Below are positions 1 through 32,000 of a stretch of 32,000 bases of DNA, piece by piece. The position numbers and the translations under genes are program-made. Origin of the DNA: Candidatus Methylomirabilis limnetica (GTDB lineage Bacteria > Methylomirabilota > Methylomirabilia > Methylomirabilales > Methylomirabilaceae). The notes under the pieces are model-generated. The model made no database searches and was not told where the DNA came from. It worked only from the letters and a program-made list of their open reading frames with translations. The stretch is taken from contig NZ_NVQC01000023.1 in the NCBI RefSeq assembly GCF_003044035.1, positions 90,001 to 122,000 on the forward strand, read 5' to 3'. Positions within the stretch are counted from its first letter, which is position 1. The number at the start of each line of letters is the position of its first letter.

Positions 1-62
1 AAAGGTCTTGAATGGCTCGATTCGTGCCTTGCGAGATAATTTATAACCTTCAGCTCAGTTAC
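1..62. repeat. Partial copy (cut by window edge) of the family-A MITE-like intergenic element: core plus one arm
   Basis: Bases 1-50 (ggtcttgaatggctcgattcgtgccttgcgagata...) match the cores at 20488-20530 and, in reverse complement, 27060-27100. A ccttcagc...gttac arm follows. Confidence 0.6.
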
Positions 63-68
63 GGGTGG

Positions 69-177
69 AAAAATCTCCCCCCGACTTAATACATGCCGGG
101 GCAGGCTCTAGCCCCTCTTTTCCAAAGAGGGGGACTATCCGTTTCCCCCTTTGAAAAAGGGGGATTAAGGGGGATTT
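69..177. repeat. Family-C structured repeat: two G/C-run hairpins inside an outer inverted repeat
   Basis: Hairpins are cccctctt/aagagggg (112-132) and tccccctt/aaggggga (144-164). The outer arms are aaaatctcccccc..cttaat and attaagggggatttt. The same architecture recurs at 17024-17119. Confidence 0.65.
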
Positions 178-254
178 TATAAAAACATACCACATTTTAT
201 TTAATGATTTCCCGCCTATCACTGAATGGTTACTTCTTTACGTTCATTTTCGTT

Positions 255-380
255 GAGGGTCGATACCCTGCGGCTTGCCGCGAGTTCGTCATACCGGCGG
301 AAGCCGGTATCCAACAGGGCCGACTGGATTCCCGCATATCCAGTACGGGGCAGGCTTGTCAAGCACGGAATGACAATCAA
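255..380. repeat. Family-B intergenic repeat, reverse orientation relative to the other copies
   Basis: It is the reverse complement of the consensus seen at 4449-4646, 21519-21653 and 29546-29696. It contains the hairpin ataccggcggaagccggtat and the block ccagtacggggcaggc..gtcaagcacggaatgac. Confidence 0.8.
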
Positions 381-468
381 AAGAAAAGGACATCTGGCGC
401 ACTATCCTCGTTTGTCCGTAGGCAGGAACGCAGCACACCTGCCGCATAGGAGGCGCAAGTTCTGTAGC

Positions 469-2784
469 CTAGTGGGCGCGGCTGACCTCAGCCTTGTCCG
501 CTACGTCATCCTCCTTCACGATCGAGCCTCGCTTGCTGAAGAGCACCGACAGCCCCAGGACGGTCACGCAGGTCAAAACGATAATAGACCGAGTGCCAAA
601 CCCAATTTCACGGATGGCCAAGGGTGCGATCAGGATCGCGACCAGGTTCATGACCTTGATCATCGGGTTGATGGCCGGCCCTGCGGTGTCCTTGAACGGA
701 TCGCCGACCGTATCGCCGATGACCGCAGCCTTATGACAGTCAGTTCCTTTGCCGCCGAACAGCCCCTCCTCGATCTTCTTCTTGGCATTGTCCCATGCCC
801 CGCCGGTATTCGCGAGGAACACCGCCATTAGCTGACCGGTGAGAATCGCTCCGGCAAGGAAGCCGCCAAGCGCAGGCGCGCCGAAGGCGAACGCGACCAG
901 GATCGGGCTGACAATCGAGAGGACGCCCGGTCCCAGCAGTTCCTTCTGCGCCGCAGCCGTCACGATCTCCACGCACCGACCGTAGTCGGGCTTCTCCTTA
1001 AACTCCATGATCCCCGGCTTCTCCCGGAACTGCCGACGGACCTCTTCAACCAGAAGAAAGGCCGCCCGGCTCACCGCCTGGATCGCAAAGGAGCAGAAGA
1101 GGAACGGAACCGCCCCACCGATCAGGAACCCGATGAAGACCTCTGGCAGGTTTACCTGGATCCCCGTCTCTAAGAGGTGCGCCTCGTCGATAAAGGAGCG
1201 GAAGAGGGAGACGGCCGCGATGACCGCGGTGGCGATGGCCAGCCCTTTCGTCAGGGCCTTGGTCGTATTGCCGACCGCGTCGAGCTTGGCGACAATCCGA
1301 TGTGCCTCAATTCCAGAGGGCGTCCTGGGGGCGTTCTTCAGCGCGCCAGACATCTCGAAGATGCCGCTGGCGTTGTCGGAAATGGGGCCGAAGGTATCTT
1401 CGGCCAGCACGAAGCCGGTGGTCGCCAGCAGCCCCAGCCCGGCCAGGGCGATCCCATAGGCTGACAGCGAAACGCTCCCACCGAAGATGCTGTATGCGCC
1501 AAAGATAGTTGCGGCGATGGCCAGGATGGCCCACACGCTCGACTCGAGGCCTGCGGCAAACCCGGAGAGGATCAGCGTCGCCGGCCCTGTCCGGCTGGCA
1601 TAGGCAATCTCGGTCACAGGCTTCTTGTCGGTCGCGGTGAAATACTCCGTCAGCCACGAGATCACCAGCGCCAGGGCGATCCCCATCGTATTGGCCAGAA
1701 AGACGCGCCACCAGAGTGTGCCGTACTTCGGGCTCACGATGTCGCCAAGGTAAAAGTAGCTCACAATGAAAAAGCCGACAACCGAACTGAGCGCAGCTAC
1801 CCAGAAGCCGAAGTTGATCGGCTTCATCGGGTTCATGTCGGGATCATCCTTGCCCCGAACGCACCAGGTGCCGAGGATCGAGCCGAAGACACCCACGGCG
1901 CGGATCAAGAGGGGATAGATGATCAGGGCCAGGACGACCTTGGAGGCGCTGGCAGTACCGCCGAACGACTCGACAAAGTCCTTATCCAACATGGCCCCGG
2001 CTCCCAGGATAATCGCCGCCACCAGCGTCACCTCGTACGACTCGAAGACATCGGCAGCCATCCCGGCGCAGTCGCCGACATTGTCGCCCACATTGTCGGC
2101 GATCGTGGCGGCGTTGCGCGGATCATCCTCCGGAATCCCCTTTTCAATCTTGCCGACCAGATCGGCGCCCACGTCAGCCGCCTTGGTGAAGATGCCTCCT
2201 CCCATACGCATGAACAGGGCGGCGAGCGACCCACCAAAGCCAAAGCCAACCAGAATCTTCATCGCATTCTCTTTGAACATCAGGAAGATGATGGTCGCGC
2301 CCAGGAGCCCAAGGCCGACGGTGAACATCCCCGAGACGGTCCCTGCCCTGAAGGCGATTTCCAGCGAGCTCTTGAAGCTATGGAGAGCGGCGGCGGCGGT
2401 TCGCACATTGCCTTTCACGGCCAGCAACATCCCGACGTATCCGGCGCCATAGGAGGCTGCGACTCCCATGAGAAAGGCAAACGCTACGCCAAGAGGTAGG
2501 AGCATCCCTTCATAAAGCGTACGATACATGAAGAAGAGGCCGATTGTGATGGCGATGACGAACCAGATCATCGTCTTAACCTGGCGCGCGAGATAGGCCA
2601 TCGCCCCCTCTTCAATCGCCCTGGCCACATCCTGCATCGCCTGGCTGCCAGGGTCTTCTTGCATCGTCTTTCTTGCCAGGTAGGCCCCATACCCCAGGGA
2701 GATAAAGGCCGAGACCAGGACTAACCAAAGGATCTTCCATTCCTGCGGGCCAAAGGCTGGCAGTGCAACGTTCGCTTCACTCAT
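469..2784 (-). CDS. hppA: Membrane-bound proton-translocating pyrophosphatase, K+-independent subtype
   Basis: 771-aa multi-TM ORF with the signatures DNVGDNVGDCAGMAADVFESY and GDTVGDPFKDTAGPAINPMIKV. GNTTKALTKG has Lys rather than Ala at the K+-dependence position. AGGAGA lies 8 nt upstream of the ATG. Confidence 0.95.
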   Translation of the reverse strand: MSEANVALPAFGPQEWKILWLVLVSAFISLGYGAYLARKTMQEDPGSQAMQDVARAIEEGAMAYLARQVKTMIWFVIAITIGLFFMYRTLYEGMLLPLGVAFAFLMGVAASYGAGYVGMLLAVKGNVRTAAAALHSFKSSLEIAFRAGTVSGMFTVGLGLLGATIIFLMFKENAMKILVGFGFGGSLAALFMRMGGGIFTKAADVGADLVGKIEKGIPEDDPRNAATIADNVGDNVGDCAGMAADVFESYEVTLVAAIILGAGAMLDKDFVESFGGTASASKVVLALIIYPLLIRAVGVFGSILGTWCVRGKDDPDMNPMKPINFGFWVAALSSVVGFFIVSYFYLGDIVSPKYGTLWWRVFLANTMGIALALVISWLTEYFTATDKKPVTEIAYASRTGPATLILSGFAAGLESSVWAILAIAATIFGAYSIFGGSVSLSAYGIALAGLGLLATTGFVLAEDTFGPISDNASGIFEMSGALKNAPRTPSGIEAHRIVAKLDAVGNTTKALTKGLAIATAVIAAVSLFRSFIDEAHLLETGIQVNLPEVFIGFLIGGAVPFLFCSFAIQAVSRAAFLLVEEVRRQFREKPGIMEFKEKPDYGRCVEIVTAAAQKELLGPGVLSIVSPILVAFAFGAPALGGFLAGAILTGQLMAVFLANTGGAWDNAKKKIEEGLFGGKGTDCHKAAVIGDTVGDPFKDTAGPAINPMIKVMNLVAILIAPLAIREIGFGTRSIIVLTCVTVLGLSVLFSKRGSIVKEDDVADKAEVSRAH

Positions 2785-2856
2785 ACAACGTGTCTCCTAT
2801 CATAGGGATCAATGGTCAGTTATTGAGCGTAGTGGATCCAACGCTTCTTTCCAGAT

Positions 2857-2961
2857 TCCGTTCGCCCTGAGCCTGTCTAAGGGTGAAGCATTTCAACGGG
2901 TTGCGTTCATGGGTTCGACAAGCCTGTCCTGAGCCCAGCCGAAGGGCTCACCACGAACGGA
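2857..2961. repeat. Family-D structured repeat (long imperfect palindrome)
   Basis: The outer arms tccgttcgccctgagcc and ggctcaccacgaacgga are complementary. The element shares the blocks cgttcg..tgagcctgtc and ttcgacaagc..cgaacgg with 18666-18752. Confidence 0.6.
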
Positions 2962-2988
2962 TTGTAAAGGCATGCGTGAGACGCTCCA

Positions 2989-4407
2989 CTAGTTACCAAA
3001 GAGGCCGAGCTGGTCCTGATCCTCCTCGGTAAAGGCAACCGGGTAGCAGCCGGTGAAACACGCGTTGCAGAAGCCCCCCCCACCCTGGGTTCCCTTCTCG
3101 GCGGACTGGTGCAATCCTTTCAGGCTCAGGTAGCCCAGGCTGTCGGCGTGAAGGTACCGCCGAATCTCCTCTGCGTCGTGCGTGGAGGCGATGAGCTCCT
3201 TGCGCGTTGGGGTGTCAATCCCGTAGTAACAGGGAAAAATCGTGGGGGGGGAGCTGATCCGTACATGGACCTCCGTAGCCCCGGCCGCCCGTATCATCGA
3301 CACGATCTTCCGACTGGTGGTTCCGCGGATAATAGAGTCGTCCACCACCACGACGCGTTTTCCCTCTAACACCTCACGGATGGCGTTGAGTTTGATCTTA
3401 ACCCCAAAATGCCTGATCGCCTGCTTAGGCTCGATAAAGGTCCGACCGACATAGTGATTGCGGATAAGGCCGTGTTCAAACGGCATGTGGGCCTCTTCGG
3501 CAAAACCAAGCGCTGCCGGAACTCCGGAATCGGGAACAGGAATCACCACGTCGGCCTCGACCGGGTACTCCCGCGCCAATTGTCTGCCAAGCTCTTTACG
3601 AATCCCCGCGACAGACCGACCAAATAAGAAGCTGTCCGGCCTGGCGAAGTAGACATACTCAAAGATACACTGAGACTTCGGTGCGGGTGGGAACGGAGAA
3701 AACGTGTGGACCCCACTTTCATTGATCAGGACGAATTCGCCTGGCTCTATGTCGCGGACGAAATCCGCCTCGATCAAATCGAAAGCGCAACTTTCGGACG
3801 CCAGGACCCACGCCTCACCAAGTTTGCCTAACGAGAGAGGACGAAAGCCGTAGGGATCCCGGATCCCCAGCAACTCGGTATCGTTCATGATGACCAGGGA
3901 GTAGGCACCCCGAACCTGGCTCAGTGCATCGACCGAAGCCTCCAGTAGGTTTGGCTCCCGTGAGCGAGCAATCAGGTGAACGATCACCTCGCTGTCGGTT
4001 GTAGAGTTGAAGATGGACCCTTGCGCCTCGAGATTGTCGCGGGTCTTCTCGGCGTTTGTCAGATTACCATTGTGCGCAAGGGCAAGCTGACCACGTTTGT
4101 AGCCGGCCAGCAGCGGCTGCGCATTCTTGACCTGCGAGGTCCCGGTCGTGGAGTAGCGGACGTGACCTATGGCAATCGCCCCTCTGAGGCGGCGAAGCTT
4201 GGTCTCAGAAAAGACGTCGGCAACCAGCCCCATGGCCTTTTCGAGATGCAGAGACTTACCGTCAGAGGCCGCAATCCCAGCGCTTTCCTGCCCCCTGTGC
4301 TGGAGCGCATACAGAGCCAGGTAGGCGAGGTTGGCGGCCTCCGAATGGCCATAGATCCCCACCACCCCGCACTCCTCGCGAAACTTATCGAACCTCAGCG
4401 TAGACAT
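2989..4407 (-). CDS. purF: Amidophosphoribosyltransferase (glutamine PRPP amidotransferase)
   Basis: 472 aa. A short propeptide is followed by the Ntn Cys (..[12 protein letters not shown]). The PRPP loop is [13 protein letters not shown]. The C-terminal Cys cluster [10 protein letters not shown] is typical of the 4Fe-4S type. Confidence 0.95.
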
Positions 4408-4412
4408 AGAAA

Positions 4413-4678
4413 CCAGCTTTCAGCTATCAGCAGCCAGCAATGCACGACTCCGCAGCAAGCTGCGGGGTTTCATCTTCTGTTCTGGCCCGTCATTCCGTAC
4501 TTGACACGCCTGCCCCGTACTTGATACGGCCTGCCCCGTACTCGATACGGGGGGGGAATCCAGCCGGGCCCTCTGGATACCGGCTTCTGCCGGTATGACG
4601 AACTTACGGCAAGCCGCAGGGAATGAACCCCCAGTGGATTCAAGAATCAGCTATTGGAGGCTGACAGCTAATCGCTGC
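4413..4678. repeat. Composite repeat: a family-B element nested between TCAGC-heptad inverted arms
   Basis: The left arm is ccagctt tcagcta tcagcag ccagcaa (4413-4440) and the right arm is ggctgacagctaatcgctgc (4659-4678). The family-B core spans 4449-4646 and has a tandem 21-bp duplication gcctgccccgtact[tc]gatacg (about 4508-4551). The composite fills essentially the whole purF-aminotransferase gap. Confidence 0.7.
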
Positions 4679-4681
4679 TTT

Positions 4682-5848
4682 TTACAGCACTCGCTTGAGG
4701 CCATGAATGGCCTGGCGGGTCCGGTGTTCGTTTTCCACCAGGGCGAATCGCACATACTCGTCCCCGTACTGTCCGAATCCGATCCCCGGGGACACGGCAA
4801 CCTTCGCCTTGTCGAGGAGGAACTTCGAAAATTCCAGAGACCCCATGGTCCGGTACGACTCAGGGATCTTTGCCCAGACAAACATGGTTCCCTTCGGCTT
4901 CGACAGATTCCACCCGATCCGGTTCAGCCCATCTACCAGCGCATCGCGCCGCGTCCGGTAGATCTCAACCGTCTGCCCCACGCATTCCTGCGGGCCGTTC
5001 AGCGCGACGATCGCCGCGATCTGGATCGGCTGGAACATCCCGTAATCCAGGTAGCTCTTGAGCCGCGTGAGGGCTGCGATGATCCGCGGATTGCCAACAC
5101 AGAAACCGACCCGCCAGCCCGGCATGTTGTAGCTCTTGGAGAGCGTAAAGAACTCCACCCCGATCTCCTTTGCCCCAGGTACTTGCAAGAGGCTTGGTGC
5201 CTGATAGCCATCAAAGGTCAGGTCCGCGTAGGCAAGATCGTGGATCAGGATCAGGTGGTGCTCCTGAGCGAACGCCACCACCTTTTCGAAAAAGGCGAGG
5301 TCCACGGTAGCGGTGGTGGGGTTGTGGGGAAAGCTCAGGATCAGCAGCTTGGGCGGTGGCCAGCTCTCCCGATGAGCAGCCATCAGCGCCCCATAGAAGT
5401 CGGTGCCCTCTTCAAGACGAACGCTGCGGACGTCCCCCCCGGCGATGATCACGGAGTAAGGGTGGATCGGGTAGGTCGGACTTGGCACCAATGCAACATC
5501 CCCGGGTTCCACTACCGCCAAGGCCAGATGCGAAAGTCCCTCCTTGGCGCCGATGGTCGCAATCGCCTCCCGCTCGGGATCGATCTCAACCCCATATCGC
5601 CGCCGATACCAATCAGCGATGGCCAGCCGGAGTTTCGTAATCCCGCGCGATGCGGAGTACCGATGATTCCGAGGGTTCCTGGCTGCCTCACAGAGCTTCT
5701 CGACGATGTGTGGAGGGGTTGGCAGGTCGGGGTTGCCCATCCCGAAGTCGATAATGTCATCGCCACGAGCGCGCGCCTTGACCTTCAGCTCATTCACGAT
5801 ATTAAAGACATACGGGGGCAACCGACTGATTCGGTGGAACTCCTCCAT
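4682..5848 (-). CDS. PLP-dependent class I/II aminotransferase (alanine/aspartate aminotransferase-like)
   Basis: 388 aa with N-terminal [18 protein letters not shown] and the PLP-lysine context [16 protein letters not shown]. These are typical of AlaC/AspC-like enzymes. Substrate was not assigned. Confidence 0.9.
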
Positions 5849-5924
5849 CTGCGCTCCTTTTGGTCACCGTGGCGACCGCTCATCTCTATGGAAAACTCGC
5901 CCTCACGCTACCAAAAGGAGCTAA

Positions 5925-6035
5925 TACTGTCAATATGAAAGAGGGCCTGTGCGGGTTCATGGTAGTCTGCGGGTGACTCCGGCGATGGCGGCGGGAATTG
6001 CGGATCAAGCGTGGGGAGTCGCTGATCTATTAGGG
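5925..6035 (+). pseudogene. Possible remnant of a transposase/mobile-element protein C-terminus
   Basis: A start-less open frame reads ..RGPVRVHGSLRVTPAMAAGIADQAWGVADLLGG. From memory, the TPAMAAG-x-D-x-W-x-x-x-L pattern occurs at the extreme C-terminus of several IS-encoded proteins. No upstream coding part is present. Confidence 0.3.
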
Positions 6036-6057
6036 GGGATAAAGTGGACCAGAAGAG

Positions 6058-6309
6058 CTACCGAAGAAGAGGCAAATGCCTTTTCGCGCACTCCAACTCA
6101 ATTCCAAGTAGACGGGTCATCTGTCTGACGTGTCCAATTTGAATTACGGGATCCCGTCCCCCGTGTTCACCGGTTGGCAATCCGCGAAAAACAAGCCCAT
6201 TGTGATAAACCCAAAAATGATGCTTTTTCCGTTCGTATCTGAAGCCTGGGGCACAGGCAGTGAGCATTGCCAAGACGTTCTTAAACTCTACCTGCCCGAA
6301 CGATGACAA
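6058..6309 (-). CDS. Small HicA-like (putative mRNA interferase toxin) protein
   Basis: 83 aa. The pattern F..V..ML...GF...RKKHHFWVYH....V.GLP.G......I..G.VRQM.R.LGI resembles the HicA layout k..l...G....r.GSHh....p......vP.H....l..G.l..I.....gl. It starts 11 nt after the upstream 157-aa ORF. Confidence 0.4.
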   Translation of the reverse strand: MSSFGQVEFKNVLAMLTACAPGFRYERKKHHFWVYHNGLVFRGLPTGEHGGRDPVIQIGHVRQMTRLLGIELECAKRHLPLLR

Positions 6310-6320
6310 AGACCACCACG

Positions 6321-6794
6321 CTAGGCGGCTACGGCCATCTGCGGCTCTAAAACGTTATCCTTCGGGTTGAAGACACGCAACAGCTTCACCTGTACGGAAC
6401 GTGGGGAATTGGCGGGCCTTTTCTGGAGACCCTTAGAAAGAGCCTCAGCCGTGATCTTTCCAGCGCGAACATCAAGAACAGCGGCATGCCATTCTTCCTC
6501 TGTTGGACAATTTATCCCCTTGAAGAATCGACCCACTTCCGCCTTGAACGAATTGAAGTCCTTAGCGTCTTCGGCAATATCGAACAGAATGACGGTGAAT
6601 GCTTTTCGAAACTCGCGCTGCGCCTCCATGAATGTGGCACCTCCCGCCGACAAGTCGCCAGGCTGGACGCCATACATCCACCAACCGTCAGATTCCTCGA
6701 CCGCTAAGCCGCGACCATGAACGGTAATACCTGCCAAAAAGCCCTCTCCCGATACCTTATCCTGAAAAGTGAACAGCAAAGGATACTGATTCAT
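6321..6794 (-). CDS. Putative HicB-like antitoxin partner / hypothetical protein
   Basis: 157 aa. The segment GWWMYGVQPGDLSAGGATFMEAQREFRKAFTVILFDIAED resembles the HicB N-terminal domain (..G.f.v.fPdlpGc.t.G.t.eEA...a.eal...l). No recognisable HTH or RHH tail is present. It is tightly linked to the HicA-like ORF. Confidence 0.35.
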   Translation of the reverse strand: MNQYPLLFTFQDKVSGEGFLAGITVHGRGLAVEESDGWWMYGVQPGDLSAGGATFMEAQREFRKAFTVILFDIAEDAKDFNSFKAEVGRFFKGINCPTEEEWHAAVLDVRAGKITAEALSKGLQKRPANSPRSVQVKLLRVFNPKDNVLEPQMAVAA

Positions 6795-6851
6795 GCGATA
6801 CCCTCATTGCTCAAACATTGATTGGTATATCTCTTAATTGCGATTTTTTAT

Positions 6852-6877
6852 AGTATACCCCCAGACGACGCTGTCAA
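6852..6877 (-). promoter_or_regulatory. Sigma70-like promoter for the hicB/hicA-like pair
   Basis: On the minus strand there is TTGACA (6877-6872), then TATACT (spacer 14) or TACTAT (spacer 16). It lies in an AT-rich tract about 60 nt upstream of the ATG at 6794. Confidence 0.35.
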
Positions 6878-7023
6878 GAAAAATGTTATCTACAAGTTAA
6901 ATATGCTACCCCATAAGGTATTAACCAACATCCATGCCATGAGCAAAATCAGCCCAATCAAATTAGGACACTACCGAGGGCCTGAAGTAGGCCGCCGCGA
7001 AGCCTGATGTCCCGACGCGAAAG

Positions 7024-7226
7024 CTACATCCGTTCGGGAGCGGAGACGCCAAGCAACCCAAGCGTGTTGGCCATGACCACGCGAAGGGCGGCCACAAGCG
7101 CCAGGCGTGCATGCGCGAGATTCCTATCGGCGGAGATAATCCGATGGCGGGTATATGGTAGCCGTGAAACTGCGCGGCGAGGTCGTGCAGATAGATGGTG
7201 AGCCTGTGCGGCTCCAGCACCTCTGC
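7024..7226 (-). pseudogene. Orphan, frameshifted duplicate of the argS 3' end (left direct repeat of the island)
   Basis: It aligns base-for-base with 15340-15540, beginning exactly at the argS stop codon. By hand there are about 15 substitutions plus a 2-nt insertion (ggtatatggtagcc versus ggtatagtagcc). It translates as ..EPHRLTIYLHDLAAQFHGY and then goes out of frame. Confidence 0.85.
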
Positions 7227-7233
7227 AATTCGG

Positions 7234-9777
7234 CTAGACCGGTGAATTGAGCAGCTTCTTTAGATCATCTCGCCAGTCACGATCCGCGTATTCTCCCTCG
7301 TCCAGGACTTGAAAGCGGAATGTCTCGTCCCGGAAGTCTTCCGCGAGTTTCTGCCAGGGGACTTTCTGGCCAACTTTTTGAAAGTAGCTGCCCACCGTCC
7401 GCTTGTAGGTTGTGTCTTCGTTTCCTTTGAGATGCTTGCCCTTGCTTTCGACCACAACCACAGAGGCAACCGGCTTTTTATTGTGACCCTGTTGAACCAC
7501 GAAATCCGGATAAATCTTATTCCGCTTGTAGCCTTGGATCGAGAAACAATCCACACCAACGAGATTTCGATACCACCACAGGACTTCGGGATGCTTGTCG
7601 AGATACAGTGCGACCGACTTCTCGTACTCATTGAGGTCGTCCGGCACGTAATCAAAGAGGGACCGTTGGACCGGCTCGTGATCGACATGTATCAGCTTCT
7701 TTGTTCCCCGTATCTCAATCTTGGGTGGAATTTCAAAGCGCCCTTCCACACATTCAAGATAGAAGCCGAGCCGTTTGTTTTTGAACAGCGCCTCGAACGC
7801 TTCTTGCGTTTGACGGTCCGTCCCACGCTGGATCAATCCGACAATCTTTTCACGCACCTCAAACTTAACCAGTCCCAACCGGCCTGAAAGCTCCGGGGTG
7901 AGCTGATACAGACGATCAGTCACCCGACTGACGATCTCCCGTAGCTGCTTCTGGCTGAAGTAATTAAACGGCAGGCTGGCTACCAACCAGGCCTTCACCT
8001 GCTCATCAGTCTCCAGGGTAACAGATTCGCGTTCCGCCACACGCTCAAGATCATCTTGTTCAAGGGTCAGGCGATAGATGGAATCCTTTGCCGCTTCGAT
8101 CGCTGCCGTCATGTTCCAATCTATTCCGGCGTAATCGAACCGTGTGACATCGACCTGACTGAGCAAATGCCGGAAATAGTCGAGGACATCGTACGTGTCT
8201 CCGTGCTTGACGCAAAAGCGGGGCAGATAAATCTTACCCTCGAACTCCCGATAGTAACGGCGGAATTCTTCACGAATAGTAGTCACGCGCTTCTGTCCGG
8301 CTTTGCCGTCGTCCGTACTGCGGTCAACGACGCTGGCCGCGTCGCCTTCGTAGCCCTCCTGTTCCAGCGCCTTCTTGACCTCACGAGAAATATCCGCCGC
8401 CTTTCGCCGCAAACAAAACACATAGCTCTCGTTCAGCTCGTCGAACGGCGTCCTCTCCACATACGGCTGCCGAAGCACCCGCCCTACCAGTTGGGTCATA
8501 CTCTGCTGGCTGCCGGTGTTGTTCAGGGAGACCAGGATATAGGCGAAGGGGCAATCCCATCCCTCCTGCAAGGCTGCCTTGGTGATAATCCATTCCACGC
8601 GGCATCCTTCGGCGAGGAGATCAATGCCCTCAATATCGTCAGTGTCCGAGGTCTTGATGGCGATGGCCGATTCATGGACACCCTCTCTCTGCATCAGATG
8701 TTGCTTCACGTCTTCGCTGTGGACGAAGCCGCTGTCCCGCTGGTCCTTCCCTGTCCGTTCGACTTGGACCAGCACGATCGGGCGAATGAGTTTCTCGCTT
8801 TCCCTGTAATGCTTCTCCGCGAGTTTCGCTAAGTGCTCTCTCTTTTCTCGCGCCTGCGTCAGGCAATTCTTCCAAGACGGCTGGTTGGCGTTGGCGATGT
8901 TGATCGGCAACTTGATCATCTGTTCACCAAGCAGTTCTTTGCCGGTTACCCGAACGAGGACGTTGGCTTCCTTATGTGGCGTGGCGGACAGTTCGACCAC
9001 CACTGAGGCATTGAATCCCTCAATGGTCTTCCGAGCGAGCTCGCTGGTGGCCTTGTGTCCTTCGTCCAAGATGACCGGCGGCTCGCAGAGACGGACCAAG
9101 TTGCCTAGCGAGGTTTTGACCAACCTCTCGTCCTGGTCGTCGTCATCCCCCAGCATGTCTAGGTTCAGGAACTGAACCTTGAGCGCCCCGTGCTTTTCTG
9201 GATCATTTTCGGGCGGGAAATGCTGGACGATGTTGCCCCCGCTATCGCGGAAGAACTTGAGCTGCTCGCGCGTCTCGCGGTTGGTACTGGCGAGTTTCAG
9301 GAGTAGGATATTTAGGTTGCTGCGTAACTGCCCCGGCGTCAGGCGAAAAATCTCGTGCTTTTCCCACACCTCAATACGGCGTGACAGCACGAACTCCAAT
9401 GATTCGCGATAGAAGTGCCTACGGTCGCGAAGCGCCTTGAGCGTGTCCTTGTATATCTGATCGCTGGGAACCACCCACAACACCAACCCAGAGCCGTTGC
9501 GGTTCTTCAGAATAGTTTGATAGACAAGCCCAAGAATCTGAGTAGCCAGTAAAGTCTTCCCGCCGCCGGTGGGTACCTTGATGCAACACGTAGGGAGGTC
9601 TTTTCCTAGACCGTTCTTGCGTGGTCGATACTCGCCGGGCAGATGAAACAGTTTCTTCGCTTTATCCCAAGCAGCCAAGGATGCGTACTGACTCCCGGCC
9701 GTTTGCTCCGAAGCCAACGCGTCCAGAAAGAGTTTAACTTCGCTTATGACGCGTTCCTGATAACGCTTCAGTTGCAT
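7234..9777 (-). CDS. res: Type III restriction enzyme Res subunit (SF2 helicase-nuclease)
   Basis: 847 aa. Helicase motifs are I VPTGGGKT, II ILDEGHK, III LSATP and VI QLVGRVLRQ. The C-terminal PD-(D/E)xK core is IYPDFVV...VVVESKGK. It lies directly downstream of a beta-class methyltransferase. Confidence 0.85.
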   Translation of the reverse strand: MQLKRYQERVISEVKLFLDALASEQTAGSQYASLAAWDKAKKLFHLPGEYRPRKNGLGKDLPTCCIKVPTGGGKTLLATQILGLVYQTILKNRNGSGLVLWVVPSDQIYKDTLKALRDRRHFYRESLEFVLSRRIEVWEKHEIFRLTPGQLRSNLNILLLKLASTNRETREQLKFFRDSGGNIVQHFPPENDPEKHGALKVQFLNLDMLGDDDDQDERLVKTSLGNLVRLCEPPVILDEGHKATSELARKTIEGFNASVVVELSATPHKEANVLVRVTGKELLGEQMIKLPINIANANQPSWKNCLTQAREKREHLAKLAEKHYRESEKLIRPIVLVQVERTGKDQRDSGFVHSEDVKQHLMQREGVHESAIAIKTSDTDDIEGIDLLAEGCRVEWIITKAALQEGWDCPFAYILVSLNNTGSQQSMTQLVGRVLRQPYVERTPFDELNESYVFCLRRKAADISREVKKALEQEGYEGDAASVVDRSTDDGKAGQKRVTTIREEFRRYYREFEGKIYLPRFCVKHGDTYDVLDYFRHLLSQVDVTRFDYAGIDWNMTAAIEAAKDSIYRLTLEQDDLERVAERESVTLETDEQVKAWLVASLPFNYFSQKQLREIVSRVTDRLYQLTPELSGRLGLVKFEVREKIVGLIQRGTDRQTQEAFEALFKNKRLGFYLECVEGRFEIPPKIEIRGTKKLIHVDHEPVQRSLFDYVPDDLNEYEKSVALYLDKHPEVLWWYRNLVGVDCFSIQGYKRNKIYPDFVVQQGHNKKPVASVVVVESKGKHLKGNEDTTYKRTVGSYFQKVGQKVPWQKLAEDFRDETFRFQVLDEGEYADRDWRDDLKKLLNSPV

Positions 9778-9787
9778 GAGAGGATTG

Positions 9788-11458
9788 CTACTTCAAGTTG
9801 AACGGGACAATCATGGGCCGCACCGTCCGCTTCGTTTTCTGCTCAAACTTCGCCAGGTCATCACGGTGCACCCAAATTTTCTCACAGTAAACCACCAAGC
9901 TCCTGTTCTTCTCCATCTTGTCGAGACCCTTGAGCCATTCCATGTCCAATCGGCGGTCTTCCTGACCGTCTGGAGTGTAGAGCAGATAGTAACTGGTCCC
10001 GTGATGTTCACCGATCTTCCCGGTTTTCTCGTTCATCGCCTTCCGGTCGAAGTCTCGGCTGGTCTCCGTATAAAAGATGTACTTGGCGAGATCGTCATAG
10101 CCGGGCAACTGCTTGCCCCAATCGCGGTATTCACCGAAGAGCGGTTTGCCGACGCAGACATAGGCGAAGGAGCCGCCTAGCCCCGTAACTTTTTCTTTCT
10201 TACCCTTCGGGCTCGTATACGTAAACCCCTGAATGACCCGCCGGACCCGCTCCGCTGTGATCTTCTGGCAGATGTTGAACTTGTTCTTCTCCTGCTCTTT
10301 CATTTCGTAGGGAATCTGAACAAGAATAAACCTCCGGTTGCCGCCGTCTTCCTCGTTCAGCCTCAATACTGCATGAGCGGTCGTTCCGGACCCGGCAAAA
10401 GAGTCAAGAACAAAATCGTCTCCCACGGCTACCTGTGCCACCAAGTCCCGAATAAGTAGAGACGGCTTCGGGAAAGGTAATACTGTACCGATCTGGTCTC
10501 CAAATATTTGCCGTATCTCTTCCGTTCCGTCGCTGGTAAAGACTCCGTCAATCACACTCGGGAATCCGAGAACGCCTGATTCCAGTTCTTTAAGGAACAC
10601 CTTCTCTCGTGGCCGTCCTCCTGCTTTTCGTGGCCAAAAGATTCTTTCTTCGGCAATCTTTTGGTCCATCGTCGTCTTACTGCAAATCCATCCTGTTGCC
10701 GGAGGACATCGATACACCTCTTTAGTTTTGGGGTTAACAAAGTCGTAGTGAAGATTGGGTCGCTGTTCTTTAGTCGCTTTGCCTAAAAGGCTACAGCTTG
10801 TCCAATCACCACGTGTATCCTTGTCAGGATTGGAATATTTCGTCTCACTACGCCTTTTTCCAAGAAGCCGACCATCCGAGGATTTCCGATACGCCAGGAT
10901 GTATTCGTGGTCAACCGAAACTCCCGTTTTGGGTCGAGTGTCCGGGAAGTTTCTCGATTTCCAAATAAGCACACCCAGCCTGTTTTCTGGGCCGAAAATC
11001 TCATCCATCATCATCCGCAGATTGTGGACTTCGTTATCGTCGATACTGATGAATATGGCCCCATCGTCGCGAAGAAGTTCCTTCAATAGCTGGAGGCGCG
11101 GATACATCATGCAGCACCACTTATCGTGGCGAGTAGCGTCCTCTCCCTCTTTGCCCACCGCTCGCCCTATCCACTCTTTGAACTGCGGCTGAGTGAGGTT
11201 GTCGTTATAGACCCACCCTTCATTGCCGGTATTGTATGGCGGATCAATATAGATACACTTGATCCGTCCCGCGTGGGTGGGAAGAAGGGCCTTTAAGGCG
11301 ATGAGGTTGTCACCCTCGATGATGAGGTTGCCGTCGAGTGCTGGCTTCTCGCCCTTCCCTAGGACCGACAGCTTGGCGTCGAACTCCAGGGTATGGTGCG
11401 AAATCGTGTGGTGATAGCACTCAATCGCGGTCTTCCCTTTGAACTGCAAAACCGGCAT
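9788..11458 (-). CDS. mod: Type III R-M Mod subunit (beta-class N6-adenine/N4-cytosine DNA methyltransferase)
   Basis: 556 aa. Catalytic motif IV is IYIDPPYNTGN (aa ~70). After ~280 aa (the presumed target-recognition region) comes SAM motif I, FVLDSFAGSGTT. The N-terminal LIIEGDNLIALKALLP is typical of Mod proteins. The mod-then-res order has a 10-nt gap. Confidence 0.9.
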   Translation of the reverse strand: MPVLQFKGKTAIECYHHTISHHTLEFDAKLSVLGKGEKPALDGNLIIEGDNLIALKALLPTHAGRIKCIYIDPPYNTGNEGWVYNDNLTQPQFKEWIGRAVGKEGEDATRHDKWCCMMYPRLQLLKELLRDDGAIFISIDDNEVHNLRMMMDEIFGPENRLGVLIWKSRNFPDTRPKTGVSVDHEYILAYRKSSDGRLLGKRRSETKYSNPDKDTRGDWTSCSLLGKATKEQRPNLHYDFVNPKTKEVYRCPPATGWICSKTTMDQKIAEERIFWPRKAGGRPREKVFLKELESGVLGFPSVIDGVFTSDGTEEIRQIFGDQIGTVLPFPKPSLLIRDLVAQVAVGDDFVLDSFAGSGTTAHAVLRLNEEDGGNRRFILVQIPYEMKEQEKNKFNICQKITAERVRRVIQGFTYTSPKGKKEKVTGLGGSFAYVCVGKPLFGEYRDWGKQLPGYDDLAKYIFYTETSRDFDRKAMNEKTGKIGEHHGTSYYLLYTPDGQEDRRLDMEWLKGLDKMEKNRSLVVYCEKIWVHRDDLAKFEQKTKRTVRPMIVPFNLK

Positions 11459-11529
11459 CTGTCGTTGGACTCCTATGAGTTTGCTAGGGGAATGGGTGGA
11501 GGCTAGACCACGGCTAACTATCCGTCAAG

Positions 11530-11566
11530 CAAAAACAAAAAGGCTCGAATCGTTCCTAGTCGAACC
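11530..11566 (-). terminator. Rho-independent terminator upstream of the mod promoter region
   Basis: The minus-strand RNA folds as GGUUCGA-cuaggaacgau-UCGAGCC (7 bp, one G-U pair), followed by UUUUUGUUUUUG. A TTGACG hexamer (11528-11523) comes immediately after. Confidence 0.6.
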
Positions 11567-11870
11567 TTCGCGAGAGGTTGAGGGTCAGGTTTTGACGTTA
11601 ACAATTGAAGTCCCTCACGTGAATAAACGGCCCTTATCCGTCCTCGCTCCCAATTCAGATGCGACTCCACCGCTCCCTGCCCGTTGGCCCATCTGCTCCC
11701 GTCGCCTCGCACGGTTCCGTCTGCCGAACGCCAAGTCGTCCGCTGCCCCAGGTATCGGTCACGCTGAGGAGATTACCGTTGAGATCGTACCCGAATTGGG
11801 TGAAACCGTTCAAGGGATCGTCGATGGCCCGAGCAATAAGTCAACACTCAAGTCTGACCCCGAATTTCTG
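11567..11870 (-). pseudogene. Decayed Rhs/YD-repeat protein fragment
   Basis: The minus strand reads ..DPLNGFTQFGYDLNGNLLSVTD in one frame. After a -1/+1 shift it continues LGQRTTWRSADGTVRGDGSRWANGQGAVESHLNWERGRIRAVYSREG. This matches the YD-repeat pattern (YxYDxxGNLxSVTDxxGxxTxY..DxxGR). It has no start codon and is split over two frames. Confidence 0.4.
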
Positions 11871-11933
11871 ACCCCTGTGTGATTGCAAGACCTGTCCCTC
11901 TAACCTCCGATCGATTTCGGCCGGGTCCGAATC

Positions 11934-14360
11934 CTATCGCCCGTGGCAGGCTTTATATTTCCTCCCGGAGCCGCACGGACAATGCTCATTCCTGCCAATC
12001 TTCCGCGACGAGGTCGCATGTATGACTTGCTGCTCGATGTGTGACCGGCCTCGAGAGAGCTCCGCTTCGGAGAAAGTGCTAGGCGTTATGATGCGAATCT
12101 TTCTTATGAGATAGGTGCTCTGATTCTTTAGTTGGACCACAAGCCATCTGGTGCTGCCGCCTTGTCGCATCCGCGCAGCGCACCTGACCAGTTCCTCATT
12201 GAAGTTGTTTTCCGAGGCATGGGTGACACTCAGCCCGATTGAGTTGCTGCTGAACGGCAGATGGAGACTTGGCTGTCTGCTTGCACTCCGTCTGCCCTCT
12301 AGAGCTACGAGATTCGCTTCGAACTCGTCTCTGCCTTCTTGGCCCATAGAAAAGAGGATCGAGGCGACCTCGAATCTCCCAGGCAAGCGAGATGTACTTA
12401 GTGCTTCTAAGAAGCCGCTCATCTTTGGGGGTAGGTTCTGTTCCGGAACGCGTGGAGACTCGCCGGCGTAACGTGCAGCAAAATAGAAGTCGATGTGCTT
12501 CATATAGGAAGGATCAAACGACATGTGATCCATTCCTCTGATGGGCAGCTCGTGGTATTGGTTCAGCTTCTGATAGAGGGCGACATGCTCTATTTCGTCA
12601 TGCTGCGACATGACGGTCTCTGATGATGCCTGGAGTCGCTGCTCCAAGAAATGCACGAACTGGAGATCCTTACCAATAAAGAGCTCGGCGACGATTCGAA
12701 GGTCATCAATTGATATGTGCCACGGAAAGGACTTACTGAGTCCCGGGTCGAGGATGGATAGCACAGCGATCTTGGCGCCGACCCAACCAAGGAACTCTCG
12801 GGTAACTACAACCCGAAAGACTCTCCGGTAGTCGGCGATGCGCAGTCTATGTACGACGTTCTTTCCTGACTCATCGTAGAAGACAGTTTCGGGTTGGGAC
12901 TTGATGTAACGCTCAGCTCTTTCTGATTGACGCTGGCCCGCGATGATCAGGTCAGAAAGATCGCTCGCTAGGCTTTTCGGGGCGCCTCGGCTCGCCGCGC
13001 CCGACAGGCCGCCGGATTTGACTTCGACGAGAAAGAGAAGATCATCGACGCCCAACATGATGTCTAATTCGGTCAGGTCGCCAGGACGGTCGGGATTCGG
13101 ATAATAGACCTGCTCAAAGACAAAATCCGGTCGAAGCACACTACTCAAGAGCTCCTTCGATACCTTCTCGATGTGATCCGAATGTTTCTTCGCCATCATC
13201 GTGCCGTCGCCAGCTCTCTTGCTGAGAAGGTCTCCTTCAATGATCTCGGCAATGCGATCTTCGAATCCTGAGTGATAGAACGAATAGAACCGATCGCCGA
13301 CCTGGAGAAACGGCTTGAAGTGCCAAAGGGAGTCGGACAACGGACTCAGGTCATCGTGCTTTGTTAGCGTCGGATCTCGGAGAACTGCTTCTCCTGGCCT
13401 GACTGACAACGTCGATAGAAGTGATCTCGGAAGCGACGTCAAATCGGTTATGTCGAAGATTGCCGGCGTGAAAGTTAGTCGAGCTTTCTCTTGCGCCTCG
13501 GTATGAGCGTCTGCAAACTCGGGTGACGCAACCGCTTGTCTGGTGCGCTCCATGTTCTCTTCCGTGGCGTCTGAGTCCACGGCATACCCTTTCTCTCTGA
13601 GGCGCTCCATCAGGGCATTCGTAGCGCTCATGGCGTCGGCGTATCTGCCCAGCACTCCTGTCTTTTGATACTCCTCGAGGGCCTGTAGTCCGTGCATCAG
13701 GTCCTCGACGCTAATTCCATAGAGCTTCTTGATCCACGGCTCGTAGGGAAACAGTGAGTCTTTCCAATAGTCCCGAAGGAAGAAGGGATAGCGTTGGACC
13801 CGGATCGCTAGCCTAGCCGTGTCCAAATGAAATCGAAGGTCGTCGATTTCAGAAGGCGGAGTCGCCTCAGTCCTTCTTGTAAAGAGATACTGTTGTGTTA
13901 GACGCAGGACATCGAGCGTGAGCGACCAGACCGCCTCCCACTCTTCCTCAGTCGGCTCAGCCCCGGTCGTGTTCGCTTCTGTTCGCGCGATCAGGTACTG
14001 CAAATACTCCACGCCCGGCAGAGAGAATGACTCTTCAGGACCAAACTCGTTCTCAGAGCGGTACTTCAAGAATAGAGGCAGCAGCACGTAGGCGGCGCGG
14101 TGCAGCAGCAGAACAGCATCGTACTTGTGGATCAGGTCCTGGAGGTTGCCAACTTTCTCTGCCAGCTCCTCGTGAATTCTCCTGTTCGCGTCCGCCGCTC
14201 TCCTCAGAAACTCGCGGTGCTCTTCCGGGGTCGACTGGTTCGAGAGCAAAACACTTCGCCCATAGCGGGCGATACTCAGTGGCCCACGGCTAACAACTTC
14301 ATCGGGCGTTGGGCGAATCCACTTCGTTCTGCCCTTTTTTCGGCTGCTCTTCTTTCCCAT
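11934..14360 (-). CDS. Uncharacterised 808-aa protein: central NERD/PD-(D/E)xK-like nuclease core plus C-terminal SEC-C zinc-binding motif
   Basis: It is a long uninterrupted ORF. Residues ~431-450 read ELDIMLGVDDLLFLVEVKSG (D..13 aa..ExK, NERD-like; nt ~13017-13075). The C-terminus CPCGSGRKYKACHGR is a canonical SEC-C motif (nt ~11937-11981). The N-terminus is basic (KKSSRKKGRTK). I recognise no other domain. Confidence 0.8.
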   Translation of the reverse strand: MGKKSSRKKGRTKWIRPTPDEVVSRGPLSIARYGRSVLLSNQSTPEEHREFLRRAADANRRIHEELAEKVGNLQDLIHKYDAVLLLHRAAYVLLPLFLKYRSENEFGPEESFSLPGVEYLQYLIARTEANTTGAEPTEEEWEAVWSLTLDVLRLTQQYLFTRRTEATPPSEIDDLRFHLDTARLAIRVQRYPFFLRDYWKDSLFPYEPWIKKLYGISVEDLMHGLQALEEYQKTGVLGRYADAMSATNALMERLREKGYAVDSDATEENMERTRQAVASPEFADAHTEAQEKARLTFTPAIFDITDLTSLPRSLLSTLSVRPGEAVLRDPTLTKHDDLSPLSDSLWHFKPFLQVGDRFYSFYHSGFEDRIAEIIEGDLLSKRAGDGTMMAKKHSDHIEKVSKELLSSVLRPDFVFEQVYYPNPDRPGDLTELDIMLGVDDLLFLVEVKSGGLSGAASRGAPKSLASDLSDLIIAGQRQSERAERYIKSQPETVFYDESGKNVVHRLRIADYRRVFRVVVTREFLGWVGAKIAVLSILDPGLSKSFPWHISIDDLRIVAELFIGKDLQFVHFLEQRLQASSETVMSQHDEIEHVALYQKLNQYHELPIRGMDHMSFDPSYMKHIDFYFAARYAGESPRVPEQNLPPKMSGFLEALSTSRLPGRFEVASILFSMGQEGRDEFEANLVALEGRRSASRQPSLHLPFSSNSIGLSVTHASENNFNEELVRCAARMRQGGSTRWLVVQLKNQSTYLIRKIRIITPSTFSEAELSRGRSHIEQQVIHATSSRKIGRNEHCPCGSGRKYKACHGR

Positions 14361-14471
14361 GAGGTCTCAAATCAGAATTATCAGAGAAGCCGTGGAGTTG
14401 CACAAAGAAAGGGGGAGGCTAGGCAACATATCGTGTAGCCAGGGGTCAGCCCCCATAATCTTGTGAGTTTG

Positions 14472-14921
14472 TCAGTTCTTGACCTCCAATTCGCGTAACG
14501 GCACGACAATGCTATGACCCCTCAGCTTTTTCACCATGACCTCGTCGGCAGTGATGAGCGGGTATCCCAGTTGCTCACCAAGAGCCACATAGAGGGCGTC
14601 ATAGATGGTGATCTTGTAGGCCCAGGCAATGGCGTTGGCTTTACGCAGTAGTTGAAAATCAGTATCTGTGACATTGAGGTGTAACCCTTCAAGCCCGGCT
14701 ATGGCTCTTGCTCCATGCTCCTCCTTGGCCCTTGAACCGAAGCGGATCGCGTTGAGAACCTCCAAGAAGGTGAGTTCCGTCACATAGATGGTGCAGCGCC
14801 CTGATACATGGAACTCTTTGAGCGCCAGAGCCCGGTCTCGGTCAGGTTCATCGTGCTCAACAAACCATTTAATGAGAACCGACGCATCTACCACGTAACC
14901 CTGGTGATATGCGGGTATCAT
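14472..14921 (-). CDS. vapC: VapC-type PIN-domain toxin
   Basis: The start was reassigned to MIPAYHQGYVVDASV.., whose ATG overlaps the vapB stop as ATGA (14918-14921). PIN acidic residues are present: VVDAS, FLEV, IYDAL and ITADE. Confidence 0.85.
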   Translation of the reverse strand: MIPAYHQGYVVDASVLIKWFVEHDEPDRDRALALKEFHVSGRCTIYVTELTFLEVLNAIRFGSRAKEEHGARAIAGLEGLHLNVTDTDFQLLRKANAIAWAYKITIYDALYVALGEQLGYPLITADEVMVKKLRGHSIVVPLRELEVKN

Positions 14922-15190
14922 CGATCTCCCTTTAAATTTGTATCGCGGAAGCGGCGAATGATCGCTACGGGATCCCAATCCCCAAGCTCTTTAGCCAGGT
15001 CATCAATCCTATGGGAGGCCTCCTGCATCTTCTCCCGCTTTTCCTCTTCTTCCCGCTTCTTCCGTTTCGCCTGCAAGTATTCTTCTAGCGCAGCCTGAAT
15101 GAGAGCGCTGCGATTGGTTCCCTCATCTTTCGCCTCCTCGTTGATCTCATCGAGCAATGCATCTTTCAAGAAAACGTTTACGCGTGCCAT
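14918..15190 (-). CDS. vapB: Ribbon-helix-helix (CopG/VapB-like) antitoxin
   Basis: 90 aa. The N-terminal MARVNVFLKDALLDEINEEAKDEGTNRSALIQAALEEYL is a typical RHH fold pattern. AGGAGG lies 6 nt upstream of the ATG. The gene is translationally coupled to vapC. Confidence 0.8.
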   Translation of the reverse strand: MARVNVFLKDALLDEINEEAKDEGTNRSALIQAALEEYLQAKRKKREEEEKREKMQEASHRIDDLAKELGDWDPVAIIRRFRDTNLKGDR

Positions 15191-15196
15191 GACGCA

Positions 15197-15239
15197 CCTC
15201 CTATAACATCACTAAAGCACATCACCGATGTGTTGTCAA
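15197..15239 (-). promoter_or_regulatory. vapBC promoter with a palindromic operator between -35 and -10
   Basis: On the minus strand there is TTGACA (15239-15234), a 17-nt spacer, TTTAGT (15216-11), then AGGAGG. The spacer contains the perfect inverted repeat CACATC-acc-GATGTG (15218-15232), a plausible antitoxin binding site. Confidence 0.45.
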
Positions 15240-15339
15240 GTATGTTTTAGTGCGACAATCCCTTATTTAAGAAATGCTTAGTGATATCAAGAAGTTGAGA
15301 GAGGGGCGAGGAAAGAATTGCGTAATCGTGACCGTGCAA

Positions 15340-15540
15340 CTACATCCGTTCGGGAGCGGAGACGCCCAGCAACCCAAGCGCGTTGGCCATGACCACGCGA
15401 AGGGCAGCCACCAGCGCCAGGCGAGCGCGCGTGAGATTCCTATCGGCGGAGATAATGCGATGGCGGGTATAGTAGCCATGAAACTGCGCGGCGAGGTCGT
15501 GCAGATAGGTGGTGAGTCTGTGCGGCTCCAGCGCCTGCGC
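15340..15540. repeat. Right direct repeat of the island (the functional 3' end of argS)
   Basis: See 7024-7226. Identity is roughly 90% by manual alignment. Confidence 0.85.
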
Positions 15541-17013
15541 CGCCCCGATCACCAGTTCCGGGTAGAGCGCCAGTTGCTTAATCAACCCGATCTCTTCCTG
15601 CAGATCGAGCGACTCGAGGGCATCCTCTGGGGTGGGAGCTGGAAACTGAGCCTTTGCCGCCTGCCGGAGAATGCTGCACAGGCGTGTGTGCGCGTACTGC
15701 ACGTAGTAGACGGGGTTTTCCTCGGACGCCGACTTGGCGAGCTCCAGGTCAAAGTCCAAATGGCTGTCGCACCGTCTGGTGAGAAAGATGAAGCGCGCCG
15801 CATCACGGCCCACCTCCTCAACCAGCTCGTCCATCATCACGAACTGCCCGGATCGCTTGGACATCCGGACCTGCTCGGTCCCTCGCATTAAACGGACGAG
15901 CTGCACGATCAGGACCCTGAACGCCTCGGGAGGATGGTCGAGCGCCTGCATTGCAGCCCGCATCCGCGCAATGTAGCCATGGTGGTCCGGGCCCCAGAGA
16001 TCGATCACCTGGTCAAACCCGCGAGCGAACTTGTCCTGGTGATAGGCGATGTCCGGAAGAAAATAAGTGATATCGCCGTCGCCCTTCACAAGGACCCGGT
16101 CTTTATCATCGCCAAAGGCGGTCGAGCGAAACCACAGGGCGCTCTCATGCTCATAGAGGAAGCCGCGCTCCCGCAGCGCCTCCATCACCCGCTCTGGCTC
16201 GCGGCGTTCCCGCAGGGCCCGCTCGCTAAACCACCCATCAAAGGTGACCCCGTATGCCTCAAGCGAGGCCCGCTGCCAGCGGAGGATCCGCTCGACCGCA
16301 AAGCGACCCAGTCGATCGCGGCGCTCCGGCTCCGGCGCTAAGAGCGCCTCGGGCCCGTGCTGCTCCAGAAACTCGCGGGCCAGATCGATCAGATAGTCAC
16401 CCGGATAGGCCTCCTCTGGCATGGGGCAGTCCTCACCCAGGCGCTGACGGCACCGCACCTCCATCGCCAACGCGAGGTTGCGGAATTGGTTCCCCGCATC
16501 GTTCACATAGTACTCGCGGTACGGCCGATGCCCGATGGCCTCTAAGAGCCTAGCGATGGCATCACCGATCGCCGCGGCCCTGGCACTGACCACGACGAGC
16601 GGGCCGGTCGGATTCGCGCTGACAAACTCCACGAGTACGCGGCGCCCGCCGCCGACATCAGCCCTGCCGTACGTCGATCCAGCTCGGAGGATCTCCTGAA
16701 CGAGATGACGCCAGAACGGCCTGGCGATAAAGAAGTTCAGATAGCCGGCGCCCGCCACCTCGACGCGATCGACCAGATCGGAAGGAAATGTTGCTGAGGC
16801 GGCAATCTGGAGCGCGATCTCGCGAGGCTTCTGCCTCAGCGCTTTCGCCAGGCCGAAGGCCAGCGTGGTAGAGAGATCGCCGAAGGCCTGGTCGCTCGGA
16901 TATTCCCACGTAAGCTGTGCGGGAGCATCCTGCGCAAGCCCGCTCTCTAAACCAGCCTGCTTGATGGCGGTCAGAAGCGATTTCGTCAGGTTTGTTTTGA
17001 GAGCACTAATCAT
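15340..17013 (-). CDS. argS: Arginine--tRNA ligase (with a non-canonical HIGH region)
   Basis: 557 aa with ArgRS hallmarks: FVSANPTGPL, EYYVNDAGNQ, WGPDHHGYIARM, VRMSKRSG, YVQYAHTRLCSI and C-terminal EPHRLTTYLHDLAAQFH. The expected H-[IV]-G-H reads V-V-V-S. Confidence 0.93.
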   Translation of the reverse strand: MISALKTNLTKSLLTAIKQAGLESGLAQDAPAQLTWEYPSDQAFGDLSTTLAFGLAKALRQKPREIALQIAASATFPSDLVDRVEVAGAGYLNFFIARPFWRHLVQEILRAGSTYGRADVGGGRRVLVEFVSANPTGPLVVVSARAAAIGDAIARLLEAIGHRPYREYYVNDAGNQFRNLALAMEVRCRQRLGEDCPMPEEAYPGDYLIDLAREFLEQHGPEALLAPEPERRDRLGRFAVERILRWQRASLEAYGVTFDGWFSERALRERREPERVMEALRERGFLYEHESALWFRSTAFGDDKDRVLVKGDGDITYFLPDIAYHQDKFARGFDQVIDLWGPDHHGYIARMRAAMQALDHPPEAFRVLIVQLVRLMRGTEQVRMSKRSGQFVMMDELVEEVGRDAARFIFLTRRCDSHLDFDLELAKSASEENPVYYVQYAHTRLCSILRQAAKAQFPAPTPEDALESLDLQEEIGLIKQLALYPELVIGAAQALEPHRLTTYLHDLAAQFHGYYTRHRIISADRNLTRARLALVAALRVVMANALGLLGVSAPERM

Positions 17014-17023
17014 AGGATGAGTA

Positions 17024-17119
17024 ATTCCTCAGAAAATCCCCCCCACCTTAATCCTCCCCCTCCGAAGGGGGAGGAGTCTGCCTGAGATGTCCCTTCCCCC
17101 CATGAGGGGGAAGGTGAGG
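17024..17119. repeat. Family-C structured repeat
   Basis: Hairpins are cctccccct-ccga-agggggagg (17044-17065) and ccttcccccc-at-gagggggaagg (17083-17105). The outer arms are aaaatcccccccaccttaat and ggtgaggatggggggg. This is the same design as 69-177. Confidence 0.65.
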
Positions 17120-17166
17120 ATGGGGGGGCGAAGTTGCCGTTTCATACGTCGTGGTGCGGTAGCGCC

Positions 17167-18645
17167 TCACGGCATATTCCTCTGAATCTTATCGGCGCAC
17201 GCCTTCGCCCAGTCGAGCAATCTAGAAACCTGGCTCTGGGTCGGCGCCTCGGCGTAGAGGCGAAGCACGGGCTCTGTCCCTGACGGCCGGATGAGCAGCC
17301 AGCCTCCGTCTGCCCCGACCAGCTTCACGCCATCCAGGGTCTGAACCTCTTTCACTCGCCACTCGTCGATATGGGTTGGTGGGTCGCTCGCAACGCGTCG
17401 CCCGAGTTCCGCCCCGTCTTCAGACCGAGCCAGTTGCAGGTCAAGACGCCGATAGCAATGGGGTCCCACCTTCGCCTCCAGCTCCCCGAGTAACACCCCA
17501 AGCGGTTTCTTTTCTGTCGCCATACACTCCAGCAGCAGCAACGCACTGACAATCCCATCCCGCTCAGGGATGTGCCCGGCAAACCCAATCCCCCCGCTCT
17601 CCTCTCCCCCGATCAGAAACGGCTCCCCTCGCATGACCTCGGCAATGTGCTTGAATCCGATCGGGGTGACCGCAAGCCGCAGGCCATGGCTCGCCGTCAA
17701 CCGGTCGATCATCGTGGTGGTGGAAAAGCTCTTGATCACCGTTCCAGAGAGTCCGCGCCTGGTTACCAGATGCTGCAGCAGCAATGCAAAGACCTGGTGC
17801 GGCGTGACATATGACCCAGTCTCATCGATGACCCCCAGGCGATCGCCGTCGCCGTCAAAGGCCAGCCCAATCTTTCTCGACTCGTTCAGATCCCTGACCC
17901 GTTCGGCGAGCTCTCCGAGACTCGCGCCCAGCGGTTCAGGAGGCACCCCCCCAAACCACGGGTTGATCTCCGCGTGAATCTCCTCGGCCTTCAGACCGAT
18001 CTGTCGAAGCATCGCCGCCACAATGCCCTGCGCCGCCCCGTACATCGGATCGATGACAACATGAATTCCTGAGCGGCCGATACGCTCCATATCGACCAGA
18101 GTACGTAGCCGCTCCTGATACTGCGGGAGGGGATCGAATGGATTGATCGCGCCCACTGTCGTCTGGTCCGTCGAAGGAGAGGCGCCCTCCGGCCGAACCC
18201 CGAGATCTCCCGAGAGGCGACGGACCTCTACCTCGATCTGATCGGTCAAGGTCGTCGTCGCGCAGCCGCCATCGGCTATGCGGACTTTCAACCCGTTGTA
18301 GGATGGAGGATTGTGACTGGCAGTGACCATCAGTCCACCCCGCGCCTTGAGAACCGGGATAGCGCACGCCAACATTGGGGTGGTAACGTGAGAGGTCGTG
18401 AGGCGAACCTCTACGCCGAGAGCGGTAAGAGCGTCAGCTGCTGTCTGCGCGAACCGACGGGAGAGAAAGCGGGTATCGTGACCGACGGCGACGAGGAAGC
18501 GCTGGCCTTCAGGATGGCTCGCTCGAAGGGTTGCAGCTACAGCGCCGGCAACCAGTCGAACGCCCTCAAAGGTGAAATCCCTGGCGATGACTCCCCGCCA
18601 ACCGTCCGTCCCAAAGCGGATCTGCAGCGGCGCAGACATCAGCAC
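17167..18645 (-). CDS. Phosphoglucomutase/phosphomannomutase family protein
   Basis: 492 aa with the active-site Ser loop TASHNPPSYNGLK, the Mg site AFDGDGDRLGV, the sugar-binding GGEESGG and the N-terminal FGTDGWRG. Confidence 0.9.
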   Translation of the reverse strand: MLMSAPLQIRFGTDGWRGVIARDFTFEGVRLVAGAVAATLRASHPEGQRFLVAVGHDTRFLSRRFAQTAADALTALGVEVRLTTSHVTTPMLACAIPVLKARGGLMVTASHNPPSYNGLKVRIADGGCATTTLTDQIEVEVRRLSGDLGVRPEGASPSTDQTTVGAINPFDPLPQYQERLRTLVDMERIGRSGIHVVIDPMYGAAQGIVAAMLRQIGLKAEEIHAEINPWFGGVPPEPLGASLGELAERVRDLNESRKIGLAFDGDGDRLGVIDETGSYVTPHQVFALLLQHLVTRRGLSGTVIKSFSTTTMIDRLTASHGLRLAVTPIGFKHIAEVMRGEPFLIGGEESGGIGFAGHIPERDGIVSALLLLECMATEKKPLGVLLGELEAKVGPHCYRRLDLQLARSEDGAELGRRVASDPPTHIDEWRVKEVQTLDGVKLVGADGGWLLIRPSGTEPVLRLYAEAPTQSQVSRLLDWAKACADKIQRNMP

Positions 18646-18665
18646 CCGCAGTTAGGTTCAATGCT

Positions 18666-18752
18666 GTTCACTTTAGCCGTTCGTGGTGAGCCTGTCGAAC
18701 CACAATTACCCTTCGACAAGCTCAGGGCGAACGGCGTGGGGCTTAAGTGAAC
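18666..18752. repeat. Family-D structured repeat
   Basis: It is a long imperfect palindrome: gttcactt..cgttcg..tgagcctgtcgaa / ttcgacaagctca..cgaacg..aagtgaac. It is related to 2857-2961. Confidence 0.65.
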
Positions 18753-18787
18753 AGTATTGCAGTTGGGTGACGGGAAACGGATCGGGA

Positions 18788-19126
18788 TCATCGCGTGAGG
18801 GGGTAGCCTTGCTTGAGCCAGGCAATGGTTCCCCCTTCAAGGTTGTAGATCTGCGTCCTACCGATGGCCGCCGCAACCTCGCAGGCCACTGCGCTCCGGA
18901 TTCCTTCGGCGCACACGAAGATGATGCCGTCCTGCTGGAGCAGCTCTCGCGGGCGATTCATCAGCGTTCCCAGAGGGATATGCACGGACTCGGCGATATG
19001 CCCCTGGCTCCACTCCGCCGACTCCCGCACATCGACCACGACCATGCCCCCTTTATCGATCAGCCCCTTGGCCGTTCCCGGGGTGATGCGATCAAATGGA
19101 TCCTGGAACTCCTCTTTCGATATCAT
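18788..19126 (-). CDS. Rhodanese-like sulfurtransferase domain protein
   Basis: The active-site loop is CAEGIRS (CxxGxR[ST]). I prefer the ATG at 19126 (MISKEEF..), preceded by GGGAAGGGAAGG, over the TTG at 19141 used by the ORF track. Confidence 0.85.
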   Translation of the reverse strand: MISKEEFQDPFDRITPGTAKGLIDKGGMVVVDVRESAEWSQGHIAESVHIPLGTLMNRPRELLQQDGIIFVCAEGIRSAVACEVAAAIGRTQIYNLEGGTIAWLKQGYPLTR

Positions 19127-19220
19127 ACCTTCCCTTCCCAAGTTTGACGATGTATCGCCGCATCAACCGCAACAGAGGAAACCGCATGCCCTCGCAGTAA
19201 GTCACTACACGCGTATAATA

Positions 19221-19255
19221 GCGCATCGTCCTCCCTTGCTTCAAGGACGATGCGC
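19221..19255 (-). terminator. Hairpin terminator downstream of the 363-aa hydrolase gene
   Basis: It has a perfect 12-bp stem gcgcatcgtcct/aggacgatgcgc with an 11-nt loop. It starts 5 nt after the stop at 19260 and is followed on the minus strand by UAUUAUAC. The U-tract is weak. Confidence 0.5.
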
Positions 19256-19259
19256 GGCT

Positions 19260-20351
19260 TTACTCCTCCAGGAAGTTCTGAACGCCTCGATAGAGTAGGA
19301 GGCGGTTCTTCTCCAGTATGGCGTAATGGGTTGAATCCCCAATGTCCAAGCGCCGCTTGGATGGCGCCGATGTGAGCTTCTGGAGGAGCTCTTCAGCGGC
19401 CTCGTTGCTTATCAACTCTTCGGCGCTCCCTCGAACGATCATGGTCGGTGCCTTGATCCTCGCTGGATCGAACAACGATCGGCCCGCGTGGATTTCGTGC
19501 CAATCGATGTACGGGCCGTTGGGAACCTGGATCGATTCCGGAGTGCGTTGTTTGGCTGTGGGGTCGGAGTTCAAGAGTGTGCTGATCCAAGCATCAATGA
19601 CCTCCCTGTCTCGCCAGTCATCCTGGAGTTCCGCCTTGATCCATCCATCCCACTGCTCAAGCATTGCCTTCCGAGATAGATAGCGATAGGCCCCCATTTC
19701 AAAATGCGGTCGATCGGTGTTGGTCGGGTCGCCGAACGTACTGACGAAGGTAGAATTCTTCCCATAAATCGCCCCGTACATCACCAGTTTATTCACCTTT
19801 TCCGGATGCATCGTCGCATACAGGGCGGACCAGGAAGCGCCAATAGAGTGTCCGATGATGTTGACTTTATCCACCTTTCGCTTGGAACGGATGTAATCGA
19901 CGGCAACATCAATATCCCGCATCACCTGATCCGCTCGAACCAGGGGAAGGTTCTGTTCCGGAGATTCCTTCATTTCCGGTGGCCTGGTCGAGCGTCCGAA
20001 TCCCCTGATATCCACGGTAAAAGCGTCAAAGCCGCGTTCGGCCACATACTCCAACCAGGAATATCCGGGAAGCGCAAGGTCAAAAATGACTGAGCCAGGG
20101 CCTGGAAGACCATGGACGAACAGGACCACATTCTCTTTGGTAATCTTTGGCAAGTTCGAGAGCCGCTTCTCTCGAACGAACAGTTTGACCCCCTGATCCC
20201 TGCCCTGCACCAAAAATTCCTCCTTGACGATGGCGTTCTCCTGCTCCGCCGCACCCACTGCAGAAGCGCTTATCGCGACAACCGCTAACGCCACTCGACA
20301 CATCCTGCCGATTCGCAACCAGTGATCCATCCTGCTCTCCTTTCTCCGCAT
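19260..20351 (-). CDS. Secreted alpha/beta-fold hydrolase
   Basis: 363 aa. The N-terminal signal-like segment is RVALAVVAISASAVGAAEQ. The nucleophile elbow is GHSIGAS and the oxyanion region is LFVHGLPG. Confidence 0.8.
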   Translation of the reverse strand: MRRKESRMDHWLRIGRMCRVALAVVAISASAVGAAEQENAIVKEEFLVQGRDQGVKLFVREKRLSNLPKITKENVVLFVHGLPGPGSVIFDLALPGYSWLEYVAERGFDAFTVDIRGFGRSTRPPEMKESPEQNLPLVRADQVMRDIDVAVDYIRSKRKVDKVNIIGHSIGASWSALYATMHPEKVNKLVMYGAIYGKNSTFVSTFGDPTNTDRPHFEMGAYRYLSRKAMLEQWDGWIKAELQDDWRDREVIDAWISTLLNSDPTAKQRTPESIQVPNGPYIDWHEIHAGRSLFDPARIKAPTMIVRGSAEELISNEAAEELLQKLTSAPSKRRLDIGDSTHYAILEKNRLLLYRGVQNFLEE

Positions 20352-20432
20352 ATTCTATCGAAGCACCAATGTCTTATCTATTGAAGGCCCATCATTATAA
20401 GGCTAGAAGAGGCAGGAGTGTCAACTTCTTTT

Positions 20433-20572
20433 GTAACTACAGGTAGATAGACTGAAGGCTGAAGGCTGTTAGTGGTAGGAACCGAGAAGGTCTTGAACGG
20501 CTCGATTCGTGTCTTGCGAGATATTTATAACCTTCAGTCTTCAGCCTTCAGCCTAAACACCTGGGTAGTTAC
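20433..20572. repeat. Family-A MITE-like element (full copy)
   Basis: The terminal inverted repeats are gtaactac-aggtagatagactgaaggctgaaggctg and cttcagtcttcagccttcagcctaaacacctgggtagttac. The arms are built of CTGAAGG/CCTTCAG heptads. The core matches 1-50 and 27060-27100. Confidence 0.8.
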
Positions 20573-20593
20573 ACTGATACCAGTGATTGCCAT

Positions 20594-20622
20594 TTGCCTC
20601 TGGGACCTGATTTTCTTATAAT
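20594..20622 (+). promoter_or_regulatory. Sigma70-like promoter, possibly giving a leaderless hpnD-like mRNA
   Basis: TTGCCT (20594-99), a 17-nt spacer, then TATAAT (20617-22). The ATG at 20630 is 7 nt downstream of the -10 box. No Shine-Dalgarno sequence lies between them. Confidence 0.5.
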
Positions 20623-20629
20623 ACGATCT

Positions 20630-21487
20630 ATGAGTCAGGTAGATGACCTTCGAAGCGTCAGCCGCCAGGTAACCAAAAAGAGCGGCTCGAACTTCTACTA
20701 CTCCTTTCTCTTCCTCCCAAAGCCAAAACGCGAGGCGATGTACGCCGTCTACGCCTTCTGTCGGTTGAGCGACGATCTGGTGGATGAGTCAAAGGCTGGA
20801 GGCGATCCCTCGGCCGCGCTGACCCGATGGAGAAAAGCGCTCGATACCTACTTTCAGGACGGCGTTGGGCCCCCTGTCATCATGGCTGTTGGCCAAGCCG
20901 CGTGCCGGTTCAATATCCCAAAGGTCTACTTCGAGGAGCTGCTCAATGGCATGGAGATGGATCTCACGCGCGCCAGATATGCGACGCTTGACGAACTCTA
21001 CCCGTACTGCTACCGCGTGGCGTCGATTGTAGGCCTCATCTGCATCGAAATCTTTGGCTACACCAATCCGCAGACAAAGACGTACGCCGAACAACTGGGC
21101 ATTGCCTTTCAACTGACCAACATTATTCGGGATGTGGGTGTTGATGCACAACGAGGACGGATCTACCTTCCGCAGGATGAGTTGAAGCAGTTTGGATATT
21201 CTGAAGAAGAGCTGCTGGCCGGACGATACAACCGCGCCTTCATGGAGCTGATGCAGTTTCAGTGTGAGCGAGCCCGAGGCTTTTTTCACGCAGCCTCAGC
21301 CGCGTTGTCGGCAGAGGATGAGCGGTCGCTGCTGGCCGCAGAGATCATGCGGGCTATTTACTACCGCCTGTTGCTCAGAATCGAAGCGCAACAGTACGAT
21401 GTCTTCCGCGGGGATATCACTCTTGGTAAACCCCGGAAGCTTTTGTTGGCCGGCGGTCTGTGGCTCCGATCGATACTGCGCTTTTAG
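20630..21487 (+). CDS. hpnD: Squalene/phytoene synthase family protein, HpnD (presqualene diphosphate synthase)-like
   Basis: The N-terminus is SGSNFYYSFLFLPKPKREAMYAVYAFCRLSDDLVDE (first Asp-rich motif). The second motif is NIIRDVGVDAQRGRIYLP. I prefer the ATG at 20630 to the TTG at 20594. Confidence 0.75.
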   Translation: MSQVDDLRSVSRQVTKKSGSNFYYSFLFLPKPKREAMYAVYAFCRLSDDLVDESKAGGDPSAALTRWRKALDTYFQDGVGPPVIMAVGQAACRFNIPKVYFEELLNGMEMDLTRARYATLDELYPYCYRVASIVGLICIEIFGYTNPQTKTYAEQLGIAFQLTNIIRDVGVDAQRGRIYLPQDELKQFGYSEEELLAGRYNRAFMELMQFQCERARGFFHAASAALSAEDERSLLAAEIMRAIYYRLLLRIEAQQYDVFRGDITLGKPRKLLLAGGLWLRSILRF

Positions 21488-21518
21488 TGTAATGTCCCCT
21501 GAGTCTCTTTGCTTTGAT

Positions 21519-21733
21519 TGTCATTCCGGGCTTGATAAGCCTGCCCCGTACTTGATACGGGGGGAATCCAGTCGGGCCCTATGGATACCGGCTTCCGCCG
21601 GTATGACGAACTCGCGGCAAGCCTCGGGGAATGAACCCCCAGTGGATTCAAGATCTTTCTGAAGTTTTGCGTGATCACGCATGACTTACACCTAACAGCC
21701 TTCAGTCTTCAGCCTATCTACCCGAGTAGTTAC
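21519..21733. repeat. Composite repeat: family-B element fused to a half family-A element
   Basis: 21519-21653 is the B consensus (gtcattccgggcttgata..ataccggcttccgccggtat..gaatgaacccccagtggattcaagatc). 21654-21733 is the A core tail plus the arm ..ccttcagtcttcagcctatctacccgagtagttac. Confidence 0.8.
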
Positions 21734-21773
21734 GCTGAAACATCTACACGGCAGAGACGGGGTCACGTCCTGA

Positions 21774-22370
21774 TTAGCGACCCTTACCGTGGTGGTCAAT
21801 CCCAATGTGGGCTTTGATGAACTTGACGATCCGCGCCTCGTCAAACTCATCAAACTTGTCGATCCTGCCCCATGCCGTCAGCGCAATCTTTCGATCCAGT
21901 CCGGTGTATGGCGCAAGGATAACGTGATCGTACCGCTCGGCAATCGCGGTGAGCTGTTTGATCAGGTCAGGGCAATCCTGACAGAAGTAGTTGATCGCCA
22001 CGCCGCCATCTTCGAGATTGTGAACCTGCATCTCCTTCGGGACCGGTTCGCTGTGAACGCCCCATTTTGCCACCCCGGCAGCATGAGGTCCAGAGGTTGG
22101 TGGATCGCTATTGTACGGCGGATGAGGGGTACCGAGGGCAACGTGGGGGCTCGGCAGGGTCGCAACGGAGGTCCAGCTCACCTTCTCCGTCATCTTGCCG
22201 TAACCCCAATAGGCGGCAACCATCAGAACGACCGCAATGGCGGAATAGAGCCCGATCTGCCCCATAACCCCCTGACGTCGCTTCGCTCTTTCCGCCTCAG
22301 CACGTTCCTGCTTTGCCTTTTGGTTAGCCTCTTTCTTGATTTGCGATTTCGCGATCTGCGGCTTTGCCAT
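21774..22370 (-). CDS. DUF3105-like membrane-anchored protein
   Basis: 198 aa with a Lys-rich N-terminus and one TM helix (IGLYSAIAVVLMVAAYWGY). The PPTSGPH motif and ..APYTGLDRKIALTAWGR are as I recall for DUF3105. Confidence 0.7.
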   Translation of the reverse strand: MAKPQIAKSQIKKEANQKAKQERAEAERAKRRQGVMGQIGLYSAIAVVLMVAAYWGYGKMTEKVSWTSVATLPSPHVALGTPHPPYNSDPPTSGPHAAGVAKWGVHSEPVPKEMQVHNLEDGGVAINYFCQDCPDLIKQLTAIAERYDHVILAPYTGLDRKIALTAWGRIDKFDEFDEARIVKFIKAHIGIDHHGKGR

Positions 22371-22418
22371 CCACCCCCCTTTAATATTATCGCTGTGAGA
22401 CCGGCCTTGAACGCCAGG

Positions 22419-23303
22419 CTATTTGCTTCCTCCACTCTTCCGACGGTTGCCGACACCCTTACGCTCGACCGGCTGCGGCGTTTCTGGAGTGGCGACCAGT
22501 GTAAGCACCTCGCTAGCCGCCTCCTCGATCGATTTGCAGCTCATATCGATGACCGGCCAGCCCGCCTTGCGGAAGAGTGACCGGCTGTATGAAAGCTCAG
22601 CGCGCACATCCTCCACCTTCGCGTAGGCTTCAGCCGCAGGCGCAAGCTTGCGCTCGAGTCTGTCCCGCCGCAGATCCACCAGCCGTTCCACCCCCACAAT
22701 GAGCCCAACGATTCGGCCCTGATCGATCGTCATCAACCGGCCTGGCAGCGGAAGATGTAAGATCACGGGGACGTTCGCAACTCGCCACCCCTTTCCCGCC
22801 AGGTAGAGGCTCAACGGAGTCTTGGAGGTTCGTGAGACGCCGACGAAGACGATCTCGGCGCGGTCTAGGCCAAGCGGGTCCTGGCCGTCGTCGTGCTTGA
22901 AAGTATATTCGATAGCCTCGATTCGTTGGAGGGACTCCTGCCCTAGTTGTCGGAATAGACCGGGCTGCACAAGCGGGGGCATACACAACTGGTTGCTCAG
23001 GCGAAGCAGCAGCGGCCCGATCAGGTCGATGGTCTCTACCCCTCGCTCCCGTCCCTCCCGTAACAGGACATGCCTAAGCTCCTCTGACACCAGGGTATGC
23101 ACAATGATCCCTTTGTTCGCTTGGGCAGTCTCAATCGCACGTCGCACCTCACCCACCGTCCGGATATTGGGAAGACGGCAGATCTCCACCTCTGCCACCT
23201 GAAACTGAGCCAGCGCGGCACGGACAACCAGTTCCGCGGTGGCGCCGGTGGCGTCGGAAACGATAAAGATCTGATAACGGCCTCCGGATGAGGAGCGGTT
23301 CAT
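22419..23303 (-). CDS. ppsR: Pyruvate,phosphate dikinase / PEP synthase regulatory protein (bifunctional kinase-pyrophosphorylase, DUF299)
   Basis: 294 aa with N-terminal IFIVSDATGATAE and the P-loop-like VGVSRTSKTPLSLYLA, both characteristic of the PpsR/PDRP family. Confidence 0.9.
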   Translation of the reverse strand: MNRSSSGGRYQIFIVSDATGATAELVVRAALAQFQVAEVEICRLPNIRTVGEVRRAIETAQANKGIIVHTLVSEELRHVLLREGRERGVETIDLIGPLLLRLSNQLCMPPLVQPGLFRQLGQESLQRIEAIEYTFKHDDGQDPLGLDRAEIVFVGVSRTSKTPLSLYLAGKGWRVANVPVILHLPLPGRLMTIDQGRIVGLIVGVERLVDLRRDRLERKLAPAAEAYAKVEDVRAELSYSRSLFRKAGWPVIDMSCKSIEEAASEVLTLVATPETPQPVERKGVGNRRKSGGSK

Positions 23304-23323
23304 AGCGGCTATCCTATCATCCC

Positions 23324-23488
23324 GTAACTACTCAGGTAGATAGACTGTAGGCTTTTAGACTGTAGGAACGCACCATGCGAGACCATACCAAGCCGAGAGC
23401 GCGTGAACTGGCCGACGAAGCGCCCTGATTCGGTCCGTGCGCAACTACTAACAGCCTTCAGCCTACAGCCTAAACACCTGAGTAGTTG
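23324..23488. repeat. Family-A MITE-like element, variant core (copy 1)
   Basis: The TIRs are gtaactactcaggtagatagactgtaggc and gcctacagcctaaacacctgagtagttgc. Its core is the reverse complement of the core at 24637-24804. Confidence 0.85.
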
Positions 23489-23499
23489 CCTCATCCCCA

Positions 23500-23949
23500 T
23501 TACAGTTCGAGGAGGACCGCCACTTCGTCGCAGCGGTACAACTTGCTGCAATTGAGGCAATCCTTCCACACCTTCTCTGGCAGTGTCAACTTGTCAACTA
23601 CGTGAAATCCAAGGCGCTCAAAGAAAGTCGGCTTATAGGTCAGGGCAAAGACTCGCCTCATCGGGAGGTCTTTCGCTGTGGCGATGCAGGCCTCGGTCAC
23701 TGCCCGACCGATCCCCTTCCCCTGGTACTCCGGCCAGACGGCCAGCGATCGAACCTCAGCCAGGTCTGCCCCGTAAACGAAGAGCGAGCACACTCCGGCA
23801 ATTAGCCCGTCCTGCTCAAAGACCTGAAAATCGCCGACCCGATCGTAGAGCTCCTGCGGCGCCAGTGGTAACAGTTCGCCCTTGCCGGCGTAGGCATTCA
23901 CCAAGCGCGCAATTGCCGGAACATCGGTCGTCTTCGCCTTCCTGACCAT
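23500..23949 (-). CDS. GNAT-family N-acetyltransferase (short amino-acid N-acetyltransferase-like)
   Basis: 149 aa. The acetyl-CoA motif is YQGKGIGRAV. The C-terminal Cys-containing tail is KVWKDCLNCSKLYRCDE. Confidence 0.85.
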   Translation of the reverse strand: MVRKAKTTDVPAIARLVNAYAGKGELLPLAPQELYDRVGDFQVFEQDGLIAGVCSLFVYGADLAEVRSLAVWPEYQGKGIGRAVTEACIATAKDLPMRRVFALTYKPTFFERLGFHVVDKLTLPEKVWKDCLNCSKLYRCDEVAVLLEL

Positions 23950-24120
23950 GCGCTACTTCACCTGTCTGCGTGCGACTTGTCTTCGTGCGGCGCGCTGGCA
24001 TGGGTGCGGTCCGCCGCTATCGCCCCCTCACCGTATGATCCATCGATCCTTAGAACGGCATTCGCCACTACGCTCCTACTATCCTCGCCATTGTGAGGCG
24101 CACCCCGAATCTGAAAAGGT

Positions 24121-24149
24121 ATTATTTGCCCGCTAGCGGAAACTGTCAA
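24121..24149 (-). promoter_or_regulatory. Sigma70-like promoter upstream of the GNAT gene (implies a ~165-nt leader)
   Basis: On the minus strand there is TTGACA (24149-44), a 17-nt spacer, then AATAAT (24126-21). Confidence 0.45.
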
Positions 24150-24179
24150 GGGAACTCTTAGACGGCAGATCCAACAGCT

Positions 24180-24614
24180 TTACTCACGAGGCCCTCGCCC
24201 CTCTCCCACCTTTTTTCCGGCCTTCGCGTGGAAGCGTGTGAGGTCAACAATGACCCGCTCGTGCTGACACTCGGCAATCTTCTCCACCTCGTCGAAGGCC
24301 TCGATCCGGAAAGTGAGACGCCGTCCATCAATCTGCGTCAGTGTCGCCACCACCTTCACCATAAGCCCGATCGGGGTTGGCGCCAGGTGCGTCATCTTTA
24401 TGATGCTGCCGACTGTGCCCTGCCCATCCGACAGATGCGGCTGCACGCTGGCTGTCGCCACCTCCTCCATCCACTCGACCACAACCGGCGTGGTAAGCAC
24501 ATGGACCAACGGGTTGCCATGCCGGTCGGCCGCCTCGGCCCCGGTCACCCTCCAGGCCCTCTCACACGTCATCCCTTCATGCAGGCTCATCGACTCCTCC
24601 CATCTCGGGCGCAT
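24180..24614 (-). CDS. Hotdog-fold thioesterase family protein
   Basis: 144 aa. ..GTVGSIIKMTHLAPTPIGLMVKVVATLTQIDGRRLTFRIEAFD.. is typical of the small acyl-CoA thioesterase family. The start may instead be the internal Met (MSLHEG..). Confidence 0.8.
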   Translation of the reverse strand: MRPRWEESMSLHEGMTCERAWRVTGAEAADRHGNPLVHVLTTPVVVEWMEEVATASVQPHLSDGQGTVGSIIKMTHLAPTPIGLMVKVVATLTQIDGRRLTFRIEAFDEVEKIAECQHERVIVDLTRFHAKAGKKVGEGRGPRE

Positions 24615-24636
24615 TGTGCCGGTTGTCTCTGGACGC

Positions 24637-24804
24637 GTAACTACTCAGGTGTTTAGGCTGTAGGCTGAAGGCTGTTAGTCTTTGCGCATGGACCGAATCA
24701 AGGCGCACTTCGTCGGCCAGTTCAAACGCTCTGAGCTTGGCATGGTCTCGCATGGCGCGTTCCTACAGTCTAAAAGCCTACAGTCTATCTACCTGAGTAG
24801 TTAC
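24637..24804. repeat. Family-A MITE-like element, variant core (copy 2, inverted relative to 23324-23488)
   Basis: Its reverse complement aligns over the full length with 23324-23488, roughly 90% identical by eye. Confidence 0.85.
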
Positions 24805-25032
24805 TTGGGCGCAATAATACTTGACAGGCTCAGGAAGAGTGACTAGATTGAGCCGGTTTTGCTGAACTCCATACCCTGCGTGCTCCATGCTATCACACGA
24901 ACATGCCTGTGAGAGCGAAGGTCTTCATTGCGCCCGCCAACTTGACGAAATACGCTGACCGGGATAGCATCCTAACAGGCGTGCTGGCGCCAAGGTGACC
25001 AACGAGCCTCGCTGATCCGAGCATACTGTACC

Positions 25033-26985
25033 GTGAGGCAATCTGTGCCTACAATCGAGGAAGAGAGCGGAACGACCGTCTTGCGGCGAACCGCCGAACA
25101 CCAGCCGCCTCGCTCGTGGCGAAGTTGGCTGATCGGGCGTCCACTCCGGACCGCCGATGCCCCTGATCAGGCCATCGGAAAGACGGTCGGCTTGGCCGTC
25201 TTCGCCTCCGACGCGCTGTCATCGACCGCATACGCGACCGATGAGATTCTGTTCGTCCTGGCCGCCGCTGGAACCGCCGCACTCGTCTACGCCCTTCCGA
25301 TCTCGCTGGCCATAGTGGCACTGCTGGCCATTGTCACGCTCTCGTATTTGCAGACGATACATGCCTATCCAGGAGGCGGCGGAGCCTACATTGTGGCTCG
25401 TGACAACCTGGGAGGATTCCCATCCAAGATCGCCGGCGCGTCGCTGCTTACCGACTATATCCTCACCGTGGCCGTTTCAGTCGCTTCGGGCGTGGCCCAA
25501 CTAACCTCAGCGTATCCGTCAATTTTTCCCTACCGAGTGCCGTTAGCCATCGGGATGGTGCTGGTCATGATGGTCGTCAACCTGCGCGGCGTCAAAGAAT
25601 CCGGCGCGATTCTCGCTATACCCAGCTATTTCTTCTTGGCTATGATGCTTCTGACCATAGGCAGCGGCCTCAGTCAGTACATGATGGGGAGCCTCCATAC
25701 CGTAGTGAACCCGCCGCAGGGAAGGGAACATGTCGCGCAATCGATCTCACTCTTCCTGATTCTCCATGCCTTTTCCAATGGCACTACAGCCCTGACCGGG
25801 GTGGAGGCTATCTCTAACGGGGTCCCTGCGTTTAAGGAGCCACGTAGCCGCAATGCAGGCATCACGCTGATCTGGATGTCTGCCATTCTGGGCACGCTGT
25901 TCCTGGGCGTTACCTTCCTGGCCGGCAAAATGGGCGCGACGCCTTCGGAGACAGAAACGGTGATCTCGCAACTGGCGCGTACGGCCCATGAGGGACGGGG
26001 CTACCTGTACATCTTCACCATCGCCGCCACAACCCTTATCCTGATCATGGCGGCCAATACGGCCTATGCCGGATTCCCGCGGTTGAGCGCCCTGCTGGCG
26101 GCGGATGGCTTTTTGCCCCGGCCGCTCACTTACCGGGGAAGCCGACTCGTCTACTCGCGAGGCATTGTGGCGCTGGCCCTCATCGCCTCACTCCTGATCT
26201 GGCTGTTTCAGGCCAGCGTCAACGCGCTGATCCCGCTCTATGCCATTGGCGTCTTCCTCTCCTTCACGCTTGCCCAGGCCGGCATGGCGCACCGCTGGTG
26301 GAAGGCCGGACATCTCTCGCCAGAGCAGGAAGCCCAAGAGCATGGCTCAATACTCCGTCACGACCCGCGCTGGGCACTAAAGATGGTGATCAACGGCTTT
26401 GGCGCGCTCTGTACGGCCGGGGTCATGCTGATCTTTACCGTCACAAAGTTTCGCGATGGGGCGTGGCTCGTGATCCTGTTGGTGCCGATTCTCGTGGCGA
26501 TATTCTCTGCCATCCATTCCCATTACCGGGACTTGGCCGCCCACCTTTCATTGGAACAGTATGGTGGGCCGCCTCGAATCTCGCGTCAGCGTGTGATCCT
26601 GGCGATTAGTGGTGTGCATCGCGGGACGCTGGCGGCGCTCCGCTATGCCCGAACATTGTCCGACGATATTACGGCCGTGCATATCTGCACCGACCCCGTC
26701 GAGGCCGAGACGCTGAATCGGAAATGGGAATCGTGGGGCGATGGAATCCGCCTGGTCGTACTTGATTCCCCTTACCGGTTGTTCCTGGAACCCTTATTGG
26801 GGTATATCGAGGAGATTGCCGCACGGCGCCAGCCGAACGAGATTATCACCATCGTCGTGCCGCAGTTTGTCCCCCGCCACTGGTGGCACAACCTCCTACA
26901 CAACCAGACCGCGATGCTGCTCAGACTAATGCTGTTGTTCAAGCCAGGGATCGTGATTATTGACGTACCCTATCAGATAGAGTAA
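25033..26985 (+). CDS. APC-superfamily permease with a ~200-aa cytoplasmic C-terminal extension
   Basis: 650 aa with a GTG start. The conserved N-terminal block is LIGRPLRTADAP..IGKTVGLAVFASDALSSTAYATDEIL, followed by about 12 TM segments. The start codon is uncertain because the RBS is poor. Confidence 0.85.
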   Translation: MRQSVPTIEEESGTTVLRRTAEHQPPRSWRSWLIGRPLRTADAPDQAIGKTVGLAVFASDALSSTAYATDEILFVLAAAGTAALVYALPISLAIVALLAIVTLSYLQTIHAYPGGGGAYIVARDNLGGFPSKIAGASLLTDYILTVAVSVASGVAQLTSAYPSIFPYRVPLAIGMVLVMMVVNLRGVKESGAILAIPSYFFLAMMLLTIGSGLSQYMMGSLHTVVNPPQGREHVAQSISLFLILHAFSNGTTALTGVEAISNGVPAFKEPRSRNAGITLIWMSAILGTLFLGVTFLAGKMGATPSETETVISQLARTAHEGRGYLYIFTIAATTLILIMAANTAYAGFPRLSALLAADGFLPRPLTYRGSRLVYSRGIVALALIASLLIWLFQASVNALIPLYAIGVFLSFTLAQAGMAHRWWKAGHLSPEQEAQEHGSILRHDPRWALKMVINGFGALCTAGVMLIFTVTKFRDGAWLVILLVPILVAIFSAIHSHYRDLAAHLSLEQYGGPPRISRQRVILAISGVHRGTLAALRYARTLSDDITAVHICTDPVEAETLNRKWESWGDGIRLVVLDSPYRLFLEPLLGYIEEIAARRQPNEIITIVVPQFVPRHWWHNLLHNQTAMLLRLMLLFKPGIVIIDVPYQIE

Positions 26986-27001
26986 AAGTAAGCGTTCAGC
27001 A

Positions 27002-27178
27002 GTAACTACTCAGCAGTAACTACTCAGGTGTTTAGGCTGAAGGCTGAAGACTGAAGGCTCTGCATTATCTCGCAAGGCACGAATCGAGCCATTCAAGATC
27101 TTTTCGGAGTTTTGTATGATCACGCATGACTTACTTCTAAAAGCCTTCAGCCTTCAGCCTATCTACCTGAGTAGTTAC
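27002..27178. repeat. Family-A MITE-like element (full copy; left terminus partly duplicated)
   Basis: It reads gtaactactcagca + gtaactactcaggtgtttaggctgaaggctgaagactgaagg ... ccttcagccttcagcctatctacctgagtagttac. The core matches 1-50 (reverse complement) and 21654-21700. Confidence 0.85.
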
Positions 27179-27313
27179 GTTCAGCAGTCAGCCGTCAGCT
27201 TTCAGCAACAACAAGGAAAGAACGAAAATGGCCGACCATTTCCAAATCAAAAGCTTGGACCTCTGTGGTTAGTTTGCCTCATCTTGCTGACGGCTGAGCG
27301 CTGACCGCTGAAT
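27179..27313. repeat. Second inverted-repeat element with NNTCAGC heptad arms
   Basis: The left arm is gttcagc agtcagc cgtcagc tttcagc. The right arm ttgctgacggctgagcgctgaccgctgaa is its approximate complement. The arms resemble those at 4413-4440 and 4659-4678. Confidence 0.6.
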
Positions 27314-27340
27314 GCTATTTTCTGAGGAGCAGAACACGCT

Positions 27341-28000
27341 ATGCATATCATTATCGTGGGGTGTGGGCGGGTAGGCACAGAGCTGGCTTATCGGCTATTC
27401 CAGAAGGGACATCAGGTGGCGGTAATCGACCAGGTAGCTGCCTCCCTGAGTAACCTGTCCGCAGAGTTCCGTGGACACACAGTGCAAGGTGAAGCGCTGG
27501 CCGCAGATGTGCTGCGCCGAGCGGGCATTGAGCAAGCCGATGGTCTCGCCGCCGTCACCAACTCCGACTCGCTTAACGCGGTGGTAGCGCACGTGGCGCG
27601 GACCGTCTATCACGTACCCCAGGTCGTCGTCCGCAACTATCATCCGCGCTGGCGAGCTTTACATGAGGCCTTTGGCTTCCAAGTGGTCAGCTCGACCAGT
27701 TGGGGCGCACAACGCATCGAAGAACTGCTATACCCCTCGTTCGCTCGATGCGTATTCTCGGCAGGCAATGGCGAAGTTGAGATCTACGAACTGGTCGTGC
27801 CTGAGGCTTGGTACGGTCGGTCCCTCCAGGATCTCCTTCCCGCAGGCGAGTGTCTGGCCGTGGCGTTGTCCCGCGCAGGCAAGGCCATGCTCCCCTCTTC
27901 TGAGGACCGTCTCGAGGCGGGCGATATTGTACACCTGAGCGCCACCATGGCAGGGATCGACACGTTGCGTAAGCGGCTGCAGACGCCGCAAGGGGGGTAG
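27341..28000 (+). CDS. trkA: TrkA/RCK-domain K+ transport regulatory protein (TrkA-N + TrkA-C)
   Basis: 219 aa with the Rossmann motif IIIVGCGRVGTELA. The C-terminal RCK-C-like segment is ..GDIVHLSAT. Confidence 0.85.
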   Translation: MHIIIVGCGRVGTELAYRLFQKGHQVAVIDQVAASLSNLSAEFRGHTVQGEALAADVLRRAGIEQADGLAAVTNSDSLNAVVAHVARTVYHVPQVVVRNYHPRWRALHEAFGFQVVSSTSWGAQRIEELLYPSFARCVFSAGNGEVEIYELVVPEAWYGRSLQDLLPAGECLAVALSRAGKAMLPSSEDRLEAGDIVHLSATMAGIDTLRKRLQTPQGG

Positions 28001-28001
28001 C

Positions 28002-28685
28002 ATGTTTGTGCTGATCGCCGGCGGAGGCCGAACTGCTTCACACCTGGCCACCCTCTTGCTGGCTCGCCAGCACGAGGTCCGACTTATCGAGCACCGACGG
28101 GACGTCCTCTCACGTCTTCACCACGAGTTGCCCACCGAGGTGATCTACGAAGGCAACCCCACCGATCCACAAGTATTGGAACGGGCCGATATCCGTCGGG
28201 CGAAGGTGTTAGCTGCGTGCACCTCTTCCGATGAAGATAATCTCTCGCTCTGCTTCTTTGCCCGCACCCTCTATCGGGTGCCCCGTACTATCGGCTGGAT
28301 CAACAATCCCCGCACCGCTTGGCTCTTCGACGAGAAGTTCCACGTAGACGTGGCCCTCAACCAGGCGCAGATCTTTAGCAGTCTGATCGAAGAAGAGATG
28401 TCGCTCGGCGATATGATGACACTGCTCAAATTGCGGAGGGGCCGCTATTCCCTGGTAGAGGAGAAGATCCCCCCGGGCGCCCGCGCTCTGGGTATCGCTA
28501 TCAAGGACCTGCGCTTGCCGCCGGATTCGGTGATCGCCACCATCATCCGGGACGGGCAGCTCCTCATTCCGCGCGGGGATACCCGATTTGAAGTTGGGGA
28601 TGAGGTGCTCGCGATTGCAGATCATGAAGGCACCGAAGAGCTCGCCGGCCTGTTCGGCCGACCGGATGCGCAACAGAAGACGTAA
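28002..28685 (+). CDS. trkA: Second TrkA/RCK-domain protein
   Basis: 227 aa with FVLIAGGGRTASHLA. The RCK-C segment is GARALGIAIKDLRLPPDSVIATIIRDGQLLIPRGDTRFEVGDEVLAI. The ATG lies 1 nt after the preceding stop codon (tag-c-atg junction, no overlap). Confidence 0.85.
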   Translation: MFVLIAGGGRTASHLATLLLARQHEVRLIEHRRDVLSRLHHELPTEVIYEGNPTDPQVLERADIRRAKVLAACTSSDEDNLSLCFFARTLYRVPRTIGWINNPRTAWLFDEKFHVDVALNQAQIFSSLIEEEMSLGDMMTLLKLRRGRYSLVEEKIPPGARALGIAIKDLRLPPDSVIATIIRDGQLLIPRGDTRFEVGDEVLAIADHEGTEELAGLFGRPDAQQKT

Positions 28686-28735
28686 CTACTTAGGCGTTTA
28701 GACTGAAGGCTGAAGACTGAAGGTTATACATTCAA
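28682..28735. repeat. Truncated half of a family-A element
   Basis: It reads gtaactacttaggcgtttagactgaaggctgaagactgaaggttataca, which is one arm plus the first bases of the core. It overlaps the stop codons of genes on both strands. Confidence 0.75.
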
Positions 28736-28979
28736 ACGATAGTTGCTCTGAAGTATCAGCCTCAACATACGGCCCTTCGTTTTTCGACTTAAAGGCCATC
28801 GTTTCATAGTAACGCCCACCTGCGCCAATAGTGTCTAGTGCCTCCTTACTGCGGAACGCACCAACCGTCGAGACAACAATCCCTTCCTTTCCGTTTTCCA
28901 GTAGAGTGTTGCGCCTAAACATGCAGCGAGACGCACAAATAAAGTGTCCTGCCCACCCTCTTTCAGTTCTCTTTACCAT
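28698..28979 (-). CDS. Hypothetical protein (93 aa from the preferred ATG)
   Basis: MVKRTERGWAGHFICASRCMFRRNT... is preceded by GGAGGA 5 nt upstream, and the ORF-track TTG at 28991 is less likely. The last ~12 codons and the stop are encoded by the repeat at 28682-28735. No family was recognised. Confidence 0.45.
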   Translation of the reverse strand: MVKRTERGWAGHFICASRCMFRRNTLLENGKEGIVVSTVGAFRSKEALDTIGAGGRYYETMAFKSKNEGPYVEADTSEQLSFECITFSLQPSV

Positions 28980-29046
28980 TGTGTCCTCCAATCGCGCCCT
29001 CGTGTACAGGCGTCTCCATCACCTCACCCCCGCTCTCAGTAGCCCC

Positions 29047-29394
29047 TTACTCCCTCCCCCAACACTCCCCCAATTCTCCTCCCACACCACCCCCCTCCAA
29101 CACCCAGCTAAGCTCTATCACCGCCTGCTCCGCCCGTATACAATTCTCACCAGCAGCTCTGCCCTCGCGTAGCTCGTGATCAAATCTTTCTCGATACCAG
29201 GCGAGTCGTGCGCGTATCTCCTGCTCAGTTCTCAGAGCCAAAAGCCGTTTGAAAGTGTAGATGAGAAGTGATATGAAAAATATGAGTAACCAATACTCGT
29301 CTACCCAGCGTCCCAACCACGTGTCAAAAACGTATTCCCTTAAGAAGAACTCAATAGCTTGAGTGCCAGCGTAAATAGCCTCAATGATGGTCAT
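29047..29394 (-). CDS. Hypothetical small membrane protein
   Basis: 115 aa with one predicted TM helix (YWLLIFFISLLIYTF). GAGGTGA lies upstream of the ATG. The low-complexity Gly-rich C-terminus weakens the call. Confidence 0.35.
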   Translation of the reverse strand: MTIIEAIYAGTQAIEFFLREYVFDTWLGRWVDEYWLLIFFISLLIYTFKRLLALRTEQEIRARLAWYRERFDHELREGRAAGENCIRAEQAVIELSWVLEGGGVGGELGECWGRE

Positions 29395-29545
29395 GGCGTC
29401 ACCTCACCCCCGCTTTCACTAACCATCGCCCACGCTTAACCTGCGTCACCCCTCGTGCCTGCCGCGCCTGTAGCTGCTTGAGTGATAGCGCCATAGCATG
29501 AGCCTCACATAAGCTCGCAAGACGCGAATCAAGTCAATGAACTAC

Positions 29546-29777
29546 CCCGCAGCAAGCTGCTTCGGTATCGTCTTCTGTTCTGGCCCGTCATTCCGTGCTT
29601 GACACGGAATCCAGCCGGGCCCTCTGGATACCGGCTTCCACCGGTATGACGAACTCGCGGCAAGCCGCGGGGAATGAACCCCAGTAGATTCAAGACCTTC
29701 TCGGTAACTCTTCTTTCGGAAACCCTGTGATTACCCCTAACAGCCTTCAGCCTTCAGCCTATCTACCTTGTAGTTAA
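29546..29777. repeat. Composite repeat: family-B element fused to a half family-A element
   Basis: 29546-29696 is the B consensus, here lacking the ccccgtac..gatacgggg hairpin module. 29697-29777 is the A tail ..ccttcagccttcagcctatctaccttgtagttaac. Confidence 0.8.
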
Positions 29778-30550
29778 CAGCCCAGTCGATCGAGGAAGGC
29801 TTCAATGCCTCGGTTCACCTCGTCCGGCTGCTCCATCATGACCATGTGGCTGGCAGCGGGAACGAGTTGAAGCTGCGATCCGTTGATCTGGCTATGCAGA
29901 TACTCGGCGTATTTGGGTGGCGTCACCAGGTCGTCGGTCCCGCAGATCACAAGCGCTGGAATGGAGACCGCCTTCACCTGCTCCATGAGATCAAAGGCAT
30001 CGCACGCCAGAAGGTCTCCCTCGATCACTGGGATCGAGATGCGCAGCATAGCGTCGGCATCCTGCTTCAGCACCTCCGCCGGGGTGCCTGGCGCGTGCAC
30101 CAATTTGATTATCAGATCGACCGCTCGCCCTGCGTCGTCTCGAAGTCCCGCGAGGATCTGCGGCTGCACCCGCAGCCTTACTCCGCTCCCTACCAGCACA
30201 ATCGCCGCAAGCAGCTCAGGGTAGGCCAAGGCAATACTCTGGGTAATCGCCCCGCCCATCGAGTGGCCCACCATGACGATTCGATCAAGACCCAAGGCCG
30301 CGATACACCCCTTGACGATGTCGCGGTAGGCCTCGATCCGATCGGCTCCGCTCCCGTTCGAATCGCCATGCCCAGGGAGGTCCACGGCGATGGCCTTCCG
30401 CCGCCGTCCCAACGACTTGAGCTGCTGGAGCCACACCTGATGGCTCCCACCCGCCCCGTGGATGAAGACGATCGGTGACAGATGGCTCGCCAGACTTGGA
30501 CCTTGTTCAACGAAGTGGATACGAGTGCGCCCAACCTGTACGTACGGCAC
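29774..30550 (-). CDS. Alpha/beta-fold hydrolase
   Basis: 258 aa with the oxyanion region VFIHGAGGS and the nucleophile elbow GHSMGG. A C-terminal His lies in AASHMVMMEQP. The stop codon lies in the terminal repeat of the adjacent element. Confidence 0.85.
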   Translation of the reverse strand: MPYVQVGRTRIHFVEQGPSLASHLSPIVFIHGAGGSHQVWLQQLKSLGRRRKAIAVDLPGHGDSNGSGADRIEAYRDIVKGCIAALGLDRIVMVGHSMGGAITQSIALAYPELLAAIVLVGSGVRLRVQPQILAGLRDDAGRAVDLIIKLVHAPGTPAEVLKQDADAMLRISIPVIEGDLLACDAFDLMEQVKAVSIPALVICGTDDLVTPPKYAEYLHSQINGSQLQLVPAASHMVMMEQPDEVNRGIEAFLDRLGC

Positions 30551-30559
30551 GTCCCGCCT

Positions 30560-31558
30560 CTACGTCTCTTCAGATTTCAACGCCCTGCTCAGGAGACTCA
30601 CCACCGCCTCCCGGGGCGATCGATGCTCGAAGAATACGGCATAGCTTTCCCGGCAGATTGGCATGTCTACGGAGAAGCGCTGCGCAAGCTCGACCGCAGC
30701 CTTCGAGGCATTGACCCCTTCCTTCACAGTCGGGCTACGCTGTAGCAGCTCGGAGAGCGCCGCACCCTTGCCCAGCGCCAGCCCAAGTTGCCGGTTTCGC
30801 GAGAGGTCCCCGGTACATGTCAGCACGAGGTCCCCAAGCCCAGCCAGCCCGGCGAATGTCTCGGCGCGCGCGCCCATCGCGACGCCCAGCCGGGTCATTT
30901 CGCGTAACCCCCTTGTGATGAGAGCAGCCACCGCATTGTGCCCCAGTCCAAGACCGTCCACTATCCCAGCGGCGATGGCAATCACGTTCTTGATCGCCCC
31001 CCCCAACTCCACGCCCAACGGATCGCTCCCGGCATACACGCGAAAGGTTGGGGTGCTCAGCAAGTCCTGAACCCGTAAAGCCGCTTCCGCCTCCTCAGAC
31101 GCCGCGACCGCCGCCGTTGGCAGTCCTCCGCTCACCTCCTTCGCGAAGGTGGGACCTGAGAGCACGGCCACCGTCCTCAAGTGGGGAGCGACGTCATGCA
31201 TGACCTGAGATATGGTCATGCAACTAATTGGTTCTAGCCCCTTTGTTGCGCTTACCAAAACCGTAGATGGATCAACGAACGGAAGTAGGTTTGTAAACAC
31301 CGAACGGAACACATGAGAAGGAGTGACCAGCAGAAGGGCCGAGCAGCCTCGGGCGACCTCAGTGAGTGAAGCCGTGATCTCAAGCGCCGCTGGCAGTTTA
31401 ACCCCCGGCAGATAGAGGCTGTTCTCGCGCTCCCTCGCCATTGTCACGGCGAGATCACGCTCATGGACCCAGAGGCTGACCGAGTGCCCTTTCTCGGCTA
31501 ACAGCTTGGCGAGCGTGGTCCCCCAGGCTCCGGCTCCGACGACGCCGATCCGCTCCAT
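30560..31558 (-). CDS. gpsA: NAD(P)H-dependent glycerol-3-phosphate dehydrogenase
   Basis: MERIGVVGAGAWGTTLA is the Rossmann motif, and GGAIKNVIAIAAGI and DLSRNRQLG are also present. I prefer the start at 31558 (GGAG 9 nt upstream) to the longer ORF starting at 31612. Confidence 0.93.
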   Translation of the reverse strand: MERIGVVGAGAWGTTLAKLLAEKGHSVSLWVHERDLAVTMARERENSLYLPGVKLPAALEITASLTEVARGCSALLLVTPSHVFRSVFTNLLPFVDPSTVLVSATKGLEPISCMTISQVMHDVAPHLRTVAVLSGPTFAKEVSGGLPTAAVAASEEAEAALRVQDLLSTPTFRVYAGSDPLGVELGGAIKNVIAIAAGIVDGLGLGHNAVAALITRGLREMTRLGVAMGARAETFAGLAGLGDLVLTCTGDLSRNRQLGLALGKGAALSELLQRSPTVKEGVNASKAAVELAQRFSVDMPICRESYAVFFEHRSPREAVVSLLSRALKSEET

Positions 31559-31577
31559 CACCCTGCTCCTATCCGCG

Positions 31578-32000
31578 CTAAAACCGCTTGGAAGCAACAC
31601 GCAACCAGGCAAGTCCGGTAAGAGAGAGGGCGATCAAGCCGAGGCTCATAACCTGCGCCGCGCGTAAGGGCCCCAGCATCAGACTGTCGATGCGGAGCCC
31701 TTCGACGAAGAATCGGCCGATAGAGTACAACCCCACGTAACAGAGCAGCAGCGCGCCAGGGGTCCGCTCTAGCCGCCGGCAAAGCACGAGGTAGAGAATC
31801 GCGAAGACCAGGAGGTTCCACAACGATTCGTACAGGAACGTCGGATGGAAATACTCGAAGGCGGCCAGATCGGGCGGCCGGTGGTACGGCTCGATGTAAA
31901 GCTTCCACGGCAGATCGGTCGGGATCCCAAAGGCCTCCTGATTGAAAAAGTTTCCCCACCGACCAATCGCCTGCCCGAGCGGAAGCGAAGTGGCCATGAT
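31578..32000 (-). CDS. lgt: Prolipoprotein diacylglyceryl transferase (C-terminal part; N-terminus lies outside the window)
   Basis: It contains the Lgt signature GQAIGRWGNFFNQEAFG plus the downstream TM segments. The reading frame stays open to the window edge. Confidence 0.9.
   Translation of the reverse strand: MMATSLPLGQAIGRWGNFFNQEAFGIPTDLPWKLYIEPYHRPPDLAAFEYFHPTFLYESLWNLLVFAILYLVLCRRLERTPGALLLCYVGLYSIGRFFVEGLRIDSLMLGPLRAAQVMSLGLIALSLTGLAWLRVASKRF

Follow-up and report, generated by a model that had tools for sequence, protein, structure and literature searches.

The argS locus and the genes inserted there

The window analysed here, a 32-kb stretch of the Candidatus (Ca.) Methylomirabilis limnetica genome, contains an island of ~8.1 kb lying between two copies of the end of argS (Table 1). 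The arginyl-tRNA synthetase gene, which is essential, is itself intact, and its orthologues within Ca. Methylomirabilis are 75–95% identical. The vapB-like and vapC-like genes nearest to it overlap by 4 nt with the RHH antitoxin directly upstream of the PIN toxin, the arrangement that identifies a VapBC type II pair. A total of 701 vapC homologues were found, and homologues adjoin argS in L164, L165, L170, L176, L177 and L182 (related loci are given by number). At the island's opposite end mod and res are adjacent, co-oriented and both full length, with Mod covering positions 1–528 of the 542 in the PADLOC MTase_III profile, and so constitute a Type III restriction-modification system. Homologues of the 847-aa Res are widespread. 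In unrelated contexts the mod-res module is also found on its own, and homology then stops at the res stop codon. At one unrelated locus (L172), an 81-nt direct repeat of the mod 5' end (92.6% identical) flanks an inserted SMC-like gene. From the gene content we infer that vapBC would stabilise the island, and that the restriction-modification system and the nuclease-like gene would give defence.

Table 1. Features of the argS locus, in window coordinates
Feature	Position	Strand	Evidence or comment
Alanine-transaminase-like gene	4682-5848	-	NCBIfam alanine transaminase, 656 bits
Conserved downstream flank: aminotransferase gene and promoter block (to 5949)	4682..5949	-	Block kept in every relative
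Separate second insertion, 1,026 bp, GC 0.50	5950..6975	.	Absent from all empty sites
IS1-family transposase C-terminal remnant	~5950-6038	+	62% identical, E 1e-5
83-aa ORF in second insertion	6058-6309	-	No family match
157-aa ORF in second insertion	6321-6794	-	No family match
Native argS-aminotransferase spacer remnant (~41 nt) and 9-mer CAGGCCCTC (6976-6984)	6976..7023	-	Empty-site comparison
Repeat copy 2: orphan frameshifted argS terminus, 203 nt	7024..7226	-	Alignment
Type III R-M restriction subunit Res, 847 aa	7234..9777	-	PADLOC REase_III E 3e-138; Pfam ResIII
Type III R-M methyltransferase Mod, 556 aa	9788..11458	-	PADLOC MTase_III E 1e-143; Pfam N6_N4_Mtase
Spacer between 808-aa gene and mod	11459..11933	.	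No recombinase domain (six-frame scan)
808-aa protein: helical N-terminal region, PD-(D/E)xK-like core, C-terminal SEC-C zinc motif	11934..14360	-	SEC-C, residues 790-808
vapC-like PIN toxin, 149 aa	14472..14921	-	Pfam PIN, E 1.6e-14
vapB-like RHH antitoxin, 90 aa	14918..15190	-	Pfam RHH_1, RHH_5, CcdA
Island-type junction directly 3' of argS stop (TAG TTGCACGGTCACGATTACGC...), then vapB leader	15254..15339	-	Sequence comparison
Repeat copy 1: last 201 nt of functional argS, including stop codon	15340..15540	-	Alignment
argS (arginyl-tRNA synthetase, 557 aa)	15340..17013	-	Intact; Pfam Arg_tRNA_synt_N, tRNA-synt_1d, full-length DALR_1

The accessory cargo that the original prediction listed is present as regards vapBC, the 808-aa SEC-C gene and Type III mod-res, but two of its assignments did not survive. 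The supposed Rhs fragment in 11459–11933 amounts to a single 26-residue RHS_repeat match (E 0.033) that scores 15 bits against a Pfam cut-off of 22, and the 808-aa protein, thought to be NERD-like, has no match to NERD or to Shedu (DUF4263), Pfam and PADLOC detecting only its SEC-C tail.

In 30 homologues of the 808-aa protein residues D433, D440, E446 and K448 are invariant. Its AF2 model (mean pLDDT 85.9) gives weak Foldseek matches (E at least 0.015), most of the top ones being PD-(D/E)xK nucleases; among them are SduA (the best), VC1899, R2 endonuclease, Nt.BspD6I and Can2. The PD-(D/E)xK-like invariant motif and these weak fold matches suggest that the protein may act as such a nuclease outside the NERD and Shedu families, and the gene is a candidate stand-alone nuclease. 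Its similarities to Shedu (SduA) are the one large gene, the defence neighbourhood and the invariant D...D...ExK motif, but it differs in the C-terminal SEC-C motif, which is not a Shedu feature. The family is stand-alone and present across many phyla, beside toxin-antitoxin and conjugation genes, and it is reasonable to regard it as a candidate for a single-gene defence system not yet characterised.

The island has a GC content of 0.533 compared to 0.595–0.623 in the flanks, and a tetranucleotide distance to the core of 0.28 compared to 0.11–0.18. The compositional deviation anticipated for it is therefore present, although composition alone is weak evidence, since a conserved core stretch at 19–22 kb is just as GC-poor. 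Host interspersed repeats, which are common in core spacers, are absent from 5950–15339, and this counts in favour of the insertion of an element.

The duplicated argS terminus and its flanks

The two copies of the argS terminus (BLAST E ~1e-79) are 92.5% identical, differing by 15 substitutions and by one 2-nt (CA) insertion in the orphan, located 132 nt before the end of the stop codon. Identity ends at the stop codon TAG, beyond which the intact copy continues as TTGCACGGTCACG and the orphan as CTTTCGCG. The orphan is frameshifted, its DALR_1 matches being split over two different frames, and lies 7–11 nt from the res stop codon (7234–7236). In its account of the repeat, from the bounding stop codon, the substitution and indel counts and the frameshift to the ~8 nt given for the res stop, the original prediction proved accurate. 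The differences between the copies are scattered, with no clean switch or crossover point.

Downstream of the intact terminus lies TAG-N7-GTCACG and then the vapB leader, a sequence common to other island-bearing genomes; the same post-stop sequence occurs in L182 and beside the orphan of L084. The exact pattern GGATGTAG-N7-GTCACG is present only in contigs identical to the window (L001–L003), the L084 family (L084, L176–L178) and L182; reading by eye showed a looser version, in which the spacing or the stop codon differs, in L164, L170 and L008. Island-type post-stop sequence was not found at empty sites (loci where no island follows argS). The first 8 nt of the 3' flank of the orphan are those that follow the argS stop codon in the empty sites L086 and L087, and the native site as reconstructed is collinear with L088, L096, L097 and L091. 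These alignments support the interpretation that the intact terminus joins island-type sequence and the orphan native-type spacer. The suggestion that the orphan is the displaced original end, contiguous with the old downstream flank, fits these flank types and stands for ~41 nt of native spacer; beyond that a 1,026-bp insertion intervenes, and the scattered substitutions offer no switch point separating original from element-derived sequence.

This second insertion separates the orphan and its spacer from the aminotransferase promoter, and is bracketed by the 9-mer GAGGGCCTG at 5941–5949 and 6976–6984, of which there are four copies in the window compared to 0.48 expected. Terminal inverted repeats were looked for at this insertion and none were found. 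The 1-kb insertion with its 9-bp flanking repeat would have entered the native spacer later and separately. The IS1-family remnant lies just outside the interval (7024–15540) with which the original prediction was concerned.

It is most improbable that the repeat reflects a local tandem duplication of the argS terminus, or an artefact of assembly, followed by an unrelated insertion of cargo between the copies. Such an origin might be suspected from the MAG contigs of relatives L004, L005 and L007, which break inside the argS tail and so indicate that the region is hard to assemble; that the repeated tail breaks MAG assemblies at this locus is also a practical point. However, the artefact that was named in advance as evidence against the island is contradicted by three independent assemblies (ENA ERZ4201064, ERZ4201065 and Logan SRR6684603), which are 100% identical over 11.7 kb covering both copies. 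With a divergence of 7.5% and 8.3 kb between them, the two copies cannot represent collapsed or chimeric repeats, and the intact copy is joined to island-type sequence common to other genomes.

Empty sites and recurrent insertion at argS

Among ~20 related loci of Ca. Methylomirabilis (NC10) at least six are empty. In these relatives (L086, L087, L088, L091, L096, L097) argS is followed directly by the aminotransferase gene, within ~45–215 nt, as had been predicted for close relatives, and the island is therefore a real insertion. argS and the aminotransferase gene are the flanking core genes in L085, L086, L088 and L094–L097.

The cargo behind vapBC at argS varies: it is CBASS in L164 and L165 (patatin and CD-NTase in L164), a gene of 309 aa in L084, and in L182 the mod-res pair of the window. 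Toxin-antitoxin cassettes, HNH and other genes occur at the site in L084, L085 and L170. Three independent insertions at the argS terminus are bounded by repeats, which extend (counted from the end of argS) from -201 to 0 in the window, from -95 to +16 in L084, L176 and L177 (112 nt, bounding a RelE-like/HTH cassette) and from -23 to +31 in L170 and L171 (54 nt, bounding a DUF433/DUF5615 cassette). The region where the three repeats overlap is the last ~20 nt of argS with the stop codon. In L084 and L170 an older vapBC module has been pushed distally, and the new cassettes adjoin argS. The argS-aminotransferase junction is thus a recurrent hotspot for insertion of toxin-antitoxin and defence cassettes, with a history of multiple events.

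Identities at vapBC and argS are incongruent, at 86–88% and 82% respectively for L164 and L170 but 78% and 92% for L084. In L182, from a divergent lineage, identity to the window is 90.9% for argS and vapBC and 87–90% for mod and res (res being cut by the contig end), compared to 80–85% for the flanking core genes. The higher identity of the island argues for its continued exchange by homologous recombination, and makes it doubtful that the island is immobilised, as had been thought probable. It is possible, although we lean against it, that argS, island and orphan were imported ready-made from another Methylomirabilis strain by homologous recombination, with one crossover in argS and another in the flank downstream of it, transformation or transduction being possible routes, in which case the repeats would record an older event elsewhere. 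The L182 identities, the incongruence across strains and the conservation of the flanks in all relatives are consistent with such import, and core defence hotspots elsewhere have been proposed to move in this way (PMC10250203). However, it accounts for the spread of the island and not for the origin of the repeats. The 3' flank of the orphan agrees with the native spacer in L086/L087, the closest relatives with an empty site, as would be seen after an event within the lineage, and the related contigs end before the orphan, leaving the right-hand crossover unplaced.

The intact argS tail is closer than the gene body to the corresponding sequence in island-bearing L008 (93.4% compared to 85.2%, single-test p 0.001) and L164 (88.3% compared to 81.0%, single-test p 0.013). 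The comparison with L170 goes in the same direction without being significant, so that the effect is significant in two of the three distant island-bearing relatives. In the empty-site relatives L088 and L096, which are of similar divergence, the tail is no closer to the window than the argS body.

As predicted, the interior of the island is free of recombinases: ORF searches and six-frame scans of the spacers detected no integrase, excisionase or transposase domain in the island or in the rest of the 32-kb window. The recombinase-bearing islands beside argS that might have been expected in relatives did not appear, there being none in the sequenced part of six related occupied sites, where several contigs end inside or just after the island and the distal ends are unseen. 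A dedicated site-specific recombinase was absent from every fetched locus, and the argS terminus was not found in any IMG/VR phage or provirus. IS110-family transposases occur in L089, immediately following argS, and in L084, at its distal end, with no link to a cassette shown.

Proposed origin and spread of the island

We propose, as an explanation somewhat better supported than not, that an ~8.1-kb element carrying vapBC, the 808-aa PD-(D/E)xK/SEC-C gene and mod-res would have recombined within the last ~200 nt of argS, at what is a recurrent hotspot, bringing its own copy of the argS terminus with a stop codon and GTCACG-containing junction. Recombination would have kept argS intact; the second copy of the terminus, still joined to the native 41-nt spacer, would have come to lie at the insert's far end, where the orphan would since have decayed by 15 substitutions and a 2-nt frameshift. 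The recombinase would have been lost or have acted in trans, and the island and argS would afterwards have spread between Methylomirabilis lineages by homologous recombination through the conserved flanks. A circular intermediate containing the argS tail would be part of this sequence of events, and the crossover position and chemistry are likewise presumed.

This explanation is supported by the repeat anatomy, the six empty sites, the flank types and the closer intact tail, as well as by the three insertions at the same terminus, the varied cargo, the vapBC/argS incongruence and the L182 identities. Several observations count against it. These include the lack of a recombinase in the island, the window and the related occupied sites as sequenced, and of the terminus in IMG/VR; the near absence of a non-coding arm between the res stop codon and the orphan, unlike a typical attP; and the lack of a clean crossover point, with the tail test significant in only two of three cases. 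Repeats of 201, 112 and 54 nt are long for att cores, and fit recombination anywhere in a homologous patch equally well. Integration at a gene's 3' end by an element that brings a new terminus, as originally envisaged, is upheld as to a genuine insertion and the flank types, and needs amendment for the missing switch point, the later insertion and the multi-event history of the site.

An integrase-free, Campbell-type integration, in which a circle with the cargo and a ~200-nt patch of the argS end entered by one RecA-dependent crossover that duplicated the patch, appears unlikely but would suit much of this evidence. Such a circle could be looped out of another strain via its flanking repeats. 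No site-specific recombinase would ever have been involved, and cassettes would owe their propagation to the piece of gene terminus that each one carries. That the sequenced parts of the occupied sites showed no recombinase is consistent with this, as are the variable repeat lengths, the scattered differences between copies, the missing attP-like arm and the supported exchange of argS and island between lineages. The L172 repeat of the mod 5' end is the same footprint at a different gene end, and suggests that a RecA route may be general within these islands. However, a prior event is needed to make a circle that already holds the argS tail, no circle was observed, and 54 nt at ~85% identity (L170) is a poor RecA substrate. 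That all repeats overlap in the last ~20 nt of argS, with new cassettes always adjoining the gene, is more like a fixed site.

A fixed site calls to mind the SCC and SCCmec elements, cassettes inserted serially at the extreme 3' end of staphylococcal rlmH (orfX), each repeat holding the last nucleotides of the gene. Their repeats are ~15–18 bp and their Ccr serine recombinases are known, although some cassettes have no recombinase of their own and rely on one in trans. The argS site is similar in the stacked cassettes of L084 and L170, in repeats that contain the last nucleotides of argS and in the position of the newest cassette next to the gene, but differs in repeat length (54–201 nt) and in that no recombinase was found at any locus. 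We tentatively raise the rather doubtful idea that the NC10 argS terminus is a landing pad for cassette stacking, where each toxin-antitoxin or defence cassette brings a copy of the gene end and insertion depends on a recombinase in trans or on RecA alone. In the former case there may be an undiscovered SCC-like recombinase whose core site lies in the last ~20 nt of argS.

The argS island is a familiar kind of genomic island. PMC13626634 (citing Hill et al. 1989) describes e14 and phage 21 in Escherichia coli icd, where icd is intact and a C-terminal fragment, the pseudogene icdC, lies at the far end; recombination between icd and icdC gives a chimeric but functional gene. In both cases the element occupies the 3' end of a protein gene with an essential or housekeeping role, the end of the gene extends into the element, and a terminus fragment lies at the far end. 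However, e14 has an integrase gene of its own and is excised upon SOS induction, whereas the island at argS has no recombinase, carries defence rather than prophage cargo, and has a frameshifted orphan. Core defence hotspots (cDHS1 and cDHS2 of Pseudomonas aeruginosa, and others in E. coli) also combine conserved flanks with variable defence cargo (PMC10250203; PMC10121019); of the occupied sites, 29% at cDHS1 and 47% at cDHS2 lack a detectable mobility gene, and transfer by homologous recombination through the flanks has been proposed (PMC10250203). The argS site shares with these its core flanks conserved across the clade and its strain-variable cargo (restriction-modification, CBASS and toxin-antitoxin genes). 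However, cDHS sites are almost always occupied, compared to the six or more empty argS loci, and no duplication of a flanking gene's terminus is described for those hotspots.

Ca. Methylomirabilis, which is uncultivated, carries out nitrite-dependent methane oxidation; to our knowledge, its mobile elements and phage defences are barely described. The argS site documents a hotspot for defence and toxin-antitoxin genes in this group, and is a clear example of an island leaving an essential aminoacyl-tRNA synthetase gene whole via a duplicated terminus; no recombinase gene was found at the occupied sites up to the ends of the contigs. If RecA alone drives insertion, it would represent an integrase-free route of island mobility; and if the repeats are the substrates for recombination, they would provide a simple mechanism for the gain, stacking and loss of integrase-less defence islands.

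The duplicated argS end and the reconstructed empty site

The end of argS occurs twice in the window as a direct repeat, detected with a repeat finder and by pairwise alignment (see table for coordinates). In a gapped alignment the intact copy (201 nt) and the orphan (203 nt) differ by 15 substitutions and by one inserted CA in the orphan, which lies 132 nt from where the stop codon ends, matching the original prediction of about 15 substitutions and a 2-nt indel. The intact copy closes an ORF with a complete DALR_1 domain; in the orphan the DALR_1 matches are split over two frames, which makes it a frameshifted fragment, as had been supposed. Both copies finish in ...GAACGGATGTAG, and past the TAG they are unrelated (TTGCACGGTCACG after argS, CTTTCGCG after the orphan), in agreement with a homology bounded by the stop codon. 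The duplication is not an assembly artefact: three contigs from independent assemblies (two ENA metagenomes, ERZ4201064 and ERZ4201065, and one Logan assembly, SRR6684603) span both copies and match 11.7 kb of the window at 100% identity, and collapse was ruled out because the copies are 7.5% diverged and 8.3 kb apart. Among loci from relatives, three contigs of metagenome-assembled genomes (L004, L005, L007) end within the last 13-110 nt of argS, which suggests that a repeated terminus also breaks assemblies in these genomes.

ArgRS places the organism in Candidatus Methylomirabilis, in the NC10 phylum, and scans of genomes and metagenomes yielded ~20 related loci. In six of these (L086, L087, L088, L091, L096, L097) an alanine-transaminase-like gene lies ~45-215 nt after argS; these are the empty sites expected of relatives, and the island is therefore a real insertion. 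Homology of the downstream flank with relatives restarts only at 5949, however, and the adjoining 1,026 bp (GC 0.50) are missing from every empty site. This second insertion contains the end of an IS1-family transposase gene and two ORFs of 157 and 83 aa, neither of which has a family match in Pfam, NCBIfam, PADLOC, PHROGs or PDB sequence searches; a HicAB-like pair was considered for them and dropped, as these searches did not support it. The 9-mer GAGGGCCTG, present in four copies in the window compared to 0.48 expected, brackets the second insertion at 5941-5949 and 6976-6984 and may be a target-site duplication or microhomology. Terminal inverted repeats were not found at its ends and the IS1 remnant points inward, so we rejected a clean IS.

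When the island with one repeat copy, the second insertion and one 9-mer copy were removed in silico, the reconstructed junction was collinear with the empty sites and had a spacer of equal length; therefore two separate insertions occurred. The orphan adjoins a remnant of the native spacer, ~41 nt long, which starts with the same 8 nt as follow the stop codon in L086 and L087. The orphan's predicted contiguity with the old flank thus holds for this stretch, but the second insertion parts it from the remainder.

Features of the window and of related loci
Feature	Position	Strand	Remarks
Window
Alanine-transaminase-like gene	4682-5848
Second insertion	5950-6975		between orphan and aminotransferase promoter
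IS1-family transposase remnant	about 5950-6038	plus	last ~25 codons; points inward from boundary
Orphan (left) argS end	7024-7226
Type III Res	7234-9777	minus	PADLOC, E 3e-138
Type III Mod	9788-11458	minus	PADLOC, whole profile, E 1e-143
Spacer			475 nt, between the 808-aa gene and mod
808-aa protein	11934-14360	minus	SEC-C zinc motif, C-terminal
PIN toxin	14472-14921	minus
RHH antitoxin	14918-15190	minus	overlaps PIN toxin by 4 nt
argS	15340-17013	minus	557-aa ORF; three arginyl-tRNA synthetase domains; its end (15340-15540) is the intact (right) copy
Interspersed repeats	1-53, 254-391, 4520-4645, 20523-20572, 21503-21734, 23324-23487, 24637-24804, 27002-27179, 28682-28732, 29602-29696
Related loci
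L164 palindromic units	9241-9676
L170 palindromic units	9430-9670
L084 palindromic units	11690-11830
L008 palindromic units	9300-9340
L086 palindromic units	11745-11830
L089 IS110-family transposase	5472-7100		DEDD + Transposase_20
L084 IS110-family transposase	15942-16548		DEDD + Transposase_20; distal island end
L182 808-aa gene deletion	7600-7790		extends 170 nt beyond its stop codon
L172 mod 5'-end repeats	8471-8551 and 11580-11660
L172 end of res	11676-11806		last 131 nt, fused to second mod copy

Cargo and composition of the island

In order of distance from argS, and all on the minus strand, the island carries vapBC (an RHH antitoxin and PIN toxin), the 808-aa gene, mod and res, which bears out the Type III and vapBC cargo first proposed. 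The reported 'Rhs fragment' was not accepted: it amounts to a single RHS_repeat match of 26 residues (E 0.033), under the family cut-off. Pfam found no recombinase domain on any of the larger ORFs of the 32-kb window and no integrase or transposase domain in six-frame scans of 5850-7234 and 11430-11960, consistent with the earlier statement that the island holds no integrase, excisionase or transposase ORF. Scans of the window for tRNA, tmRNA and Rfam families returned no match, thus no RNA-gene target is involved. The GC content of the island, 0.533, lies below that of its flanks (0.595-0.623), as predicted, and the tetranucleotide usage of the island deviates too; however a stretch of conserved core at 19-22 kb has as low a GC content, so that composition is supportive of a foreign origin rather than decisive. 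Scattered over the core spacers of the window, in either orientation, are interspersed repeats of ~50-135 nt (79-94% identical) that fall into at least two families. They occur in relatives too, are absent from 5950-15339 and resemble Methylomirabilis elements of the REP or MITE type.

The 808-aa protein belongs to a conserved family of ~800-815 residues distributed over many phyla including CPR bacteria. It had been described as SEC-C/NERD-like; the SEC-C motif stands and is its sole family match. An alignment of 30 members shows D433, D440, E446 and K448 to be invariant, forming a PD-(D/E)xK-like signature (D...D...ExK). The AlphaFold2 model is confident (mean pLDDT 85.9). In a structure search of the PDB it gave weak matches, with E no better than 0.015; PD-(D/E)xK nuclease domains are present in most of the best-ranked ones (SduA of Shedu, VC1899, R2 endonuclease, Nt.BspD6I, Can2), with McrC and AddAB further down the list. 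On the basis of the motif and the nature of these top hits, the gene may encode a stand-alone nuclease. No characterised relative of the family was found; homologues are found beside a higBA pair and, standing alone, within a type IV secretion element, and we regard the family as a candidate single-gene defence nuclease.

A recurrently occupied site

A search with VapC returned hundreds of closely related proteins, many of them from short contigs, and in other Methylomirabilota vapBC also lies directly 3' of argS with differing cargo. In L164/L165 vapBC is followed by patatin and SMODS CD-NTase genes (CBASS), while in L170/L171 a DUF433/DUF5615 pair precedes vapBC and other genes follow. L084/L176/L177, identical in three assemblies, have a RelE-like/HTH pair, a 96-nt orphan argS end, vapBC, a 309-aa gene and an IS110 transposase. 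The divergent NC10 genome L182 (GCA_028864815.1) has vapBC, mod and res, with the 808-aa gene cut to its first 54 nt. L085 carries a 2.8-kb mosaic of MazE-like, HNH and DUF433 pieces common to L084 and L170, and in L089 an IS110 element begins directly after the argS stop codon; IS110 elements insert site-specifically. No integrase was found in the available sequence of any of these loci, nor a complete island with an integrase among the contexts of the closest Res, VapC and 808-aa homologues, the look-up of which brought L182, L164 and L170 to light. A literature search found nothing relevant on a described Methylomirabilis genomic island.

The L084 cassette is bounded by its own argS-terminus repeat (-95..+16 relative to the argS end, 112 nt, 85.7% identical), as is that of L170 (-23..+31, 54 columns, alignment score 57 compared to a shuffle maximum of 30). 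The argS site is a hotspot at which the repeat-bounded pattern recurs. Island-bearing genomes also have a post-stop motif in common; the exact pattern GGATGTAG-N7-GTCACG occurs only in window-identical contigs, the L084 family and L182, and visual inspection showed a looser version, differing in spacing or stop codon, in L164, L170 and L008. The motif is missing from empty sites. The hotspot spacers also contain GC-rich palindromic repeat units (e.g. GTCATTGCGAGG..GCGA..GAAGC and CCCCCCTTTCAAAAAGGGGGG), one of which expands the ~47-nt empty-site spacer to 215 nt in L086.

The identity of vapBC to the window is, on these sequences, incongruent with that of argS (86-88% vs 82% in L164 and L170, 78% vs 92% in L084). 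In L182, identity to the window is 90.9% for argS plus vapBC and 87-90% for mod and res, compared to 80-85% for the neighbouring core genes. This excess over the core genes indicates that the island has probably been exchanged together with argS by homologous recombination, and speaks against the proposal that it is immobilised.

Parts of the island also occur elsewhere. The mod-res module is found alone in unrelated genomes, where homology ends at the res stop codon. The L172 locus lies in an unrelated setting, uvrC ... comEC; there, genes resembling those for dCTP deaminase and SMC come after a vapBC homologue, as does a remnant of the same R-M system. On either side of the inserted SMC-like gene stands one copy of an 81-nt direct repeat (92.6%) of the mod 5' end, a footprint of the same type, here at a different gene boundary; the second mod copy is fused to the end of res, thus this R-M system is internally deleted. 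Two further vapBC homologues (77-78% identical) in non-argS contexts have variable defence-like cargo behind them, a 1042-aa protein in L174 and HAD, PUA-like/metallophosphatase and RadC genes in L175, with no integrase nearby.

Origin of the two termini and mode of insertion

The intact terminus runs on into island-type sequence and the orphan into native-type spacer. We compared the last 197 nt of the intact argS with the gene body for individual relatives.

Identity of the argS tail and gene body to those of relatives
Locus	Site	Distance	Tail	Body	Fisher p
L008	island-bearing	distant	93.4%	85.2%	0.001
L164	island-bearing	distant	88.3%	81.0%	0.013
L170	island-bearing	distant	86.8%	82.2%	0.13
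L088	empty	distant	82.7%	82.2%	0.92
L096	empty	distant	80.7%	81.0%	0.92
L086	empty	close	90.9%	93.4%	0.18
L085	occupied, no post-stop motif	close	88.8%	94.0%	0.009

The tail is nearer than the body to the distant island-bearing relatives, with no such rise in equally divergent empty-site relatives, and for the close relatives L085 and L086 tail identity falls below body identity. This pattern fits an argS terminus that travels with the island. In a column-by-column comparison with 10 relatives, using 25-nt mismatch bins, the orphan and the intact copy shared one tail type from -150 to -50, with scattered differences and no switch point. The orphan was predicted to be the displaced original end; of its sequence, only the 3' boundary is clearly native.

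The simplest common intermediate would be a circle linking the res end, one copy of the argS tail, the stop codon, the GTCACG junction and the vapB leader, and recombination of its tail with the resident argS terminus would give the observed structure. The crossover may be the work of a site-specific recombinase, since lost or provided in trans, or else of RecA at any point of the patch. RecA is favoured by repeats that are long and variable in length, by the failure to find a recombinase or an attP-like arm and by the footprint at the mod 5' end in L172. A site-specific recombinase is favoured by the three repeats (-201..0 in the window, and those of L084 and L170), whose shared part is confined to the final ~20 nt of argS plus the stop codon, and by new cassettes lying on the argS side. 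We consider a Campbell mechanism driven by RecA alone rather unlikely. A search for the argS terminus as a phage attP gave 0 matches in IMG/VR. We lean, with some reserve, towards a site-directed founding event that brought a replacement terminus, followed by spread through homologous recombination. A system that stacks cassettes at the argS terminus without an island-borne integrase is an improbable reading. Recombination between the repeats could delete the island; argS would remain in frame only if the crossover fell in the 132 nt 3' of the CA insertion, and would acquire up to three amino-acid changes.

The original model of insertion into the argS end with a replacement terminus is therefore right in outline and amended on four points: the orphan has a second insertion beside it, the argS site is an insertion hotspot, the position of the crossover is uncertain, and there is evidence of ongoing island exchange. 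SCC arrays at rlmH are likewise composed of stacked, repeat-bounded cassettes, although no recombinase is known for those at argS. The anatomy of the argS island matches that of e14 at E. coli icd, where the intact gene reaches into the element, whose far end bears the C-terminal pseudogene icdC (PMC13626634); the defining recombinase is missing at the argS island. The core defence hotspots of P. aeruginosa also hold variable, mobility-gene-poor defence cargo between conserved genes, with 29% and 47% of sites lacking any mobile gene and transfer proposed to occur via homologous recombination through the flanks (PMC10250203; see also PMC10121019), but unlike these the argS site is often empty. 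The argS island is thus a known kind of island, and a new instance of it in a poorly studied phylum.

What the first reader, a model, noticed from the sequence alone, without database searches (positions are those of the whole stretch)
11934..14360. 808-aa NERD/PD-(D/E)xK-like nuclease with a SEC-C zinc motif, between vapBC and a Type III R-M pair: candidate undescribed defence component
This large ORF has only two recognisable elements. One is a restriction-endonuclease-like core, ELD-IMLGVDDLLFLV-EVK-SG (aa ~431-450), resembling the NERD pattern EID..hhhhE.K..sG. The other is a terminal SEC-C metal-binding motif, CPCGSGRKYKACH. About 400 N-terminal and 300 C-terminal residues match nothing I recognise. 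The gene is co-oriented with, and lies between, a toxin-antitoxin pair and mod-res on a horizontally acquired island. That is the classic guilt-by-association context for antiphage genes. I do not recall this architecture from the named defence systems. It could be a stand-alone nuclease effector (Shedu/NERD-like), or a third partner that backs up or senses failure of the Type III system.
Basis: partly seen in the sequence, partly recalled or inferred. Interest (0 to 1): 0.8.

Follow-up and report, generated by a model that had tools for sequence, protein, structure and literature searches.

The report
Uncharacterised NERD nuclease with SEC-C tail
This 808-residue gene belongs to a large, unnamed family of stand-alone nucleases that travel on mobile DNA and often sit beside known anti-phage systems, so it is a good but untested candidate for a new single-gene bacterial immune protein.

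Summary
An 808-aa ORF lies at 11934-14360 on the minus strand. It has an E398/E431-x-D433/E446-x-K448 core and a terminal CPCGSGRKYKACH SEC-C motif, and sits between vapBC and a Type III mod-res pair.

The window is Ca. Methylomirabilis limnetica. The block vapBC-X-mod-res is low in GC and flanked by 199-bp direct repeats of the argS 3' end. A sister genome lacks X+mod+res as one block.

X belongs to a large superfamily of uniform ~800-aa proteins (936 clusters at 50% identity, E<=1e-30). The nuclease triad is 92-100% conserved and the SEC-C cysteines 94%.

The core is a divergent NERD domain. The window protein does not hit Pfam NERD, but 17 of 61 relatives do, and one passes the curated cut-off. 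The N-terminal ~345 and C-terminal ~250 residues match no family or solved fold, and no PADLOC model matches beyond the tail.

There is no conserved partner gene. Most others are mobile elements, and none has Type III R-M.

Best reading: a stand-alone immune nuclease of a new family, in the style of Upx, Shedu or ZwsA. The "third partner of Type III R-M" idea is not supported. Function is untested.

The parts
11934..14360 (-). X: 808-aa SEC-C/NERD protein (PTL35517.1 / WP_107563030.1, Ca. Methylomirabilis limnetica)
   Evidence: ORF list and translation. Exact-sequence look-up. Full-length homologs.
14238..14300 (-). aa 21-41: small three-stranded beta-meander with conserved G26, G34 and N41; no known family
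   Evidence: AF2 secondary structure. Invariant columns.
13410..14228 (-). aa 45-317: all-helical N-terminal domain, no family or fold match; proposed sensor or regulatory region (inferred)
   Evidence: AF2 model, pLDDT mostly 80-95. No Pfam or PDB hit.
12741..13208 (-). aa 385-540: divergent NERD-type PD-(D/E)xK nuclease core. Residues: E398, E431, D433, E446, K448, G450, Q478, R481.
   Evidence: Conservation is 92-100% over 155 superfamily representatives. NERD hits in 17 of 61 relatives. A GA-passing NERD hit in the Lactococcus homolog aligns to this segment. Foldseek hits are to Upx, SduA, Nt.BspD6I, VC1899, Can2, the R2 endonuclease domain and McrC.
12285..12722 (-). aa 547-692: conserved helical region with a second near-invariant polar cluster (D553, R575, D588, E589, D624); role unknown
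   Evidence: Conservation is 96-100%. No PDB fold match for aa 537-808.
12087..12269 (-). aa 698-758: small alpha/beta subdomain, poorly conserved
   Evidence: AF2 models. Conservation profile.
11937..11993 (-). aa 790-808: SEC-C zinc-binding motif (C794, C796, C805, H806)
   Evidence: Pfam PF02810, 32.4 bits. PDB SecA C-terminal peptides, E 3e-6. Cysteines 94% conserved.
14918..15190 (-). vapB-like RHH antitoxin (neighbour, not a conserved partner)
   Evidence: Pfam RHH_1. Present without X in the sister genome.
14472..14921 (-). vapC-like PIN toxin (neighbour)
   Evidence: Pfam PIN, 1.6e-14. Gene call.
9788..11458 (-). Type III R-M methyltransferase (mod), neighbour
   Evidence: PADLOC MTase_III 1.2e-143 and Pfam N6_N4_Mtase.
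7234..9777 (-). Type III R-M restriction subunit (res), neighbour
   Evidence: PADLOC REase_III 2.6e-138 and Pfam ResIII.
15340..15536 (.). Direct repeat copy 1: the 3' end of the argS coding sequence (island boundary)
   Evidence: the repeat finder D1/D2. blastn against the sister genome.
7024..7222 (.). Direct repeat copy 2: a 199-bp, 93%-identical copy of the argS 3' end, just beyond res (island boundary)
   Evidence: the repeat finder. Matches the sister argS 3' end at 90.5%.

Best explanation
X is a stand-alone, single-gene immune nuclease of a previously unnamed family. It is carried as cargo on genomic islands, plasmids, conjugative elements and prophage-like regions.

Shown:
- A divergent NERD-type PD-(D/E)xK catalytic centre (E398, D433, E446-x-K448, with Q478/R481) lies in the middle of the protein.
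- It is flanked by a family-specific helical N-terminal region and a conserved C-terminal region.
- The protein ends in a SEC-C zinc knuckle.
- No partner gene is conserved.

Inferred, by analogy with Upx, Shedu and ZwsA:
- The non-catalytic regions hold the nuclease inactive or give it specificity.
- A cue from an invading phage or plasmid (a foreign protein or nucleic-acid structure) licenses metal-dependent cleavage of nucleic acid. This either destroys the invader directly or aborts the infected cell.
- The SEC-C tail most likely acts as a zinc-dependent docking or nucleic-acid-binding module. In SecA it binds SecB and ribosomes.

In this genome X arrived, or is retained, together with a Type III R-M system on an 8.3-kb islet integrated at the 3' end of argS. 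It works independently of that system.
For: Catalytic competence:
- E398, E431, D433, E446, K448, G450, Q478 and R481 are invariant in 26 close homologs.
- They are 92-100% conserved in 155 representatives of both subfamilies.
- They remain invariant or nearly so in 61 sequences at 20-25% identity.

NERD assignment:
- 17 of 61 relatives hit PF08378 at E<=0.01, best 2.8e-9.
- The Lactococcus homolog scores 24.1 bits against a cut-off of 22.1, and aligns to X at E 4e-37 with the catalytic residues matched.

Fold:
- The AF2 model has pLDDT 85.6 and pTM 0.84.
- Its only PDB resemblances are PD-(D/E)xK nucleases, including the defence nucleases Upx (prob 0.99) and Shedu SduA (prob 0.97).

Family size and uniformity:
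- 936 clusters at 50% identity score E<=1e-30, nearly all 770-830 aa.
- The phyletic spread is patchy: NC10, Betaproteobacteria, Deltaproteobacteria, Bacteroidota, Gemmatimonadota, candidate-phyla-radiation bacteria (Saccharibacteria and relatives), Bacillota and Campylobacterota.

No conserved neighbour: blast clustering of 520 neighbour proteins finds none.

Defence neighbourhoods:
- Type III R-M here.
- Abi_alpha, AAA_15/DUF4435, Type ISP R-M and HipA.
- CBASS.
- AbiTii, CBASS with HORMA, and an E1/E2 pair.
- AAA_13, Gabija, Shedu and SLFN.
- Type I R-M, MmeI and a DrmD-like SNF2 helicase.
- Lit.
- AbiE, AbiV and SAVED.
- AbiE on a lactococcal plasmid.

Mobile-element carriage:
- Serine recombinases.
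- A type IV secretion (conjugation) gene cluster.
- Plasmids.
- Eight full-length relatives in IMG/VR contigs.

Island here: direct repeats, a GC drop and an empty site in the sister genome.

Precedents for stand-alone multidomain PD-(D/E)xK or NERD defence proteins: Upx (PMC13099982, PMC13601566) and ZwsA (bioRxiv 10.64898/2026.04.06.716636).
Against: - There is no experimental evidence for any member.
No matched background was computed.
- Several loci show no defence gene.
- Mobile elements carry many kinds of cargo.
- The window protein itself does not reach any NERD threshold.
- Structural matches are weak: best E 2.8e-3, TM 0.20.
- The substrate (DNA or RNA), the trigger and the role of the SEC-C tail are all inferred.
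- The function of the second conserved cluster (D553, R575, D588-E589, D624) is unexplained by this model.
Confidence: 0.6

Rival explanations
1. X is a functional third component of the adjacent Type III R-M system, a back-up or failure-sensing nuclease acting with mod and res.
For: - X is co-oriented with and adjacent to mod-res.
- X+mod+res are present or absent as one 7.25-kb block relative to the sister genome.
Against: - None of the 11 other Pfam-annotated close-relative loci contains a Type III mod/res pair.
- Neighbouring R-M systems, when present, are of unrelated types: Type I, Type ISP and MmeI.
- X is separated from mod by a 475-nt gap containing an opposite-strand ORF, and from PIN by 111 nt.
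- The 65%-identical relative lies in a conjugative element without R-M.
Confidence: 0.04
2. X serves the mobile element rather than the host. It would be a nuclease used for inter-element competition, exclusion of rival plasmids or phages, or post-segregational stabilisation, with host defence only a by-product.
For: - Frequent carriage on conjugative elements and plasmids: a type IV secretion cluster, a conjugative Bradyrhizobium plasmid, and an Exiguobacterium plasmid beside VirD4 and RelE.
- On the Photobacterium plasmid it lies beside Hok/Gef and DinI.
- Serine recombinases are the most recurrent neighbour.
- Eight relatives occur in IMG/VR contigs.
Against: - Defence systems are themselves typical cargo of the same elements, so these contexts do not discriminate.
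- No cognate immunity or antitoxin gene is conserved next to X. An addiction nuclease would usually need one.
- Many loci are chromosomal defence islands.
Confidence: 0.15
3. X is an RNA-targeting effector. Its NERD centre would cleave RNA, as reported for ZwsA, possibly at or near the ribosome, to which SEC-C-type tails can bind.
For: - ZwsA, a stand-alone multidomain NERD protein, cleaves ssRNA-phage genomes. Its catalytic residues are E535, D567, E580 and K582, so its D-to-E spacing of 13 is the same as D433 to E446 here (bioRxiv 10.64898/2026.04.06.716636).
- The SecA metal-binding domain binds SecB and ribosomes (bioRxiv 10.1101/613315).
- The SEC-C tail is kept in 57 of 61 relatives.
Against: - Most PD-(D/E)xK and NERD enzymes act on DNA.
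- The best structural neighbours are DNA nucleases.
- ZwsA has a different architecture: VHS/DUF647/NERD/S4, ~82 kDa, with the nuclease near the C-terminus. Its sequence could not be compared.
- The Bacillus and Exiguobacterium members lack the SEC-C tail altogether.
- SEC-C-type motifs also occur in the DNA-binding YchJ (PMC13377102).
Confidence: 0.15
4. X is a housekeeping DNA-repair or recombination nuclease, or a Sec-pathway accessory protein (UniRef calls it SecA).
For: - The SEC-C motif is shared with SecA, YecA and YchJ.
- UniRef names the protein 'Preprotein translocase subunit SecA'.
Against: - Similarity to SecA is confined to the last ~22 residues.
- The gene is absent from a sister species at the same locus.
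- It lies on a low-GC islet bounded by repeats.
- It is patchily distributed across phyla and found on plasmids.
- It is inactivated by IS30 in Lactococcus and decayed in Parvibaculum and Rhodobiaceae.
Confidence: 0.03

Closest known systems
NERD domain proteins (Pfam PF08378), a branch of the PD-(D/E)xK nuclease superfamily
   Same: Same E...D...ExK catalytic pattern. Relatives of X hit the NERD model (17 of 61, best 2.8e-9), and one passes the curated cut-off. NERD proteins are known to be common in defence islands and plasmids.
   Different: The window protein is too divergent to hit the model. The domain is only ~150 of 808 residues. It is embedded between large family-specific regions, including a second invariant D/R/DE/D cluster that is not part of NERD.
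Upx, a single-protein PD-(D/E)xK defence system (PDB 9wuf; PMC13099982, PMC13601566)
   Same: Large stand-alone defence protein with a divergent PD-(D/E)xK nuclease and big uncharacterised sensor regions. It is the best Foldseek hit (prob 0.99, E 2.8e-3, 566 aligned columns).
   Different: No sequence similarity. TM-scores are only 0.20/0.15. Upx is 1272 aa with its ExK at 1176-1178 at the extreme C-terminus, an N-terminal terminase sensor and no SEC-C. X has its nuclease in the middle with ~360 residues after it.
Shedu (SduA, DUF4263/SduA_C; PDB 8ps5)
   Same: Single-gene PD-(D/E)xK defence nuclease. The nuclease cores superpose locally (prob 0.97, 222 columns).
   Different: No Pfam or PADLOC SduA match. 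The size and flanking domains differ. A separate SduA_C gene sits 4.5 kb from an X homolog in the same island, so they are distinct systems.
ZwsA (Zowangsin), a stand-alone NERD RNA endonuclease against ssRNA phages (bioRxiv 10.64898/2026.04.06.716636)
   Same: Stand-alone multidomain effector with an internal NERD domain, located in defence islands. It has a catalytic E/D/ExK set with the same D-to-E spacing of 13.
   Different: Reported domains are VHS/DUF647/NERD/S4. It is ~82 kDa with the NERD domain ~150 residues from the C-terminus, and no SEC-C is reported.
Rugutis, a lactococcal single-protein antiphage system with a SEC-C motif (PMC11381338)
   Same: An experimentally supported defence protein carrying a SEC-C motif on an otherwise novel fold. 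This shows that SEC-C occurs in antiphage proteins.
   Different: It is 359 aa, the SEC-C is at the N-terminus and no nuclease domain is reported. It was not compared by sequence here.
SecA C-terminal metal-binding domain, YecA and YchJ
   Same: The CxCxSG...C(H/C) zinc motif: E 3e-6 to SecA C-terminal peptides and 2.7e-4 to the YchJ C-terminal peptide (9l6b).
   Different: Only the last ~22 residues are shared. There are no SecA ATPase, YecA or YchJ domains.

Membership tests
NERD (PF08378) | Match to the Pfam NERD model above the gathering score | tested here: not met
   The window protein has no NERD hit even at E<=10. Among homologs, the Lactococcus pUCCL637D protein scores 24.1 bits against a cut-off of 22.1, and 17 of 61 representatives hit at E<=0.01, best 2.8e-9. 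Membership therefore holds for the superfamily by transitive homology, not by a direct hit.
NERD (PF08378) | Conserved helix-Glu, strand-Asp and strand-Glu-x-Lys catalytic residues of the PD-(D/E)xK fold | tested here: met
   E398 98%, D433 100%, E446 99% and K448 92% over 155 representatives. In the pairwise alignment they sit opposite the same residues of the segment of the Lactococcus homolog that carries its NERD hit.
NERD (PF08378) | Restriction-endonuclease-like alpha-beta-beta-beta-alpha-beta core fold | tested here: inconclusive
   AF2 gives helix 383-409, strands 413-421, 429-438 and 441-448, helix 461-488, then further strands. Foldseek hits are only to PD-(D/E)xK nucleases, but all at E>1e-3. 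Model coordinates could not be inspected.
SEC-C motif (PF02810) | Pfam match above the gathering score, with the Cys-x-Cys ... Cys-(His/Cys) ligands | tested here: met
   32.4 bits against 20.4. C794, C796, C805 and H806 are invariant in close homologs. The cysteines are 94% conserved superfamily-wide.
Shedu (SduA) | SduA_C / DUF4263 nuclease domain detectable by Pfam or PADLOC | tested here: not met
   No such hit. There is only local structural similarity of the nuclease core to 8ps5. A separate SduA_C gene co-occurs with an X homolog.
Upx | Sequence or global fold homology to Upx, with the PD-(D/E)xK domain at the extreme C-terminus after NTD and MD sensor domains | tested here: not met
   A profile search of PDB sequences does not find 9wuf. 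Foldseek gives E 2.8e-3 and TM 0.20/0.15. The nuclease position differs: aa 398-448 of 808 here, against 1176-1178 of 1272 in Upx (PMC13099982, PMC13601566).
ZwsA (Zowangsin) | VHS-DUF647-NERD-S4 architecture and sequence homology to P. aeruginosa ZwsA | not testable with these tools
No VHS, DUF647 or S4 Pfam hits occur in X or in 61 relatives, so the reported architecture is not shared.
Type III R-M accessory subunit | Conserved co-occurrence of the family with Type III mod/res genes | tested here: not met
   No Type III pair occurs in 11 other Pfam-annotated close-relative loci. No conserved neighbour appears in clustering.
Known or candidate defence systems in PADLOC-DB v2.0.0 | Match to any PADLOC protein model outside the SEC-C tail | tested here: not met
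   Only SEC-C-tail matches (E1-E2, E2, PDC-S12; aa 774-808) for X. The same holds for six distant relatives, apart from marginal PglW and CARF_PDDEXK hits at E~0.01.

The most novel reading that the evidence does not exclude
The family is a widespread, unrecognised single-gene immune system with two unusual features.
- Its SEC-C tail docks the nuclease onto the ribosome or the SecB chaperone, so that infection is sensed or the nuclease fired in a translation-coupled way.
- Its second invariant cluster (D553, R575, D588-E589, D624) forms a second catalytic or regulatory metal site, giving a dual-centre effector with no counterpart among described systems.
Probability: 0.1. Interest if true: 0.8.

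Novelty: new variant of a known kind. Interest (0 to 1): 0.55.

Why it matters
If the defence role is confirmed, several things follow.
- It would add a large family to the catalogue of single-gene immune nucleases. The family has at least ~900 clusters at 50% identity, spread from NC10 and candidate-phyla-radiation bacteria to Bacillus cereus, Colwellia, Photobacterium and lactococcal plasmids.
- About 600 of its 808 residues are structurally novel.
- It would give a function to a recurrent 'SEC-C metal-binding domain-containing protein' annotation that UniRef currently mislabels as SecA.
- It would offer a tractable case for asking what SEC-C zinc tails do in immunity. The same tail recurs on E2-like and PDC-S12 PADLOC models and in Rugutis.
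- Members in cultured hosts make it directly testable.

If the role is not confirmed, it remains an ordinary cargo nuclease of mobile elements.

Tried and rejected
Searches that found nothing beyond the SEC-C tail:
- Direct family assignment by Pfam (to E<=10), NCBIfam, PADLOC and PHROGs.
- Sequence and profile searches of PDB chains.

Structure searches:
- Full-length Foldseek against PDB and BFVD gave no hit at E<=1e-3. All PDB hits with high match probability were PD-(D/E)xK nuclease cores.
- A separate AF2 model of aa 537-808 (pLDDT 87) had no PDB match: best E 0.19, prob <=0.28. The C-terminal region stays unassigned.

Partner genes:
- All-against-all BLAST clustering of 520 neighbour proteins from 28 loci found no conserved partner. 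It found only serine recombinases, Type I R-M subunits and element-specific genes.
- The opposite-strand 135-aa ORF between X and mod has no Pfam hit. It has no homology to a similarly placed ORF next to a homolog. Rejected as a partner.

Rejected readings:
- Type III partnership, on contexts.
- Shedu membership, on sequence and on co-occurrence with a separate Shedu gene.
- ZwsA identity was considered. The reported size and domain order disagree, and the sequence could not be obtained.

Other:
- The phage database holds only SEC-C tail hits.
- Literature searches for NERD plus SEC-C, or SEC-C plus defence, returned only Rugutis.
- One malformed literature query failed.
- I could not inspect model coordinates. 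So I could not test whether the D553/R575/DE588-589/D624 cluster lies near the active site.


Full report
**1. The observation**

The ORF is real and sits at the stated coordinates, but on the minus strand: 11934..14360, ATG start, 808 aa, about 92 kDa. ELDIMLGVDDLLFLVEVKSGG occupies aa 431-451 and CPCGSGRKYKACH occupies aa 794-806.

SEC-C (PF02810) is the only Pfam hit, at 32.4 bits against a cut-off of 20.4. It remains the only hit when the E-value limit is raised to 10. NCBIfam, PADLOC, PHROGs and PDB-sequence searches see only the last ~25-35 residues.

The neighbours are as described and are all on the minus strand:
- RHH antitoxin, 14918-15190.
- PIN toxin, 14472-14921.
- X.
- A 475-nt gap with an unsupported opposite-strand ORF.
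- Type III mod, 9788-11458 (PADLOC 1e-143).
- Type III res, 7234-9777 (PADLOC 3e-138).

**2. Where it sits**

The exact protein is PTL35517.1 / WP_107563030.1 of Candidatus Methylomirabilis limnetica. It is annotated as hypothetical or 'SEC-C metal-binding domain-containing protein', and UniRef mislabels it SecA.

Three observations show the region is an acquired islet:
- The stretch ~6000-15300 has 50-55% GC against 58-63% in the flanking argS, phosphoglucomutase and aminotransferase genes.
- A 199-bp direct repeat (93% identity) lies at 7024-7222 and 15340-15536. The second copy is the 3' end of the argS coding sequence. The pair brackets an 8.3-kb block, vapB-vapC-X-orf-mod-res. No integrase lies inside.
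- A sister Methylomirabilis genome (GCA_028716865.1) has argS-RHH-PIN, then a ~96-bp argS-3' repeat, then a DUF433/DUF5615 pair and the aminotransferase.

So X+mod+res (window ~7223-14471) is missing there as one block, while vapBC is retained. The islet is real. vapBC is older than X at this site and is not tied to X. X and the R-M genes differ from the sister genome as one unit.

**3. The family**

A word-indexed search gave 136 hits, essentially all full-length proteins of ~800 aa at 40-94% identity. They come from Accumulibacter, Omnitrophota, Polyangiaceae and candidate-phyla-radiation lineages.

A scan of one genome per species added a second, more distant subfamily at 22-27% identity. 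It has the same length and the same SEC-C tail, and occurs in Rhodohalobacter, Terasakiella pusilla DSM 6293, Colwellia, Opitutales, Acidobacteriota and others. The scan also found ~730-aa versions without the SEC-C tail in Bacillus cereus, B. wiedmannii and Exiguobacterium.

An exhaustive profile search of 1.84 billion representatives found 936 clusters at 50% identity with E<=1e-30. The listed ones almost all span the whole profile at 770-830 aa. This is a big superfamily of fixed architecture.

**4. What is conserved**

In 26 close homologs, E398, E431, D433, D440, E446, K448, G450, Q478, R481, Y485 and the zinc ligands C794, C796, C805 and H806 are invariant.

Over 155 representatives of both subfamilies (confirmed on 61 sequences at 20-25% identity), conservation is:

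| Residue | Conservation |
|---|---|
| E398 | 98% |
| E431 | 98% |
| D433 | 100% |
| E446 | 99% |
| K448 | 92% |
| Q478 | 100% |
| R481 | 95% |
| SEC-C cysteines | 94% |

This is the helix-Glu / strand-Asp / strand-Glu-x-Lys signature of an active PD-(D/E)xK nuclease.

A second cluster that I did not expect is equally conserved: D553 (98%), R575 (100%), D588 (98%), E589 (100%) and D624 (96%). It lies in the helical region after the nuclease. Its role is unexplained.

**5. NERD or not**

The window protein does not hit Pfam NERD, but the superfamily does:
- The Lactococcus pUCCL637D homolog is annotated by NCBI as 'NERD domain-containing protein'. It is split from its SEC-C tail by an IS30 insertion.
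- That homolog scores 24.1 bits against a cut-off of 22.1 over residues 334-425.
- It aligns to X residues 144-687 at E 4e-37, with E398, E431, D433, E446 and K448 matched.
- Of 61 diverse representatives, 17 hit NERD at E<=0.01 (best 2.8e-9) and 57 hit SEC-C. No other family recurs.

**6. Structure**

AF2 on the 26-sequence alignment gave a confident model, pLDDT 85.6 and pTM 0.84. Its parts in order are:
- a small beta-meander (aa 21-41);
- a long helical domain (45-317);
- a hairpin and two long helices leading into the beta-sheet core (413-520);
- a helical region (547-692);
- a small alpha/beta unit (698-758);
- a helix and the zinc knuckle.

Foldseek against the PDB gave no hit below 1e-3. 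The best hits were Upx (9wuf; E 2.8e-3, prob 0.99, TM 0.20/0.15), Nt.BspD6I, Shedu SduA (8ps5; prob 0.97), VC1899, Can2, the R2 endonuclease domain and McrC. Every hit with high match probability is a PD-(D/E)xK nuclease or contains such a nuclease domain. BFVD gave nothing significant.

A separate model of aa 537-808 (pLDDT 87.2) matched nothing: best E 0.19, prob <=0.28. So roughly 600 of the 808 residues are structurally unassigned.

**7. Neighbourhoods**

BLAST clustering of 520 neighbour proteins from 28 loci shows no conserved partner. One exception is clade-specific: in Saccharibacteria a ~310-aa gene overlaps the stop codon of X.

Six carry recognised defence systems within 10 kb:
- Type III R-M, here.
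- Abi_alpha, AAA_15/DUF4435, Type ISP R-M and HipA.
- CBASS Cap15 and CD-NTase, with ArdC and a serine recombinase.
- AbiTii adjacent, plus CBASS with HORMA and an E1/E2 pair.
- AAA_13, then X, then GajB-GajA, a separate Shedu gene and SLFN, on an integrative element.
- Type I hsdMSR immediately upstream.

Four more of the 12 are plainly mobile elements:
- an smpB-adjacent island with a serine recombinase;
- serine recombinases with RadC;
- a type IV secretion conjugative element, for the 65%-identical relative;
- an IS200-adjacent locus.

Two show neither.

In the distant subfamily, neighbours within 6 kb include Type I and Type IIG R-M, MmeI, DrmD/DrmA and BrxH.

Of five plasmid contexts, three carry defence genes:
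- Lit immediately upstream in Aliarcobacter;
- AbiE, HEPN-MNT, AbiV and SAVED on a conjugative Bradyrhizobium plasmid;
- AbiE in Lactococcus.

The other two show Hok/Gef with DinI, or conjugation genes. Eight full-length relatives lie in IMG/VR contigs, and none in the reference phage collection.

This is the classic picture of a defence or mobile-element cargo gene. I could not compute a background-controlled enrichment, so it remains qualitative, at about half of unselected loci.

**8. Interpretation**

The most likely mechanism is a stand-alone immune nuclease.

Shown:
- an intact, strongly constrained NERD-type active site;
- a fixed multidomain architecture;
- no conserved partner;
- mobility;
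- frequent defence neighbours.

Inferred by analogy:
- The novel N- and C-terminal regions sense an infection cue or confer specificity, and gate the nuclease. In Upx, sensor domains bind phage terminase and the ExK motif is essential (PMC13601566, PMC13099982). ZwsA is a stand-alone multidomain NERD endonuclease (bioRxiv 10.64898/2026.04.06.716636).
- The SEC-C knuckle provides docking or nucleic-acid binding. In SecA it binds SecB and ribosomes (bioRxiv 10.1101/613315). In YchJ a related zinc motif accompanies DNA binding (PMC13377102). Rugutis is an antiphage protein with a SEC-C motif (PMC11381338).

The substrate (DNA or RNA) and the outcome (direct restriction or abortive infection) cannot be decided from sequence.

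**9. Rivals**

- Partner of the Type III system. Rejected on contexts, because no other locus has Type III R-M. The only point in its favour is the joint presence or absence of X+mod+res relative to the sister genome. That is equally explained by co-transfer on one islet.
- Element-selfish competition or stabilisation. Not excluded (about 0.15).
- RNA targeting like ZwsA. A substrate variant of the main model (about 0.15).
- Housekeeping repair or a Sec function. Contradicted by absence from the sister species, patchy distribution, plasmid carriage and decayed copies.

**10. Novelty and score**

No PADLOC v2 model, Pfam family other than SEC-C, solved structure or searchable paper describes this family. 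It is a new family within a well-known kind, single-protein nuclease defence effectors. The combination of architecture is distinctive: a mid-protein NERD core, a second invariant acidic cluster and a SEC-C tail.

A specialist would find it a solid, testable candidate rather than a surprise. Interest is 0.55. Confidence that it is a stand-alone defence nuclease is about 0.6, and that the nuclease is catalytically active about 0.85.

Noticed in passing
window 7024-7222 and 15340-15536: A 199-bp direct repeat (93% identical). One copy is the 3' end of the argS coding sequence. The pair brackets an 8.3-kb low-GC block (vapBC-X-mod-res) with no integrase inside. It looks like att-site duplication from integration into the argS 3' end.
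   Followed up: yes
L133 (Methylomirabilis sp. GCA_028716865.1) 10001-14807 vs window 4682-17013: The sister genome keeps argS-RHH-PIN followed by a ~96-bp argS-3' repeat. It carries a DUF433/DUF5615 toxin-antitoxin pair where the window has X-mod-res and an unrelated 1-kb stretch (5949-7017). This is a variable hotspot with tandem accretion.
   Followed up: partly
window 12285-12722 (aa 547-692 of X): A second near-invariant polar cluster (D553, R575, D588-E589, D624; 96-100% over 155 representatives) lies outside the NERD core. It could be a second metal site or part of an extended active site. Model coordinates could not be inspected.
   Followed up: partly
window 11475-11882 (+): A 135-aa ORF on the opposite strand, in the 475-nt gap between X and mod. 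Gene finders call it on all contigs of this strain. It has no Pfam hit and no similarity to a similarly placed ORF beside a homolog. Its status as a gene is doubtful.
   Followed up: partly
window 6321-6794 (-): A 157-aa ORF with no Pfam hit, just outside the repeat-bounded islet. It lies in a stretch (5949-7017) that has no counterpart in the sister genome.
   Followed up: no
L044 5358-8718 (Lactococcus sp. plasmid pUCCL637D): The lactococcal homolog is split by an IS30 insertion into a 640-aa 'NERD domain-containing protein' and a 146-aa 'SEC-C' fragment. It lies 5 kb from AbiEi/AbiEii and is an inactivated copy on a dairy plasmid.
   Followed up: yes
L005 12352-13281; L039 12426-13379; L046 12295-13224: In the Saccharibacteria clade, a conserved ~310-aa gene with no Pfam hit overlaps the stop codon of the X homolog. 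It may be a clade-specific partner.
   Followed up: partly
L014, L016, L017 (Parvibaculum / Rhodobiaceae) around 10001-10848: Only the C-terminal third (aa 527-808, 37% identity) survives, broken into short ORFs. In L014 it lies next to a serine-recombinase-like gene. These are decayed remnants of the family.
   Followed up: no
L053-L060 (IMG/VR contigs): Eight full-length distant relatives (24-27% identity) lie in predicted viral or prophage contigs, several from isolate genomes. Their position within the prophages was not examined.
   Followed up: no
window 11934-14360; PADLOC models PDLC00833, PDLC00865, PDLC00872 and PDLC04917: The SEC-C tail alone matches E1-E2, E2 and PDC-S12 defence-candidate models, and two PHROGs of unknown function. 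So SEC-C tails recur on unrelated defence-island and phage proteins. UniRef mislabels X as SecA for the same reason.
   Followed up: partly
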